Virus record (IMG/VR): IMGVR_UViG_3300017758_000001
Origin: an uncultured virus (IMG/VR IMGVR_UViG_3300017758_000001)
Taxonomy: Duplodnaviria; Heunggongvirae; Uroviricota; Caudoviricetes
Reading direction: 5' to 3' (one strand)
DNA: 64,000 nucleotides
Part shown: positions 1 through 64,000 of the stretch, one piece after another
How the letters are laid out: the number at the start of each line of letters is the position of its first letter
Numbering within the stretch: position 1 is the first letter of the stretch
Position numbers and translations under genes: made by a program
Notes under the pieces: generated by a model
Seen by the model: the letters and a program-made list of their open reading frames with translations, nothing else
The model's database searches: none
Told to the model about the DNA's origin: nothing

Positions 1-3000
1 ACATTAGTTGTTGTGAAATCGTCTGTGTTGAAATATTTTTTCCAAGTAGACCATGAATTATTATGTCCTCTTGAATAAAGATCCCCTGTTTGGAAATGAG
101 TTGCTAATTGACCTGTTACATTACCCCCATTACCATAGGTGAGTATAGCATAATGTTCATTAGTTGGATTATTACTATTTGGGTTATACCTATTACCACC
201 GTTTGATATAGTATCAGGATCTGAGAGTTCTTGACCCTGTAGCATAAACCTACCATCGAGATCTCTTGTTCCCACTGCGGTTACGTGACCGTTGGAATCT
301 ACAGTTATATCTTCAACAACCACCCCATTATTACCACCACCATAATTACCATTCAGTGTCGATGTGTCTTCGTGTGCGGTATATGTCTCAGTAAATGAAG
401 TAAGGTATCCAACTAACGAATGATCTCCCCATCCATATGCGGTATCCCAATTAGAATCTTTTCTTGTTCCTCCACCTGTTCCTGAAGTGGGTTTAGAATA
501 TATACCCTCATTATACATTAATTTACCATCTGCAAGTATGGTCATACTGGCTTCACTACCTGAAATTATAAATGCATTACCACTACCATAAGATGCTGTA
601 TCTGAATGTACATATGTTATTGAACCAATTTGAGATCGGGATGAATGATCAGAAAAGTCTATACCCGCACCCGCTCCGTTAGTTGACGAAAATAATCTTA
701 GGAAGTTATCTGATGTATGTGTTAGTTGTCCTGTTAGTGTTCCACCCGCTAATTTCAGATAAGTACTATCGTGATTGTGACCTGATTCCGCATACTTACC
801 ATCTATATCTACAGTATATGTTGCTCCACCATTCTTAGTAAAAGTAATTATACCGTTACCTGTATTGAATGTTGCACCCGTCGTATGTAAAACCGTATCG
901 ACCGCAAACCCTGTAACATCTACACTACTACCATTTGATTTATTAAGTGTTAATGTTTGGTTGGCATCATTGTATGTACCACCAGTGACATTTATATCGG
1001 TAAGTACTGAACTTATATCTACCGTGTATGTATCACCACCATTATTTCTTGTGAAGGTTATAATACCATTCGACCCGTTAAACGTTGCTCCTGTTGTAAA
1101 TTCATTAGTGTCCGTGAATGAACTTATGTAACCCGCAGTTGAATGGTCTCCCCATCCATATGCGGTATCCCAATTAGTTACATTCGCATCACTTGCCCCT
1201 ATAATCTTACCACCTATAAAATCACCACTTCCGTTAATACCTTTACTTGTACCATCAACAAAGAAACCTCCGTCGGCTCTTATGTATCTTGGTGTGTATA
1301 TGTTTTTACTTGTTTCTTGATTAATACGTAACCAAGTAGTGTCTTGTCCACCAATCTCACCTATACGAGTCGTTCCATTATAAAATTCAATGTGGTTAGA
1401 AGTATCATTATCCGCCTTCTTTAATATAAGTCTCGCTTGATTACCACCATCACCTATTGTTAGTGCTCCCGTTGTAGTATCGTCAGTATCACTTCTTAAG
1501 TATTTACTTTGTGTTGAACTTGATGTTAAATATCCTGCTCCTGAATGATCACCCCACCCATAAGCAGTGTCCCAATTTGATATTTTAGTTGTGGTAACAC
1601 CAAATGCCGCATGAGCGGTAAACACAGGGTCTGATTCAGTAAATGAAGTAAGGTATCCACCTAACGAATGATCTCCCCAACCATATGCTGTATTCCAATT
1701 ACTGTCATTGTAACCAGAGGCGGTTATTGTACCACTTGCAACAACATTACCTGAACCATCAATAGTAAATACATTTCCTAAAGCCCCCGTACCACCATGT
1801 TGACCTATTGTAAAGAAAGTGGTTGAGGTAGTATTATTATTGTTTGAATCTAAGTTTATATGTACGTTGTGATATGAATTTATTCTTATGTCATCACCTG
1901 CATTACCCGAGGAGTCATGACCAAATATTCCGTGGTCACCCGAACCATTCCCATAAAAGGTAATACCCTTTCCAGATGCCATATCAATATCACCAGTCAA
2001 TGTACCACCAGCTAATGGTAGGAATCTTCCGTCAATATCAACTGTAAATCCTGCATTACCTGTTCCTGTACCTGTAATTACACCTGTACCTGTATTAAAG
2101 GACGCTCCACTTATGTAATCTATATCATTATCATTTCCACTATCGGTAACTGTCTCTGTTGCGGTTGTAATCCCCGTAATATGTCCATTACTATCAAGTA
2201 GTATATCTTGGACATACGTCCTACCACTATTATTAGAGGAACTCGCGGCATTTATATTCTCATGTTGGGTATATGTTTCAGTGAATGAAGTTAGGTATCT
2301 CCCATCTAAGTCCACGGTAAACGTGTCTCCACCATTATTTCTAGTAAATGTAACAACACCATTACTACTATTAAAAGTCGCACCTGTTGTAAATTCATCT
2401 GTATTTACTACGGATTCACTCGCGGTAGTCAAACCTGTCACATGACCATTACTATCAAGTAGTATGTCTTGTATATATGTTCTTCCACTATTATTAGAAG
2501 AAGATGCTGCGTTTATATTTTCATGTTGGGTATATGTTTCAGTGAATGAAGTTAGGTACCCCGCTTGTGAATGGTCTCCCCATCCATATGCGGTATCCCA
2601 ATTAGTTATATCGGATGTTAAGATACCTGATGCTGCAGATGCGGTAAATATAGGATCTGATTCAGTGAATGATGTTAAGTAACCTCCAAGACTATGATCA
2701 CCCCACCCATATGCTGTGTCCCATTGACCAACTTTAGTATCGGTAATGATGTTTGTTCCCATATCAATATTACCATTGACATTTACATCATCTTCAAAGG
2801 TTGCTTTTTGGTTTTGATCCAAGTACATTGCTGTGACACCATCTGTTTGGAAGACCAATCTCGTCGAAGCTACGGAATCAGGACTATCAATGTTAAGATA
2901 CATGTAACTATTTGCAACCCTCACTTGACCTGTTAGGTCATTAGTAGTGTCTTTTAAAACAAGTTTAGGCGTACTTGCGTTTGATATGGTGATGTCGTTA

Positions 3001-6000
3001 GTTGTTGTTGCACCTCTATCGGTCACTGATTGTAGTGTATCTGTTTCAGTATAACTTGTTAAGAACCTACCATCAATGTCAACAGTAAACGTGTCGCCAT
3101 CATTTCTAGTAAATGTAACAACACCATTACTTGTGTTAAAAGTTGCTCCCGTTGTAAATTCATCTGTATTAACAACAGACTCAGACGAAGTGGTTATACC
3201 AGTAACATGTCCATTATCATCTAATAATATGTCCTGTATATAAGTTCGACCACTATTATTAGAAGAACTCGCAGCATTTATATTCTCATGTTGAGTATAC
3301 GTCTCAGTGAATGAAGTAAGATAACCACCTAATGAGTGATCACCCCATCCATATGCGGTATCCCAATTTGATATTTTAGTTGATGTTATTCCATGAGCTA
3401 CGTGAGCGGTAAACACAGGGTCTGTTTCAGTGAAAGATGTTAAATACCCACTTAAGTCTTGATCACCCGTATTGGTACCTGACAAGTTATTACCTGAAAT
3501 ATTACCATCGAATGTCGCATTACCTGATTGATCAATATCCACTATTACATTACTCACATCATATGAATTTGTATTAGATAGTATTTGGAACTTGTGAGAA
3601 TTATCATCATTGTTACCATCTACATAGAATCTATGTCCTTGATTAGATATGTAGTTTATGTAAGAGGCTGTATTATTTTGTAATTTATCTTTAACGTGTA
3701 GATTATCAAAATAACCATTTAAAAATCTAGTGGCGTTTTGACCTATATCATAGGTTGAATCTGTATTAGTTCTTAGACTGTTTACAGTTATAGTATTATC
3801 CGTTACTGATCCTCTTTCTACAACCGAGTCTAAAGTATCTGTCTCACTATATGATGTTAGGTATCTTCCGTCAAGGTCTACGGTTACATCGGAACTATCT
3901 TTTACTGACAAAGTAAGTATACCTGTCCCTGTAGCCCAAGTTGCCCCTGTTAAGTAGTAGTTTACATCAGTATTTATTGCAAACCCATTTACATCAACAG
4001 TATTTCCGTCATTCTTGGTTAACGTCAAAGTTTGATTAACTGAATTATATGTACCACCTGTAACTGTTACATCAGATAATGTATCCAATAAAGTAACATT
4101 GAATGTGTCACCGTCATTTCTTGTAAAAGTTAGTGCCGCATTTGAATTATTCCATGTTGCCCCAGTAACAAATTCGTCAGTATTAACAACCGTTTCTGTT
4201 GAGGTAGACAATCCTGTTACGTGTCCGTTACTATCTAATATGATATCTTGAATATATGTTCTACCACTGTTGTCGGAACTTGAAGCGGCAGATATACTTG
4301 GGTGTTGTGTTAAATAACTTCCTGTTACTGCCTCCACACTATCTAATCTTCCATCTAATGTAGATATGTCAGAAACTAAACTACCTGTCTTTACTTCAAT
4401 AGAGTCTACTCTACCATCTAATGTGGATATATCAGAAACTAAACTACCTGTCTTTACTTCAATAGAGTCCACTCTACCATCTAATGTTGTAACATCTGTT
4501 GTAAGACTTCCTGTTTTAGTCTCTAAACTTCCTAATCTACCATCCTGTTCAGTGTTAGTGGTATCAAGACTACCTGTCTTTACTTCAAGTGACCCCAACC
4601 TACCATCTTGTGTAGTGTTTTTAGTTTCAAGACTTCCTGTCTTTACTTCAATAGAATCAACCCTACCATCTAATGTGGATATATCACTATCTAAACTACC
4701 AGTTTTAGTTTCTAAACTTCCTAATCTACCATCCTGTTCAGTATTAGTTGTATTGTTAGATGATGTATAATTATTAAAATTTGTTCTAATAGAACCACTT
4801 TCTACTTCAAGTGAACCTAACCTATTATTTTGATTTGTATTGGTTGTATCGTTTGAAGATGTGTATGTATTAAAATCATTTCTTACTGCAGTTACGTCTG
4901 AATCACTAGCAAATGTTGCGTCCAAACTACCCGTAAAGAGTTCAATAGAATCTAATCTACCATCCTGTTCAGTATTAGTTGTATTAAGACTCCCCGTTTT
5001 TGTTTCAAGAGAAGTTAGTCTACCATCCTGTGTAGTATTTTTAGTTTCTAAACTACCAGTCTTTGTTTCAACAGAATCTAATCTACCATCATGAGATCCA
5101 CTTGTTGTTTCAAGAGAAGTTAGTCTACTGTTTTGTGTGGTATTTGTTGCTTCAACAGTATCTAATCTACCATCATGAGATCCACTTGTTGTTTCTAACG
5201 AATTTAATCTATCATCATGTGACCCACTTGTTGTTTCAAGAGAACTTAGTCTACCATCTTGTGTTGTATTTTTAGTATTAAGACTTCCCGTCTTAGTCTC
5301 TAAAGATTGTAGTCTATTATTTTGAGATGTATTAGTGGTATCAAGACTACCAGTTTTAGTTTCTAATGAAGATAACCTACCATCTTGTGTTGTATTCGTT
5401 GTATCATTAGATGATGTGTAATCATTAAAATTTGTTCTAATAGAACCACTTTCTGTTTCAAGTTGATCAAGTCTTGAATCAAGAGAGGATGTTGTTGTAT
5501 TTATAACACTTAAATCGCTAGTGTCTAACAATCTTAATTCACTTCCTTTTATACCACCCTTCCATTGATTGTCTCCCGTATCATATACAAGTGATCCTGA
5601 TAATACACCTGGTGACTCAGTATCTCGTACTTCAATACCCGCATTAACCGCACCACTACCATTCAATGAAATTATATTATCTGCAATATCCACGGTAGTG
5701 GAGTCTACTCTTGTTTCAGTACCTCTAACTAAGAGGTTTCCTTTTACAGTAACATTTGATCCCGTGAGTTCTATTCCCGCTTCCACATTACTTTGAAAAC
5801 TTTGTAAATTAGTAATACTTGTGGCTTGTGAACCACTTTTTATTTCAAGTGAATCTAACCTACCATTTTGATTGGTATTAGTTGTATTGTTAGATGATGT
5901 GTGTGTGTTTAAATCATTTCTTAGTGCAGTTACATCCGCATCTGTTGCGTAAGTACTATCAATACTACCTGTAAAGAGTTCAATAGAATCTAACCTACCG

Positions 6001-7064
6001 TCTAATGTGGTAATATTAGTATCGTTTGAAGATGTGTAAGAATTGAATGTGGTCCTAATAGAACCACTTTCCGTTTCAAGTGAACCTAATCTACCATCTT
6101 GTGTTGTATTTGTTGTGTTATTGGAGGATGTATATGAGTTAAAATCATTTATTACTGCTGATACGTCTGCATCTGTTGCGTAAGTACCATCAATACTACC
6201 TGTAAAGAGTTCAATAGAATCTAATCTACCATCGTGTGAACCACTTATTGTTTCTAATGAAGACAATCTACCATTTGCAGAAGATGTGTAGGTGTTGAAT
6301 GAACCTGTATCTGTAAGTGTTGATAGATCTACAGACCCACTTAATATTGTGTCTTTCCATATTGCATTACCTGAACTATCAACCGATAAAACCCTACCAG
6401 TATAACTATTTTGTATTGACGGTAGTCCTCCACCTACAGTTGCCGTTACTGTACCTGTTTGTGGGGTTGCAAAAGTTACAACAACTTGATTTACACTCGT
6501 TGCTTCAATTTTTTGTGGAATAATAACCTCGTCGTTCGAATCAAATACTTCGATCGAGGGGTGTTTTTCACTTAAGTTGTGATTTAATGTCCAAGTACTT
6601 GTCGCACTTGTTACTTCAAGTTTTGCGGTTCTACCTTCACTACTTTCACTTTCAGATGAAACACCTGAGAGAAATATTGTTGCGTCACCACCAGTGGTTC
6701 CACTTATTTTTATACCTGTGGAATCATCAAATTTAATTCTTGTAAAAGTTCCATCTATGGACTGATCTGCTGCGTCAGATCCTGAAAGTGCCAATGGTAC
6801 ATTAGTAAGTCCTAATGCACTACCTGTAAACTCTGTTGCTGTTATACTTCCCGTTACTGTGAATGAACCTGAAACTTCTACAGATCCCGTATTAACGGTG
6901 TTGGTTGTTATTATTTCTTCAACGGAAGGTCCGTTGGAACCTGATTTCGCGAAAAAGAGTTTACCGTCTGTTGTGTTTACTGATAATTCACCTAACTCTA
7001 TCTGTGAGTTTAAAGGTTTCTTTCCAGATACAGCACTCCTACGCAGTTTGACTGTCTGTCCCAT
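1..7064 (-). CDS. Giant long tail fibre protein (>=2354 aa, runs off the window start; absent from the ORF track)
   Basis: ATG at 7064 gives MGQTVKLRRSAVSGKKPLNSQIELGELSVNTTDGKLFFAKSGS, a typical fibre N-terminal motif. The same frame reads ...RGHNNSWSTWKKYFNTDDFTTTN at position 3. The track lists no terminated minus ORF here, consistent with a frame open to the edge. Contains coiled-coil and fibre repeats. Confidence 0.9.
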   Translation of the reverse strand, partial: MGQTVKLRRSAVSGKKPLNSQIELGELSVNTTDGKLFFAKSGSNGPSVEEIITTNTVNTGSVEVSGSFTVTGSITATEFTGSALGLTNVPLALSGSDAADQSIDGTFTRIKFDDSTGIKISGTTGGDATIFLSGVSSESESSEGRTAKLEVTSATSTWTLNHNLSEKHPSIEVFDSNDEVIIPQKIEATSVNQVVVTFATPQTGTVTATVGGGLPSIQNSYTGRVLSVDSSGNAIWKDTILSGSVDLSTLTDTGSFNTYTSSANGRLSSLETISGSHDGRLDSIELFTGSIDGTYATDADVSAVINDFNSYTSSNNTTNTTQDGRLGSLETESGSIRTTFNSYTSSNDTNITTLDGRLDSIELFTGSIDSTYATDADVTALRNDLNTHTSSNNTTNTNQNGRLDSLEIKSGSQATSITNLQSFQSNVEAGIELTGSNVTVKGNLLVRGTETRVDSTTVDIADNIISLNGSGAVNAGIEVRDTESPGVLSGSLVYDTGDNQWKGGIKGSELRLLDTSDLSVINTTTSSLDSRLDQLETESGSIRTNFNDYTSSNDTTNTTQDGRLSSLETKTGSLDTTNTSQNNRLQSLETKTGSLNTKNTTQDGRLSSLETTSGSHDDRLNSLETTSGSHDGRLDTVEATNTTQNSRLTSLETTSGSHDGRLDSVETKTGSLETKNTTQDGRLTSLETKTGSLNTTNTEQDGRLDSIELFTGSLDATFASDSDVTAVRNDFNTYTSSNDTTNTNQNNRLGSLEVESGSIRTNFNNYTSSNNTTNTEQDGRLGSLETKTGSLDSDISTLDGRVDSIEVKTGSLETKNTTQDGRLGSLEVKTGSLDTTNTEQDGRLGSLETKTGSLTTDVTTLDGRVDSIEVKTGSLVSDISTLDGRVDSIEVKTGSLVSDISTLDGRLDSVEAVTGSYLTQHPSISAASSSDNSGRTYIQDIILDSNGHVTGLSTSTETVVNTDEFVTGATWNNSNAALTFTRNDGDTFNVTLLDTLSDVTVTGGTYNSVNQTLTLTKNDGNTVDVNGFAINTDVNYYLTGATWATGTGILTLSVKDSSDVTVDLDGRYLTSYSETDTLDSVVERGSVTDNTITVNSLRTNTDSTYDIGQNATRFLNGYFDNLHVKDKLQNNTASYINYISNQGHRFYVDGNNDDNSHKFQILSNTNSYDVSNVIVDIDQSGNATFDGNISGNNLSGTNTGDQDLSGYLTSFTETDPVFTAHVAHGITSTKISNWDTAYGWGDHSLGGYLTSFTETYTQHENINAASSSNNSGRTYIQDILLDDNGHVTGITTSSESVVNTDEFTTGATFNTSNGVVTFTRNDGDTFTVDIDGRFLTSYTETDTLQSVTDRGATTTNDITISNASTPKLVLKDTTNDLTGQVRVANSYMYLNIDSPDSVASTRLVFQTDGVTAMYLDQNQKATFEDDVNVNGNIDMGTNIITDTKVGQWDTAYGWGDHSLGGYLTSFTESDPIFTASAASGILTSDITNWDTAYGWGDHSQAGYLTSFTETYTQHENINAASSSNNSGRTYIQDILLDSNGHVTGLTTASESVVNTDEFTTGATFNSSNGVVTFTRNNGGDTFTVDLDGRYLTSFTETYTQHENINAASSSNNSGRTYVQDILLDSNGHITGITTATETVTDSGNDNDIDYISGASFNTGTGVITGTGTGNAGFTVDIDGRFLPLAGGTLTGDIDMASGKGITFYGNGSGDHGIFGHDSSGNAGDDIRINSYHNVHINLDSNNNNTTSTTFFTIGQHGGTGALGNVFTIDGSGNVVASGTITASGYNDSNWNTAYGWGDHSLGGYLTSFTESDPVFTAHAAFGVTTTKISNWDTAYGWGDHSGAGYLTSSSTQSKYLRSDTDDTTTGALTIGDGGNQARLILKKADNDTSNHIEFYNGTTRIGEIGGQDTTWLRINQETSKNIYTPRYIRADGGFFVDGTSKGINGSGDFIGGKIIGASDANVTNWDTAYGWGDHSTAGYISSFTDTNEFTTGATFNGSNGIITFTRNNGGDTYTVDISSVLTDINVTGGTYNDANQTLTLNKSNGSSVDVTGFAVDTVLHTTGATFNTGNGIITFTKNGGATYTVDIDGKYAESGHNHDSTYLKLAGGTLTGQLTHTSDNFLRLFSSTNGAGAGIDFSDHSSRSQIGSITYVHSDTASYGSGNAFIISGSEASMTILADGKLMYNEGIYSKPTSGTGGGTRKDSNWDTAYGWGDHSLVGYLTSFTETYTAHEDTSTLNGNYGGGNNGVVVEDITVDSNGHVTAVGTRDLDGRFMLQGQELSDPDTISNGGNRYNPNSNNPTNEHYAILTYGNGGNVTGQLATHFQTGDLYSRGHNNSWSTWKKYFNTDDFTTTN
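415..3372 (-). repeat. Seven WDTAYGWGDH repeats interleaved with SSSNNSGRTYIQDILLDSNGHVTG-like and GATFNxxxGVVTFTRN-like repeats in the fibre
   Basis: Near-identical DNA (tgatctccccatccatatgcggtatcccaatt and variants) at about 421, 1141, 1546, 1668, 2571, 2695 and 3337. Confidence 0.85.
4320..6320 (-). repeat. Coiled-coil-like repeats (QDGRLGSLETKTGSL / HDGRLDSVETTSGS) of the fibre shaft
   Basis: Recurring plus-strand tctaatctaccatc and actacctgtc blocks with an amphipathic periodic translation. Confidence 0.8.
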
Positions 7065-7132
7065 ATATATGGTTTTGTTATCTAATGTTTCATGTGGTAT
7101 AAACCACTTATTTAAACACCTATATAGGTGTT
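7061..7132 (-). promoter_or_regulatory. Three tandem hairpins/palindromes in the 5' leader of the giant fibre gene
   Basis: AACACCTATATAGGTGTT (7115-7132, perfect 18-bp palindrome); GTGGT-ATAA-ACCAC (7094-7107); CCATATATATGG (7061-7072), which covers the start codon. Confidence 0.55.
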
Positions 7133-7136
7133 ACTT

Positions 7137-7145
7137 TATAAATAC
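7137..7145 (-). promoter_or_regulatory. Putative late-promoter motif RTATTTAT (representative copy of 14)
   Basis: Same motif upstream of 13 minus-strand genes, at about 7137, 9342, 14100, 18351, 22072, 25829, 27849, 40267, 40922, 45494, 46890, 46930, 49501 and 50158. Confidence 0.65.
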
Positions 7146-7161
7146 TTCGATATTAGATAAT

Positions 7162-7197
7162 AAAAAAAATCCCTCTATTTCTAAAGGGATTTTTTTT
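7162..7197 (-). terminator. Intrinsic terminator after the 692-aa gene
   Basis: Minus strand ATCCCTTTA-GAAA-TAGAGGGAT followed by a T tract; GNRA loop; A tract on the other side, so possibly bidirectional. Confidence 0.85.
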
Positions 7198-7220
7198 CAA
7201 TTACTATGTTAATTTAGTTC

Positions 7221-9299
7221 TTAGAATGAACCACCATCAATTACAGTGGAGAATGTTAAAGAACCATCACTATTTTTATATCCTAAAATACCATCTAATA
7301 CATCAGTTGTTTCAGAAGTTGAAACATAACCAAGTACATTAGATGAATTTCTAAATGCAATACCAGAACTATTACTTCCCGCGTCTGCTCCTCCACTCGC
7401 CGATACTGTAACGTTACCTGCAATAAGAGTTGCCCCATCACTTGATGTTACTTGAAACTTGTTAGTGTTATATGATAACGTAGTTCCATTATCAGTTAAT
7501 AAGGAGTCTGAGATTGTGTTTGAACCCGCACCTTTACTGATAGTGTGTTGTGTTAAATTACTTTCACTCCCTTGTGCCGCTGCTACAGTACCAACCACTT
7601 TACTTGATTGTGCACTTGAGTCAATAAATGACCAATAGTCATTTTGTGAATCCCATAGTAAGGATGCAGATGCGTTAGACGAACCTGAATCAATCACCTC
7701 GAAACCTGCGTATCTCTCAAATGGAGAATAAGCGTTTAATCTAATGATGTTATCATCTATTTCTACTGTTGATGACTGAAGAGTTACGTTAGTTGCTGAA
7801 CCAAGTACCTCTAAGTTACCTTGAATAGATACATTATTACTTACTGTCAACGTTCCGTCGATTTCAGTATTACCTGTCACACCTAACGTTCCACCAATAG
7901 TGGAGTTACCTGTGATAGTTGCCGTAGCACCTCCTATATCACCTGACGCGTCAACGTCACCAGTAATTCCTAAAGAAGACCCATTAAATGTTAGTTTTGC
8001 ACTATCTTCAACTGCCCCACCTGATCCTGCTAATACTACTCTACCTGATGTTAGATCTTCTACAATTACACTTGCTAATGTAGACTCAGCGTCAACATTT
8101 AAAGTACTCTTTAATTGTACAGAACCTGTAACGTTTAATCCTGAGTTAATCCCAACATCACCTTTTAATTCTGAAGTTCCATTGGATGTTAGTGAACTCG
8201 CGGCTACTATATCATTTCCTAAAGTAGAACTACCGATACTTAATACGTTAGACGTTGAGTTATAAGTTAAGTCAGCGTCAGCAGTAAGTGAATCACCGTC
8301 ACTCCAAAATGCTAGTTGTGTTGATGCTCCTGAACCGTCTACTAAAGTTGATCCCCAAACTCTTGGGTTAATCTCATCAGTTACTAATGAACTTCCGTTA
8401 TAAACCACAACACTGTTGTCAGAACCTGCTTGGATGTTAGGTACATCAATAGAAGAACCGTTAATTATTATATTGTCTCCTGAAGCATCACCAAGTGTGG
8501 TATGACCTTTTGTTGTGGTAGTACCATCTACAATCAAGTTTCCTGGTAATGTAAGATTAGTAATCTGAATATCGTCAGTTGATAATGTTCCGATGTGTGC
8601 AGTACCACTAACAAATAAATCTTTCCAATTGTTAGTTGCACTACCTAAACTATAAGTGTCGTCCGCATCGGGTATAATATCAGATTTTATTTCACCAGCA
8701 AATATGATATCATCAGTATCTGCATTACCAATATTAATATTACCACCTAAAACAATGTTACCGTCAATATTTGCATTACCCGATAACGATAAGTTAGATC
8801 CAGTAATATCACCTGTTACTTCTAAGTCATCACCACCAGTAATTTTACCTGTAGAGGTTGTAGTACCTGATACTCCAATATTCCCTGATGCAGTAACGTT
8901 TGTTGTGTTAACATTAGTTGAATTTAATGTTGTTATAGTTGTTGCGTTTATGGTATTACCTTCAATGTTACCTGTCAAATCTAATTTTTCATTACCAACA
9001 CCGTCATTATTCAAAATGTATAATGACTCGTCAGATGAAGCATAGAATGGAGTACCATCGAGAATTGAACCGTAAGTACCTACTCCGATAGTCGGTGCGT
9101 TTGTACCTGAATAAATTTTCGCTGTTGTGTTGAATGCTCCAGCCACGCCTTCGTCAGACGATGCGGGAGACCCGATAAATACGAAAGGTCCTGATAGATC
9201 AGATATCGAACCTGACGCTACGAGGACTTCACCATTTCTTGTGGTTGTTGTCTTAACATCACCGATCGAACCTCTCCTGTGTTTAATAATTTGAGCCAT
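7221..9299 (-). CDS. Virion structural / tail fibre-associated protein (692 aa)
   Basis: N-terminal MAQIIKHRRG...GEVLV motif; G/S/T/N-rich beta repeats; VEIDDNIIRLN..GFEV..SLLWD module; C-terminal IDGGSF. Confidence 0.75.
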   Translation of the reverse strand: MAQIIKHRRGSIGDVKTTTTRNGEVLVASGSISDLSGPFVFIGSPASSDEGVAGAFNTTAKIYSGTNAPTIGVGTYGSILDGTPFYASSDESLYILNNDGVGNEKLDLTGNIEGNTINATTITTLNSTNVNTTNVTASGNIGVSGTTTSTGKITGGDDLEVTGDITGSNLSLSGNANIDGNIVLGGNINIGNADTDDIIFAGEIKSDIIPDADDTYSLGSATNNWKDLFVSGTAHIGTLSTDDIQITNLTLPGNLIVDGTTTTKGHTTLGDASGDNIIINGSSIDVPNIQAGSDNSVVVYNGSSLVTDEINPRVWGSTLVDGSGASTQLAFWSDGDSLTADADLTYNSTSNVLSIGSSTLGNDIVAASSLTSNGTSELKGDVGINSGLNVTGSVQLKSTLNVDAESTLASVIVEDLTSGRVVLAGSGGAVEDSAKLTFNGSSLGITGDVDASGDIGGATATITGNSTIGGTLGVTGNTEIDGTLTVSNNVSIQGNLEVLGSATNVTLQSSTVEIDDNIIRLNAYSPFERYAGFEVIDSGSSNASASLLWDSQNDYWSFIDSSAQSSKVVGTVAAAQGSESNLTQHTISKGAGSNTISDSLLTDNGTTLSYNTNKFQVTSSDGATLIAGNVTVSASGGADAGSNSSGIAFRNSSNVLGYVSTSETTDVLDGILGYKNSDGSLTFSTVIDGGSF

Positions 9300-9358
9300 C
9301 TTCTAAGTTTTAAGTTTTTTTAATTAATTATTTTATTTAACTATAAATATCCATGTTA

Positions 9359-10501
9359 TTAGAAACCACCTAGGTCAATAACAGAATTATTATTGGTATC
9401 TCCGAGGGTTCCTAAATTCTCGACACTCAGAGATGCCGATTTAATTTGTGAATTGATTTCATTTTGGAGGATACTCATAGCCCCCGATACAATCAATGAG
9501 TCCTGTGTAATGTCTTGAGACTGTAGTGTGGTTTGACCTTCCACCTTCAAATCTCCCTTTATTAATACTGAACCAGTTACTTCTAACTCATTTCCTATTT
9601 CTACTTTTCCAAATGTGGATTGTAATTTTATACCTTCAGAAGCACTTATATTTACACCACCACCAGTCGCATCCAATGATATTGCGTTAGGACCATCACC
9701 TTGTGAATTGGTTATTGAGATTGTATCAGTTGTACCAGCATTAGTTCTTAGAGATATTTCACCCGTAGATGCGTCAGTAACTCTTAAAGGTCCTGCAAAA
9801 TCTAAAGACCCCGTAATCTGAATATCATTAGTAGTTGCATAAAACGAACCCGTAGGTTTGAATATGTCTTGTATTGCATCTGAACCCCCACCACCTAATT
9901 TATCACTTAATGTCCCACCAACGTATTGGTAAACACTCATGTATACATATTGATTACTTGATGGTGTACCACTTATAAATTGTACAACACCTGTTTTATA
10001 ATCAAACGAGTATGTTGATGGTTGTCTTAAATCACCATTTGATGGTGATGTAGAATTGGTCGATACAAATAGTTTTATTAAATAACCTGGTGTTGAATCC
10101 TCGACTGTGGAGTTAGCCAAACCTGATATACCATATTTTGGTGAAATGAAATTTACTTCTTGATCATTACTAATCAATTGTGCTCCTACACCATTATTTG
10201 AACCAACAGGATCTAAGAAAAACCAAACCTCATTATTTAAATCAGATTTAGTTAATTTATGTCTATACCAATATTTTAATACATCTATACTTGTACCTGT
10301 ATCAGTATAAACTGATAAATGATCTGACTGACCACTAAAAGGTAAGTTTGATGAGGGTATGAGATTTTGGTCAACATAAATTTCACTACTATTTAAATCT
10401 AATACTGACGTAAAAGATTCTTGTGAATCTAATAGATTGTTGTGTGTGTACCTCTTACTTTGAAGGAACCTTGATGATTTTATGTTCTTATCGTATGCCA
10501 T
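9359..10501 (-). CDS. Virion structural protein (380 aa)
   Basis: Within the fibre cluster; FDYKTGVVQF..YQYVG motif; C-terminal IDLGGF resembles the neighbouring gene. Confidence 0.65.
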   Translation of the reverse strand: MAYDKNIKSSRFLQSKRYTHNNLLDSQESFTSVLDLNSSEIYVDQNLIPSSNLPFSGQSDHLSVYTDTGTSIDVLKYWYRHKLTKSDLNNEVWFFLDPVGSNNGVGAQLISNDQEVNFISPKYGISGLANSTVEDSTPGYLIKLFVSTNSTSPSNGDLRQPSTYSFDYKTGVVQFISGTPSSNQYVYMSVYQYVGGTLSDKLGGGGSDAIQDIFKPTGSFYATTNDIQITGSLDFAGPLRVTDASTGEISLRTNAGTTDTISITNSQGDGPNAISLDATGGGVNISASEGIKLQSTFGKVEIGNELEVTGSVLIKGDLKVEGQTTLQSQDITQDSLIVSGAMSILQNEINSQIKSASLSVENLGTLGDTNNNSVIDLGGF

Positions 10502-10505
10502 CTAT

Positions 10506-13500
10506 TTAACTAAAACTTACACTAATTGCCGTTATAGGTGTTGGATCTCCTTTGTATCTAACCAATACCATAATTTCGTTATAGGTTGAATTCAAGAACA
10601 TACCATCTGAATTTCTCATTGGTAGAGAGTATGAACCTCCTGAACCTGAACCACCTGTGTTACCATATAAATTAATATTAGAACCAAATGGATTAGTACC
10701 ATCTGTATTAGAACTTATTGTTCCCACAAAATTCTCTAATGTCTTAGTTGGGTCATAAAATCTAGCGTTTGGATAAACGTTAGTTGTTGAGGATTCAAAT
10801 AGGATTACGACAGATGCCGAATTATTATTTGTTGAATCCCATGAAACTAATGAAGGTCCACTAACATTAATACTCATACTTGTTTTTGTACCTGAAGTAG
10901 AGAATTTTCTAACGTAGTACTTATAGTCACTTACAGAACTTGGATTTGTTAACCAATAACCATTATTACCACCAGGTTTTACTAAACGATTGGGTCTTAT
11001 TTGTAGGTCTTGAGTCCCTAATATATTGTATTCATTGTATGTGTTATCCCAAGGGGTCCCACCAAATGAAAGTAAATTGTCAATCAATTTTAATCTTCTA
11101 CCCTCACCACTAAAATTTTCAGAGGTGTTAGATGATCCGTCATATGTTTGTGGTCTACCATAATAATGTAAACTACCACTTGCTGATGGTTGACCAAATG
11201 TTCCCGATATGTGTACTGATCTACTTTCTGAGTCCGTATTGCTTCCACCATAACCAGTACCTGTTATTGAAACCGATTGGTTTGCAGAAGTTCCATAACT
11301 ATTACCCGCACTCCAACTAAGTGTAGAATTCAATTTAATTTTGTTATCAATATCAGGTATTTCACCATTATTAATTGGGTTAGTAAGTGTAGTATCAAAA
11401 AATACACCTGTGGTTGATATTCTTCCATTAGATACTGATGCGTTTCTCTGACCTCCATTACCTGTCATTGAACCATGTGTACCATTTTGATATAACTTAT
11501 TGAATGTCCCTGATATCGAACCTGAAGCGTCGAAAGTTGCTGTCTGTAAGTACGGTGCTCCACTCAATGACCTTGATGTTGCGGTCAGTTGTTGATATGA
11601 ATCGATATTTGCATTTACACCTAAATTAGTTGATCCAATACCCGAAGATATTGTTGGTATAGGTCCATATAGTATTTCAGTATTATTTTCTATCGGTGTA
11701 GTAAAGTCACTTGACCCACTTGCAATCGATAATGAACTTGATATATGATAATAACCTATATCATTGATGTTTGTACCCGCATTTAGAATTGTAGGATTAA
11801 ACACACTTAAGTATTTACCATCTTGGTATCCCGCAGGAATTAATTCAGGGTTTGCCGACTCAATTTTACCTAAAGTAACACCATTTGTTGTTCCCTCACC
11901 TGACTGTTGGATAATCTCACTAGAACTTGATTGTTCAAGTAAAACTCTATTATGATCAAACTTTTTAAATATAAAAGAACCCGAAACTCTGAATGTGGTT
12001 GGTGTACCACTACTTAATTTCCCTAATCCAAATAATGCACCATCATTAGATGATCTAACTGACGTATTTCCTGCCGATAGACTTGTAAAGTTATGTCTGT
12101 AATTAGAATTGGTGTAAAAAGTCCCAAATGACCCCAATATTTGACCACCAACACTAGCATGTCCTGCACTAATTAAATCTAAAAGGGTTTGGTTTGTAGT
12201 CCCTTTAGGTATATAACCATTAATACCTGAACTAGTGGAAGTATTAAAGGTATTTTTACTATACCCGTTATAATATTTAGTATTTGGTGAAGCGTCAGGT
12301 GCAGACTGTGATAATAATCCCGCCATGAACCTGACAATTTCCGAAACATCAGTATTCTCGTCAAAATTGTTGAAATATGAACCTTCTAATGTTCCCCAAT
12401 CATTTGATGTTGGTGACCCTATATTAATATTTTCTGCGTGTAGTGATTTTGATACTATTACACCGTATTTTCCTGATATTGATCCGTCGGGTGAATCTAA
12501 TCCACTTCCTGATATTTGTAAGTTTTCTGGTGTACCGTAATACGAACCTGTCTGTTGGAAAATGTTACTTGACTCAACTTCCGTTTGTACATCGCCAATC
12601 GCATCACTCAATGAAGATGATAATTCACCTATGGAAGATGTTACTGATTGTGATAGTGATGTTAATTCCACATCAGTAGCAAAAGTATTATCTAAAGAAG
12701 AACTAAAAGTTTCTAAATTAGAAATTCTACCATCATGTGATCCACTTGTAACCTCCAAGGAATCAAATCTATCGTTACTTGCGGTATAGAACGTACCGAA
12801 CGCTTGGTCATTTTCAGTATCAACACTATTAATTAGGTCTACAATCTCTTTGAAACTGTTTTTATCTGCATCAGAACTATCTAATATCGCATCAACATTT
12901 CCTTTTACATCATCTATTCTCGTATCTAAAGATGATGATAAATTAGTGACACTAAATTTAAGTTCTTTACTATAACCGTTGGAGTTTGTATCGGTGGTTG
13001 AGGTTGTGATATCCAACCCACCTTCTGAAGTAATTTCTAATTCATCTGAACCCGTAGCCCTAATTAAAGGTTGTCCATCTATAAAAATATCTTTAAAGTG
13101 TGACCCTAAAGAAACAAATGCGGTACCATCAGTCGGTTCAGTAACGTTTAATCCTGTTGAATCGTCAAACTGTAGTTTAGTAAACCTCTTATCATAGGTA
13201 TTACCTAAAATATCGGAACCACTAATTTCAAATGGTACCGAAGAAGTAAAATCATTAAAATCTGATCTTATTGACCCACTTTCTACCTCTAACGAATCTA
13301 ACCTACCATCTTGTGAACCACTTTTGGTTTCTAATTCACCAAACCTAAGTTCAGTGGCAGTAAATGTTGTATCAACTGAGGACGATAAATCATTAATGGA
13401 TGTAGATATCGATGACGATAAATCTGTTAAATCGGTATTAACCTGATCAAAAGATGAGGATACTGATTGTGATAATTCACTTATTGAACCTGATATCGAT

Positions 13501-14081
13501 GATGAAAGAGTTGTTAAATCAGTATTAACTTGGTCAAAAGATGAAGATACCGATTGTGATAATTCGTTAATTGAATCACCTGCCGATACTGAAACATAAA
13601 GTAGTTCATCATCAGTGGTTAAATATATTTCAGACCCTTTAGGTCCACCTATCCACCTATCAATTGTTGAATCCCACAATAATGAACCTGATTCTAAATT
13701 AGGTCCTGTAGGATCTGTTACTAATAAACCACCATAGGCTTCTTCTGACCCATTTAGTTCAAGAATATTGTCGTCTAAGACTACGGTCTCAGATCTAAGT
13801 GATGTAAAAGAACCTAATACATTTAGATTACCTTTAACAGTAAGATTTGAACCTGTAAGTTCTATTGAGTCTAATACTGAAGCCGTAAAGTTATTTAATT
13901 CTAAAACACCCGCGTCTACACCACCACCGACTAAATCAACTAAACTTTGTGTTCCATTTACATAGAAGTTTTCCGCGTAAATATTTGATACGGATGATGA
14001 GGGAGTACCAATATTTATAACTGATCCTGAAGCAACATTTTCTGTTGCAATCTGTTCCCAATATATTTGTTGTAATGCCAT
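10506..14081 (-). CDS. Tail fibre-like structural protein (1191 aa)
   Basis: Shares the LDDNILELNG..SLLWD module, DGRLDSLEVESGSIR coiled coil and FTKLQFDDSTG module with the giant fibre. Confidence 0.75.
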   Translation of the reverse strand: MALQQIYWEQIATENVASGSVINIGTPSSSVSNIYAENFYVNGTQSLVDLVGGGVDAGVLELNNFTASVLDSIELTGSNLTVKGNLNVLGSFTSLRSETVVLDDNILELNGSEEAYGGLLVTDPTGPNLESGSLLWDSTIDRWIGGPKGSEIYLTTDDELLYVSVSAGDSINELSQSVSSSFDQVNTDLTTLSSSISGSISELSQSVSSSFDQVNTDLTDLSSSISTSINDLSSSVDTTFTATELRFGELETKSGSQDGRLDSLEVESGSIRSDFNDFTSSVPFEISGSDILGNTYDKRFTKLQFDDSTGLNVTEPTDGTAFVSLGSHFKDIFIDGQPLIRATGSDELEITSEGGLDITTSTTDTNSNGYSKELKFSVTNLSSSLDTRIDDVKGNVDAILDSSDADKNSFKEIVDLINSVDTENDQAFGTFYTASNDRFDSLEVTSGSHDGRISNLETFSSSLDNTFATDVELTSLSQSVTSSIGELSSSLSDAIGDVQTEVESSNIFQQTGSYYGTPENLQISGSGLDSPDGSISGKYGVIVSKSLHAENINIGSPTSNDWGTLEGSYFNNFDENTDVSEIVRFMAGLLSQSAPDASPNTKYYNGYSKNTFNTSTSSGINGYIPKGTTNQTLLDLISAGHASVGGQILGSFGTFYTNSNYRHNFTSLSAGNTSVRSSNDGALFGLGKLSSGTPTTFRVSGSFIFKKFDHNRVLLEQSSSSEIIQQSGEGTTNGVTLGKIESANPELIPAGYQDGKYLSVFNPTILNAGTNINDIGYYHISSSLSIASGSSDFTTPIENNTEILYGPIPTISSGIGSTNLGVNANIDSYQQLTATSRSLSGAPYLQTATFDASGSISGTFNKLYQNGTHGSMTGNGGQRNASVSNGRISTTGVFFDTTLTNPINNGEIPDIDNKIKLNSTLSWSAGNSYGTSANQSVSITGTGYGGSNTDSESRSVHISGTFGQPSASGSLHYYGRPQTYDGSSNTSENFSGEGRRLKLIDNLLSFGGTPWDNTYNEYNILGTQDLQIRPNRLVKPGGNNGYWLTNPSSVSDYKYYVRKFSTSGTKTSMSINVSGPSLVSWDSTNNNSASVVILFESSTTNVYPNARFYDPTKTLENFVGTISSNTDGTNPFGSNINLYGNTGGSGSGGSYSLPMRNSDGMFLNSTYNEIMVLVRYKGDPTPITAISVSFS

Positions 14082-14130
14082 CTACTAAAAGTCCTTTAAC
14101 ATAAATACTTTTAGTTTGCTTCTTGTAACC

Positions 14131-14160
14131 AAAAAGAGGAGACAAATTTTGCCTCCCCTT
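14131..14160 (-). terminator. Intrinsic terminator after glutaredoxin
   Basis: Minus strand AAGGGGAGGCA-AAATT-TGTCTCCTCTTTTT. Confidence 0.7.
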
Positions 14161-14165
14161 ATAAT

Positions 14166-14432
14166 TTACATATTTTTCTTGATTTTTTCTATCATTTCGT
14201 CCTCGTCATCGACGTTTACACCTGGTATTAATATAACACCATCGTTACTATTTTTTCTTTTTATGAATATAGTTGGGTAATTTATTTCACCCATTTGTTT
14301 GGTAATTTGATCGATTAACGGTATATATTCATCTGAATCGTACTCAATGAACTTGATATTTTCAATTTCAAGTCTTTTTTTTAACTTATTACAGTGAGAA
14401 CAATTAGATAATGTGAAAATACAGACGGACAT
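14166..14432 (-). CDS. Glutaredoxin/NrdH-like protein
   Basis: IFTLSNCSHC (CxxC); NYPTIFI cis-Pro loop; 88 aa. Confidence 0.85.
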   Translation of the reverse strand: MSVCIFTLSNCSHCNKLKKRLEIENIKFIEYDSDEYIPLIDQITKQMGEINYPTIFIKRKNSNDGVILIPGVNVDDEDEMIEKIKKNM

Positions 14433-14737
14433 TATAAATTACTTATAGACTCCACGTATTTTTCGTCAGGTTGAACACCTGTAAACCTATCTTTTAACTC
14501 TTCACCGTTAAATGTAATCACTGTTGGTACTCCTCTTATTCCTAAATCAAGTGCAATCTGTCTATTTTCATCAACATTCACTTTTACAAATTCAATATCA
14601 GGGTGTTTACCCTCAAGTTCTTCCAATCTTGGTATTAACATTTTACATGGTCCGCACCAAGGTGCCCAAAAATCTACTAATAGTTTTTTTCCTTCCTTTT
14701 GAAGTGAGGTTAACTCCTCTGTGTTTAAATCTTTCAT
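14432..14737 (-). CDS. trxA: Thioredoxin
   Basis: VDFWAPWCGPCK, VKVNVDEN, IRGVPT. Confidence 0.95.
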   Translation of the reverse strand: MKDLNTEELTSLQKEGKKLLVDFWAPWCGPCKMLIPRLEELEGKHPDIEFVKVNVDENRQIALDLGIRGVPTVITFNGEELKDRFTGVQPDEKYVESISNL

Positions 14738-14738
14738 T

Positions 14739-15806
14739 TTAAAATCCTATTTTACCTTTTTTTATTGTTTTATAAACATCGACATCTATATTATAGATGT
14801 CAGAAAGTACCATACCTTCCTTCACTTCTACATCTTTTCCAATATGTTGTAAAAGATTGTTGGTTTCCTCAACACTAAGTTTCTCAAACTTGTGTTCCGC
14901 AATAAGTCGTCCTTTTCTCATAAACGCCTCATCGATGTTGTCTCTTTTCGTATTAAATGTTGCAACTATCTGTATGTTTAAACAATCACCTAATATACCA
15001 TCTGTTAAATTTAATAAGTTTGATGTACTTTGAGATGATGTTGATCCACTTTCTCTCGATCCAAGTACTTTCTCGGCATCTTCAATAATTAATATACTAT
15101 TTCTATAGTCCATTAAGAATGGTATTATTGATGGGTCTGTCAACATCTCCGCCATAGATGGTGGAACAAATATTACATTCTTAGTTTTTACTTGAGTACT
15201 GAGGTATTTTATATATGTTGTTTTACCCGTACCAGGTTCACCATGTAATAACACTATACCCTTCTCTTCTTTTTTATTTAATTTATTAATTATGGTTTCG
15301 TGTATTTTTTTGAACTCTTCACCGTAATTTAAAGATAGGTCAGTTTTAGGAATTTTGACTTCATAATCTTCAAGATCTAAATAACCCCCACCTTGAGCTC
15401 TAATTAATGAAATGGTGGACTTTTTCCTACGTATTTTATGTCTGTCTAAGAAACTGATATCTATTTGATCTTTTAATTCACCGTTTTCTAACGAATAATA
15501 TAACATAACCTTCATTTCTTTAGAAGATTTGTCTTTTTTTGTTTTTAAAAGAAGTTCTTTGTTATCACAAACCCATAAAACCTCATCAGATCCTCTAAGG
15601 GTACCATTTCTACCACCTAAACTACTTAGTTTACTAAATGGTTTAAATCCTTTCTCTTCAAAGTATTTTAGTATTTTATCGGTATATAAGGTTCTATCAA
15701 CGCTAGTTGATGGTATCTTTTCATACTTAAGTAAAAATATTTGTTCTCCCGCGATCTCTTCACTATACGCAGGTTCAAATAAAGAATAATATTTAGGTAA
15801 CTTCAT
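14739..15806 (-). CDS. AAA+ ATPase (single module, BCS1-like clade)
   Basis: Walker A GEPGTGKT; Walker B LIIEDAE; LLNLTDG; SRH MRKGRL; C-terminal KIGF. Confidence 0.9.
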   Translation of the reverse strand: MKLPKYYSLFEPAYSEEIAGEQIFLLKYEKIPSTSVDRTLYTDKILKYFEEKGFKPFSKLSSLGGRNGTLRGSDEVLWVCDNKELLLKTKKDKSSKEMKVMLYYSLENGELKDQIDISFLDRHKIRRKKSTISLIRAQGGGYLDLEDYEVKIPKTDLSLNYGEEFKKIHETIINKLNKKEEKGIVLLHGEPGTGKTTYIKYLSTQVKTKNVIFVPPSMAEMLTDPSIIPFLMDYRNSILIIEDAEKVLGSRESGSTSSQSTSNLLNLTDGILGDCLNIQIVATFNTKRDNIDEAFMRKGRLIAEHKFEKLSVEETNNLLQHIGKDVEVKEGMVLSDIYNIDVDVYKTIKKGKIGF

Positions 15807-16099
15807 TAATTCCCTCCAATTTTACAATATCCTCGTTTATCAATATAAATTTTAGGTTCATAATACTCCTTTTCCCTGTTGATTATATTTTTTGATTTTA
15901 ATGTGTTTTTAATTATTTCAAACTGTTCCATATTCAATGTAGGATCTTCTTTTTCAAAGAAGTTTTTCTCTGCAATATCTGTTAAATATTCAAAAAATTC
16001 TTCGGGATCAAGATCTGCAATAAAATATTCTCTCGCCTCATTATTAGTCTTAAAGTATTTTTTAAGTTTTTGGATGTATACAATCACCTCAGGACTCAT
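15806..16099 (-). CDS. Hypothetical protein (97 aa)
   Basis: Stop/start coupled to both neighbours. Confidence 0.7.
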   Translation of the reverse strand: MSPEVIVYIQKLKKYFKTNNEAREYFIADLDPEEFFEYLTDIAEKNFFEKEDPTLNMEQFEIIKNTLKSKNIINREKEYYEPKIYIDKRGYCKIGGN

Positions 16100-16608
16100 T
16101 ATAGTTTATCAATTTGACTTTTCGAAAGTGATACCTTTGTTGGTCTACCGAATATCTTAACTTCAACATCAACTCTGTTACCTTCAACTTTATTTATTAT
16201 ACCATCAAATGTTTTAAATGGTCCGTCAACTACTTTAATATGTTCACCTGTTATATAATCAACATCTAAACCAACAGGTTCTTGATCTTCCTTAATTATT
16301 CTTGATACATCCCTTTTATTTAATTTAAGTGGAGTTTTGTCTCCAAGTATTCCAAATATGTTTGGGAGGAAAGGTAAGTTCTTAAGTTCATTCTGAGAAA
16401 GGTCATGTTCCGCTTCGAAATAGATATATCCTGTGTAGATAACCCTTTCTCTTATTACTTTTTTAGATTTAATTATTTTTACTTGTTTCTCTGTGGGACA
16501 TACAAATCTTTTAATCCCTACGACATCACCAAGTTCAATATCTGTGTTAAATTGTTCAGATAATTGTCTTTCTTTACCTGGCGACACTCTTACTAAGTAC
16601 CAATTCAC
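16099..16608 (-). CDS. nusG: NusG-family transcription elongation/antitermination factor
   Basis: NGN domain (WYLVRVSPGKE..YTGYIYF) plus KOW domain (GEHIKVVDGPFKTFDG..VEVKIFGRPTKV). Confidence 0.92.
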   Translation of the reverse strand: MNWYLVRVSPGKERQLSEQFNTDIELGDVVGIKRFVCPTEKQVKIIKSKKVIRERVIYTGYIYFEAEHDLSQNELKNLPFLPNIFGILGDKTPLKLNKRDVSRIIKEDQEPVGLDVDYITGEHIKVVDGPFKTFDGIINKVEGNRVDVEVKIFGRPTKVSLSKSQIDKL

Positions 16609-16628
16609 TTTTATATTTATCTTTCTTT

Positions 16629-17540
16629 TTACTGAAAACTGTCATTCATATCATATAAAGTCAATTGTTGACCCACATAATATTCTTTTTGACCGTAATT
16701 CATTATCAGAAGTTCGGTTGCGTCATTTTGTTTACCGTTCTTCTTCGCGTTAGCCGACTTTTTGAAGTTTTTTCGTGACCATCTGTATTGTGTTGATGGA
16801 AACCATTTTTCTAAAAGACTAAAATTATAGTAAGAAAGACTAAATTGTCCCTCCATACTTTTAAGACTTTCCGCTAACCTTTCATGGTCTGCACGATCGA
16901 AGTCGTGATTAGAATAATAATTTTCTGTTTTCCAATATGGTGGGTCAACATAGAAATATGATTTTTCTGAATCGTACTTTTCAATCACATCTTCAAAATC
17001 CAAATTCTCAACAAAACTTATTTTATCAAAGTGTTCCCTATAATTTGAATTTTTTAACTTATCCATAAATATGAGAACTTTACATCTGTACTTACCTCTG
17101 TAATCCGTGTAGGTTGATGTCTCAGGTTTAGAACCTGAGAAAACTTGTGTTAGTACGAATACATACTTTACAGCAGCATCGAATTCTTTACCTTCTTCAA
17201 TAACAAAATTAGGATCAAAAACTTCTTTTTGACACTCACTGAAGAACTCAGCACATTCGGGTGGGGTGATATCAACGTATCTTTTTTGAATGTAGTCGTC
17301 ATACTTATTTAACTCCTCATGTAAACGATCATATTCAAGAGAACACTTCATCAAATTGGAGTTTAGTTTGTTGAAATCGTTATAAACTACGGTTTTAAGA
17401 TTTGGATACATCTTTAGGTCCATGTTAAAAAACACCCAAAACATACCTGAGAAAGGTTCAACATATGTTTCAATGTCATATGGTATATATGGAACAATCC
17501 ATTTACCTATCCTCGCCTTTCCCCCTATGTAACTTATCAT
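16629..17540 (-). CDS. Dam/D12-class DNA adenine methyltransferase
   Basis: YIGGK, YVEPFSG, VYNDFN and catalytic YVDPPY. Confidence 0.9.
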   Translation of the reverse strand: MISYIGGKARIGKWIVPYIPYDIETYVEPFSGMFWVFFNMDLKMYPNLKTVVYNDFNKLNSNLMKCSLEYDRLHEELNKYDDYIQKRYVDITPPECAEFFSECQKEVFDPNFVIEEGKEFDAAVKYVFVLTQVFSGSKPETSTYTDYRGKYRCKVLIFMDKLKNSNYREHFDKISFVENLDFEDVIEKYDSEKSYFYVDPPYWKTENYYSNHDFDRADHERLAESLKSMEGQFSLSYYNFSLLEKWFPSTQYRWSRKNFKKSANAKKNGKQNDATELLIMNYGQKEYYVGQQLTLYDMNDSFQ

Positions 17541-17569
17541 GAAATTATTGTGTTAAGATATATAGTAAA

Positions 17570-17598
17570 ATAGTACACAAAAAAACTCTTATAGTCAA
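17570..17598 (-). promoter_or_regulatory. sigma70-type promoter for the MTase-nusG-AAA-trx-grx operon
   Basis: GGGGG-TTGACT-17 nt (ending GTG)-TACTAT. Confidence 0.7.
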
Positions 17599-17603
17599 CC
17601 CCC

Positions 17604-18347
17604 TTATCTCTTGTTTTTGTAATACTCGTAAAGGTCCACACCTAATTTTTCCCCAAACTTCGAATCACTTACAAAATGTGATCTTGCCACATTTCTACTT
17701 AAAGATATTTTTTCCGCAATAGTTAAAAACTCTTTATCTTTTGTTTCGTTGTGGAGGTATTCACCTAAGAGTCTTGATTGTGCGGAGTGTCCTGATGGGT
17801 ATGAAGGTGATTTTGCAGATTTTAATTTTATACCACCTATCGACATGTTTAATTTTTCTGCAATCTTTTGAGGTCTCGGTCGATTGTAATGCATCTTCAA
17901 TTCAAGTATAATACCCGCAGCGCTTTCAACCAACTCTTCTAATAGTTCCGAAGAAAAATCATAACCTTTTTCTTTTATGTATTTCTCGAAACATGGAACA
18001 ATTCTATCATACTTCTTAGAAAAATCATATTCTTCAGGAAGTGATGATAGTAACTCTAACTCTTCTTTTACCTTCTTTGATTCATTTTTGGGTGGTGGAA
18101 AAACTGTATATTTAGTTATGTCGAAGTCTTTAAAGATTCCCTCAGTTCGACCATACTTCATTTCTTTCTTGTGTTTCTTCTTTACCTTGTCTGTGTGAAT
18201 CATATTTGTTAGGTCCACTTCAGATAAGTTTCTTTTTTTCTTACCTGCACAGTGTGCCTTTTGACTAAACCCTTTAGGATTATTACAGTCGATAGACTCT
18301 TTGTACTTATCAGACCATACTTCTTCAACAAGTGACATCAGTTTCAT
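17604..18347 (-). CDS. PAP2/vanadium-haloperoxidase-family phosphatase with an N-terminal Cys/His extension
   Basis: KMHYNRPRP, SYPSGH and SRNVARSHFVSD motifs intact. Confidence 0.85.
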   Translation of the reverse strand: MKLMSLVEEVWSDKYKESIDCNNPKGFSQKAHCAGKKKRNLSEVDLTNMIHTDKVKKKHKKEMKYGRTEGIFKDFDITKYTVFPPPKNESKKVKEELELLSSLPEEYDFSKKYDRIVPCFEKYIKEKGYDFSSELLEELVESAAGIILELKMHYNRPRPQKIAEKLNMSIGGIKLKSAKSPSYPSGHSAQSRLLGEYLHNETKDKEFLTIAEKISLSRNVARSHFVSDSKFGEKLGVDLYEYYKNKR

Positions 18348-18348
18348 A

Positions 18349-18377
18349 TTGATAAATACTTATAAATTACTTATATT
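18349..18377 (+). promoter_or_regulatory. sigma70-type promoter of the only plus-strand operon
   Basis: TTGATA-17 nt-TATATT ending 5 nt before ATG 18383. Confidence 0.6.
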
Positions 18378-18382
18378 AACGT

Positions 18383-18532
18383 ATGGCATGTTCAAAATGT
18401 AAGAAAAAGAAAGAGAGAGATGAGATCTTAAAAGAGATTGAGAGTACTGAGAAGTATGTAAAAATCTTTTTTATCGTTGTTGTCGTTTTAGCGGCATACG
18501 GTATATATTCTCTATTCTCCTCTTTACTATGA
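18383..18532 (+). CDS. Small CxxC membrane protein (49 aa; not in ORF track)
   Basis: MACSKCKKKKERDEILKEIESTEKYVKIFFIVVVVLAAYGIYSLFSSLL*; ATGA overlap with the next gene. Confidence 0.75.
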   Translation: MACSKCKKKKERDEILKEIESTEKYVKIFFIVVVVLAAYGIYSLFSSLL

Positions 18533-19176
18533 AAAAGAAAAAATACAAAATCATACTTTTCTGTAATAAGAAAAGAAAGAAGTTGGTTTATGAGACTGTT
18601 AGTCTCCCCGCAATCCGTGACTTATGGTATGAGTTAAAGACGGAGAAAAAACCAAGATATATAAAGGAGTACGGTGGAAAAAGAAATCAAAAATTAGATT
18701 TCGAATTAGCACTGGTATATCCTGATAATAGATGGGCAAAAAAGAAAACCATAACCAAAAGAGACGATTACGGTAGATTATATGAAGCTGGAGTTGATCA
18801 AAAAGGTTATCGACTAAAGGAGATGGTTCCTTATTGGAGAGAAGAAAAAATATTTGATTACAAATCAAGAAAACATATTAGATATCATGAACTTCTTGAG
18901 GTATTAGGAGAGGTGGGTGAGATTGCTCAAATATTCACATTAAATAATAAAATGTTTTTACAAATAGAAGAAGATGTAAGAATGTTTGGTAATAAAAATA
19001 TTAGTGATAGTGAGAGACTTTTTGAATTCTTAAGAGAAGATCTACTTAAAAAGAAAAGAAAGGGTAATTTTATCTTTGTTAAAGATGTTACCACTAACCA
19101 AAGAAAAAACCTTTATATAATATTGAAAAAGAAAGGTTATGATAGTCAGACTTTATTTAGACACTATTCTTACTAA
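18529..19176 (+). CDS. Basic hypothetical protein (215 aa)
   Basis: Long K/R-rich ORF filling a region with no credible minus-strand gene. Confidence 0.8.
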   Translation: MKKKKYKIILFCNKKRKKLVYETVSLPAIRDLWYELKTEKKPRYIKEYGGKRNQKLDFELALVYPDNRWAKKKTITKRDDYGRLYEAGVDQKGYRLKEMVPYWREEKIFDYKSRKHIRYHELLEVLGEVGEIAQIFTLNNKMFLQIEEDVRMFGNKNISDSERLFEFLREDLLKKKRKGNFIFVKDVTTNQRKNLYIILKKKGYDSQTLFRHYSY

Positions 19177-19402
19177 ATAAGAAAACTACCTCCCCAAGAG
19201 AAATAGAAAAAGTCCCGCTGTCATCTTCTTCAATTTCCTCATCATACTTAGAATTTAAATATTCTTTTAATTCATCGTATTGTTCATCATCAACCTCAAA
19301 TAGAACCGTACTGTTTCGTACTTCTATGTTTACTTTTTCTATTAAATCTGAGATTATCGCTAATTGATTTAGAATGTCCCCCTTTTTTTTGTCTTCACTC
19401 AT
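19157..19402 (-). CDS. Acidic hypothetical protein (81 aa)
   Basis: ATGA coupling with the upstream gene. Confidence 0.7.
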   Translation of the reverse strand: MSEDKKKGDILNQLAIISDLIEKVNIEVRNSTVLFEVDDEQYDELKEYLNSKYDEEIEEDDSGTFSISLGEVVFLFSKNSV

Positions 19403-19599
19403 ATACCTAACACTTTAAGTACTTTTTTAATAAATTTTTTAAATTTGGGTTCGGGTTTTGGTGGTTTGAATAAATCATCTTTATTCATCTTTTTCAGTTG
19501 GTTGATCATCGTCCTTTTGTGACTCACTATCTCCTTCTGATCCTTTTTCATCTCCGTCTTCAACCAATTTAATTCCACCTTCGTAGGTTTTTTTGACAT
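19399..19599 (-). CDS. Basic hypothetical protein (66 aa), overlapping the upstream gene by 119 nt
   Basis: Helical K-rich sequence; its stop is coupled to the next ATG. Confidence 0.6.
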   Translation of the reverse strand: MSKKPTKVELNWLKTEMKKDQKEIVSHKRTMINQLKKMNKDDLFKPPKPEPKFKKFIKKVLKVLGI

Positions 19600-19957
19600 T
19601 TCCTTCTATTTTAAGTTTTTCAAGTTGATTAAGATCTAATTCCTCAAACATTGATCTCATTTCTTTTACTTTTATATCAAACAGTTTTCTTTTCTTTTCT
19701 TCTTCAATGTTTTTATCTATTATTTCTTTTGCACAATTAAAGGTAGTGTCGTAACCATCTTCAGTTGCGGTAGAAATGACAGAAATAAGTGTATGTTTAT
19801 CGTTCTTATCTTGAACTTTTATTGTAATCGTTTTATACACCTGAACGATCTTTTCGTATTTCCAAGTTACTGGTAATTTAATGTCTAAACTGACATTTTG
19901 TTTTATTTCCCTCAATGAGTGAAAATATGGTTTTAAGTTTTTGATTATTTCGAACAC
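19481..19957 (-). CDS. Hypothetical protein (158 aa)
   Basis: GTG start 3 nt after the upstream stop. Confidence 0.7.
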   Translation of the reverse strand: MFEIIKNLKPYFHSLREIKQNVSLDIKLPVTWKYEKIVQVYKTITIKVQDKNDKHTLISVISTATEDGYDTTFNCAKEIIDKNIEEEKKRKLFDIKVKEMRSMFEELDLNQLEKLKIEGNVKKTYEGGIKLVEDGDEKGSEGDSESQKDDDQPTEKDE

Positions 19958-19960
19958 GTC

Positions 19961-20140
19961 TTATGTTATTAAAAAAGTTATAATGTATGATATTGATAGG
20001 TAAATTGTTACTTTCTCAATGTCGTTAAATTTTAATGGTTCTGTAATCGGTTGAATTAGTTTTATAATAAACTCAATGATTAGTTTGCTGATAAACAGAA
20101 CACTTAAAATGAATAAAAAGGTTTTAATTTCATTTATCAT
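19961..20140 (-). CDS. Small two-TM membrane protein (59 aa; not in ORF track)
   Basis: MINEIKTFLFILSVLFISKLIIEFIIKLIQPITEPLKFNDIEKVTIYLSISYIITFLIT* fills the gap exactly. Confidence 0.7.
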   Translation of the reverse strand: MINEIKTFLFILSVLFISKLIIEFIIKLIQPITEPLKFNDIEKVTIYLSISYIITFLIT

Positions 20141-20312
20141 GTCTCTTGATCTCGTCTAAAACTTCTTTTCTGTAAACAGAAATTAGATTTTTAATTTCTT
20201 GTGCGTACTTTCTTGCTCTTATCGATGCAGATCTATTACCCTTATCAAAAACTTTGTGAGTGTCTACTGACATCTTCTCAACCAATTCTTTAATTCTGAC
20301 TAACGTTTCCAT
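20130..20312 (-). CDS. Histone H1-like Hc1-family protein
   Basis: KGNRSASIRARK..QEIKNL...RKEV matches the Hc1 core (KGNKAAGTRARK) as recalled. Confidence 0.8.
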   Translation of the reverse strand: METLVRIKELVEKMSVDTHKVFDKGNRSASIRARKYAQEIKNLISVYRKEVLDEIKRHDK

Positions 20313-20334
20313 ATTTTTTTACGGTTTTGATACT

Positions 20335-20363
20335 AATATATGGAATTTTTTTTTCGAAGTCAA
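20335..20363 (-). promoter_or_regulatory. sigma70-type promoter upstream of the Hc1 gene
   Basis: TTGACT-17 nt-TATATT. Confidence 0.7.
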
Positions 20364-20824
20364 GTTTTAGTGGTGAGGTTTTTGTCTAATAATCTATAAA
20401 ATTCTGTAAGTACCCCTAATTCTGAACGGGTTTTCGAGTGGTTATAGTCAAACAATTTAAAAATATATTCTCCAATTTTAACCTCTTCTTCATCCATTTG
20501 AGGATAGTAGTAAGATTCAAGGAAAAAATCCCAAAAGTACTCATAATGAATACCTCTTTTATTAAGATAGATTTTTTCTTTAGAAAGGTTTTCAATTGTT
20601 TTGTCCCAACACCATGTAAAGTGATTTCTCTGATCTTCTTCTTCAATAAGGACATCTGACCCCAAAAAAGTTTTATCTATCAGTAGATGTAAGGAATTTA
20701 AGAAATCATAGTATAATTCTACACGTTCTACCATGATACCGTATGCTTTATACCATACTTCGGATTGTGCGGTAAGATTATCACCGTGTAGTATTGATTT
20801 TAGATATGTGTCCTTATTTTCCAT
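20360..20824 (-). CDS. Hypothetical protein (probable start ATG 20824, MENKDTY)
   Basis: The track's TTG extension coincides with a promoter-like T-rich tract (TTGTCT-17-TACATT). Confidence 0.7.
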   Translation of the reverse strand: MENKDTYLKSILHGDNLTAQSEVWYKAYGIMVERVELYYDFLNSLHLLIDKTFLGSDVLIEEEDQRNHFTWCWDKTIENLSKEKIYLNKRGIHYEYFWDFFLESYYYPQMDEEEVKIGEYIFKLFDYNHSKTRSELGVLTEFYRLLDKNLTTKT

Positions 20825-20870
20825 CTCTTTATAAAATGTAAGAAAAAAAGAGAATAAAGACAACAGGAAA

Positions 20871-22067
20871 TTACTGAGTCTTCTCGTTATAAGAGGAAAT
20901 ATTTCTCATTCTTTTGATTTCTTCCTCTAAAACACCATTCTTTTCTTCTACTGTCTCAGTTATTTCTTCTTTTTCTTCAGAAACTACTTTTACTGGTTGG
21001 ATATCTTTTTTATACATAGGTTGATTTTCATACCTATCTTTTCTTTTCTCCGCAGTTGATGTAAGTTTCTTACCTGTATCATTAGGAATTGTGTTTCCAC
21101 CATCTTCGTTACCTGTAGTAGAATCACCTTCTAATGCTTTCTTTAATCTTTCTTTGAACTCGTCTGTTGGTTCTTGATCATAGTCGAGGTCTAACGCGTG
21201 TTCTCCTCTTTCTAAGTCTGTCTCTTCATTTTCTTCCTCAGTGTTGTGTACAACCTTTTTTGGATCTAATGTATCAGGACCTCCCTTACCTATTTGATTC
21301 GGGAATTCAGGGTTATCGTTACCTTCCATTGAAAGGGTATCTTTAAGTTTTTTGTCGATGTTAGCCATATGTTCTTTTGTTTGTTTACCTGAATCTTTAT
21401 GTGCGTTTTGAACCGCAGTTAAACCAGGATGTGCTTCATTTACTATTTTTGTTATCATATCAACTAATTGTGCTTCTGACAAACGAAGAACCTTCTCCCC
21501 ACTCTCATCTTCATTAATTGAATCGTCCCCCTCATACATTTTACCACACTCACACAAATCTTTCTCACATTTTTCACATGTACTTTCTTCTAATTGTTCG
21601 TGAAATTCTACTTCTTCATCTTCATCAATGTCTGATTTGATTGTTACGGGATGCATCTTACCACTACCTTTTGGAAATTCAAACTCCTTTTCTCCTTTGT
21701 CTCTCGCAGCGTCCGCAGCAAGGACAAATGCGTTTTCGTTTTGATCTTGGTTTATTTCTGAAATTTCTTTGTTTTCTTCCATGGGTTCTGTATCTATTTT
21801 TTCACTCATCTCGTCTAACATATCTATAAGTTCTTCTTTAGACTCGTAAGTTTCCATCTCGATAATGAATTTCTTATCGGGGTTCTCTTTATTGTATTTT
21901 GAACACTTCTTATCTGCCTCCTCTTTAGTCTGACAAACTTCGACGTGTTCACCTTCACACTTAATAACATAAGCGGTTTTTTTACCTTTACCTTCCTCAA
22001 GAATTGTTTTCTTAATTTCGGTTGAAATGGTTTCTTCTATAATCTTATTTAAATCTGAAACTTTCAT
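20871..22067 (-). CDS. Acidic putative internal head/scaffold-type protein (398 aa)
   Basis: E-rich; motifs ILEE, VLRLSEAQLVDMITKIVNEA, VLEEEIKRMR; RTATTTAT 5 nt upstream. Confidence 0.6.
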   Translation of the reverse strand: MKVSDLNKIIEETISTEIKKTILEEGKGKKTAYVIKCEGEHVEVCQTKEEADKKCSKYNKENPDKKFIIEMETYESKEELIDMLDEMSEKIDTEPMEENKEISEINQDQNENAFVLAADAARDKGEKEFEFPKGSGKMHPVTIKSDIDEDEEVEFHEQLEESTCEKCEKDLCECGKMYEGDDSINEDESGEKVLRLSEAQLVDMITKIVNEAHPGLTAVQNAHKDSGKQTKEHMANIDKKLKDTLSMEGNDNPEFPNQIGKGGPDTLDPKKVVHNTEEENEETDLERGEHALDLDYDQEPTDEFKERLKKALEGDSTTGNEDGGNTIPNDTGKKLTSTAEKRKDRYENQPMYKKDIQPVKVVSEEKEEITETVEEKNGVLEEEIKRMRNISSYNEKTQ

Positions 22068-22068
22068 A

Positions 22069-22563
22069 TTATATAAATATACGTTTTATGTCATTTATCA
22101 CTAATTTTTCTACTTCGTGTATTGGTAAACCGTATTTCTTTGAAATTGTGGTGACGGCTTCGTTAATTTGGTCATTTTCGTAGAATTCAAGTGCGTTTAT
22201 GTCTCCCTCGTCACAATAAGGAAACTTTTTACATTTTTCTTTCACTTTAACATAGACACCATCAGGTCCTCCCCACATAGGGAAGTTATTTTTCCTCATT
22301 GTTTTCATTCTTTTAACAATTGAGCTTGGTCCATCAATTTTCAAAGGATTTTTCTTACCTGATCCAAATGGTGCGTCATATTGTCCCGATGCAGAGACCG
22401 ATGAAGTGGTTGCCTCAGTGAATTCACCTTCTTCAGGTTCTTCATTATACTTTTTCTTGTTGTGAATCTTATAAATCTCTTTCTTAGAAAGAAATTTACC
22501 GAAAGGTGCTTCATAAGAACCTGCGGAACCTGCCATTGTTGCCTCTTTAGTGTCTTTTGCCAT
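22069..22563 (-). CDS. Hypothetical, putative head-associated protein (164 aa)
   Basis: Internal repeat EATMAGSAGSYEAPFG / EATTSSVSASGQYDAPFG; CKKFPYC. Confidence 0.65.
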   Translation of the reverse strand: MAKDTKEATMAGSAGSYEAPFGKFLSKKEIYKIHNKKKYNEEPEEGEFTEATTSSVSASGQYDAPFGSGKKNPLKIDGPSSIVKRMKTMRKNNFPMWGGPDGVYVKVKEKCKKFPYCDEGDINALEFYENDQINEAVTTISKKYGLPIHEVEKLVINDIKRIFI

Positions 22564-22571
22564 ATTAATAA

Positions 22572-22811
22572 TTATTTAACATTTTTTAATGGTCCTTCCC
22601 AAAATGATTTACGTTGCCATAATTGTTTAAACAACTCGACAACTACTTTTGTGGATAATTCAACAACCTTACCATTAATATCACGAGTATTCATCTCTTT
22701 TTTGATCATATCAACCACTATTTTGTGTGCTTGTGTACCATCAAGAAACTTTTTGATCTCACTCTTAGCAATCCTCTCTATTTGGTTTTTATCTGTTGTT
22801 GTAAGTGCCAT
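22572..22811 (-). CDS. Hypothetical protein (79 aa)
   Basis: Tightly packed in the operon. Confidence 0.7.
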   Translation of the reverse strand: MALTTTDKNQIERIAKSEIKKFLDGTQAHKIVVDMIKKEMNTRDINGKVVELSTKVVVELFKQLWQRKSFWEGPLKNVK

Positions 22812-22814
22812 AAA

Positions 22815-23300
22815 TTAGTCTATTCTTCTTTGAGTTATGAGGTCATTCATCCCATCGGCGAATACATCCTCGAATTTAATTAGTTTTTCGATCGACCCTA
22901 TAAGGTCATATGTTAATTTTAACATACTTGTGTTCAGATAAACCCCTTTTTCTGTACCAGCAACAATCACAAAATTTAAATCTACATCAGGTAAAACACC
23001 ATCTAATCTAATTTGGTCCTTTTGTATAGTTAAACCTGGTCTTAGGTCTCCTAAGTCAGAAACTTGTGTTTTAAAATTTTCTATGACTTGACTAATTGCA
23101 CTTTTTGAATCATTTTGTAGTTCTAAATCTTCTTCACTTGATGCAATAATCCTAACCTCAACACCATCTACAACAGTGATAGTGTCTTTTAACTCTTTTT
23201 CTTCCTCTTGTTCGTTAATGAGTTTAGTCGTCTCACTACCTACTGACTCATTAAGTCTACGTAGTGTGTTTAACATTCTTTTTGTATTATCGTAGTTCAT
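22815..23300 (-). CDS. Hypothetical, putative head-associated protein (161 aa)
   Basis: N-terminal KRMLNTLRRLNES..LINEQ; tight packing. Confidence 0.7.
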   Translation of the reverse strand: MNYDNTKRMLNTLRRLNESVGSETTKLINEQEEEKELKDTITVVDGVEVRIIASSEEDLELQNDSKSAISQVIENFKTQVSDLGDLRPGLTIQKDQIRLDGVLPDVDLNFVIVAGTEKGVYLNTSMLKLTYDLIGSIEKLIKFEDVFADGMNDLITQRRID

Positions 23301-23307
23301 TTTTTCT

Positions 23308-23913
23308 TTAAATTTCTTGTTCCGTAAATTTTTTAAAATTAAACGAAGGGTTTATATCTGTATAAATATTTGAAAAGTTGGATTTACATACAATTCCTTC
23401 GAATTTATCTATTTTTTCTATAAAACCATTAGATGGAACTATCCTTTCCTTGATATTATGTGTGTTACAGAGGTCCAAACATAACTCTATTAAACATTCC
23501 ATTTGTGGTTCACTATATCTATCCCAATAAAATTTATCTCTCCAACTTCTTACAAAGGGTTCTGACCTAAATGGATCACCAATCCAATTACTATAGTAAC
23601 CAGTGATTGTGTTTTTATTTAACCAACCAAGATTTTCAACCGCAATTTTAATTTGTCTGCAGTCAATCTCTTTATCACCAAATGTTTTAGAATGGTATTT
23701 GGTGTCTAATAACCTATATACGTCCCCCATTTTACTTATAATAAAGTGAGGTAAATCTTCATACTGACTGTTTTGTCTGTGTTTCAGTTTATTGATAAAG
23801 TCATCAATACGTCTTTTAGTATCATATAAAAGAATTTGTTTCTTTTTATAAGATCTTTTTGAGTGATTTAGGTTTTTCTTACTAATTGTTTCTACGTCTC
23901 GAATTTCCAACAT
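23308..23913 (-). CDS. N-acetylmuramoyl-L-alanine amidase (Amidase_2)-fold protein, Zn ligands apparently degenerate
   Basis: [42 protein letters not shown] and TDINP follow the family layout. Confidence 0.65.
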
Positions 23914-24223
23914 TTCTTCTAATTACTTTCCCCCCTAATTTTATTAAGGGTTCTTTAGGTATTGTAACATTACTTATTTCTGAATATAAATCATCAATAT
24001 ATTCAGTAGGTGTTGGTGTGGAGGTTGGTTGTAGAGTCTCAGTGGGTTGCGGTGTTGATGTAGGTTGAGAAGTACTTGTTGGGTATGGTGTTGGGTTCGG
24101 TGTACTCGTCGGAAAAGGGGTAGAAGTTGGGTTTGATGTAGGAAATGGAGTTGTAGTCGGTATTGGGGTACTAAAAGGTGTTGAAGTTGGAACGGGTTGT
24201 GGGGGTTTTGTAAGTTCTACTAA
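23882..24223 (-). CDS. Start-less -1-frame extension (113 aa, Pro/Thr-rich) of the 432-aa membrane protein
   Basis: [32 protein letters not shown]...[19 protein letters not shown]; no ATG/GTG/TTG in frame; closed upstream by TGA at the A10 run. Confidence 0.75.
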
Positions 24224-25518
24224 TTTTTTTTTTCAGGTTCGTTTTCGTCCTGATTTTCTAATGGGAGTGGTTGTCCCACATTTAAATTTGGTTGAACGAT
24301 GGGGGTTTCATCGGGGACATCATTTATTTTGACATCAACCTCAAAATTTGGGTCTGATTGTGTTGGTAATTCTTCCAACACTACGTCTATATTTTTAAGT
24401 TCTTCCCACTGTTCTACTTCATCAACAACACTTTCAGGGGTTGATTCAGGTTCTTTATCTTTAATTTCACCCGTATCTAAATCAAGTTGTTTTTCTTCTA
24501 CCTTTTCAGGTAACATTACATCTTCCTTATCATCTTCGTTATCCCACGATCTCGATTCTCTTAAATATTTTTCTAAGTCCTCGTATTTGTTAGGTGTTAT
24601 TGGTTTTGGTTTCTCAGTAACCACCTCAGGTACAGAAGTTTCTTGTTTACGATCTTCAAAATCGTTGATCACTTCGTCTAAGTATTGTTTTTCCGCCTCT
24701 TCAGCGTCCTTTGACCATTGTTCTAAATCTTCATCACTTAGTGGAGGTTGTTCGGTAAACCATTCAGGTGGTTCTTCATTAAAACTCTCTTCTTCCATTA
24801 CAGGTGGATCAAGTGATGGGTCGTCTGCGTAGGCATTACCGTACGCCACTTCAGGTGGCATACCTTCATCACCATCCCATTCTTTGGTACGTGCATCGAA
24901 TATACTTTTACCTTTAGTTGGTTTTTCTTCAGGTTTGAACTTACTAAGTAATTCCTCTAATTTTTCTAAATCACTTTCTGAGGGTTTAATCTTAGTCTCT
25001 TCTTCTATTACAGTCTTGGTCTCTTCCCCATCCTCTTCTTTAACTTCTGATTGTTGTTCTTCATTAAACTTGACTAACATATGTAGAAATGAAAGTGATA
25101 TTAGTGGTAACATACCACCCGCAAATATTGCTAAAAATCTTCTGTGTCCTTGTAGGTCGGTCTCTTCAATACCAACATATTCTAATATTGGTCCTGTTAA
25201 TTCAACCCACGATAGAAATTGTTGTGCATCTATTTTAATAAATTCAAATGCAAAGAATATGTTTCCCACAAACTGAATTAATGTTACAATACCAAATGGA
25301 ACATATACTTTTGACCCCATTTGTGCCGATATGGCAGCAAGAGCCGATAATGCGGCAATTTCTATACCTATTGATAGGTATAACGCCCATGACATTGGGT
25401 TTGAAATTCCATACCACACGGTAACGTGTGAAATAGATACAATTGCGACTGTAATAATTGGAACTAAGAACGACACATAGATGATCGTTCTAAAGTTCTT
25501 GTTGAACCACTTTCCCAT
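24220..25518 (-). CDS. Four-TM membrane protein with a long acidic tail (432 aa; about 545 aa if frameshifted)
   Basis: Four hydrophobic segments in residues ~10-150; E/D/P-rich C-terminus; ends GAA AAA AAA AAT TAG. Confidence 0.85.
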
Positions 25519-25809
25519 TTACTTATTTAACTCCTTTTGAAGTACCTCTAACTCTTTTTCAATTTCAGATTGTCTGTTTAAGTCGAACATTTTCCTGTCA
25601 GTAGCCTGTATCATTCTATGTTCACTTTTTAAACCCTCAATTTTTAATCTAAGGTCTAATTCATCTTTTGTGAAAGTACTCTCTTTTATGATCTCGATCT
25701 CCTTTTGAATGTCAGATAGTTCTCTACTATCACCACAACCTCTGAAAAAAGTTAGTAGAAGGATTACGAATACTATTGTAATAAAATATTTATCAATAAA
25801 TTTTTTCAT
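25519..25809 (-). CDS. Membrane-anchored/lipoprotein coiled-coil protein (spanin-like)
   Basis: MKK + hydrophobic stretch + FRGC, then a coiled coil. Confidence 0.55.
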   Translation of the reverse strand: MKKFIDKYFITIVFVILLLTFFRGCGDSRELSDIQKEIEIIKESTFTKDELDLRLKIEGLKSEHRMIQATDRKMFDLNRQSEIEKELEVLQKELNK

Positions 25810-25827
25810 ATTAATCTGTTTTTACCT

Positions 25828-26628
25828 TTATAAATACCTTAGAAGAGTAAAACTCTCGTTTCTTAACTTTTTCATTGCCTTCTCTTTGAGTTGTCTGATC
25901 CTTTCTTTTGTACATCCAAACTCCTCACCCAAATCTTCTAAATTACACTCAACACCATCCAATCCAAAGTATTTTGTTATGATAATCTTTTCTTTTTCAT
26001 TCAAAACATTCAAAGCCCTTCTCACATGTGCCTTTCTTCCTTCTTCATCTTCCAAATATGCTTGGGGATCATCTGCGTTGTGATTTACAACAATATCAAC
26101 GAGTTGATCACCTTCTTCATTAATCTTACCACTTAAACTTACACAATATGGTAGAGAAAGTGAACCCTTTTTTGTGTGAGTTTGTGGTCCCTCTTCAATT
26201 AAAGGTTCTTTTTTAAGTTTTTGAACGTCTTGGATGATATTAGACGGAAGTCTAATTGTCCTTGCATTATCGTTCAGTGATGCCATAATACTTTGTTTAA
26301 TCCACCAAACTGCATATGAAATAAACCTAACCTTTTTTGTGGGGTCAAATTCTTTAGCTGCACGAATCAAACCGACATTACCTTCTGATATTAGATCGGG
26401 TAAATCCATACCTTGATTTTGGTATTGTTTTGCAACACTAACCACAAATCTAAGGTTACCGATTACTAATTCTTTTAAAAGACCTGACTTATTAATTTCT
26501 GATAAGTTTTCGTCATTTAATTGTTTAATTATTTCTTTGAGTCTGTCATTTGACAGCACAGGAATTTTCTTCAAATCTTTAAGATAGTAGAAGATCTCAT
26601 CTGTGTTTAGGAAGGTTGATTGATGCAT
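25828..26628 (-). CDS. sigma70-family RNA polymerase sigma factor resembling the short Bacteroidota primary sigma
   Basis: NLRFVVSVAKQYQNQG..DLISEGNVGLIRAA..FISYAVWWIKQSI; region 4 LEDLGEEFGCTKERIRQLKEKAMKKLR. Confidence 0.95.
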   Translation of the reverse strand: MHQSTFLNTDEIFYYLKDLKKIPVLSNDRLKEIIKQLNDENLSEINKSGLLKELVIGNLRFVVSVAKQYQNQGMDLPDLISEGNVGLIRAAKEFDPTKKVRFISYAVWWIKQSIMASLNDNARTIRLPSNIIQDVQKLKKEPLIEEGPQTHTKKGSLSLPYCVSLSGKINEEGDQLVDIVVNHNADDPQAYLEDEEGRKAHVRRALNVLNEKEKIIITKYFGLDGVECNLEDLGEEFGCTKERIRQLKEKAMKKLRNESFTLLRYL

Positions 26629-26682
26629 GTTTGGTCTATTTATTTAATGTGTAAAACGAATATCTAATGTATTTCTTTTTTT

Positions 26683-27126
26683 TCAGTTTTCAAAATCATC
26701 TAAGAACTTTTTTTCCTCATTTGTTAGACTATCGATGCCATCAGTTTTGATCTTATCCAAAATCTGATCAACATCAAATGAAATGTGTTTTTTTGGTCTT
26801 GAATATTTGACCATTAAGTATTGGTCGTCTGCCCTACCAAAAATAAATTCCTTCACTTTTTCAGGAAGGTGTGCCGAGACCATTTCATCTCGTCTAAACA
26901 AAAAGTAAAATTTGACTTGATCCATCGTCAGGTCCTTATGAAGTGATTTTGACATTTCATCGTGACCATGTTTACTCTGTATGATGATAACAAGATTTTT
27001 TTCATTTTCTACTATAAATTTTAATTTATGTACTGACTTATTTTGAAGTAGTACCTCGTTACAGTAAAATTCAATGTCCTCCATATCGTCGAACATCCCA
27101 TATAAAAATAGAATATAATTTTCCAT
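26683..27126 (-). CDS. Hypothetical protein with a C-terminal DUF6576-like motif
   Basis: VDQILDKIKTDGIDSLTNEEKKFL. Confidence 0.65.
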   Translation of the reverse strand: MENYILFLYGMFDDMEDIEFYCNEVLLQNKSVHKLKFIVENEKNLVIIIQSKHGHDEMSKSLHKDLTMDQVKFYFLFRRDEMVSAHLPEKVKEFIFGRADDQYLMVKYSRPKKHISFDVDQILDKIKTDGIDSLTNEEKKFLDDFEN

Positions 27127-27127
27127 T

Positions 27128-27844
27128 TTATTTTTTCTTTAAGTTGATTTTCCAAAAAAGACCCCCTGAAACATATGGGGTTAATCCCGAGTTCGTTGCA
27201 TTTTGAACACCAAGATTTAATTGGTAAAGTTTGTCCTGTTTTGTTTTCAGAATTAAACCTCCCGACGCAGATGAAAAGACATCTTGTTTATTAATGCCGA
27301 GATTAAAACCATAATACAATTGGTTCTTTGGTGGATCTTTAACTATTGTTGTATTGTACACAGTTGGAATTCTGAAATTCCATTTTACGTCTCTTTCTAC
27401 AATTTGATTTTGTGTAATCTTATCAGTAAGAATACCAAAACCTAAAGTACTGTCAGGTTTTTTACCTTGATTATCAGTTACTTCTTTTGGGAAATCATAT
27501 GTAAGATTCAATGTGTCTTTTACAACGTATGTCTCAAAGTATTTTTTTACAATGGCTAAACTATCAACGTCAACAGGTATTTCAACTTCAACTGTCTTAA
27601 TTTTAGTTATATATTTAGGAACATATTTTTCAACAATAACTTCCTTTTCAACAATGACAGTATCGATCTTTCTTTCAAGTAATTCGTAATTCTTACCATC
27701 AACTTTGACAATCTCAACGTCCTTGTCTTCTAAAGTACCTGCGCAGTTTCTTAAAAGTAATAAGATACCAAGACCAATGATAATAAGGGTTTTGATGTCC
27801 GTACTTAAAATCTTATTTACAAATCCTTTTGAATTTTTACCCAT
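27128..27844 (-). CDS. Envelope protein: N-terminal TM/lipobox-like anchor plus C-terminal amphipathic beta strands
   Basis: LIIIGLGILLLLRNC; LYYGFNLG, GGLILKT, YQLNLGV, YVSGGLFWKI. Confidence 0.6.
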   Translation of the reverse strand: MGKNSKGFVNKILSTDIKTLIIIGLGILLLLRNCAGTLEDKDVEIVKVDGKNYELLERKIDTVIVEKEVIVEKYVPKYITKIKTVEVEIPVDVDSLAIVKKYFETYVVKDTLNLTYDFPKEVTDNQGKKPDSTLGFGILTDKITQNQIVERDVKWNFRIPTVYNTTIVKDPPKNQLYYGFNLGINKQDVFSSASGGLILKTKQDKLYQLNLGVQNATNSGLTPYVSGGLFWKINLKKK

Positions 27845-27858
27845 TTTCTATAAATACT

Positions 27859-28533
27859 CTAGTTTTTTTTCTTGACTACATTATCTATAATACCGTACTG
27901 AACCGCCTCCTCTGCAGATAACCACATATCTCTTGCAGCATCTTTCATAACAACCTCAGGTTTTTTATCACAATATTTTCCTAAAAGATCAAAAAGTTGT
28001 TTGTTTAACTTTTTCCATTCTGTCATATCAATCTCAGCGTCTTGAATATTTCCACGGAATCCTCCACTTGATTGGTGTAACATTGTTCTTGAGAATGACA
28101 AAGAACCTCTTTTACCTTTGGTACCTGCACCAAGTAGGATTGAACCCATAGATGCTGCCATACCAGTATTAATTGTTCTAATATCGGAATTGATATAATC
28201 CATCACATCCACCATAGATAATCCTGATTTAACCGAACCACCTGGTGTGTCGACATGCATTGTAATATCATTGTGATCTATACTATCCAAAAACATCAAC
28301 TGTGCCTGAACAATAGTTGACATATTGTCATTTACAGGTCCTGCAACCCATATAATTCTCTCCATCATTAAACGAGAGAAAACGTCCATTACTGTGACGT
28401 TCAGTTGTCTCTCCTCTAATATATAAGGTGTGAGACTATTTTCGATTTGTTTGTTGTAATAATGTAGGTCGGAACCACTTATTTTGTGGTCTTTAGCATA
28501 CAAATTAAAGCTAGTATATTCTTTTGGTATCAT
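27859..28533 (-). CDS. clpP: ATP-dependent Clp protease proteolytic subunit (probable start ATG 28533)
   Basis: TPYILEERQLN..DVFSRLMMERII; AQLMFL; TPGGSV; catalytic AASMG, MLHQ and RD. Confidence 0.95.
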   Translation of the reverse strand: MIPKEYTSFNLYAKDHKISGSDLHYYNKQIENSLTPYILEERQLNVTVMDVFSRLMMERIIWVAGPVNDNMSTIVQAQLMFLDSIDHNDITMHVDTPGGSVKSGLSMVDVMDYINSDIRTINTGMAASMGSILLGAGTKGKRGSLSFSRTMLHQSSGGFRGNIQDAEIDMTEWKKLNKQLFDLLGKYCDKKPEVVMKDAARDMWLSAEEAVQYGIIDNVVKKKN

Positions 28534-28550
28534 AAGGTTAATTGTTTTTT

Positions 28551-28580
28551 CAAAGTTAAACAAAAATTTTTGTTATACAA
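28551..28580 (-). promoter_or_regulatory. Bacteroidota-type -33/-7 promoter upstream of clpP
   Basis: TTG-19 nt-TAACTTTG, matching TTG-N19-TAnnTTTG. Confidence 0.6.
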
Positions 28581-28599
28581 TAATTTTCTTAAAATTTTA

Positions 28600-30942
28600 T
28601 TAAATCTTTACTGATACCGACTTAATTGTCGATATGTTTTCTTCTTTCTCTATCATCAAAAGATTGTCTGACCAGTTCCTAACAAGGGGATTGTGTGATA
28701 TCACAAAAATATGTTCAAAGTATTTCTTTATCTTTTTAAAGAACTCTCCAACCATCTCAAGATTTTCGTCCGCAATTTTACCGAAAACTTCGTCCATAAC
28801 CACAATATTTGGTTTAGGTAAAGACGAAACTTTTGTTAAAACACTTCTTAATGCTAATGACGCAATTGTCTTTTCATAACCAGAACCTGATGCTAATGGT
28901 TTGATAACTCTCGTGTCACTATCAATCATCATAAACTCCAACTCATTCCTTTTATTCATACTAACTTCCAACTTGAAATAACAACTATCGTCAAGTAGAT
29001 GACTAAGTTCCATATTTAGTAAAGGAATCATTCTCTTAAGGATTGTTTTAGATATACCGTTTTTTCCAAAGACTGACATGTATATCTCATAGGTTTTAAT
29101 AATTACCTCTTCCTGTTTGATTTTCTCAATCAGACCTCTATTCGTTTTGATTTTATCCTTTAGGTTCTTAATTTCATTTTTAAACCTTTCGATATGAATA
29201 TTAGTTTGTTTGATTTCTGAATTTGCGGTTTCAATCTTAGTTTTAAGAATGATTAATTCTTTATTTATTTCTATGTTTCTTTCATGTTTCTTTTTGTTTG
29301 TTTCAAAATACTCTAACTTTTGTTTTAGTTTTTCTAGTTCAAGTTTCTTTTGATCAATCTCTAATTCATATCTCGCATTAACCAATTTATTCCTTTCATA
29401 GAGTTCATACTCTTTTTTATGTTCAGAAAACTTCTTTTCTTCTTCTATTGATTGGTTGAGTTCTTTATTGGTCTTCTCAATATTCTTCTCTTCTGTTTTG
29501 ATTTCACCCTCCAAAGAAGTAATCTCTTTAGTATGATCAACACCTTCCAATGGTCTTTTACATGTGGGGCAAACACTACCCTCCGTCAATTGTTTTATTT
29601 TATTGGTGTGTCGACTTATTGATAATCCATCCTCCTTTATTTTAAAGTTTAGCTCTCTTACAAGATCTTTAAGTGATTCGTGTTTATCTTCTAAGTAATA
29701 TTCTTTAGGTTCCTTAACTTTAGTCTCCTTTAATGTTTTGGTGATTACTTTGATTTTATCATTTAAATCAATGATCTCACTTTTTATTGTGGTTGGGTTA
29801 GTCTTAACTAAATCCTCATCAACATCACTATGTTTTTCACTAAGGATGTCTTCCTTTCTGTCCACGAATTTCTTTAGTTGTGCCGTAGTATCAACTAATA
29901 ATTCATTTTTATTTTTTATTCCATCATCTTTTTCAATAATCGTTTCGTGGTAAGTTTCGATATCACTTTCTAAAGTAAATCTATTGTTTGTATTAGATAT
30001 TAACTTTTTAGAATATTCACTTTTTAATGAACTACAAATTCTTTCTTTTTCCCTCAAAGTATCTAAACCTAAAAACTTAGATAATACTTGTCCCCTCGCA
30101 GTTGGTTTTGATTCAATAAGACTTTCTAAGTTTGATCCTGTGGTAAGAATAGTGGATAAGAAATCTTCTTGTGTCCCTATTGCCGTAGTAATAAATTTTT
30201 CAGTTTCTCTTCTTTGTTCACCTGAAAGATTTTGTGTTGTACCATCAGGTAAGACCTTACTAAATTCTAATTCACCACTTACATTCCACTCGTTAGATCT
30301 ATTTAATTTTCTCTTTATCGTTCTCTCTATAATATAGTCATCACCATCAATTGTAATTACCCCTTTTGCACTAACATGACCACAATCCTTCAAGAATCTG
30401 TTGAACATTTCTGAATTTTTGGTGGACTTAGTTGTTGTATTAAAAAATAAAAATAGTAATAAATCAACGGTCGCTGTTGTTTTACCACCAAAATTCCTTG
30501 GTGTGGATTCTACAACGGTGATTCCATCTAATGTTGTGAAATCCACTTTATTATTTTCACCAAAAGAAAGAAAATTATCAAACTCAATCGTTTTTATATA
30601 CCACCTATTATACCTAACGCGACCATCTTCTTTTTGAAATAACTCCTCGTTTACTTTATTATCTAACCTATCAACATAGTCCTTATTTACCTTTATATCA
30701 TTTTCAGTTAGAAAATCGTTCATCAATTTTTTTTGATATTCAGGTTCTAATATACTATCAGATACCTCTAACGATTTTAGTGTGATATTACTACTTTCGT
30801 CAATTATTTTAGTAATAACTTTGACGAATCTTGTATTATATTTTTGTTTAAAATACTCCTTTACCGATTTAATTCTTTCAGGTGTAAACGATTCAGAAGT
30901 ATCTGCCCATGTAACCTTGATGTGTGGGTTTACATAACTCAT
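28600..30942 (-). CDS. sbcC: SbcC/Rad50 (T4 gp46-like) ATPase with a ~110-aa N-terminal extension
   Basis: IEFDNFLSFG; Walker A NFGGKTT; zinc hook CPTC; signature SGSGYEK; Walker B VVMDEVF; VISH. Confidence 0.9.
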   Translation of the reverse strand: MSYVNPHIKVTWADTSESFTPERIKSVKEYFKQKYNTRFVKVITKIIDESSNITLKSLEVSDSILEPEYQKKLMNDFLTENDIKVNKDYVDRLDNKVNEELFQKEDGRVRYNRWYIKTIEFDNFLSFGENNKVDFTTLDGITVVESTPRNFGGKTTATVDLLLFLFFNTTTKSTKNSEMFNRFLKDCGHVSAKGVITIDGDDYIIERTIKRKLNRSNEWNVSGELEFSKVLPDGTTQNLSGEQRRETEKFITTAIGTQEDFLSTILTTGSNLESLIESKPTARGQVLSKFLGLDTLREKERICSSLKSEYSKKLISNTNNRFTLESDIETYHETIIEKDDGIKNKNELLVDTTAQLKKFVDRKEDILSEKHSDVDEDLVKTNPTTIKSEIIDLNDKIKVITKTLKETKVKEPKEYYLEDKHESLKDLVRELNFKIKEDGLSISRHTNKIKQLTEGSVCPTCKRPLEGVDHTKEITSLEGEIKTEEKNIEKTNKELNQSIEEEKKFSEHKKEYELYERNKLVNARYELEIDQKKLELEKLKQKLEYFETNKKKHERNIEINKELIILKTKIETANSEIKQTNIHIERFKNEIKNLKDKIKTNRGLIEKIKQEEVIIKTYEIYMSVFGKNGISKTILKRMIPLLNMELSHLLDDSCYFKLEVSMNKRNELEFMMIDSDTRVIKPLASGSGYEKTIASLALRSVLTKVSSLPKPNIVVMDEVFGKIADENLEMVGEFFKKIKKYFEHIFVISHNPLVRNWSDNLLMIEKEENISTIKSVSVKI

Positions 30943-31490
30943 TTTACTCTTTGTTTTATAAACCTTCCATTTCTTAGATTATAAGTCTCAACATGTTCTT
31001 TCTTGAACGATAACCAAGTTTCAACTTCATTACTATTGTTAGGTTTAAAATTAGTTCTAATCAATTTTTTATTGTCTCTTACAGTTTGAGGTCTTATAAC
31101 CAAAAATTGTGTGAAATCTATATTTGATCTCACGAAAATATTTTTCTCACTACTTGGGTTAGTTCGTTTTTTTCTATGTGAAACAAACTCATCTAACCAA
31201 TATTTTTCCTTTCGTGAAGGTATGTTTGCGGTTCTATACTTTTGTTCAGATATAAGTGAGTAGTTGTCGTTTTTCCAAAAATCACCCGCCCATTTACCAT
31301 GTTCTACCTCAACCCCAAGTAAGGTATCTTTTATACCAACTAAATCAATTTTATTGTGTAGGTCGTTATGTTTAAGACGTATCTTAAATTTTTTATTGAA
31401 AAAATCAATTACTGCATTTCTTATCAGCGTATCGTTAAACTTACCTGGTATAAACATTTGAGTTTCATCATTTAATCCTACTCTCCTCAA
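30939..31490 (-). CDS. Hypothetical protein, possible PD-(D/E)XK-like nuclease
   Basis: IDL..GVEVEH spacing; basic composition. Confidence 0.55.
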   Translation of the reverse strand: MRRVGLNDETQMFIPGKFNDTLIRNAVIDFFNKKFKIRLKHNDLHNKIDLVGIKDTLLGVEVEHGKWAGDFWKNDNYSLISEQKYRTANIPSRKEKYWLDEFVSHRKKRTNPSSEKNIFVRSNIDFTQFLVIRPQTVRDNKKLIRTNFKPNNSNEVETWLSFKKEHVETYNLRNGRFIKQRVK

Positions 31491-31779
31491 AGAATTCTAT
31501 GATTGAATTTATTATCCACACCATACCTGCTGTGAACATACCGTCATAAAATATCCCAAAGTACCCAACGTCATAGTATGTGTTGGTTAGTCCTCCAAGA
31601 CTTATTGAAAAGAAAAATCCCACCCACGTTGATGTACATAGTGGACAATTGATGAGTTCACCGAAAAATTTCGAGTATTTTAAGATAAAGTTTCTGAAAC
31701 CTTCAAATATTGAACCGTACACAAGGATTGTTGTCATCCCATATGCACTTACTCCCCAAAGAATTAGTGTATCCATCAT
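31468..31779 (-). CDS. Small membrane protein, DUF1360-like (probable start 31779)
   Basis: GELINCPLCTSTWVG between hydrophobic helices; the track's GTG start lies inside a promoter. Confidence 0.65.
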   Translation of the reverse strand: MMDTLILWGVSAYGMTTILVYGSIFEGFRNFILKYSKFFGELINCPLCTSTWVGFFFSISLGGLTNTYYDVGYFGIFYDGMFTAGMVWIINSIIEFFEESRIK

Positions 31780-31785
31780 ATAAAA

Positions 31786-31814
31786 ATAATACACAATTAT
31801 ATTTAGAAAGTCAA
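31786..31814 (-). promoter_or_regulatory. sigma70-type promoter
   Basis: GGGGG-TTGACT-17 nt (ending GTG)-TATTAT; same architecture as the 17570-17598 promoter. Confidence 0.7.
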
Positions 31815-31820
31815 CCCCCT

Positions 31821-32321
31821 TTATTCTCCATAAAGAGAATTTAAATTGGAATTTTTCATGTATTTAGCACGACTAAACTTAGTAAGAGAGTTTGTAATTT
31901 TATCGAGATCTTCCTGAAGTTTTTTGTTCTGTTCTTTTAGTTCTTTGATCTCTTTGTCGTCTGTAATGTAGATAGGTTTTTCAACCTCAACCTTTTTAAT
32001 TACTTCTTTTGTGATTGTCTTAGTGTCCCCTTTAACTGGTACCTCTTTTATAACTTCAACTGGTACCTCCACTTTAACTTCTTTTATAACTTCAACAGGG
32101 ACCTCAACCTCTTTTATGATTTCAACCTCCTTTATAATTTCTTTTTCGATTTCTTTGATTGTTTCTTTACCTCTTACTATTGAAGGTGTCTCACCAAACT
32201 TAACAATAGTGAAACCCCTTTCAAAGGTGTCTCTTGCCAACTCGTCGATTTTATCAATCTCGTTTAACTTACAAAAGTCTAAAAACTCTTTATTTAAGAT
32301 TAAGGAGTGTTTCGGTTTCAT
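31821..32321 (-). CDS. Hypothetical protein with VEVIKEV repeats and a coiled coil
   Basis: KEIIKEVEIIKEVEVPVEVIKEVKVEVPVEVIKEV. Confidence 0.75.
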   Translation of the reverse strand: MKPKHSLILNKEFLDFCKLNEIDKIDELARDTFERGFTIVKFGETPSIVRGKETIKEIEKEIIKEVEIIKEVEVPVEVIKEVKVEVPVEVIKEVPVKGDTKTITKEVIKKVEVEKPIYITDDKEIKELKEQNKKLQEDLDKITNSLTKFSRAKYMKNSNLNSLYGE

Positions 32322-33093
32322 TCTCGATGTCTTTTATATCATTTATGGAGAAATGTAAAAATGGTTGTTCATTATCTAAATCGAAAAATTCATACTTACT
32401 ACTCTCTACATCATAAATACCGTACCCGTGGTAATTTACTGTTTCCCCAAAGTTCTGTTGTATCATAGAACCAACCATTATAGCTTGTCCTCCGTCAGGT
32501 AATTCAAATACCTGTCTCTTATGAATATCCCCACATAAAAGTAGATCTAAACCTCTAAAATTTAAGGGTGAATACGCATCATCAAATTCATACCCTGTAT
32601 CTGTTGCTAATCCTTGGATTGGACTATGAAATAATCCAACATAGAATTTACCGTCTTTTTCAAAATCAGGTCTTTGGTTGTGTTGGTAAAGTGAGTAAAC
32701 AACCCAATTGATATTATCATCTTCATAAACACCACTATCTTTATAGTAAATTATGTCATCGTTTTGTAACATGTCTACCATAGGTGTAATACTGTCAACC
32801 CTTTCATGATTGTTTTCTAAAAAATCATGGTTGCCAGGTATAATTACAACTTTACCCAACTCCTTAGTGATTTGATTTAAGAATTTGGAAGTGATAACTA
32901 ATTGTTCATTTGAAATATTAATCTTTTCATGTACAAGGTCTCCCGCAATAATAACTCTAACCTCATCGTATTGATATCCTTTTACCTCCTCCTTTGCACT
33001 TTCAATAAACTTCATAAACTGTTTTTCATAGTTCTCATGATGTTGATTTCTTCTGATGTGGATATCCGCAGTATGTATTATTTTCTTAATCAT
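32290..33093 (-). CDS. sbcD: SbcD/Mre11 (T4 gp47-like) metallophosphoesterase, short form
   Basis: ADIH, AGDL, PGNHD, FH, GDIHKRQ, GSMIQQNFGE. Confidence 0.9.
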   Translation of the reverse strand: MIKKIIHTADIHIRRNQHHENYEKQFMKFIESAKEEVKGYQYDEVRVIIAGDLVHEKINISNEQLVITSKFLNQITKELGKVVIIPGNHDFLENNHERVDSITPMVDMLQNDDIIYYKDSGVYEDDNINWVVYSLYQHNQRPDFEKDGKFYVGLFHSPIQGLATDTGYEFDDAYSPLNFRGLDLLLCGDIHKRQVFELPDGGQAIMVGSMIQQNFGETVNYHGYGIYDVESSKYEFFDLDNEQPFLHFSINDIKDIENETETLLNLK

Positions 33094-33508
33094 TCTTCTC
33101 CTTTATTTCTTCGTAAATTAATGTTTTAAGTTTTGTTGTACTCCATCCATGTCCCCTATTTAAAAAGTGAATCGGGATGTCAAGATTATTACCTGTAAAT
33201 TCCTTTCCTCTATAATCATCACCTAAAAATCTAACATCAGGATTAATCTGTTCTAATAATTTTACTAAGTCTTTTTCATACGTATATATATGCACATTAC
33301 TAATATATCTAATAGACATTAGTGTTTTAAATCTTTCCTCAACAGTTAAGATCGGTTTTAATTTTTGTGGTCTTTCTATTGATGGGTCAGTGTGTAGTAA
33401 AATACTAAACTGTTCACAGACTTGACTACACTCACGGAACATTTCGATATATCCAGGATGTAGTATATCGAAATTACCTGCAATTACACCTATTTTTGGT
33501 TTACTCAT
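33086..33508 (-). CDS. TagD-like cytidylyltransferase
   Basis: GNFDILHPGY, GDDY, RGHGWSTT. Confidence 0.85.
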   Translation of the reverse strand: MSKPKIGVIAGNFDILHPGYIEMFRECSQVCEQFSILLHTDPSIERPQKLKPILTVEERFKTLMSIRYISNVHIYTYEKDLVKLLEQINPDVRFLGDDYRGKEFTGNNLDIPIHFLNRGHGWSTTKLKTLIYEEIKEKND

Positions 33509-33950
33509 CTTTTAATACGTTTGGATTTTGTTCGATCGTTTGTTTGGTGATCAAATCTTTTATTCTTGTTGTTGACCAATCATGAGATCTTGTTGTGTAT
33601 ATAACTTCGATCGGTAATTCTTTACCCGTGAAATCTTTACCTATATAGTCTTCACCTAAAATTCTAACTTGTGGTTTAAAGAACTTGATCAGTTCTAACA
33701 ATTCTTCTTCTGTTTGGTAAATGAATACTTCATCGATATATTTTATTGACATTAAGGTCTTGTACCTTTCGTATACAGGTATTACTGGTTTGTATTTACT
33801 TTTTCTGTGAAGTGATGGGTCTCTTTGTAAGAAGACTATGAACCAATCACAATGTTCCTTAGCAGTTTCAAAAGTATATATGTAACCAGGATGTATCAAG
33901 TCAAAATTACCCGCGGTAAATCCTATCTTTTTACCTTCATATCTAATCAT
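33501..33950 (-). CDS. TagD-like cytidylyltransferase (tandem paralogue)
   Basis: GNFDLIHPGY, GEDY, RSHDWSTT. Confidence 0.85.
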   Translation of the reverse strand: MIRYEGKKIGFTAGNFDLIHPGYIYTFETAKEHCDWFIVFLQRDPSLHRKSKYKPVIPVYERYKTLMSIKYIDEVFIYQTEEELLELIKFFKPQVRILGEDYIGKDFTGKELPIEVIYTTRSHDWSTTRIKDLITKQTIEQNPNVLKDE

Positions 33951-34804
33951 TATTTTAAAATTTTTTCCATATCCATAAGAAGTATTTTTTGTGTTACTTC
34001 AACAGGAACTTTATATTCTTCAAACGATCCGTCTTCTTTAACTAAGACGACTATATTTCCTAACAATTTTTTATCCTCATATTCACTACCCTCTAACATC
34101 TTCATAAGAAGTTTACCATAAAAGGGTAATTGTAAATAATAATGACCTAATGCGGTACTGTCTATATTATCAAAAGGAGGATACATTTTTTTGGTATATC
34201 TCTGTTTTTTAAAGTTTTCAGGTTTATTGGTTTTCCAATCGGTTATTAATATTCCATAATCTGTACCTTGTTTGTTCTCTACCAACCAAACCTTATCGGG
34301 TTGTCCAACATAACCTAAGTCAGGATCACCTAATATTATCTCCGTATCCAATAATACTGCGTTTCTCTCATGCATCAACTTCAAAAAGTCCTTACCTGCA
34401 CCAATCATATTGTTACTCCTAACAATTTGTTCGTCGTCACATTTATATATGGGTTCCCTAACACTTTTATAACCCCCATACTCTTCAATTAATACTTTTT
34501 CAAGGATATAATGGACTCTACTACCTTGATTAGTAGCATAAGTACCTTTGTCTTTCCATTCTTGGAGTAATTCTTTCTGTCTTTGTTTATTACCCTTAGA
34601 CATTCTCATAGATATACCCTGTGCATCGAATTCTTCGTAGAATTTCTTGATTATTTTGGATACTGAAGGGTAATTTGATCTTATAATCCCTTCCTTACCT
34701 CTCATAAAGTATAAATGGTCCTCTTCAATAAATGATAGGTCTAATTCTGACCTTCTTTTATCTAAAACCTTACGTATTTTGTCTGCCTCTTCTTTTAAAT
34801 TCAT
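33950..34804 (-). CDS. PD-(D/E)XK exonuclease
   Basis: PSVS, GSRVH, TE, GQPD, DWKT, LQLPFY. Confidence 0.85.
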   Translation of the reverse strand: MNLKEEADKIRKVLDKRRSELDLSFIEEDHLYFMRGKEGIIRSNYPSVSKIIKKFYEEFDAQGISMRMSKGNKQRQKELLQEWKDKGTYATNQGSRVHYILEKVLIEEYGGYKSVREPIYKCDDEQIVRSNNMIGAGKDFLKLMHERNAVLLDTEIILGDPDLGYVGQPDKVWLVENKQGTDYGILITDWKTNKPENFKKQRYTKKMYPPFDNIDSTALGHYYLQLPFYGKLLMKMLEGSEYEDKKLLGNIVVLVKEDGSFEEYKVPVEVTQKILLMDMEKILK

Positions 34805-35742
34805 TAATCCAATTTGATTTCTTCATATTGGGAGAGGTCGCCCTTCATATCCGCAATATCTTTATTATTTGGTAACCTTAAGGTCCATATTTTACCCATA
34901 AGTTTACCACCATTCATTCTATGGTATAGTTTTTCTGTATCGTCCCAAGCGTCACCGTCCAATACAATTACAATCTTCTTAGCATTGTCATATAATTTCT
35001 CGAAAAGGTTATTATTCAAAAATTTACCTAACAATGGAATTGAATTTTCAAGGAATATACTATCAAATACACCTTCCACTAAATAAACGGTTTCGTCCCA
35101 ATTAATAAGGTGTTCATTCCATATCAACTTTTCTTTGTCCGCTTGTGGATTTCTATATTTTAACTTAGAGTAACTCAAATACGATCTCGCAACAAAATAA
35201 TTCAATTCACTGTTTTGATCGTATGATGGTACCACTATCCTGTTCTCATATAAACCATCACTACAATAACCTATTCTAAACTTTTCCAACATAATGTCAG
35301 ATATGTTCCTCGATTTTACATATTTGTGTGCTTGCCTATAATAGTGTGTCATCTTTTGACCATCAGTGACTTTAGAAAACTCTGTAAAACTATGTGGTAG
35401 TCTTACTTTCTTGTATTGTGGTTTATGTTGTATAAACTCTTCAGGTAAAAACAAGAAAAACTGTTTTACTTGTCTCGGTGTACCGTATTTTCTAACCAAC
35501 TGATTTAAATGACCATGTGTATCATGTGTCTCCCCACAAGACCAACATTTATAAACAAACATTTTATAGTTAATTTCTAAATTACCCTTACCATCACCAG
35601 TGTCTAACCCTTTTATTTCATGAGAACAAACGGGACAATCAAATGATATTTGACCTCTATAATCGTTATGATTTTTACAATCGCCGAATACGTCTTCTAA
35701 AACGTCTATTATTGGTGAGAAGTCTGTTTCTTGGGTGGTCAT
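34804..35742 (-). CDS. DnaG-type DNA primase (probable start ATG 35742)
   Basis: Zn ribbon CPVC..CWSC; RIVVP..ARS; KYRNP; TOPRIM EGVFD and DGD. The track's longer start lies within a terminator hairpin. Confidence 0.9.
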   Translation of the reverse strand: MTTQETDFSPIIDVLEDVFGDCKNHNDYRGQISFDCPVCSHEIKGLDTGDGKGNLEINYKMFVYKCWSCGETHDTHGHLNQLVRKYGTPRQVKQFFLFLPEEFIQHKPQYKKVRLPHSFTEFSKVTDGQKMTHYYRQAHKYVKSRNISDIMLEKFRIGYCSDGLYENRIVVPSYDQNSELNYFVARSYLSYSKLKYRNPQADKEKLIWNEHLINWDETVYLVEGVFDSIFLENSIPLLGKFLNNNLFEKLYDNAKKIVIVLDGDAWDDTEKLYHRMNGGKLMGKIWTLRLPNNKDIADMKGDLSQYEEIKLD

Positions 35743-35768
35743 AGTAAAGTATACGAAAAATAAATGAG

Positions 35769-35850
35769 AAAAAAAAGTCCCTGAGAACACCACTCCTCAG
35801 GGACTACCAACCAACGTGTAAAATAAAAATCTTACACGCCCCGTCTTTTA
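35769..35850 (-). ncRNA. Candidate ~80-nt small RNA or attenuator leader upstream of primase
   Basis: Promoter TTTACT-17-TATATT (35883-35855); hairpin GGCGTGTAAGA/TTTTACACGTT; terminator AGTCCCTGAG..CTCAGGGACT + T tract. Confidence 0.5.
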
Positions 35851-35892
35851 TTTAAATATATGAACAATATCTTAAATAGTAAAGGTCGTCAA

Positions 35893-36498
35893 TTAAGTTT
35901 TTTCAACTTTTAACTTATTTACATATCCAATAACCGCTGTAGCAGCATCACTCATATCGTAATTTTCTTTCTTTAAATTACCTGTTCTTGCTTGTAACCA
36001 TTCGACTTCAGGAAATAGGTCATTTACATGTTCCCAAACAACGTGTTTCTTGTCTATTGTTTTAGGGTACCCACCAAATAAAACATTTCTTCCTTTGGCG
36101 TTTGGTCCAACTAAGTCAGGGAAAGCAAACTTTCTTGCATTATATGTTGAAATGAACGTAGGTACTAAATCAAGTACATCATAACATGATTTTAACACCA
36201 TACTATTGTACCTTAGTAATGTTCCCACAGTATAAACATTATTAGAATTTAATAATGGTTCTTCAATTATTATCTTGGTTATACCAATATTTTTATAGTT
36301 TTCTAAATGTTTCCTAAACGCTTCTGACTTTTTGAGTAACTCCTCAATCTTGTCCTCTGGTTTTGGTTTGATTTTAGGTGAAAAATGTGTCAACTCTAAA
36401 AGGTGTGATGCGGTTATATCGAATAACGCCCAACCAATTGTTTTAGTTGATATATCTAAACCTAATATTTTGGGTTTGTTTTTAAATTTTTTGTCCAT
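35893..36498 (-). CDS. RuvC-like Holliday junction resolvase
   Basis: ILGLDIST..GWA, IIIEE, DMSDA acidic catalytic set. Confidence 0.85.
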   Translation of the reverse strand: MDKKFKNKPKILGLDISTKTIGWALFDITASHLLELTHFSPKIKPKPEDKIEELLKKSEAFRKHLENYKNIGITKIIIEEPLLNSNNVYTVGTLLRYNSMVLKSCYDVLDLVPTFISTYNARKFAFPDLVGPNAKGRNVLFGGYPKTIDKKHVVWEHVNDLFPEVEWLQARTGNLKKENYDMSDAATAVIGYVNKLKVEKT

Positions 36499-36516
36499 AA
36501 TATGACTTATGGTTAA

Positions 36517-36545
36517 TATATATGGAAAAAATTAGTAATTGTAAA
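36517..36545 (-). promoter_or_regulatory. sigma70-type promoter upstream of the RuvC-like gene
   Basis: TTTACA-17 nt-TATATA. Confidence 0.55.
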
Positions 36546-36548
36546 CTG

Positions 36549-38843
36549 TTAAAAGTCTAATTTAACTGAAAATACTTGAGTACCTATTCTTTTGATCGGT
36601 GAAGATGTTTTTGCATTTACTAATACGTTCTTGTTTTGGTCTAATAAAGCCACTTCGGTTACTCTCTTTGGGACCGACCCTCTCAACTGTGAAAATGTAG
36701 GGTTTTGTGTATTTGTAAATTGATCAGAAGGTAAATTCACTAAGAATCTTAATTCTTCGATGTCTGAAGATCGGATCACTTTTATACTACCAGGAAATGG
36801 TTGTTCATCACCAAATTGTGGGTCGTTAGATGGTTCATCAGGTATATAATTTGTACTATTAAGACCTGTAAGTAAATAATTTTCTAAATCAAATAAAGTA
36901 CCAGTATCAATATCACTAAGTAATATAGTAAAATTGTGTTCTCTTAGGTTTGAAGGGTCAATTAAATCCCCCACATTGTGATTTGGTATTTTATTTGTAA
37001 AATCCATTTCGATCCATTGATTAGGGTCGGGTAATAGATCACTATTTGATGTCGTCTCTTGAACCAAGATTTTAAATTTGTCAACAATGTATCCTTTTGT
37101 TGAATCCAATAAATCTGTTTTCATATGTTGAAAAGAACCTACCCCATTAAAATGATCCTGAGATCCACCAAATTTTACTGCAATGTCTGAAGGATATGTA
37201 ATATCACAACCTTCTACATCAGTATTAACCTCTACTTTAGTTAAGTAGTTACAAGGTAAACCATTTAATTGTTTATCTAATGAGTATTCTAAAATATATG
37301 TAACCCAATATGTCTGTCCCGTTGTTCCCGCAAAACACGCATTGTCTTTTGAGTTTTCACTTGGTATTGGATAAACTTTTGGTGCGGGTAGTGTATATCT
37401 TCTGTTTGATCTGTACTCTAAAAGTGCAACAAGTTCTTGATCATCGAAAACAATTAATTTCTTGTCAACAAACACTTTTCCAACTTTTTTCCCTACTTCA
37501 TCTAAAAGGTATCTATATTTAATATATTTTGTTCTAATATCACCAGGTGTACCCGCAACTGTAGAATCTAAATGATAATCAGTATCATCCATTTTGAATT
37601 CCGCACCTATAGTAGTACCAGTACTATTTTCATAATATATAAAAGGAATGTAAACATTAAAAAAGTCTTTATCGGTCACAATTTCTTCATCAACTAAAAC
37701 CCCTTTTCCTGATTCAGTAGAACTTCCAATGTAATCGTCATATTTAAAAAATCTATCGGGGTCATCATATATGTGACCTAATTCGCTATAATGTATAATT
37801 GCGACACATCTTTGTTCTTCAGGTGATACGGTAATCTCTTCACTATATGAATTAAAGTATGTTGTACCTGTATTAGTTACTTGACCACTTGATGTACCAT
37901 ATCCCAAGTATTCTGAAGTTGAAATGTGTTTGTTACTCGTAAAACCACTTAAACTTTCATCGACACCGTTGGTGTCAGCACCAACAGGTTTTTCTTTCCA
38001 TACCACATTCAATTTCCATGGATCATGTTGTTCACTTGGATCTACTTGACTTGAAACACACTCTGTTGAGGTTTGTGGTTCTAATGGATGTTCGATACTA
38101 CATTTGTTACATATGACTTCTGCGTACCCTGTATGATTACTGAAATTAGGGGTTGGTCTATCAAATGTTATTGTTGTTTGTCCTGTGACTACGTTATCAC
38201 ATTGGGGTGTGGTTGTAGTTCCCGTTACAGTACTAATTGAAACTATTTTATAAATTAAACTTGTGGAGTTTTCACTAACAACTTGTTCCTCACTAATAAA
38301 CTCATTATTAAAAACAACTGTTACAAATTCACAACCATTAAATCTCGATAAATTATTTGTATCTATCGAAGTTTGAGATCCACTGTTACAATCTAAATAC
38401 GCTTGTGTTTCAGTGAACGTAATAATATTGGTTCCTGTAAATCCATTTAATGGTAATCTTACAGATGCACATTCTATTGTTGTTCCTGTGCACTCAGTTT
38501 GATCATAAGGTTTATATTCTGTAATAAAACCTGCAGGACCCATACCGTTTCGAACTGTAGTTGTTATTGAATCCATTTTTGGTACACCATAAGTCGTCGT
38601 ACCTAAACTATCAATTAAATAAGGGTATTTTATTTGACTGTCTTTATCAAAAGGTGATAAAACATTTTGTTGTGGGTTATTTTGAATACCATCTAATGAA
38701 TCAAATGGTTGGGTATAGTCAAATTCAGAATCCCCAATTTGAAAAAACTTTATTTGGAAATTACCTTCCGCAATAGATTTTCTTCCTTTTTGGGTAATTC
38801 TCGCTGAGAGAAACTCTGCATTATTTTGACTTAAAAAACTCAT
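36549..38843 (-). CDS. Baseplate/tail-associated structural protein (764 aa)
   Basis: N-terminal ITQKGR..FQIGDSE and C-terminal VTEVALLD..VNAK..VKLDF resemble the two ends of tail-collar/fibre-attachment domains. Confidence 0.65.
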   Translation of the reverse strand: MSFLSQNNAEFLSARITQKGRKSIAEGNFQIKFFQIGDSEFDYTQPFDSLDGIQNNPQQNVLSPFDKDSQIKYPYLIDSLGTTTYGVPKMDSITTTVRNGMGPAGFITEYKPYDQTECTGTTIECASVRLPLNGFTGTNIITFTETQAYLDCNSGSQTSIDTNNLSRFNGCEFVTVVFNNEFISEEQVVSENSTSLIYKIVSISTVTGTTTTPQCDNVVTGQTTITFDRPTPNFSNHTGYAEVICNKCSIEHPLEPQTSTECVSSQVDPSEQHDPWKLNVVWKEKPVGADTNGVDESLSGFTSNKHISTSEYLGYGTSSGQVTNTGTTYFNSYSEEITVSPEEQRCVAIIHYSELGHIYDDPDRFFKYDDYIGSSTESGKGVLVDEEIVTDKDFFNVYIPFIYYENSTGTTIGAEFKMDDTDYHLDSTVAGTPGDIRTKYIKYRYLLDEVGKKVGKVFVDKKLIVFDDQELVALLEYRSNRRYTLPAPKVYPIPSENSKDNACFAGTTGQTYWVTYILEYSLDKQLNGLPCNYLTKVEVNTDVEGCDITYPSDIAVKFGGSQDHFNGVGSFQHMKTDLLDSTKGYIVDKFKILVQETTSNSDLLPDPNQWIEMDFTNKIPNHNVGDLIDPSNLREHNFTILLSDIDTGTLFDLENYLLTGLNSTNYIPDEPSNDPQFGDEQPFPGSIKVIRSSDIEELRFLVNLPSDQFTNTQNPTFSQLRGSVPKRVTEVALLDQNKNVLVNAKTSSPIKRIGTQVFSVKLDF

Positions 38844-38861
38844 ATCTTAATTATATACAAT

Positions 38862-40262
38862 TTAAACTTGATTCTGTACTATATATCCGCTCTCACAACC
38901 AATTATTATTTTTGTATTTTCTACATCCCTACCTACACCAATGTGAAGACAAGGTTTTGTTGTACCCATTTGTTCCCAAGGATCATTTAAATCCGCAGTA
39001 GAACAAATTCTACCTTCAGTTCCTTTCTTACCTACAGCATACCATCTACCTTTAATATATTTGATATCGTATATATAATCAGTATCCATATTAGTTCCCA
39101 CATATGAAACCCAATTATTACCGTCATCTGTACTCATAATGAACTCTTGTGTGTTCGATGCTTGATTTGCATCTTCTATCGCCGCTAACCATGTGGTTTC
39201 TGCACCCAATGTTCCATGCTCGTTCAACACTTCTTGATTGTGACCAACAGCAGTTATTCGTTGATTTGTGCCTGAATTCCCCGATGTTACAGTAGAAAAG
39301 GTACTTCCCGCTGTTATTTTTAACATTTCACCACTATCTGCACCTCTAAATATTTTACTCTCACCATCATCTGTTATCCTACAACCATATCCATATAATG
39401 TTTCACCTACAGTAGTTTGCCCATACGAGTCATAGGTCATAAATGCACCACTCGTAGCTGAACCACCTAACCAAACCGATATTTCAGTCCCGTTTAGTCT
39501 TGTGAAATTACTTTGATACGCTCCTTGGGTATTCCATAATGAACCTAAAAAGGCCACATATTTATTATGACCATCCCTCTTTGTCGATGTTGATAACCCT
39601 CTTGACTGTATATCTTGGAAAGAATATTTAACAAATCCAATACGGGTTGAGGGACCGTTAACAGTACCATACTGCATGACTGTATTATGTGACCATGTAT
39701 TTCCTCCGTTACTCGAAAAACTTACAGAACCATTATATTGATAATTAGTATTCGATGGAGAAGTAGCCGCACCTGCGTGATGTACTGTAGTTTCATTACT
39801 TACCACGGCAATTGCCGTATCGGGACACCAATTATTGGTGGGTTCTTTAAGCCACGTCTGTCCATTATCATCAGATCTTACTATGTATCCGTCGCTTGCT
39901 GCAGTACCATAACTCACTTGAATCATCCAATCGTTTTGGGTGTTTGTTATCGAATTTACTATACCTGTAATATTATCTGTTATAACATTGTCACTAACAT
40001 CTACAATTTGTCCTTCAGTGAATGTACTTATTGGTGCATTTGGTAAAACAACTCTTATATTTGTACCACACGCAGAGTCTGATACTACATAATACGTGTA
40101 TCTATAATCTTGATCTTGAAAGGTATAACCATTAGCCAATTGCGTACTTGTTACCCCCGCTTGTATTAAATTATTTGAGTCCACAAAACTGTGGTAAATA
40201 CTTACATTCGAGATTCCGCTCCCAATTGTAGTTCCTGTTAATGTTACATTTCTAAGTGCCAT
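38862..40262 (-). CDS. Asp-box (BNR) beta-propeller protein, putatively virion-associated
   Basis: RSDDNGQTW, FSSNGGNTW, STDDGNNW. Confidence 0.75.
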   Translation of the reverse strand: MALRNVTLTGTTIGSGISNVSIYHSFVDSNNLIQAGVTSTQLANGYTFQDQDYRYTYYVVSDSACGTNIRVVLPNAPISTFTEGQIVDVSDNVITDNITGIVNSITNTQNDWMIQVSYGTAASDGYIVRSDDNGQTWLKEPTNNWCPDTAIAVVSNETTVHHAGAATSPSNTNYQYNGSVSFSSNGGNTWSHNTVMQYGTVNGPSTRIGFVKYSFQDIQSRGLSTSTKRDGHNKYVAFLGSLWNTQGAYQSNFTRLNGTEISVWLGGSATSGAFMTYDSYGQTTVGETLYGYGCRITDDGESKIFRGADSGEMLKITAGSTFSTVTSGNSGTNQRITAVGHNQEVLNEHGTLGAETTWLAAIEDANQASNTQEFIMSTDDGNNWVSYVGTNMDTDYIYDIKYIKGRWYAVGKKGTEGRICSTADLNDPWEQMGTTKPCLHIGVGRDVENTKIIIGCESGYIVQNQV

Positions 40263-40326
40263 ATTTTATAAATATCTATTCTTTTAATTTATTGTTTAAT
40301 TATACATCGTTAATCTCAATATCGGT

Positions 40327-40917
40327 TTAAACTGGATCATTACAATTTATATAATCGAATTGTGTAATTATTCCATGATCACCCGTAACAATATACCAAC
40401 CTGGGTCTGTTCCCCACGAACCAGTATTGTAGTAAAATATTCTATTTGAGGATCCGTTACAATTTGAACCTTGGATTCCTGTTATTATTGTATCACCTAC
40501 CGCAATATTGGAACCGTGTTTCTGAATCTTATATCCCCCTGATCCATACAATGCGTTTGTTTGTTGTTGGAAATTACATATGATATTGTACATATCAGAA
40601 TATGTATAGTTTTCAGAGGTGAAATTAAACGTCGTATCGTTTTCATCCTTCCAAGCGTATTTTAAATTGATTTGCTCACCAGGACAACCCTCACATTCAC
40701 AACCATTATCACTTACTATTTTATATTTTATATTGTCATTTACTTCAGGATAATCATCAGTATTTACAATTACAGGAAATTGGTTATAATCGATACCTGC
40801 CACAACTTGAATCCAACCCGTGTATGGGTATGTGTTAGTAAAGTCACTAATATAGACATCATAAGTGGATGATCCTGATGATGGATTGTTTAAACCTATT
40901 TCAACTAAAAATGCCAT
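40327..40917 (-). CDS. Cys-containing putative virion decoration protein (196 aa)
   Basis: N-terminal beta domain ending KIVSDNGC, like its neighbours; RTATTTAT upstream. Confidence 0.65.
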   Translation of the reverse strand: MAFLVEIGLNNPSSGSSTYDVYISDFTNTYPYTGWIQVVAGIDYNQFPVIVNTDDYPEVNDNIKYKIVSDNGCECEGCPGEQINLKYAWKDENDTTFNFTSENYTYSDMYNIICNFQQQTNALYGSGGYKIQKHGSNIAVGDTIITGIQGSNCNGSSNRIFYYNTGSWGTDPGWYIVTGDHGIITQFDYINCNDPV

Positions 40918-40929
40918 TGTTTATAAATA

Positions 40930-43524
40930 TTAATTGGTCACAGTAATAATACCTGACATGTTTATGTGTGCACTACACTGATAATAATATGTTCCCGCAA
41001 CTGTTGGTGTCCATGATACAGTTCCATTTGTTGCTCCTTGTCCCGTTACACCATTTACTTGATCACCTGTGCCTGTTGTAGGGGATGTCTTGAAATATAA
41101 CGGATGACCACCCGATAAATTTGTTATATTTAATGTGTCACCAACCTTGATTGTAAGTTGTGGGTCATTTCCTACGAAATCATTACCATTTTGGTCTCTA
41201 TAGAACATATAATGATTTGCTCCATCATTTATCACATAATATGTATATGTCGTTGGTAGTGAACTAAAACTTGATAATAATACTAATTCACAATCTAACT
41301 CTTGTGATGAACCAATTAATACAAGTTCACAATTATTTACTGTAGGTGTTGGTGTAGGTTGAGGTGGGTCATAAGATGACTTAATAACTAACTTACATAA
41401 TGTCTCGTCTTCCTCTACCGAACCTATAACTGTTAATCTACAAGCCAATGATGTTGAACCTCCAACTTCTGTTGGTGTTGGGGTTGGGTATTCCGTAGGG
41501 AATGGTGTAGATTGTGGTGTACTTGTTGGTGGTATCCCAACATCATTTACTGCTGTTGCCGTTGGTACTAAGACTTCCGTAGCCGTTGGTCCATACTCAG
41601 GTGTTGGATTAGGTGTTGCAAATGGTGTTGGTTGTGGATTATCATCAACATAATCTAATGTTGATGTTGGTGCCAATACATCCCTTGTTGGTTCAGGTGT
41701 ACTTGTGGGTGCAGGTGTTGGATAAGGTGTACTTGTAGGTTCAGGTATAGGTTGACCTAATTGTGGAGGATAGTTAAAACAGAAACTGTTTGGTTGGTGA
41801 CATGGTAATCCTAAAGGTGCTTGTGTAACACTTCCTGAAACGTGTGTCACCCCTAATGTCCAATAATTATTAGACGAATTATCAGTTAAACTATCTAAGG
41901 TAAATGTTGCCGAACTATTGTCTGCAGATCTACTAACTGTGAATGTGTATCCTGTTGTTAAGAAGTTATTTACTAAGTACCCGAAATCTTGTTGACCACA
42001 ACCAAGATCATATAAATAGAACTCAGTTATAGAACTAACGGTTGTTGTGTCTGCATATGCCTTACCATGAGATTGTGGTATCACTTGACTACCTAACCAA
42101 TCGTACATTATACATACCTGACTTGATGATTGTGTCGGTAATGGTGTTGCTGTTGGGTTCGGTGAACTAGTTAGGGTTGGTTGTGGTGTTTCCGATGCCG
42201 TTGGGTTTGGTGTTGATGACGGTATCGGTGTCACATCAGGTGTTGGGTCAGGTGTTGGATAAGGTGTTGGATCAGGTTCTGGTGTACTTGTAGGTGTAGA
42301 CGAAGGTATTGGTGTTGGATCAGGTTCTGGTGTACTTGTAGGTGTAGACGAAGGTATTGGTGTTGGGTTTATTGTTGGGTTAGGGGTAGGATTGGGTGTT
42401 GTGTTTGGTGTGGAGTTAGGGGTACTTGTTGGTACAGGTGTTGGATTTGGTACATCAGTTGGATTTGGTGTACTTGTTGGTTGTTGTGTATGTGTTGGTT
42501 CAGGTGTTGGATAATTCGTACTTGTAGGGTTAGGTGTTGGATTTGGTACAAGTGTTGCATTAGGTGTTGCGGTTGGTAGATTAGGATCCAATATTTCCGA
42601 ATAACAATCTAAATCAACCTCACAATCTGTTGGTGTGGGGGTAAGTGTAGGTACTGGTGTACTTGTTGGTTGTTGTGTATGTGTTGGTTCAGGTGTTGAA
42701 TATGGTGTACTTGTTGGTAATGGGGTAGGTCCATTAAAATCCACATCTTCAGTAGGATTAGGTGTCTGTGTCGGGAAAGGTGTTGGATTTAAAGTAGGTA
42801 ATGGTGTAGGGTTAGGGGTTGCACTTGGTGTTGGTTCTGCAGTTGGGAATGGAGTTGATGTTGGATTAGGAGTAGCAGTGGTTATGGGTGTCGAGGTTGG
42901 TGTAGGTGTTGGTACATCACCATCATTATCACAGGATACTCCCTCAGTAATTAAGTTGTTACCATCACTTATATTGTTCACCGTATTTTGTACGGCACAA
43001 ACAGTAACCAATGGTGGGTAACCAAAAGCGTTATTATCCGAAACTCCAAAGGTGTATGTTAGACCGTCATCACATTTTACATACTCATATATTGAATACT
43101 TTGCACCATTAACATTAACATCATGTGTCACATCATAAATAAAACAACTAGATGTGGATGTTGGTGTGGGTGTTGGAGACGAGGTTACAAATGGTGTAGA
43201 TGTCGGGTTTGGTGTTGGAGTTGGAGTTGCTGTTGGTGGTAATGGAGGTGTTTTCTCAATAAATGAGACACCAATTCTACAATCTCTATCACAGTTGTGT
43301 AACCAAGTTACTCCATTACTAATATTACCACCACCATTGTTTGATTTTATGTAACCCTCATAAATAACATTAGGTATAAGATCATCTAATATAATTTCTG
43401 TTCCTGTTGTAACAAAAATCTCTGTAAAATTATCACTACTTCCCTCTTGTCTATAACCAACAATATACCCTTCTACGGGTATTTCATTTATTGGGTGTGA
43501 CCATGTTAATTTTATAGATGCCAT
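40930..43524 (-). CDS. FN3 + Pro/Thr stalk + C-terminal cupredoxin-like protein (864 aa)
   Basis: IKLTW..GYIVGYR..LIPNVIYE (FN3); PT repeats; GHPLY..GTYYYQCSAHINMSG. Confidence 0.8.
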   Translation of the reverse strand: MASIKLTWSHPINEIPVEGYIVGYRQEGSSDNFTEIFVTTGTEIILDDLIPNVIYEGYIKSNNGGGNISNGVTWLHNCDRDCRIGVSFIEKTPPLPPTATPTPTPNPTSTPFVTSSPTPTPTSTSSCFIYDVTHDVNVNGAKYSIYEYVKCDDGLTYTFGVSDNNAFGYPPLVTVCAVQNTVNNISDGNNLITEGVSCDNDGDVPTPTPTSTPITTATPNPTSTPFPTAEPTPSATPNPTPLPTLNPTPFPTQTPNPTEDVDFNGPTPLPTSTPYSTPEPTHTQQPTSTPVPTLTPTPTDCEVDLDCYSEILDPNLPTATPNATLVPNPTPNPTSTNYPTPEPTHTQQPTSTPNPTDVPNPTPVPTSTPNSTPNTTPNPTPNPTINPTPIPSSTPTSTPEPDPTPIPSSTPTSTPEPDPTPYPTPDPTPDVTPIPSSTPNPTASETPQPTLTSSPNPTATPLPTQSSSQVCIMYDWLGSQVIPQSHGKAYADTTTVSSITEFYLYDLGCGQQDFGYLVNNFLTTGYTFTVSRSADNSSATFTLDSLTDNSSNNYWTLGVTHVSGSVTQAPLGLPCHQPNSFCFNYPPQLGQPIPEPTSTPYPTPAPTSTPEPTRDVLAPTSTLDYVDDNPQPTPFATPNPTPEYGPTATEVLVPTATAVNDVGIPPTSTPQSTPFPTEYPTPTPTEVGGSTSLACRLTVIGSVEEDETLCKLVIKSSYDPPQPTPTPTVNNCELVLIGSSQELDCELVLLSSFSSLPTTYTYYVINDGANHYMFYRDQNGNDFVGNDPQLTIKVGDTLNITNLSGGHPLYFKTSPTTGTGDQVNGVTGQGATNGTVSWTPTVAGTYYYQCSAHINMSGIITVTN

Positions 43525-43533
43525 ATCTTATAA

Positions 43534-45474
43534 TTATTCTTCTGTTGGAGTTGGTGTTGGTTCCACTTCTTCACTTCTTATGTTACCATTGAAACCATTA
43601 TCTTCTAAACACTCTTCACAGTCAGTGTATTCTGCATCGGATATTATTAGATTTCTAGGTTCGTTAGATGCACTCATAAGGATAAAACATCCACTAAATC
43701 CTTGGTCAGAACCATACTCTGGATTTACTCCGATTACCACACCTGCATTAAGATTTTGGTGTGGATCGTGTAACATATATGGAACTGATCCCCCATTACA
43801 TTCTCTCATAGTCCAATAGTATGGGTATAAAGTAGGGGTAGGTGTAGGTGTCGGGTCTGGTGTAAGACTATCATTACATTTTTGACAATCACCGTGGGTA
43901 TTATCAGCGTTAATCATATTGTCAGAGTCTGGTGTCCCTAATGAAGATGTAATGTAACAAACTCCGTTGTAAGATATTGATTGTAAAGGACCATAAGTCC
44001 AATTTCCTCTAAGAATATTATCAATTAGATATAAATTGACAGTTTGACCTTCACATGTCTTTAATATCCAATATCGTACTGTACTCCCCGCAGTTGGACT
44101 TGGAGCAGGTGTTGATGATGGTGTAGGGTTAGGGGTTGCGTTTGGTGTTGATGATGGTGCGGGAGTTGGGTCGGGAACTTTAGTTGGTCCAGGTGTTGGA
44201 TTAGGGGTTGCGGTTGGGTTAGGTGTAGGTGTTGGATTAGGAGTTGCATTTGGTGTTGCGTTTGGTGTTTTCGTTGGGGTTGATGCTATACTTATATCAA
44301 CATCAAAATCACAGTTTGGAGTTGATGTTGGATTAGGAGTTGCATTTGGTGTTGCATTTGGTGTCGTACTTGGACTTGGTGTTGGTGTTGGTGTAGCAAT
44401 ATCCACATCTATATCGAAATCACAATTAGGTGTTGCATTTGGTGTGGAGGTTGGGTTAGGGGTAGGTTGATTAGTAGGATTAGGAGTTGGAGTAGGCGTT
44501 GGTGTGGCAATATCTATATCTACATCAAAGTCACAATTTGGTGTTACCGAAGGACTTGGGCTAGGTGTTGGAGTCGGTTGATTAGTAGGATTAGGAGTTG
44601 CTGTTGTCATAATCGTATCAACATCGAAATCACAGTTTGGTGTTACACTCGGACTTGGAGATGGAGTTGGTGATGGTTGGTTTGTAGGATTAGGAGTTGC
44701 TGTTGTCATAATCGTATCAACATCGAAATCACAGTTTGGTGTTGCACTTGGAGACGGACTCGGTGTTGGTGTTGGAGTTGGTGCGGCAATCTCAATATCT
44801 ACATCAAAATCACAATTAGGTGTTACACTTGGAGATGGGTTAGGTGTAGGTTCAGGGTTAGGTGTAACTGTCGCTGTTGGTTCAGGGTTAGGTGATCTAG
44901 TTTCTGCAGGTGTTGTTGGACTTGGAGTAGGACCAAATCCTTGAATTGGTGTTACTGATGGACTAGGTGAAGGTGTAGGGTTAGGAGTCGCATTTGGTGT
45001 TGATGATGGTGCGGGAGTCTCAGTTGGTTGATTAGTAGGATTAGGAGTGGCTTCGTTAGTTGCGTTAGGTGTTGGTTGTGGTGTTTCTGATGCAGTTGGG
45101 TTTGGTGTAGATTGTGGAGTTGGTTGTGGTGTACCCGTAGGGTATGCAGTTGGATTAGGGGTTGAAGTTGGTCCGATTGGACACTCAGGTCCACAATCAA
45201 CCGTAATCATTTTTACTTGAAAACCACCTTGTCTTTTAGGTGTATCGTTTGGTGGTGGTGTAATATGATCGTCACAATGTTCAACGAATATATAGATTGG
45301 TCCACTGTTTATATTGTTTACTGTAAATTCGTACGGTAAGGTTTGTTCTCCTAAGAAAGTGGCACTATTAGGTATGAGATATGGGTCCCCATTGTATGTA
45401 GTTGCTGTGTATATTCCATAATCAGAACACACACCATTATCATATAAATTAGTAACTGTTAATTTTACACCCAT
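43534..45474 (-). CDS. Pro/Thr-stalk protein with six NCDFD motifs and two Cys-rich C-terminal modules (646 aa)
   Basis: Read from the translation. Confidence 0.8.
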   Translation of the reverse strand: MGVKLTVTNLYDNGVCSDYGIYTATTYNGDPYLIPNSATFLGEQTLPYEFTVNNINSGPIYIFVEHCDDHITPPPNDTPKRQGGFQVKMITVDCGPECPIGPTSTPNPTAYPTGTPQPTPQSTPNPTASETPQPTPNATNEATPNPTNQPTETPAPSSTPNATPNPTPSPSPSVTPIQGFGPTPSPTTPAETRSPNPEPTATVTPNPEPTPNPSPSVTPNCDFDVDIEIAAPTPTPTPSPSPSATPNCDFDVDTIMTTATPNPTNQPSPTPSPSPSVTPNCDFDVDTIMTTATPNPTNQPTPTPSPSPSVTPNCDFDVDIDIATPTPTPTPNPTNQPTPNPTSTPNATPNCDFDIDVDIATPTPTPSPSTTPNATPNATPNPTSTPNCDFDVDISIASTPTKTPNATPNATPNPTPTPNPTATPNPTPGPTKVPDPTPAPSSTPNATPNPTPSSTPAPSPTAGSTVRYWILKTCEGQTVNLYLIDNILRGNWTYGPLQSISYNGVCYITSSLGTPDSDNMINADNTHGDCQKCNDSLTPDPTPTPTPTLYPYYWTMRECNGGSVPYMLHDPHQNLNAGVVIGVNPEYGSDQGFSGCFILMSASNEPRNLIISDAEYTDCEECLEDNGFNGNIRSEEVEPTPTPTEE

Positions 45475-45546
45475 AAAGTATCACCTATATTGTAATAAAT
45501 ACTTTAGAATGTAGATTATATTAGATTTATAAATCTAAATTTTGAA

Positions 45547-46875
45547 TTAGTATGGATTCTGCTCGCCCTCAGTACAATCGTGAGTTCCATTATCAATACA
45601 TCGAGCGACGTTATTAATTCTAATATATACCCATGGTGTTATTGTGGTTGAGATTGAGGTACCTGTCACAGTACTCACCGCATGATATAATGGGGTGTTG
45701 CTTGTTCCAGCATTACTGACATATGGATTTCCATTCGAATCATAAATCGTAGTATTGAGTAATCCACTATAAGTCGATGCTGATGATTGAATTTCTGTAC
45801 TTATGTTGTAATCGCCATCACATAAGTCTGAGAGAGTATATGATGGTGTTGATATGTAATAAGTATACATTGTTGATGTCGCTGTTGGGGTTGGTGTAGG
45901 TGTTGGATCGGGTGTACACACACATGATGTATTAATTATAGTAATACCACTCGGTGCAGATCCTGTTTCTTGTGTTTGATATTCATAACACTTATTATCG
46001 GTTCCCCCATCGTTTATTGTTAATGTACTACCATACGCAGGTGCACTACCATATTCATCCTGTGTTAAATATATTGGTGGGTTTGATGTAGGACCACTTG
46101 ATTGAGTTGCTGTTGGTGTTGGTGTAGGATCTTCTCCTCTTATTCCTTCTTCTCCTACCTCAACGTTAAATGCGGAGGTTTCAATTGTTCCACAATACAC
46201 AAATTTCAAGTTTCTTATTTGTTCGGGTGTTGCTGATGGACTAGGTGACGGTGTGGGGTCAGGTGAAGCACATTCACAACCACCATTTATAGTTAAAGTT
46301 GTTGGGGTTCCTTGTTCTTGACTATCATATAAATAACAATATGCGTCACTCATAAAGACTCTAGTACCCGAGCTTGGATACCCACCTAGTTGGGTTTCTG
46401 TTAAATATATGCAAGTCGTAGGAGTGAAGTTCTGTGTACTCACTGAACTTGATTGATTTCCTTCTCCACCACATTGACAGAATTTATGTGTTATTTCTGA
46501 TCCACCATCGGTTTCAGTTGGTGTAGGAACAGGTGTGGAAGTTGGATTAGGGGTTGGTTGGTTAGTTGCGTTTGGTGTAGGGTTAGGAGTTGCGGTTGGT
46601 GGTTGTGTTGCGTCAGGTGCTATATTAAAGATAACTTGATTAGTACTACAGTCAGTCGCAAAATTTGGGTTATCATTTACAAAAATAAGTAATCCCGTTC
46701 CATTTGGTACGGTAACAATAACACCGTTTTGTACTTGTGAGAGTGTTAAATTAGTTGCAGGAGTTGAAGAACCATAAATGGTTGCAATATTAGATGAATT
46801 GACTTGATCATAATATATTGTGTAGGTTCCATTATCTGTCCCCCCTGTTAATGTTACTGTATAATTTAACGCCAT
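45547..46875 (-). CDS. Cys-rich, Pro/Thr-linker putative decoration protein (442 aa)
   Basis: N-terminal YTIYYDQVNSSNIAT..PATN paralogous to the 1753-aa gene; duplicated C..IYLT..CY.Y..C.C module. Confidence 0.8.
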   Translation of the reverse strand: MALNYTVTLTGGTDNGTYTIYYDQVNSSNIATIYGSSTPATNLTLSQVQNGVIVTVPNGTGLLIFVNDNPNFATDCSTNQVIFNIAPDATQPPTATPNPTPNATNQPTPNPTSTPVPTPTETDGGSEITHKFCQCGGEGNQSSSVSTQNFTPTTCIYLTETQLGGYPSSGTRVFMSDAYCYLYDSQEQGTPTTLTINGGCECASPDPTPSPSPSATPEQIRNLKFVYCGTIETSAFNVEVGEEGIRGEDPTPTPTATQSSGPTSNPPIYLTQDEYGSAPAYGSTLTINDGGTDNKCYEYQTQETGSAPSGITIINTSCVCTPDPTPTPTPTATSTMYTYYISTPSYTLSDLCDGDYNISTEIQSSASTYSGLLNTTIYDSNGNPYVSNAGTSNTPLYHAVSTVTGTSISTTITPWVYIRINNVARCIDNGTHDCTEGEQNPY

Positions 46876-46880
46876 TTAAT

Positions 46881-46950
46881 CTTTTATATTATAAATACTC
46901 TTTATATCTAATTATTTTTATTTTTATACTATAAATACTCCTTATGTTCA
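46881..46950 (-). repeat. Direct repeat with a 40-nt period carrying two GTATTTATA motifs
   Basis: ttttatattataaatactcttta vs ttttatactataaatactcctta. Confidence 0.7.
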
Positions 46951-46963
46951 ATTACTTTTTTTT

Positions 46964-48289
46964 CTATGGGATATTACATGTCTCGCAAGCTGAGGTTTTT
47001 GATTCCCCATATCTTGTTGCTGTCGGAGTTCCCGTAAAGGTATTGGGTTGTATTGTGGCACAACTTATTTGTCCTGAACATACGTCATCCCCCACATGAT
47101 AAAGAATAACATCACCTTGTTGTATGAAAGAGGCTGTAATTGCCAACACACCATCAATACAAGTTCTTGACGGATCAATAAGGTAGTCTTGTTGACTAGA
47201 ACAATCTCTAATCTTTAATAAACCACTTTGTCCTGAAGGCCCCGCTTTAGTTGATGTTGGTGTTGGTGGAGGTGGTGGTGGTGATCCTGCACAATTTCCT
47301 GGTAGTAATGTTACAGGTTCCATATTGTTTGGATTACTATATATCCATGAATTACTTCTAACACATCTAGGTGGTTGTACACAATCCCCACCAGGTACCG
47401 ATAGATTATATGTGATACCATCACATCCTTCATATTGTACTTCAGAACCTGCGGTCCCTTCCTTTGAACAAAATTCTATATCAACACAGGTTTCTGTTGC
47501 TGTTGGGGTTGGTGTAGGTGATGGTGGAGGTGTGTTTGTGGGAAGTGGTGTTGTACTTGGTGATGGGGTTTGACATTGACCATCAATACAATCCCCATTT
47601 ATACTATAATTCAGTTTAGCGTCTGATACTGTTATATTGTTACCGTTACCACACACACTTTCTGTTGCATTTGACCCCACAGTTATGGTTTGTGGTTCTC
47701 CACTACAATCATCGTAATATCCGATTCTATTTCCACTAGATGCATTTGTGAACTCAATACATACACATGGACCAATAGTTGCACTTGGTGTGGGGTTAGG
47801 TGTTGCGTTAGGTGTTGGATTAGGTGTGGCTTCGTTAGTTGGATTAGGTGTTGGATTAGGGGTTGGTTGGTTAGTTGCGTTTGGTGTAGGGTTAGGTGTA
47901 GCTTCGTTAGTTGGAATAGGTGTTGGATTAGGGGTTGCGTTTGGTGTTGGGTTAGGAGTTGCAGTTGGTACAGGTGTTGGCTGTGGTTGTTGTTGTCCGT
48001 AAGGGACAAACGACACACACAACTCACAGTTTACTCGTGGTACAGGTACCTTAACAATTTCGTCGTGACAACCATCTGAAGAGAATCTTACAAAAAGAAA
48101 AGGGTGTTCCCCATTGACAATGTTTAAATCACTATCCTCAACTTCAAACTCAACAGGTCCTGATGTTATATTAGCATAGACAAGTTCTGTTGTGGTTCCA
48201 CTTGTTGTTCCACTATACAGACTAACAGGAAAATCACTCAAACTGTGAGTATTATCTAAACTTAAATCTATTCTAACTTTTCTTGCCAT
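46964..48289 (-). CDS. Cys-rich, Pro/Thr-linker putative decoration protein (441 aa)
   Basis: PNPT repeats; two C.G..C modules; C-terminal 6-Cys domain. Confidence 0.8.
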   Translation of the reverse strand: MARKVRIDLSLDNTHSLSDFPVSLYSGTTSGTTTELVYANITSGPVEFEVEDSDLNIVNGEHPFLFVRFSSDGCHDEIVKVPVPRVNCELCVSFVPYGQQQPQPTPVPTATPNPTPNATPNPTPIPTNEATPNPTPNATNQPTPNPTPNPTNEATPNPTPNATPNPTPSATIGPCVCIEFTNASSGNRIGYYDDCSGEPQTITVGSNATESVCGNGNNITVSDAKLNYSINGDCIDGQCQTPSPSTTPLPTNTPPPSPTPTPTATETCVDIEFCSKEGTAGSEVQYEGCDGITYNLSVPGGDCVQPPRCVRSNSWIYSNPNNMEPVTLLPGNCAGSPPPPPPTPTSTKAGPSGQSGLLKIRDCSSQQDYLIDPSRTCIDGVLAITASFIQQGDVILYHVGDDVCSGQISCATIQPNTFTGTPTATRYGESKTSACETCNIP

Positions 48290-48307
48290 TTTTTATAAGT
48301 TCAACGT

Positions 48308-49495
48308 TTATTGAACGGGTGTAAAATCTTCGGTTATTTTTTCAGGGATTTGAGATGCTCCATATACCGTGATTGGTATATCGTCTACCAATGTCAAAGT
48401 ATAAGGTGAGGTATCCGTTATTTGGTAAACCTTACCATTAGAATTAACTATGTATATATTTGACCCATATTCGAATATCCCATAAGGTTCTGGTATGTCT
48501 GCGGTTATGTCTAAATCCATCTCCACGTTTCCAGTGGTATAATCATACTGAGTAATGTGACTGCTAACGTGTGGATTAAATGTTCTGTTTGTGACAATTA
48601 ATTTATTTGTTGTGGTATACATATAGTCCCCCGCAACCACTCTTCCCGAAAGCATCGACCATTTAAGTGTTGCGGAAGCAACATTAGTCGTTATATCTAT
48701 CTCATAAACATCATATCCACTAATATTTATTAATGTGGTGTCATTAATTGCACATAAACCAGCATTCGTAAATACTGACGTTATAGTTCTGTTGAAGGTT
48801 TGAGAGAAAGGATTTAACGTTATATTGTATTCTAACAATGAAGCGGCTTGTGCATCATATACCCATATCTTATTTCTTGTGTTTGCAATATCGCTTGAAT
48901 TGTAAGTCGAATCAAATAAATATGTTAATGCCGTAGTACTAGGGTTATATGAGTAAATCGACGTAGTCGGGTATCCCGAATCATTTAAAAATACGTCAAT
49001 GTCTGACACAACTATTTCATAAGTAACAAACGAGACTCCTATCTCACAATCTGTTTCAGAGTTATCATCCAAACACTCATAGTCCACCTCAAATTTAATT
49101 TTATCATAACACTCAAAAGTTTTACTATCACTGATATATATACTTTCAATAATATGTCTTAATTCACTACCATTAATACAAGGACTCGTTTCACAATTAT
49201 CAATAACATTAAGAGTATCCTGTAATTTAATAAAATATCTTGTATCAAATTCTAAAGGACTATAAACAAAACAGGTTGATCCTGATATTGGTGGATCATT
49301 GTTTGTTATACATATTGGGTCTGTCCTATAATTTCTATGTGTTAATGATGTAGTCCCAGATGTTGATGGTAACCATTCACCATTTGGGTCTTCTGAGTTT
49401 GTAATTTGGGTAAATGATCCATAAGGTGATAACCCAATGTTCAATTTGAACTTATTAGGTGACACGATATCATATAATCTTACTACTAATCCCAT
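48308..49495 (-). CDS. Putative decoration protein with a C-terminal beta-propeller-like region (395 aa)
   Basis: DCEIGVSF linker; repeated four-strand blade-like pattern. Confidence 0.65.
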   Translation of the reverse strand: MGLVVRLYDIVSPNKFKLNIGLSPYGSFTQITNSEDPNGEWLPSTSGTTSLTHRNYRTDPICITNNDPPISGSTCFVYSPLEFDTRYFIKLQDTLNVIDNCETSPCINGSELRHIIESIYISDSKTFECYDKIKFEVDYECLDDNSETDCEIGVSFVTYEIVVSDIDVFLNDSGYPTTSIYSYNPSTTALTYLFDSTYNSSDIANTRNKIWVYDAQAASLLEYNITLNPFSQTFNRTITSVFTNAGLCAINDTTLINISGYDVYEIDITTNVASATLKWSMLSGRVVAGDYMYTTTNKLIVTNRTFNPHVSSHITQYDYTTGNVEMDLDITADIPEPYGIFEYGSNIYIVNSNGKVYQITDTSPYTLTLVDDIPITVYGASQIPEKITEDFTPVQ

Positions 49496-49523
49496 ATGTT
49501 TATAAATACTTTAGAATAGAAAT

Positions 49524-49552
49524 AAAAAAACCCGTTATTAAACGGGTTTTTT
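49524..49552. terminator. Bidirectional-type intrinsic terminator
   Basis: AAAAAAACCCGTT-ATTA-AACGGGTTTTTT. Confidence 0.85.
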
Positions 49553-49573
49553 AAAATATGGTTAGTTAACCTA

Positions 49574-50131
49574 TTATTCCATACACTCGGTGTTGGTACA
49601 TCCTTTTTGTTTGTTAAGAATACCATCGAGGGATAATAAAGCGGTAACTTCTTGAGATACGTCAACTTGTTTAATTTCACCACAATATGTCGCTCCTACT
49701 TCACCATTACATGATGACGCCGCGTAGAATTGTACAAATTCACCTTCTATGAAGATTGAATTATCTACAGGTAGGGTAGTATTACTACCGTCACAAATAA
49801 CAAGGTCTGACGCGTAATATGTTGCATTATCAACACATCTTTCTATTTCAAAAATCTTTGCAGTATTACCAGGGTTTTCTCCTCCTGAACATGCTTGACC
49901 TGTCCAAGGGACTTGATTGGTACATGTACCTGTTGATGTTATTGTACCTCCCGATATTGTATCGTCTACTTGGTATGTGACACCGTTAATTAAATTTGCA
50001 AGTGCAACTCCCGTCGCTATCGTTGTTGGTGCAGGACTACCATTACAGTGATTTCCAATGATTGTGAAAGTATCTGCCTGTGTGGTATTTGCGTAACCTG
50101 CGCTTAATGTAAATGTTACTGAATATGCCAT
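49574..50131 (-). CDS. Two-domain Cys-rich protein (N-terminal beta domain + 6-Cys domain, 185 aa)
   Basis: C-terminal half aligns by eye with the C-termini of the 1753-aa and 441-aa proteins. Confidence 0.75.
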   Translation of the reverse strand: MAYSVTFTLSAGYANTTQADTFTIIGNHCNGSPAPTTIATGVALANLINGVTYQVDDTISGGTITSTGTCTNQVPWTGQACSGGENPGNTAKIFEIERCVDNATYYASDLVICDGSNTTLPVDNSIFIEGEFVQFYAASSCNGEVGATYCGEIKQVDVSQEVTALLSLDGILNKQKGCTNTECME

Positions 50132-50196
50132 AGTATTGTTTTTTTAAATTCTTTATTAATAAATATCATACTTTTTAAAAAAAGTTAATTATTTCT

Positions 50197-53100
50197 TTAC
50201 TCGAAACAATTGAAGTTGCTACAATTCTCTAAATCTTGGTCCATAGTTATAACCGCATTTATAGTCTCTGTAACATCTAAGTCCTGAATAGTTCCACAAA
50301 ATGTAGATGCTTCGGATGAACATGGGGTCTGTATCATCTGTACAACATCACCTAAACTCCATGATCCACCATTTGATAGTATCACTTCTAAACCATTTTC
50401 GCATCCATTGTGAGAATGAACATAATATGTACCACCACCAGGTAAACATGACGCAACTTTCATTGTGGTCCCAATACCACCACCTTCATCTAGTGCGAAT
50501 GTACTTTTTACCGATGTAGTTGCGGTACAACCATTTGCGTCGGTTACAATTACATAGTAATACCCCGCGGATAGATTTGAGAATGTTTGAGATGGGTTAG
50601 CGGACGTAACAGGTTCGATTGTTGCAACTAATGTTCCTCCACTATTTGTATATGGAGATGCAGTATCTTCATATAATCTATATATTTTATTCCATGTACC
50701 CCCACTTGAAGTTACTGTTATGGATCCATTTGATCCCGTAGTAAAAGATGTAATTGTTACAGTTCCCGCTGTTGGTTCATACACTGTACGACTATAATCT
50801 TTAGTACATCCACTTCCATCTTTAATTGTTATTGTATAAGTTCCAGCACTTAATGAATTATAATCATATGGGAATGTTGATGACCATAACCCAGCATCTA
50901 ATCTATGTTGGTAGGTAGCACCATTACCATTAATTGGACTTGCAACATTTATTGATCCATCTGATCCTCCATTACATGAAACATCTACAGGTGTAAATGT
51001 TGCCGATGGATTTGTTTTGAATATTGATACAGTCCCTGTCTCAATACATTTATTATCATCTTTAATTTTTAATAAGTAATTACCCTCACCTAAACTACTA
51101 AACGTATTAGATGATTGATAATTGGTTCCGTTATCTTTTGAATATTCATAACTACCCGAACCACCCGTAGCGTTGATTACGATTTGACCATCTGTGGATG
51201 CCTGACATGTTGGGTGAGTTAGTGTGGTAGTAAATGTTAAATCTGTGGGTTGTGTGATTGTCTTTGTATATGATCTTGTACATCCACTTCCATCTTTTAC
51301 CGTTACCGTGTATGATCCTGCCGCCAATGATGAGTATGTTTTAGGGAATGTCGTCGTGTAAGAACCAATATCCAATTTAACACTATAAGTCCCTCCATTT
51401 CCACCTGTTGGTGATGATACTGTTATTGAACCTGTACTTGCTCCGTAACATGCAACATTAGATTGAGTTACTGTAGCACTTACGGCACCCTTACTTAATG
51501 TTACTGATCTTGATGAGGTACAACCATTTGCGTCGGTTACAATTAATGTGTACGTACCTTCACCCAAACCTGTATGTGCTAAATCTGTTGTCGAATCACC
51601 ATTTAATGTGTAAGTTTTTTCACCTGTACCACCACTTACAGTAAATGTAATTGACCCATCTGTACCTCCATCACAAGTTGGGTCTGTATGACTATCCCCA
51701 ATACTAAGTGCACTTGGTTGTGTAATAGTAACTGAGTATGATGTTGTACATCCATCACCATCTTTTACTGTTATTGTATGTGTACCTGCAGAGACAGAAT
51801 AGGTTTTTGATGTTCCGATGTTACTATAACTACCACTATTCAACTTAGATTGGTATGTCCCTCCGTTTCCACCTGTTGGTGAAGATACTACTATTGAACC
51901 CGCACCTCCATTACAAAGTGGATTTGTTGAACTTATTGTTGCAGTAACCTGTGATTTACTTAATGTCACTGATACTGTATCAACACAGTTACTTTCATCT
52001 TTCGCATATAATGTATAAGAACCAACACTCAATGATGTGAATGTTCCTGAAGAAAAATATTGAGTACCATTAATAGAATATTGTTTAGTACCCGTACCTC
52101 CCGTAGCTCCCACTGTTATACTACCATCACTACTGTAATTACACGTTGGATGTGTAACAGAACTTGAAGTTACATTAACCGCTGTTGGTTGTGTAATAGT
52201 AATACTATATGATCTTGTACAACCATCACCATCTTTTACTGTTATGGTGTTAACCCCCGCAGCCAAACTTGAGTATGTCTTAGGGAACGTCGTTGTGTAA
52301 GAACCACTGTTTAGTTTTACACTATAAGTCCCTCCATTTCCACCTGTTGGTGATGATACTGTGATAGATCCGTTTGTTCCCTTATTACATGTAACATTAG
52401 ATTGTGTTACTGTTGCGGAGACCTGAGTTTTGGATAAAGTCACTGAAGTTGAATCAACACATCCATTACCGTCTTTAACATAGACTGTATAGGTTCCATT
52501 TCCTAAACTTGTGAAAGTATTTGAGGTTTGGTAAGATCCACTACCTATTTTATAGGTATACGATCCTGTACCACCACTACCCGTAACTGTTATAGTACCA
52601 TCAGTATCATCGTAACAACTTGGGTTCGTTGATGATGCACTAGCGGTAACCGTATTGTTTTCAGTAATTGTTTTATTCTGAACTCTTTCACAACCATCAC
52701 TATCTTTAATATAGATATAATAAGTATCTGGTGCTAAATCCTCATACAGTTTAGTACCTGTTAGGTTAACATAAGTTCCATCTGAAGAGTTGTTAGTTGT
52801 GTTAATTTTAACTTGATATGTGGCTCCCGACCCACCTGTTGGGTTAGAAACTGATATTGATCCGTTATCATCACCATTACACACCACATTTGTAGTTGTA
52901 ATAGTTGCAGATGGTGATGTGGTAGATAAATTAACATACCCAAAACTTGAAACACATCCATTACCGTCTCTTACTCTTACACTATGACTACCTCCAGTTA
53001 AATTTGTTTTTACGTTTGATGTGTACCAAAAACCATCAAACTGATATTCATAAGATCCGTTACCTCCTGAGGCGGAAACAGTGATACTACCGTCATTACC

Positions 53101-55458
53101 ATTCCAACATGTTGGGTCAACATGTGTTTCTGTGAATGTTACGGGTTGTGGTTCTGTAATTGTTATATTGTAGGTTCTTTCACATGAAGATGAGTCCTTA
53201 AGATATACTATGTATGTATCAGGATCAAGACTTTCGTATAACACATAAGTTGTTAGGTTACTCCAATTATGTAGTAATGTTCCGTCATCACGTGTCATTT
53301 TGACTTGGTATGTGGCTCCCGATCCTCCTGATGGTGAGGTTACATTAATCCAACCATTATCATTACCGTTACATGTTATATTTGATTGTGTTACTGTTGC
53401 GGATACTTGTGTTACACTTAGAGTAACCGTTCTAGTATCAGTACATCCATTTTCATCCGTTGCAATTAGAGTATAAGAACCCGCAGTCAAATTTTCATGA
53501 AGTAAATCTGTTGTTACATCACCATTTAAAGTATATGTTATTTCACCTGTACCACCAACAACACTAAATTGGATTTCACCATCACTCCCACCATAACATG
53601 TTGGATCTGTATGTGAATCAGTTATATTGAGTACGGGTGGTTGTAATATTCCTAATGTAAATGTTCCAACCTCACCATTACTATCTTTGACATAAATTGT
53701 ATAATTACCCGCGGCCAAACCTGTAAATGAAGTGGACGTTTGATAATTGGTACCATTTATAGAATAAGTGTAAGGTGAATCACCTCCTGTTTGAGAATTA
53801 ACTGTAATACTACCTGTGGAATCATTGTAACAAAGTAAGTGTGTCACACTAGCAGTACCTGAAACAGATATATTTGTTATTGATATTGTCAATTTTTTTT
53901 CAAAGTACAGACCTCCTTGGTCAGTTGACCTAACTCTTATAGAATAACTTGACTGTGTTTCATAATCAAATACTTCATCACTCTTTAGTGTTGTACCATC
54001 AATATCAAAACTACTATTTCCTGTGTCTCCCGTACCACTTACTAAAGTATATGTAAACGTATTATTAGTATCAGGATCTTGAGAACTAAATGTACCTATT
54101 GCGGTTCCTGATGCCACATTTTCATCGATTGACGAATTTGATAAAGTGAGATTAGTGGGTGTTTCATTAACATCAAGTACTGAAATTGTAAATGTGTCAG
54201 TATATGTATTATTACCACTATCAGTAACTGTTACTTCAATACTGTAAGAGTTTTTAACCTCATAGTTAAAAACAATTGCGTTTTCAAGTACCCCTGCACT
54301 TGATAAACTAAATGATGTATTGTCATTAACAGTACCTGTAAGTGCATATGTGAATGTTTCACCACTATCTACATCTAAACCTGAAAAAGTACCTATAGTC
54401 GTACCTATTGCAGTATTTTCATTTTGTGTATTATTACTTAATGTAAGACCATAAGGTGTTTCATTTATATTAAGAACACTTACGGTCCTTGTGTCCTCAA
54501 AAGTTAATCCATCTTGGTCAGTGACTCTTATTCTTATAGAATAACTTGATTTAGTTTCATAATTGAATACAATTGCATTTTTGAGTACTCCCGCACTTGA
54601 TAATGTAAATGATGCGTTATCAGTACTTCCTATACCACTCACTAAACTAAATGTGTGTGAATCACCCGAATCAGGATCTCCCGCGACTAATGTGGCAATA
54701 GTTGTTGATGTTGCCGTATTTTCAGATTGAGTTAATAGTGTAGGTGTAAAACCTGTAGGTGCCCTGTTTATATCAATATCCACATCAAAATCACAATTTG
54801 GTGTTGGACTTGGAGTTGGACTAGGACTAGGTGATGGAGATGGTGTAGGAGTTGGGCTTGGTGTATTTGTCGGGCTTGGACTTGGTGATGGGCTAGGTGA
54901 TGGTGATGGTGTTGGAGTTGGTGATGCAGTAGGATTAGGTGTAGGATTAGGTGTAGGATTAGGTGTTGCACTTGGTGATGGGCTAGGTGATGGTGAAGGA
55001 GACGGTGATGGACTTGGTGATGGTGATGGTGTAGGAGTTGGTGTAGCAATATCTACATCAACATCAAAGTCACAATTAGGTGTTGGACTCGGTGATGGTG
55101 AAGGAGATGGTGATGGGCTAGGACTTGGGCTCGGAGACGGAGATGGACTCGGGCTCGGAGATGGACTAGGACTTGGTGTTGGTGTTGGTGTAGAAGTTGG
55201 GATTGGTGTTGGTAAAATAATCTCATCATCTATTACACATGAGTTATTGTATAGTAATATAGTTGTTGCACTATATGGTACTTCAACTCTTACACCATTT
55301 TCTCTAATAAGATCAGAATATGTTACATTTGTTGCGGGTAAATTAGTTGATACTCTTGTCGCAATATTAGATGCATTAATTTGGTCATAGTATATAATAT
55401 ATGTACTATGGGAAGTTCCCGAACTTATTCTTACATCAAAATATCTTACTTGAGCCAT
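50197..55458 (-). CDS. Giant adhesin-like protein: PS/PT stalk, 3 cadherin-like repeats, 13-14 SprB-like repeats, 6-Cys tip (1753 aa)
   Basis: Cadherin hallmarks (EN, DxD, FNYE/FDYE, DVNETP); SprB-like [28 protein letters not shown]. Confidence 0.88.
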
Positions 55459-55495
55459 TATTAAAATATATAGTTTATTTTTTCAATTTTATAGT

Positions 55496-58400
55496 TTATC
55501 CTTCTTCAAAATTTTCAGTTACCTCACCTTCAAAACTACAGTCACATAGTATCCACACTCTTTCTACTTGAGTTAACACGTTATTCCATTCAACAATAAT
55601 TGCAATTGCTTTGTTATCTGTATCGATATATCTTATTCCTGTATCAAACAGTCTATTAGTTCCTATTGGTGTTAAAGTACCTTCAGTATGATCAAATGAA
55701 CTTACCTCAGTTCCTACAGGTATAACATGTTCACCAATACATGAACTACCAACACCACCTGAATATGTTCTATAATAAACAACACAATCATCTATATTGT
55801 AAACCCATTCTTTTCCGTCAGTTGATCTAACTATGTCACCTTCACGGGTTTCATTACAGTACCCACCTAAATCTTTTATTGAACTTACATTAGGTGTACT
55901 ACCTGTTGGTACATAAGAGTTCTTATAGATTTGTGTACCACAATCTGGTGGACAATCTACTGCCGTTGGACTCGGAGTTGGGCTTGGTGTCGGAGATGGA
56001 CTCGGACTTGGGCTTGGACTCGGAGACGGTGAAGGACTCGGTGTTGGTGTTGGAGTCTCAGTTGGTCTTGGTGTTGTACTTGGTGATGGCGATGGGCTCG
56101 GACTTGGTGTTGGTGTTGGTGTAGCAATATCTACGTCCACATCAAAATCACAGTTTGGTGTAGGACTTGGTGAAGGAGATGGGCTTGGACTTGGTGATGG
56201 ACTTGGCGTAGGCGTTGGAGAACTACTCGGACTCGGAGAAGGACTCGGAGATGGAGTTGGACTTGCTGTTGGGTCAGGTGTTAAACTCGGAGTAGGTGAA
56301 GGACTCGGAGATGGGCTAGGTGATGGTGATGGGCTAGGTGTTGGTGTTGGAGTCGCAATATCTACATCAACATCAAAATCACAATTAGGTGTTACACTTG
56401 GAGAAGGTGACGGAGATGGTGATGGTGATGGGCTAGGTGTTGGAGTTGGACTTGGTGTTGGTGAAGCCGTAGCATTTGGTGTTATACTTGGTGTTGGTGA
56501 AGCAGTGGGATCAGGTGTCTCAGTCGGTCTTGGAGTATCACTTGGTGTAGGTGAAGGGCTCGGTGATGGACTAGGTGATGGAGATGGTGTAGGAGTTGGA
56601 GTCGCAATATCTACATCAACATCAAAATCACAATTAGGTGTTACACTTGGTGATGGCGATGGGCTCGGACTTGGTGTTGGTGATGATGTAGGGTTAGGTG
56701 TTGGTTGTGGAGTCACACTCGGTGATGGACTAGGTGATGGTGAAGGACTCGGACTTGGTGTTGGTGTTGGAGTCGCAATGTCCACATCAATATCGAAATC
56801 ACAGTTTGGTGTTACACTTGGTGATGGACTTGGGCTTGGTGTTGGTGATGATGTAGGGTTAGGCGTAGCATTTGGTGTTACACTTGGACTTGGTGATGGA
56901 CTTGGGCTTGGTGATGGGTTAGGTGTAGCATTTGGTGTTACACTTGGTGATGGACTTGGACTTGGTGTTGGTGATGATGTTGGATCAGGTGTAGGTGTTG
57001 GTGTAGCAATATCTACATCAATATCGAAATCACAGTTTGGTGTTACCGATGGTGAAGGGCTCGGTGAAGGACTTGGACTTGGCGACGGACTTGGTGAAGG
57101 AGATGGGCTTGGACTTGGAGTCGGACTAGGTGATGATGTTGGAGACGGTGAAGGACTCGGTGTTGGTGTTGGTGTGGCAATATCTATGTCTACGTCGAAA
57201 TCACAATTAGGTGTCGCTGATGGGCTTGGGCTTGGCGACGGAGAAGGTGATGGTGTAGGAGTTGGGTTTTGTGTTGAAGGTGGTGTAACTGTTGCTTCAG
57301 GTGTTGGTGCGGGTGTTGCACTAAATGTAGGACTTGGTGAAATACTCGGTGTTGGAGTCGGTGTTGCAATGTCCACATCCACATCAAAGTCACAATTTGG
57401 TGTTGATGAAGGACTTGGGCTTGGTGATGGGCTAGGTGATGGTGTTGGTGTTGGTAATCCTGTCTGTGTTGGCGACGGAGAAGGTGATGGTGATGGGCTA
57501 GGACTAGGTGATGGAGATGGTGTAGGAGTTGGTGTTGCTATATCTACATCAATATCGAAATCACAGTTTGGTGTCGCTGAAGGGCTTGGTGAAGGTGTAG
57601 GTGATGCAGAAGGGTTAGGTGTAGCATTTGGTGTTACACTTGGAGACGGACTCGGTGTTGGAGTTGGAGTTGGTGCGGCAATATCTATGTCTACGTCGAA
57701 ATCACAATTAGGTGTTACACTTGGTGAAGGACTAGGTGAAGGACTCGGACTTGGTGTAGGAGTTGGTGTAGCAATATCTACATCAATATCGAAATCACAG
57801 TTTGGTGTTACCGATGGTGAGGGTGATGGGCTAGGTGATGGGCTCGGACTTGGTGTTGGTGTTGGTAATCCTGTCTGTGTTGGTGAAGGAGTTTGACTCG
57901 AAGTTGGTTGTGGAGTCTCAGTTGGTAAAGCCGTTATTGAGGGTGTTGGTGTTGGAGTTGCAATATCCACATCCACATCAAAATCACAGTTTGGTGACGG
58001 TGATGGGCTCGGTGATGGCGATGGTGATGGTGTAGGAGTTGGTAATCCTGTCTGTGTTGGCGACGGAGATGGGTTAGGTGAAGGTGTAGGAGTTGGAGTT
58101 GCAATATCTACATCAACATCGAAGTCACAATTTGGTGTTACACTTGGTGATGGAGATGGTGTAGGAGTTGGTGATGGACTTGGGCTTGGGCTTGGAGTGG
58201 GTGTTGGTGTGGCAATATCCACATCAATATCGAAATCACAGTTTGGTGTTGCACTTGGAGATGGAGATGGAGAAGGTGTTGGAGTTGGTGCGGCAATCTC
58301 AATATCTACATCAAAATCACAATTAGGTGTTACACTTGGACTTGGTGATGGGCTGGGTGATGGTGTTGGTACAGGTGTTGTTGTAGGATCAGGTGTTGGT

Positions 58401-61400
58401 GATGATGTAGGATCAGGTGTGGAAGTTGGTCCAGCAATATCTACATCCACATCAAAGTCACAATTTGGTGTTGGACTTGGAGTTGGACTAGGACTTGCTG
58501 ATGGGTCGGGAGCTTTAGTTGATCCAGGTGTTGGTGTTGGTGAAGCAGTGGGATCAGGTGTTGATGATGCTGTAGGGACAGGAGTCTCTGTTGGTGTAGG
58601 GACAGGTGTAGAAGTTGGGTTAGGTGTGGAAGTTGGGTTAGGTGTAGGGTCAGGAGTACTACTCGCAGTAGGATTAGGTGTAACTGTCGCTGTTGGTTCT
58701 GGTGTACCAGTTAATGTTGGTAAAGGTGTGGGGTTAGGACTTGCATTTGGTGTGGTACTTGGTGTGGGGTTAGGAGTCTCTGTTGGTAATGGAGTCTCAG
58801 TACCAGTTAAAGTTGGTGTTGGTGCAGGTGTTGCTGTAGGTTCTGCGGTAGCAGTAGGTGTTATCGTATCTGTACATATACCTAATATACTATGAGTTAT
58901 TTGTTCTGAATATGTTACTGACTTTATTTCATAACAGTCTTTACCAGGTGATAAGTACTCACCTGATTGTTGACCTTGTATCGGTTCAAGTTGTACTATT
59001 TCACCTATACTGTAGGAATTATCATATAAAATAAAAAGTTCATCTCCGTCGGTGTAGTGTTCACCTATGAAGGCATTTAGATCTTTACATTCAGTTTCGT
59101 AGATTGGTCTTTTTAAATCTTCGACTTCGGGTGCATCCACACAATCTATTTGATCTTGATAGTATTGTTGGGAACTTAAGTCTAAATTTTCGAATAATTG
59201 TTCATTATATTCAACCAATACTTGATCATCTCCGTCACCATTAAATAAGATTACGTCGGTACAACAATCTGTAGATATGTTTGTTACATCATTTGGTATT
59301 CCATTTGTAACTGTACTTGGAGCATTAAAGACTGCAGTAACATTTAAATGATAAAATAAATCTCTTTGACAATAATCTAAATCTAAGGAAGTAACCTCAA
59401 TAGGAAACCCTAATTCATTTATTAGTAAATCACCTTTACTATAATAATCCACTCCATAATTACAACATGGTTCTACGGGATCAGGTGGTCTAACTGTTAA
59501 CTCCTCAGGATATTTTTCGGTAAACTCCCAATGGTCACCAACCTTAGTCATCACTCTTAATTTAGAGTTAGGTAAAACCTTAAATCTGTCGTTAATTACG
59601 TTAACTTTAGTAGACCCTAAACAATCTTTATTATCTACCTCAACAGTCAAGTAAGTATAACTAAATGAATACCCACTTAATACCGAATTTGTAAAATCAC
59701 TTGAACTAAATGGACAGTCTAAATATTGTCCTGATAGTAACCTATCACCTATGGTTACATCCTCAACGTCGATTAACTCTAAGGTATTATCTGCAAAGTA
59801 ATTTTGTACATCAACCCATGTATTCTCATCATCTATGATAATACCATTATTGACTTTGATTACTTTAGTATTTTGTTTTAAACCATAATCAAATGTTTGT
59901 CTATACTGAACAGTAGGATGTATTGTGTATCCCGAAAAATTATCACAGAACGTTATCCCACTAATAATATTCGCGGGATCATGTGTTGGATATTCCTCCC
60001 CCTCCAAATAACTGTCAATTTGGTATTGGAAGAAGTGACTTCTCGATGTTGTTACATCATCACCATCTACGGGGTCCCACTCAAATTTTTGTTGTAGTCC
60101 GTCTATTCTTACTTTTTGATCACAGTTTGCAGCATCGGTTATTGTAATATCAATAACATCGTATTCTCTTACATTTCTTACTACAAAAGTACATCCTGAT
60201 ACCCATTCTACTGTTTGGTCACTTTGAAGAGTAGTGTTTCCTGAAATGGATTCGTTATACCCACCAACACAATTTATAAAGATATTGGTCGGCCAAGTAG
60301 TATTATATGGAGGACAATCAGTACATGCGTCACCATCATCAATAATATCTTCATTACCAAATGTTATTCCCGAAACCTCGAAAAATACGTCTTCTACCAA
60401 ACAACAGTTGTCTTCGTCTTCAGGTAAAGTGTACATAGTATCAGGACCATAAACATTTACTTGTGGGTTACAACATGTTGTACCTGTTAAATAAGACGTA
60501 TCAAAATAAAAGTCAAATGTGTCACCATCTAAACATTCAATGTTAGCTTCAGTTGTACATGTATTGTCCGTATATAATGGAACATCATATTTAATTGGGA
60601 TTACACTTATCTTTTTAATCCCATCGACATCCGTAAATATTTTATATGTTAATATTGGTGTTACTTCACAAGAATAGGATTCACCATTTGTTTGTAATTC
60701 ACTTAAATAGTTTGTCTCTGTTTGTGTGTTCCCACTTAATTGGTAATCAACCCAACCCGCATGATTGCTAATATCTCCACCATATGTTCCATCACTATAA
60801 AATGTTTTTCTATAATATTGGTTATTAATTTGGTTATCTATGATATTTTGTACTTCATCAATCCAAAGACATTCTAGTATCTCTCTTTGTGGTTTCAAAT
60901 GACATTTAAAATCACATGTTAGTGGTAAATGAATTGTTTTATTAAATGGTACTCCATCAAAATCTGAACTCAGTAATGTTGAACATTCAGAATTTACAGG
61001 GTATGGGTCAAATAAACCCGCGTGTGTGTAGTTACCACTACAAACATCTACCGTCTGAATATTTTGTGTCTCACCACTTAAACTCAATAGGTTATTTGCA
61101 CTATACGTTGTTCCATTAAAATCAATATGTAATGAATATGTTACCCCACTAACCACAGTCAGACCTCTGAATACATCAGGATCACCTAAAACTGTCTCTA
61201 AATCTTCTTCAATTGCCAATTCAAAATCAGGGAAAAGGTTTTCTGTAAACTCAGTAATTCTACACGGTTTCTTATATTGGTATTTTGATCTACCTAAATT
61301 ATGATTTTCGATGATATTACCACCCGTCCATAATGTTGTTGCAGGAATGAACTGTTCAATTAATTGTACCCAATAAGGACTTATTTTATTAATAAATTCA

Positions 61401-63589
61401 CTTACAGTTGGGTTACTATATGGGTTAGGTACTTTTTCTAAGTAACTTGTGTAGATGTCCTCTAACTGTATATAACTCTTTTGGTATTTTACAGTATGAG
61501 AATTTCTTATTTGTTCGTTTAAAACTTGGTCAATGTATTCCGCGAAAGTAAAACCTGTTTGTGGTTCTAAAGTGTTAGTACCAAAACTTACTTGTAACTC
61601 TCTTGATTTTCTATAAACATCGTGGTCAAGTGCTTGTGCAGAAGAAATATAAACTTGTATGTTTTTTCTGTTTAGTGTTTGTGAATCTATATCACCTAAA
61701 AGTTCTGTTTTATCGTTATCAACTTTATTATGTAATTCATAACCATAATCTAAACCATCAAACTGTCTATATAAATCAAAGTAATCTTCACCCCAAGTAT
61801 AATCTTTATTTTTTGTCTTTATTACTTTAGGTGATGATTGTAGATCTGAATTTTCATTATCTAATTCTAAAGAAGATCTATGTTCTAATGTAATATCATA
61901 CCAACCCGCACCTTTTTCAAAAAAGACATCGTTCTTTTCACTTATAATTTGTTGTACATCACCATATGTGGTACTACCACTACTTTGTACCTCGATTGGA
62001 AACTCAGTCTCTCCGTAATTTGTAACACCTGTTGTAATTACATTTTTATATGCAAAACCAGTAGTTTCTAATTCAGCAATACTAAATGTCTTTTCGTCCT
62101 GAATAAGATCATATATATCACTATCAATATCAGACGTTGTCTTTTTTACAGTATCATATTCGTAAACATACTCATCAATCTTAATTAAAGGTTCGGGTGC
62201 ACCTAAGAATCTTAAAAAGAATTCAATTGCATTTCTTGTACCTTTGGATTTATAGATGTGTGCGAGATTTACTAATACTCTTCTGTAGAATTCTATTTCT
62301 GCTTCAACTACGTTTTTACCAAGACCAACACCTTCGTACTGACTATCAATTCTTGAATAAAGGATGTCCTCTAAAGATTTATCATCAAAAAGTTTAACAT
62401 CACTTAATCCAAGTGTGTTTGATAAATTTTTAAGAAGTACATCAGGAACGTTATTAATACCATCATAACTTACATTTCTCATGTGAGCGACGTTATCAAT
62501 AAATTTTTTGATAGAATCAAAACTCTGTCCGTATAGTTTAAAAATAGACGCGATCCTTTGATCAGGTGTGTCAAATTCATTGAGAGAGGCAGTAGTTAAA
62601 AATCTAACAATTAAATTTGATTTATAGTTGTCTATTTCTTGACCAACATCACTTAGTTTTCTTATGTAATCCACATAAGCGTTACCTGTGATTTTAATGT
62701 TCCAACCATCTTTAAAGATTGGCCATGGAAACCTCAACGTTTTGTTTTCGGTTTTACTACCATCTAAAGAATCTTGTGGAACAACGAATTTTGATGTGTA
62801 CTTAGGTGTCGACTCTCGGTTTAATAATACTGACTCTAAATCATCTAAGTTTTGGAAAAACTCCTCAACTACCGAATCAATGGGTCTAATTAGAAAACTT
62901 TCATCATAGGTTGATGTAGTAAATGGTTTTCCTTTCACTTTTAAAGTAATCAGACCATCACTATCAACCTCAGTAAAACTTACAACATCATATGTTTTAC
63001 CTTGAATATCTAAAGTATACTTGTTAAAGAATTCGAAAAAGTTTTTAAACTTATTTTCTACTTCAGGTTGAGTATTACTTTTAGGTTTTACAATTTTAAC
63101 ATCTAATGGGTTGAAAATTTTAGAATTCTCAAACTTAAATGTCGTTTCGTATGTTTTATTGTTATATACTATATTCTCTGCAGTATATTGAGATGCCGAT
63201 ATTGGGGTATCTTTATCAATGTAAAACCCTGCAGGGAATTTTTTAATTATTCTACCAATTGATACGGATATTCTTTCTTTTAGTGATCCGTATAATGATT
63301 TACTACCGTTATCTTTTGATGAATTGAACTTAACGTCATTACTTTTAGAAGACCCACCCGAAGTTGTTTTTGGTGCATCAACCTCTTCTTTTAAATCATC
63401 AAGTGTTAAGTATTCTGAAAAGGGATTAGTCTTAAACTTTTTAGTGTCTCTTTGTGGTAATGTTTTTTCTACAGAAAAGTTAGTCGCAGTAAGTTGGCTT
63501 GACCCGTCGGTAATCTGTTTACCGACTAAGTTATCATTAAAGGTTTCCCTTCCACTAGCCGCTTGACTTGGAACTTTTCTTTTCGCCAT
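55496..63589 (-). CDS. Baseplate wedge-like protein fused to a ~950-aa Pro/Ser/Thr stalk (2697 aa)
   Basis: [22 protein letters not shown] resembles the P2 gpI-type KGT wedge motif; Cys-rich middle; 15 NCDFD motifs. Confidence 0.78.
55960..58865 (-). repeat. Low-complexity (P-S/T)n region with 15 NCDFD[VI]D[VI][DE]IA motifs
   Basis: Counted from the translation; DNA variants of gcaatatctacatcaacatcaaaatcacaatt. Confidence 0.9.
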
Positions 63590-64000
63590 TATTGAGTGAT
63601 ATCATCAAAGTTTTTAGTTTCATCGATTTCGTCCCTTTCTTCTCTAACTTCAAATAGTGTTTCATTGAACTCATCTTTGATCTCAAACAAGTTAAATTGT
63701 TTGTAAATATTGTTACTTCCATCGTAGATCGTGTATATACCATCAGACACTGATTTAGATTGGTTACCGTATAATGCGTATGCCAAAGTAGTGTCGTCAT
63801 GTTCAACCATATCAACTTCAATAGTTGTTGGATTGAAAAAGGTATTTGATAATACAATGTTTTGTGATGGTTCACCAATGAACGGAATCGTATTTGGTCT
63901 GTTCGATGGTGCCGATGAAGGAGTAACTGTTAAAAATAACAAATTTGTTGACTGATCAGTATATTGATACCTGATTGCCTTTTGACTTGAATTAGTCAAA
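63589..64000 (-). CDS. 3' end of a probable structural gene (5' part outside the window)
   Basis: Frame open to the window edge; stop overlaps the ATG of the 2697-aa gene. Confidence 0.7.

What the first reader, a model, noticed from the sequence alone, without database searches (positions are those of the whole stretch)
43534..58865. Mucin-like Pro/Ser/Thr stalks punctuated by 23 copies of a Cys-led acidic beta-strand motif, shared by three virion genes
Seen: NCDFD[VI]D (usually continuing [VI]DIA) occurs 15 times in the 2697-aa wedge-like protein, twice in the 1753-aa adhesin and 6 times in the 646-aa protein. Copies are separated by variable-length (PS/PT)n spacers; the peptide is conserved while codons vary. 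Related Cys-led alternating strands occur in neighbours (DCEVDLD, DCRIGVSF, NCELVLIGS, DCEIGVSF, NCELCVSF). Inference: each motif is too short to fold alone. It may zip with copies from the same or other proteins (beta-strand addition, inter-chain disulfides, Ca2+ on the Asp face), forming a cross-linked, extensible brush anchored at the baseplate. I do not recognise this motif as a described phage structural element.
Basis: partly seen in the sequence, partly recalled or inferred. Interest (0 to 1): 0.85.

Follow-up and report, generated by a model that had tools for sequence, protein, structure and literature searches.

The report
Plug-and-socket scaffold on phage tail
A marine phage repeats a short cysteine-led peptide 23 times along stiff-looking stalks, and each copy looks like the missing first strand of a small domain that begins the neighbouring adhesion proteins, so these proteins probably plug onto the tail base to build a branched appendage; binding itself is predicted, not measured.

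Summary
In detail: 23 copies (15+2+6), about 1e-5 expected by chance. The motif is most likely not a self-zipping, Ca2+-bridged brush. It looks like a donor strand: the missing strand A of an FN3/Ig-like domain that starts the neighbouring genes. Evidence: 146 of 149 relatives of that domain sit at the extreme N-terminus; 148 keep one invariant Cys; all four internal copies found are directly preceded by a Cys-led strand. A fusion fragment folds at pLDDT 91 with the strand completing an FN3-like sandwich. One neighbour is Pfam fn3 lacking profile positions 1-14. The two-chain prediction gave only weak support (0.33; best control 0.02). The acidic face is not conserved in relatives. Spacer lengths are quantised (19 of 20 are 3 or 7 mod 10), which suggests phased rods, not floppy linkers. 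Binding in trans, the disulfide lock, virion location and the wedge label are inferred. Donor-strand complementation is known from pili; I found no paper describing it as a multi-site phage scaffold. This scan reached the same idea on another genome (e1-5653845, later marked 'part of it fell'; I could not see which part).

The parts
56135..58465 (-). 15 donor strands (P-N-C-D-F-D-[VI]-D-[VI]-D-I) on a Pro/Ser/Thr stalk, residues 1709-2485 of the 2697-aa protein; spacing 27-83 aa, widening toward the C-terminus
61300..63589 (-). Conserved N-terminal body of the 2697-aa protein, probable baseplate wedge subunit (anchor of the stalk); label not confirmed by a family hit
   Evidence: Atlas feature hit PF23786 Baseplate_wedge, 0.92, 57% of members; orthologue is the sixth ORF after gp6 in G005; no significant Pfam, PHROG or PDB hit
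55520..55543 (-). Variant Cys-led strand (DCSFEGEV) at the C-terminus of the 2697-aa protein
55210..55458 (-). Acceptor domain (six strands, no strand A, lone Cys74) at the start of the 1753-aa adhesin
54778..55077 (-). Two donor strands of the 1753-aa adhesin, 93 aa apart
   Evidence: first copy modelled as a docked strand
50197..54770 (-). Payload of the 1753-aa adhesin: 3 cadherin-like domains and 12 SprB repeats
49901..50131 (-). Acceptor domain of the 185-aa protein (no donor of its own)
49028..49495 (-). N-terminal beta domain of the 395-aa protein (acceptor status not shown) followed by two variant Cys strands (49085-49111, 49028-49051)
48008..48289 (-). Acceptor-like domain of the 441-aa protein (weak profile match, Cys at the same place by eye) directly followed by the variant strand NCELCVSF
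   Evidence: probability 21%, E 0.001
46615..46875 (-). Acceptor domain of the 442-aa protein (no donor of its own)
44296..44817 (-). Six donor strands of the 646-aa protein, a second scaffold; its own N-terminal domain (45190-45474) is not shown to be an acceptor
43261..43524 (-). FN3 domain lacking strand A at the start of the 864-aa protein, followed at once by the variant strand DCRIGVSF; five more variant strands lie further on (42607-42627; four within 41269-41445)
   Evidence: Pfam fn3 32.5 bits (cut-off 25), profile positions 15-74 of 84 from residue 3
40687..40917 (-). N-terminal domain of the 196-aa protein, member of a second N-terminal-only family with an invariant Cys
40038..40262 (-). 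Acceptor domain of the 466-aa protein (BNR-like payload, no donor of its own)

Best explanation
The Cys-led peptide is a donor strand. The genes after the probable baseplate wedge begin with a six-stranded FN3/Ig-like domain that lacks strand A and usually carries one unpaired Cys just before its last strand. A donor inserts its Phe/Val/Ile face into the open groove and completes the fold; its Cys then probably forms a disulfide with the acceptor's Cys once the virion is in oxygenated water. The 2697-aa protein is thus a baseplate-anchored scaffold with 15 sites; the 1753-aa and 646-aa proteins carry further sites, which allows a second tier of branches bearing exchangeable adhesion payloads. 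The Pro/Ser/Thr spacers act as semi-rigid rods of selected length. Shown by computation: the strand and the domain are two parts of one fold. Inferred: binding in trans, the disulfide, virion location, which acceptor takes which donor, and the function in host or particle attachment.
For: (1) Profile search: 593 representatives at E<=1e-3, best 150 examined; one spurious repeat protein dropped; 146 of 149 domains start within 8 residues of the N-terminus, 148 of 149 keep the Cys, 135 of 149 have only that Cys. (2) All 3 internal copies among them, and a fourth found next, are directly preceded by a Cys-led strand, Cys 26-31 residues before the first conserved acceptor motif. Each fusion occurs full-length in 2-4 cluster members and the four need 4 changes on a quick tree, at least 3 forced by strong branches. 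Split orthologues carry the strand in the upstream gene (3 of 3 read). (3) AlphaFold2: fusion fragment pLDDT 91.4, pTM 0.85, motif forms the first strand; window protein 1-143 docks the motif as a strand at pLDDT 81 between linkers below 50. (4) Paired fold searches: of 7 entries in both top-50 lists, 6 extend 15-20 residues N-terminally when the strand is included (e.g. FN3 1cfb 627-708, Z 4.0, 69 aligned, rmsd 3.1 becomes 610-708, Z 6.1, 85 aligned, rmsd 3.2); chains at Z>=5 rise from 1 to 130. (5) The 864-aa neighbour is Pfam fn3 above cut-off but lacks profile positions 1-14; 9 of 9 accessory ORFs have an in-frame stop 0-8 codons upstream, so strand A is not lost by a wrong start call. (6) Two-chain prediction, weak support: 0.33 against best of 3 controls 0.02; runs share at least 89% of contacts, partner pLDDT at least 55. 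The mark was reached by 116 of 157 solved and 2 of 215 mismatched pairs, but at 0.60 or under by only 18 of the solved and both mismatches. (7) Donors and acceptors lie in one cluster in a complete 336-kb relative and a 248-kb contig. (8) The wedge-like protein has donors and no acceptor, while the 185-, 442- and 466-aa proteins have acceptors and no donor, which requires pairing in trans.
Against: No experiment; no cultured relative. The complex pass is in the range that the tool calls more often wrong than right unless the guess was likely beforehand, and halves of a split domain can pass by likeness to solved folds. All fold-search Z values are below 8, and the two models compared are of different homologues. 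The window model is in cis, so the 1753-aa protein could fill its own groove. No coordinates were returned, so Cys-Cys distance was not measured. Only 4 of 9 accessory ORFs clearly belong to the main acceptor family, and these four seeded it; the 395-, 646- and 864-aa domains do not match it; the 864-aa FN3 has no Cys at the matching place. The second N-terminal family gave no fusion in 120 of 120 proteins examined. The tree is the quick one and three changes can be one gain and two losses. The wedge label has no family hit. An earlier report of this idea was marked 'part of it fell'.
Confidence: 0.68

Rival explanations
1. One reading: motifs zip with one another (in-register or cross-chain beta-sheet, Cys-Cys ladders, Ca2+ on Asp) to stiffen or cross-link the stalks; the N-terminal domains anchor elsewhere.
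For: High copy number, homogenised within each genome: best identity between wedge and accessory strands 7.7 of 9 against 4.3 in permutations, 0 of 10000 as high, though kinship confounds this. Quantised and widening spacers could be loops of a stacked spine. Ca2+ reinforces donor-strand contacts in archaeal cannulae (PMC12518558, abstract).
Against: Acidic face not conserved; single-copy strands occur; this model does not explain the four fusions, the missing strand A or the lone acceptor Cys. Homo-oligomers of the motif were not modelled.
Confidence: 0.1
2. The strand does complete the domain, but mostly in cis or as a temporary chaperone-like filler; the real anchor of the accessory proteins is a strand of a core virion protein (capsid, sheath, baseplate), and the extra copies on the wedge stalk are spare or bind only one partner type.
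For: AlphaFold2 docks the strand in cis over a 44-residue linker. Relatives with a short, stalk-less wedge-like protein still have acceptors. Only 13 of 149 acceptor-bearing proteins carry a recognisable donor, so most donors are unaccounted for without genome context.
Against: Up to 22 copies on a protein with no acceptor, kept under purifying selection; in stalk-less relatives Cys-led strands sit on neighbouring accessory genes.
Confidence: 0.15
3. The motif is a host- or particle-binding peptide, a metal or redox site, or a by-product of repeat expansion, and the fusions are chance deletions.
For: Pro/Thr tracts are prone to recombination; copy number varies from about 3 to 22 among relatives.
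Against: Synonymous over non-synonymous excess; four fusions all with short loops although about 150 residues of upstream gene were available as junction; structural complementarity.
Confidence: 0.07

Closest known systems
Donor-strand complementation in chaperone-usher pili, CPR Pam pili (PMC13278184, passages) and archaeal cannulae (PMC12518558, abstract)
   Same: An incomplete beta-sandwich is completed by a strand from another chain; cannulae do so without a chaperone.
   Different: Here the missing strand is the first one (A), not the last (G, recalled for chaperone-usher pilins); donors are internal and repeated up to about 20 times on one chain, giving a branched scaffold and not a linear filament; each donor carries a Cys; it is a virion structure.
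Branched receptor-binding systems of phages G7C, CBA120, phiK64-1 and phiKp24 (PMC9700779, passages)
   Same: A primary baseplate-attached protein offers docking sites for secondary and tertiary adhesins with short N-terminal attachment domains.
   Different: Those dock through folded T4 gp10-like domains; 'donor' and 'disulfide' do not occur in that paper. Here the site is a ten-residue strand on a Pro/Ser/Thr stalk and the payloads are Ig-like, propeller or LRR modules.
Bacillus endospore appendages S-ENA/L-ENA (PMC11362473, passages)
   Same: Short Cys-bearing connector peptides dock on another subunit and are locked by intermolecular disulfides.
   Different: Jelly-roll subunits with complete folds, joined by sheet augmentation into a helical fibre; one connector per subunit.
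Cellulosome scaffoldin (cohesin-dockerin) and SpyTag/SpyCatcher (both recalled; SpyCatcher appeared only as a weak fold match, Z 4.2)
   Same: Many equivalent sites on Pro/Thr linkers recruit a family of proteins that share one docking module; peptide completes a split Ig-like fold with a covalent lock.
   Different: No cohesin or dockerin family hit; SpyTag is engineered and uses an isopeptide bond.

Membership tests
Any curated repeat or domain family (for the motif itself) | Pfam or PHROG model matches the motif-bearing stalks | tested here: not met
   No Pfam family for the 2697- and 646-aa proteins at E<=0.01; only a low-complexity unnamed PHROG on the 646-aa stalk
Fibronectin type III (PF00041) | Sequence match above the curated cut-off | tested here: met
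   864-aa protein and one orthologue: 32.5 and 36.2 bits, cut-off 25, profile positions 15-74 of 84 only
Fibronectin type III (PF00041) | Sequence match for the main acceptor family | tested here: not met
   0 of 20 members hit fn3 at E<=1; profile gave one weak PDB hit to fibronectin, E 0.0097
FN3/Ig-like fold | Seven-stranded sandwich once the strand is included | tested here: inconclusive
   Best Z 6.4 (87 aligned, rmsd 3.3), list dominated by FN3/Ig domains, none at Z>=8; Foldseek no match at E<=0.001
SprB repeat (PF13573) | Acceptor domain homologous to SprB repeats | tested here: inconclusive
   hhalign probability 7% or less; the 1753-aa payload itself has 12 SprB repeats
Chaperone-usher pili | Pilin lacks the last strand and is completed by a single N-terminal extension | tested here: not met
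   The missing strand is the first; donors are internal and multi-copy
Chaperone-usher pili | Chaperone and usher genes | tested here: inconclusive
   None among 39 window ORFs scanned; the window is only part of the genome
Donor-strand complementation (mechanism) | Strand from one chain completes the fold of another chain | tested here: inconclusive
   Fusions and models support it; two-chain prediction weak, 0.33 against 0.02
Donor-strand complementation (mechanism) | Measured binding and intermolecular disulfide | not testable with these tools
   Needs purified proteins or virions
T4 gp10-like branched tailspike systems | gp10-like docking domains on the primary fibre | tested here: inconclusive
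   No such family on the 2697-, 1753- or 646-aa proteins; the C-terminus of the 864-aa protein hits phrog_677 'baseplate wedge tail fiber protein connector' (E 8.5e-12) where Pfam sees a cupredoxin-like domain
Cellulosome | Cohesin and dockerin domains | tested here: not met
   No such Pfam hit in 39 ORFs
Baseplate wedge subunit (2697-aa protein) | Family or structure match; position in baseplate operon | tested here: inconclusive
   Atlas lead 0.92 to a cluster 57% PF23786; sixth ORF after gp6 in G005; no significant Pfam, PHROG or PDB hit

The most novel reading that the evidence does not exclude
A large family of uncultured aquatic T4-like phages builds a cellulosome-like, hierarchically branched appendage: each baseplate stalk, over 200 nm long if polyproline-II, carries up to about 20 helically phased donor strands, each completing and covalently locking a strand-A-less FN3-like socket that bears an exchangeable adhesin. 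This would be a natural, chaperone-free, disulfide-locked peptide-tag system and a new way to assemble virion appendages.
Probability: 0.45. Interest if true: 0.88.

Novelty: new variant of a known kind. Interest (0 to 1): 0.74.

Why it matters
It gives a testable function to two unannotated N-terminal domain families with hundreds of members and to a repeat found across a widespread clade of large aquatic phages that probably infect Bacteroidota. It would extend donor-strand complementation from linear pili to a multi-site virion scaffold and explain how these phages swap and multiply adhesins. The parts are small (an 83-residue domain and an 11-residue peptide), so the claim can be settled with two purified components; a natural peptide-domain pair with a disulfide lock would also interest protein engineers. 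The quantised spacer lengths point to a structural rule for Pro/Ser/Thr linkers that are usually treated as featureless.

Tried and rejected
No whole genome is held for the window. No cultured relative: tblastn of the wedge-like body, an acceptor and P0126 against 50,697 phage records gave nothing but one E 0.2 piece. The Atlas gave no usable hit for the acceptor. Foldseek gave no match at E<=0.001 in PDB or BFVD; the best viral rows were unnamed 77-aa proteins. Homology of the acceptor to SprB repeats was not shown. No fusion was found for the second acceptor family (0 of 120) or for the 395-, 441-, 646- and 864-aa N-terminal domains among proteins held (one search found only 2 close relatives). 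An Erv1/Alr sulfhydryl oxidase was not found in 4 records, but the control rang nowhere, so this says nothing. The one RNA run laid gave scattered short pieces and cannot show expression; a 2043-base in-frame skip in one DNA run has 31 letters fitting either side and is treated as an assembly-graph jump. P0049 was dropped from the counts as a spurious repeat hit. The careful tree did not finish; the quick tree was used. Whether the phage belongs to the bS21 phages or moraphages was not tested; neither paper mentions SprB or cadherin in its main text. Literature: eight full-text searches returned no phage donor-strand scaffold; 'donor strand' with 'bacteriophage tail' and 'receptor-binding protein' returned 0 papers. 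The library lacks most subscription papers, and I read no supplements, so absence from print is not proven.
Full report
OBSERVATION. The count is exact: 23 copies of NCDFD[VI]D, 15 in the 2697-aa ORF, 2 in the 1753-aa ORF and 6 in the 646-aa ORF, all in coding frames on the minus strand; about 9e-6 are expected from composition. The copies give 18 DNA versions and 6 peptides, with 3.2 synonymous against 1.5 non-synonymous codon differences per pair. Spacers are 79-93% Pro/Ser/Thr. No Pfam family covers the 2697- or 646-aa proteins; the 1753-aa protein carries 3 cadherin-like domains and 12 SprB repeats.

CONTEXT. The window is part of a large phage (primase, SbcCD, ClpP, sigma factor) found in marine DNA runs of several studies. 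The motif pattern hit 14 stretches on 8 viral contigs; the body of the 2697-aa protein found 29 loci. In a complete 336-kb relative (G005) the orthologue is the sixth ORF after baseplate gp6, in a genome with T4-like terminase, capsid, sheath and tube genes. Its wedge label rests on that position and on an Atlas lead (PF23786, 0.92); family and PDB searches gave no significant hit. Among 185,579 prokaryote genomes the pattern occurred on one contig, binned as Flavobacteriaceae, that carries the same gene cluster. A Bacteroidota host is therefore inferred, not shown.

WHAT IS CONSERVED. Across 922 ORFs from fetched loci a relaxed donor pattern in Pro/Thr/Ser context matched 388 times (117 distinct) against a shuffled mean of 9.2; putting another residue in place of Cys gave 2-18 matches (Thr 93). 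Cys, an aromatic two places later and alternating hydrophobics persist; the acidic face does not (CNFSVNVNVI, CNFTIEYTALI, CDFAIQYVVN, CDFTVQVNYI). Within a phage the wedge-like protein and the next accessory gene share the variant (7.7 of 9 identical against 4.3 permuted, 12 phages, kinship not corrected). This argues against Ca2+ bridging as the core role.

THE PARTNER. Nine ORFs follow the wedge-like gene. Four (1753, 185, 442, 466 aa) begin with one family of about 80-residue domains with an invariant Cys. A profile found 593 representatives; of the best 150, one was a spurious repeat; 146 of the other 149 have the domain at the extreme N-terminus, 148 keep the Cys and 135 have no other Cys in the domain. 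The three internal copies, and a fourth found next, are each directly preceded by a Cys-led strand (DCTFSATV, DCSFDISV, DCTFSGSV, DCEFSANT) and a short loop. In three split orthologous loci read in full, the upstream gene carries the same strand followed by a Pro/Thr stalk and the downstream gene starts with the domain. The fusions are full-length in 2 to 4 cluster members each and need 4 changes on a quick tree of 48 rows, at least 3 forced by strong branches; one gain with later losses is not excluded. A fifth neighbour (864 aa) starts with a Pfam fn3 domain above cut-off that matches profile positions 15-74 of 84 from residue 3. All 9 ORFs have an in-frame stop within 8 codons upstream, so the first strand is truly absent. 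The 196-aa ORF belongs to a second family: 120 of 120 examined are N-terminal, 119 with an odd number of Cys, with payloads such as delta-60 repeats and BspA-type repeats, and no fusion found; it relates weakly to the first family (probability 75%, 28 columns). The 441-aa domain matches weakly; the 395- and 646-aa domains do not match.

STRUCTURE. AlphaFold2 folds the fusion fragment at pLDDT 91.4, pTM 0.85, with the motif as first strand. For residues 1-143 of the window's adhesin it builds six strands and places the motif as a further strand at pLDDT 81 between linkers below 50. Seven PDB entries occur in both top-50 lists; in six the alignment extends 15-20 residues toward the target's N-terminus when the strand is included (1cfb 627 to 610, 2dru 116 to 100, 1ccz 106 to 90, 5lsp 670 to 650, 8pmu 295 to 280, 4b9i 31 to 13; Z from about 4 to about 6); the seventh switched domain. 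Chains at Z>=5 rose from 1 to 130, none reached 8, and the two models are of different homologues. The two-chain prediction of acceptor plus wedge peptide gave weak support: 0.33 against a best control of 0.02, contacts at least 89% shared between runs, partner pLDDT at least 55; the mark was reached by 116 of 157 solved and 2 of 215 mismatched pairs, but at 0.60 or under by only 18 solved pairs and both mismatches, and split-domain halves can pass by likeness. No coordinates were returned. That the start of strand A lies near the start of strand G in FN3 domains, which would bring the two Cys together, is recalled knowledge.

MECHANISM. Most likely each strand fills the groove of an acceptor on another chain. 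Pairing in trans is inferred because the wedge-like protein has donors and no acceptor while three neighbours have acceptors and no donor; the 1753-aa protein could also close on itself. Donors and acceptors share one cluster: in G005 donors were in 3 of 419 ORFs (7 in the wedge-like protein, 1 in an accessory gene, 1 stray) and both acceptor hits were in the cluster; in the 248-kb contig all 21 donors and all 6 domain hits were in the cluster. The disulfide is inferred from two lone, conserved Cys; it would form after lysis or with help from a thiol oxidoreductase (thioredoxin-like ORFs by eye in both relatives; the Erv1 search was uninformative). With six wedges, assumed from T4-type symmetry, the stalks alone would offer 90 sites.

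SPACERS. Motif-to-motif distances widen toward the C-terminus (Spearman 0.79-0.96, p<0.001, in 5 of 8 stalks; also noted in e1-6089540) and are quantised: 19 of 20 in the window are 3 or 7 mod 10 (p about 3e-6 after allowing for choice of classes; 9 of 10 distinct lengths, p about 0.02), and 6 of 7 distinct lengths in two distant relatives follow the same rule (p 0.02). Over 260 distinct units, Ser-rich ones peak at period 3.31 (R 0.65, alias 5.06, null 99th percentile 0.31) and Thr-rich ones at 3.10 (R 0.45, alias 0.31, null 0.22). Units are related, so these p values overstate. Peptide runs of up to 12 Pro-Ser are coded with at most 3 perfect hexamer copies. A polyproline-II-like rod with phased sites fits; duplication in 10-residue blocks is not excluded.

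COMPARISON AND NOVELTY. It works like donor-strand complementation (PMC13278184, passages; PMC12518558, abstract) with a Cys lock as in endospore appendages (PMC11362473, passages), and serves the role of branched tail-fibre systems that use T4 gp10-like docking domains (PMC9700779, passages). It is a member of none of these by the tests listed. PMC12619734 (abstract, passages) and PMC9723584 (abstract, passages, section 7) describe large aquatic Bacteroidota phages without this module in their main text; membership of those clades was not tested. PMC13419713 was held only as a stub. Eight searches found no phage donor-strand scaffold; supplements were not read. I formed this reading before looking up earlier notes. 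The scan had reached it on another genome (e1-5653845, marked 'part of it fell', part not shown); two other notes read the strand as a stalk element without a docking role. These notes are not independent support.

VERDICT. Real, conserved and probably undescribed. That strand and domain are halves of one fold: about 0.8. That they pair in trans as a virion scaffold: about 0.68. Disulfide lock: about 0.55. Class: new variant of a known kind. Interest 0.74.

Noticed in passing
window 56135-58465, 44296-44817; L062, L067, L014, L037: Motif spacings are quantised (3 or 7 mod 10 in the window's clade; about period 3.1-3.2 in a Thr-rich clade) and widen toward the tip; codons in the Pro-Ser runs are scrambled so that perfect DNA repeats are short.
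   Followed up: partly
window 40930-41262 (-): The 864-aa protein ends in a cupredoxin-like domain (Pfam Copper-bind, 22.1 bits, cut-off 21.2) that also hits phrog_677; a possible copper-binding payload on a virion appendage.
   Followed up: no
L044:17198-17410, L045:17238-17450, L055:4936-5154, L072:6590-6820, L074:6624-6842: Stand-alone 71-77-aa proteins made only of the second acceptor-type domain, with no payload; possible caps for empty sites.
   Followed up: partly
L062:2003-9985, L067:4205-9511: In distant relatives the spacers are built from T-x-I-T-P-T hexamers with Thr at every second position, a pattern that could form beta structure and not a disordered linker.
   Followed up: no
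L004:10501-18474, L010:5495-13651, L004:2475-3608, L014:15413-16585: A von Willebrand A-like domain (by eye, F-D-x-S-G-S-M motif) moves between the tip of the wedge-like protein and an accessory protein in relatives.
   Followed up: no
G005:C1:238248-241565: A 1106-aa Pro/Thr-rich protein about 36 kb from the cluster starts with a domain that looks by eye like another strand-A-less acceptor; it did not match the profiles.
   Followed up: no
L044:2036-7740, L045:2177-7758, L072:509-6577: A related clade has a short (about 1000 aa) stalk-less wedge-like protein followed by a gene that starts with a Cys-led strand (M-[SA]-C-x-L-x-Y-x-x-S-I-T-G-D-C), possibly a reversed joint.
   Followed up: no
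L077-L080 (G002 contig 1, 248 kb): A contig carrying this phage gene cluster is binned into a Flavobacteriaceae metagenome-assembled genome; probably a phage contig and a hint at the host.
   Followed up: partly
window 16099-16608, 27859-28563, 33086-33950 (-): Host-like genes: NusG, ClpP and two adjacent cytidylyltransferase-like genes.
   Followed up: no
window 56505-57896 and 58197-58895 (+): Long Gly/Val-rich open frames on the opposite strand are shadows of the Pro/Ser/Thr repeat, most likely not genes.
   Followed up: no
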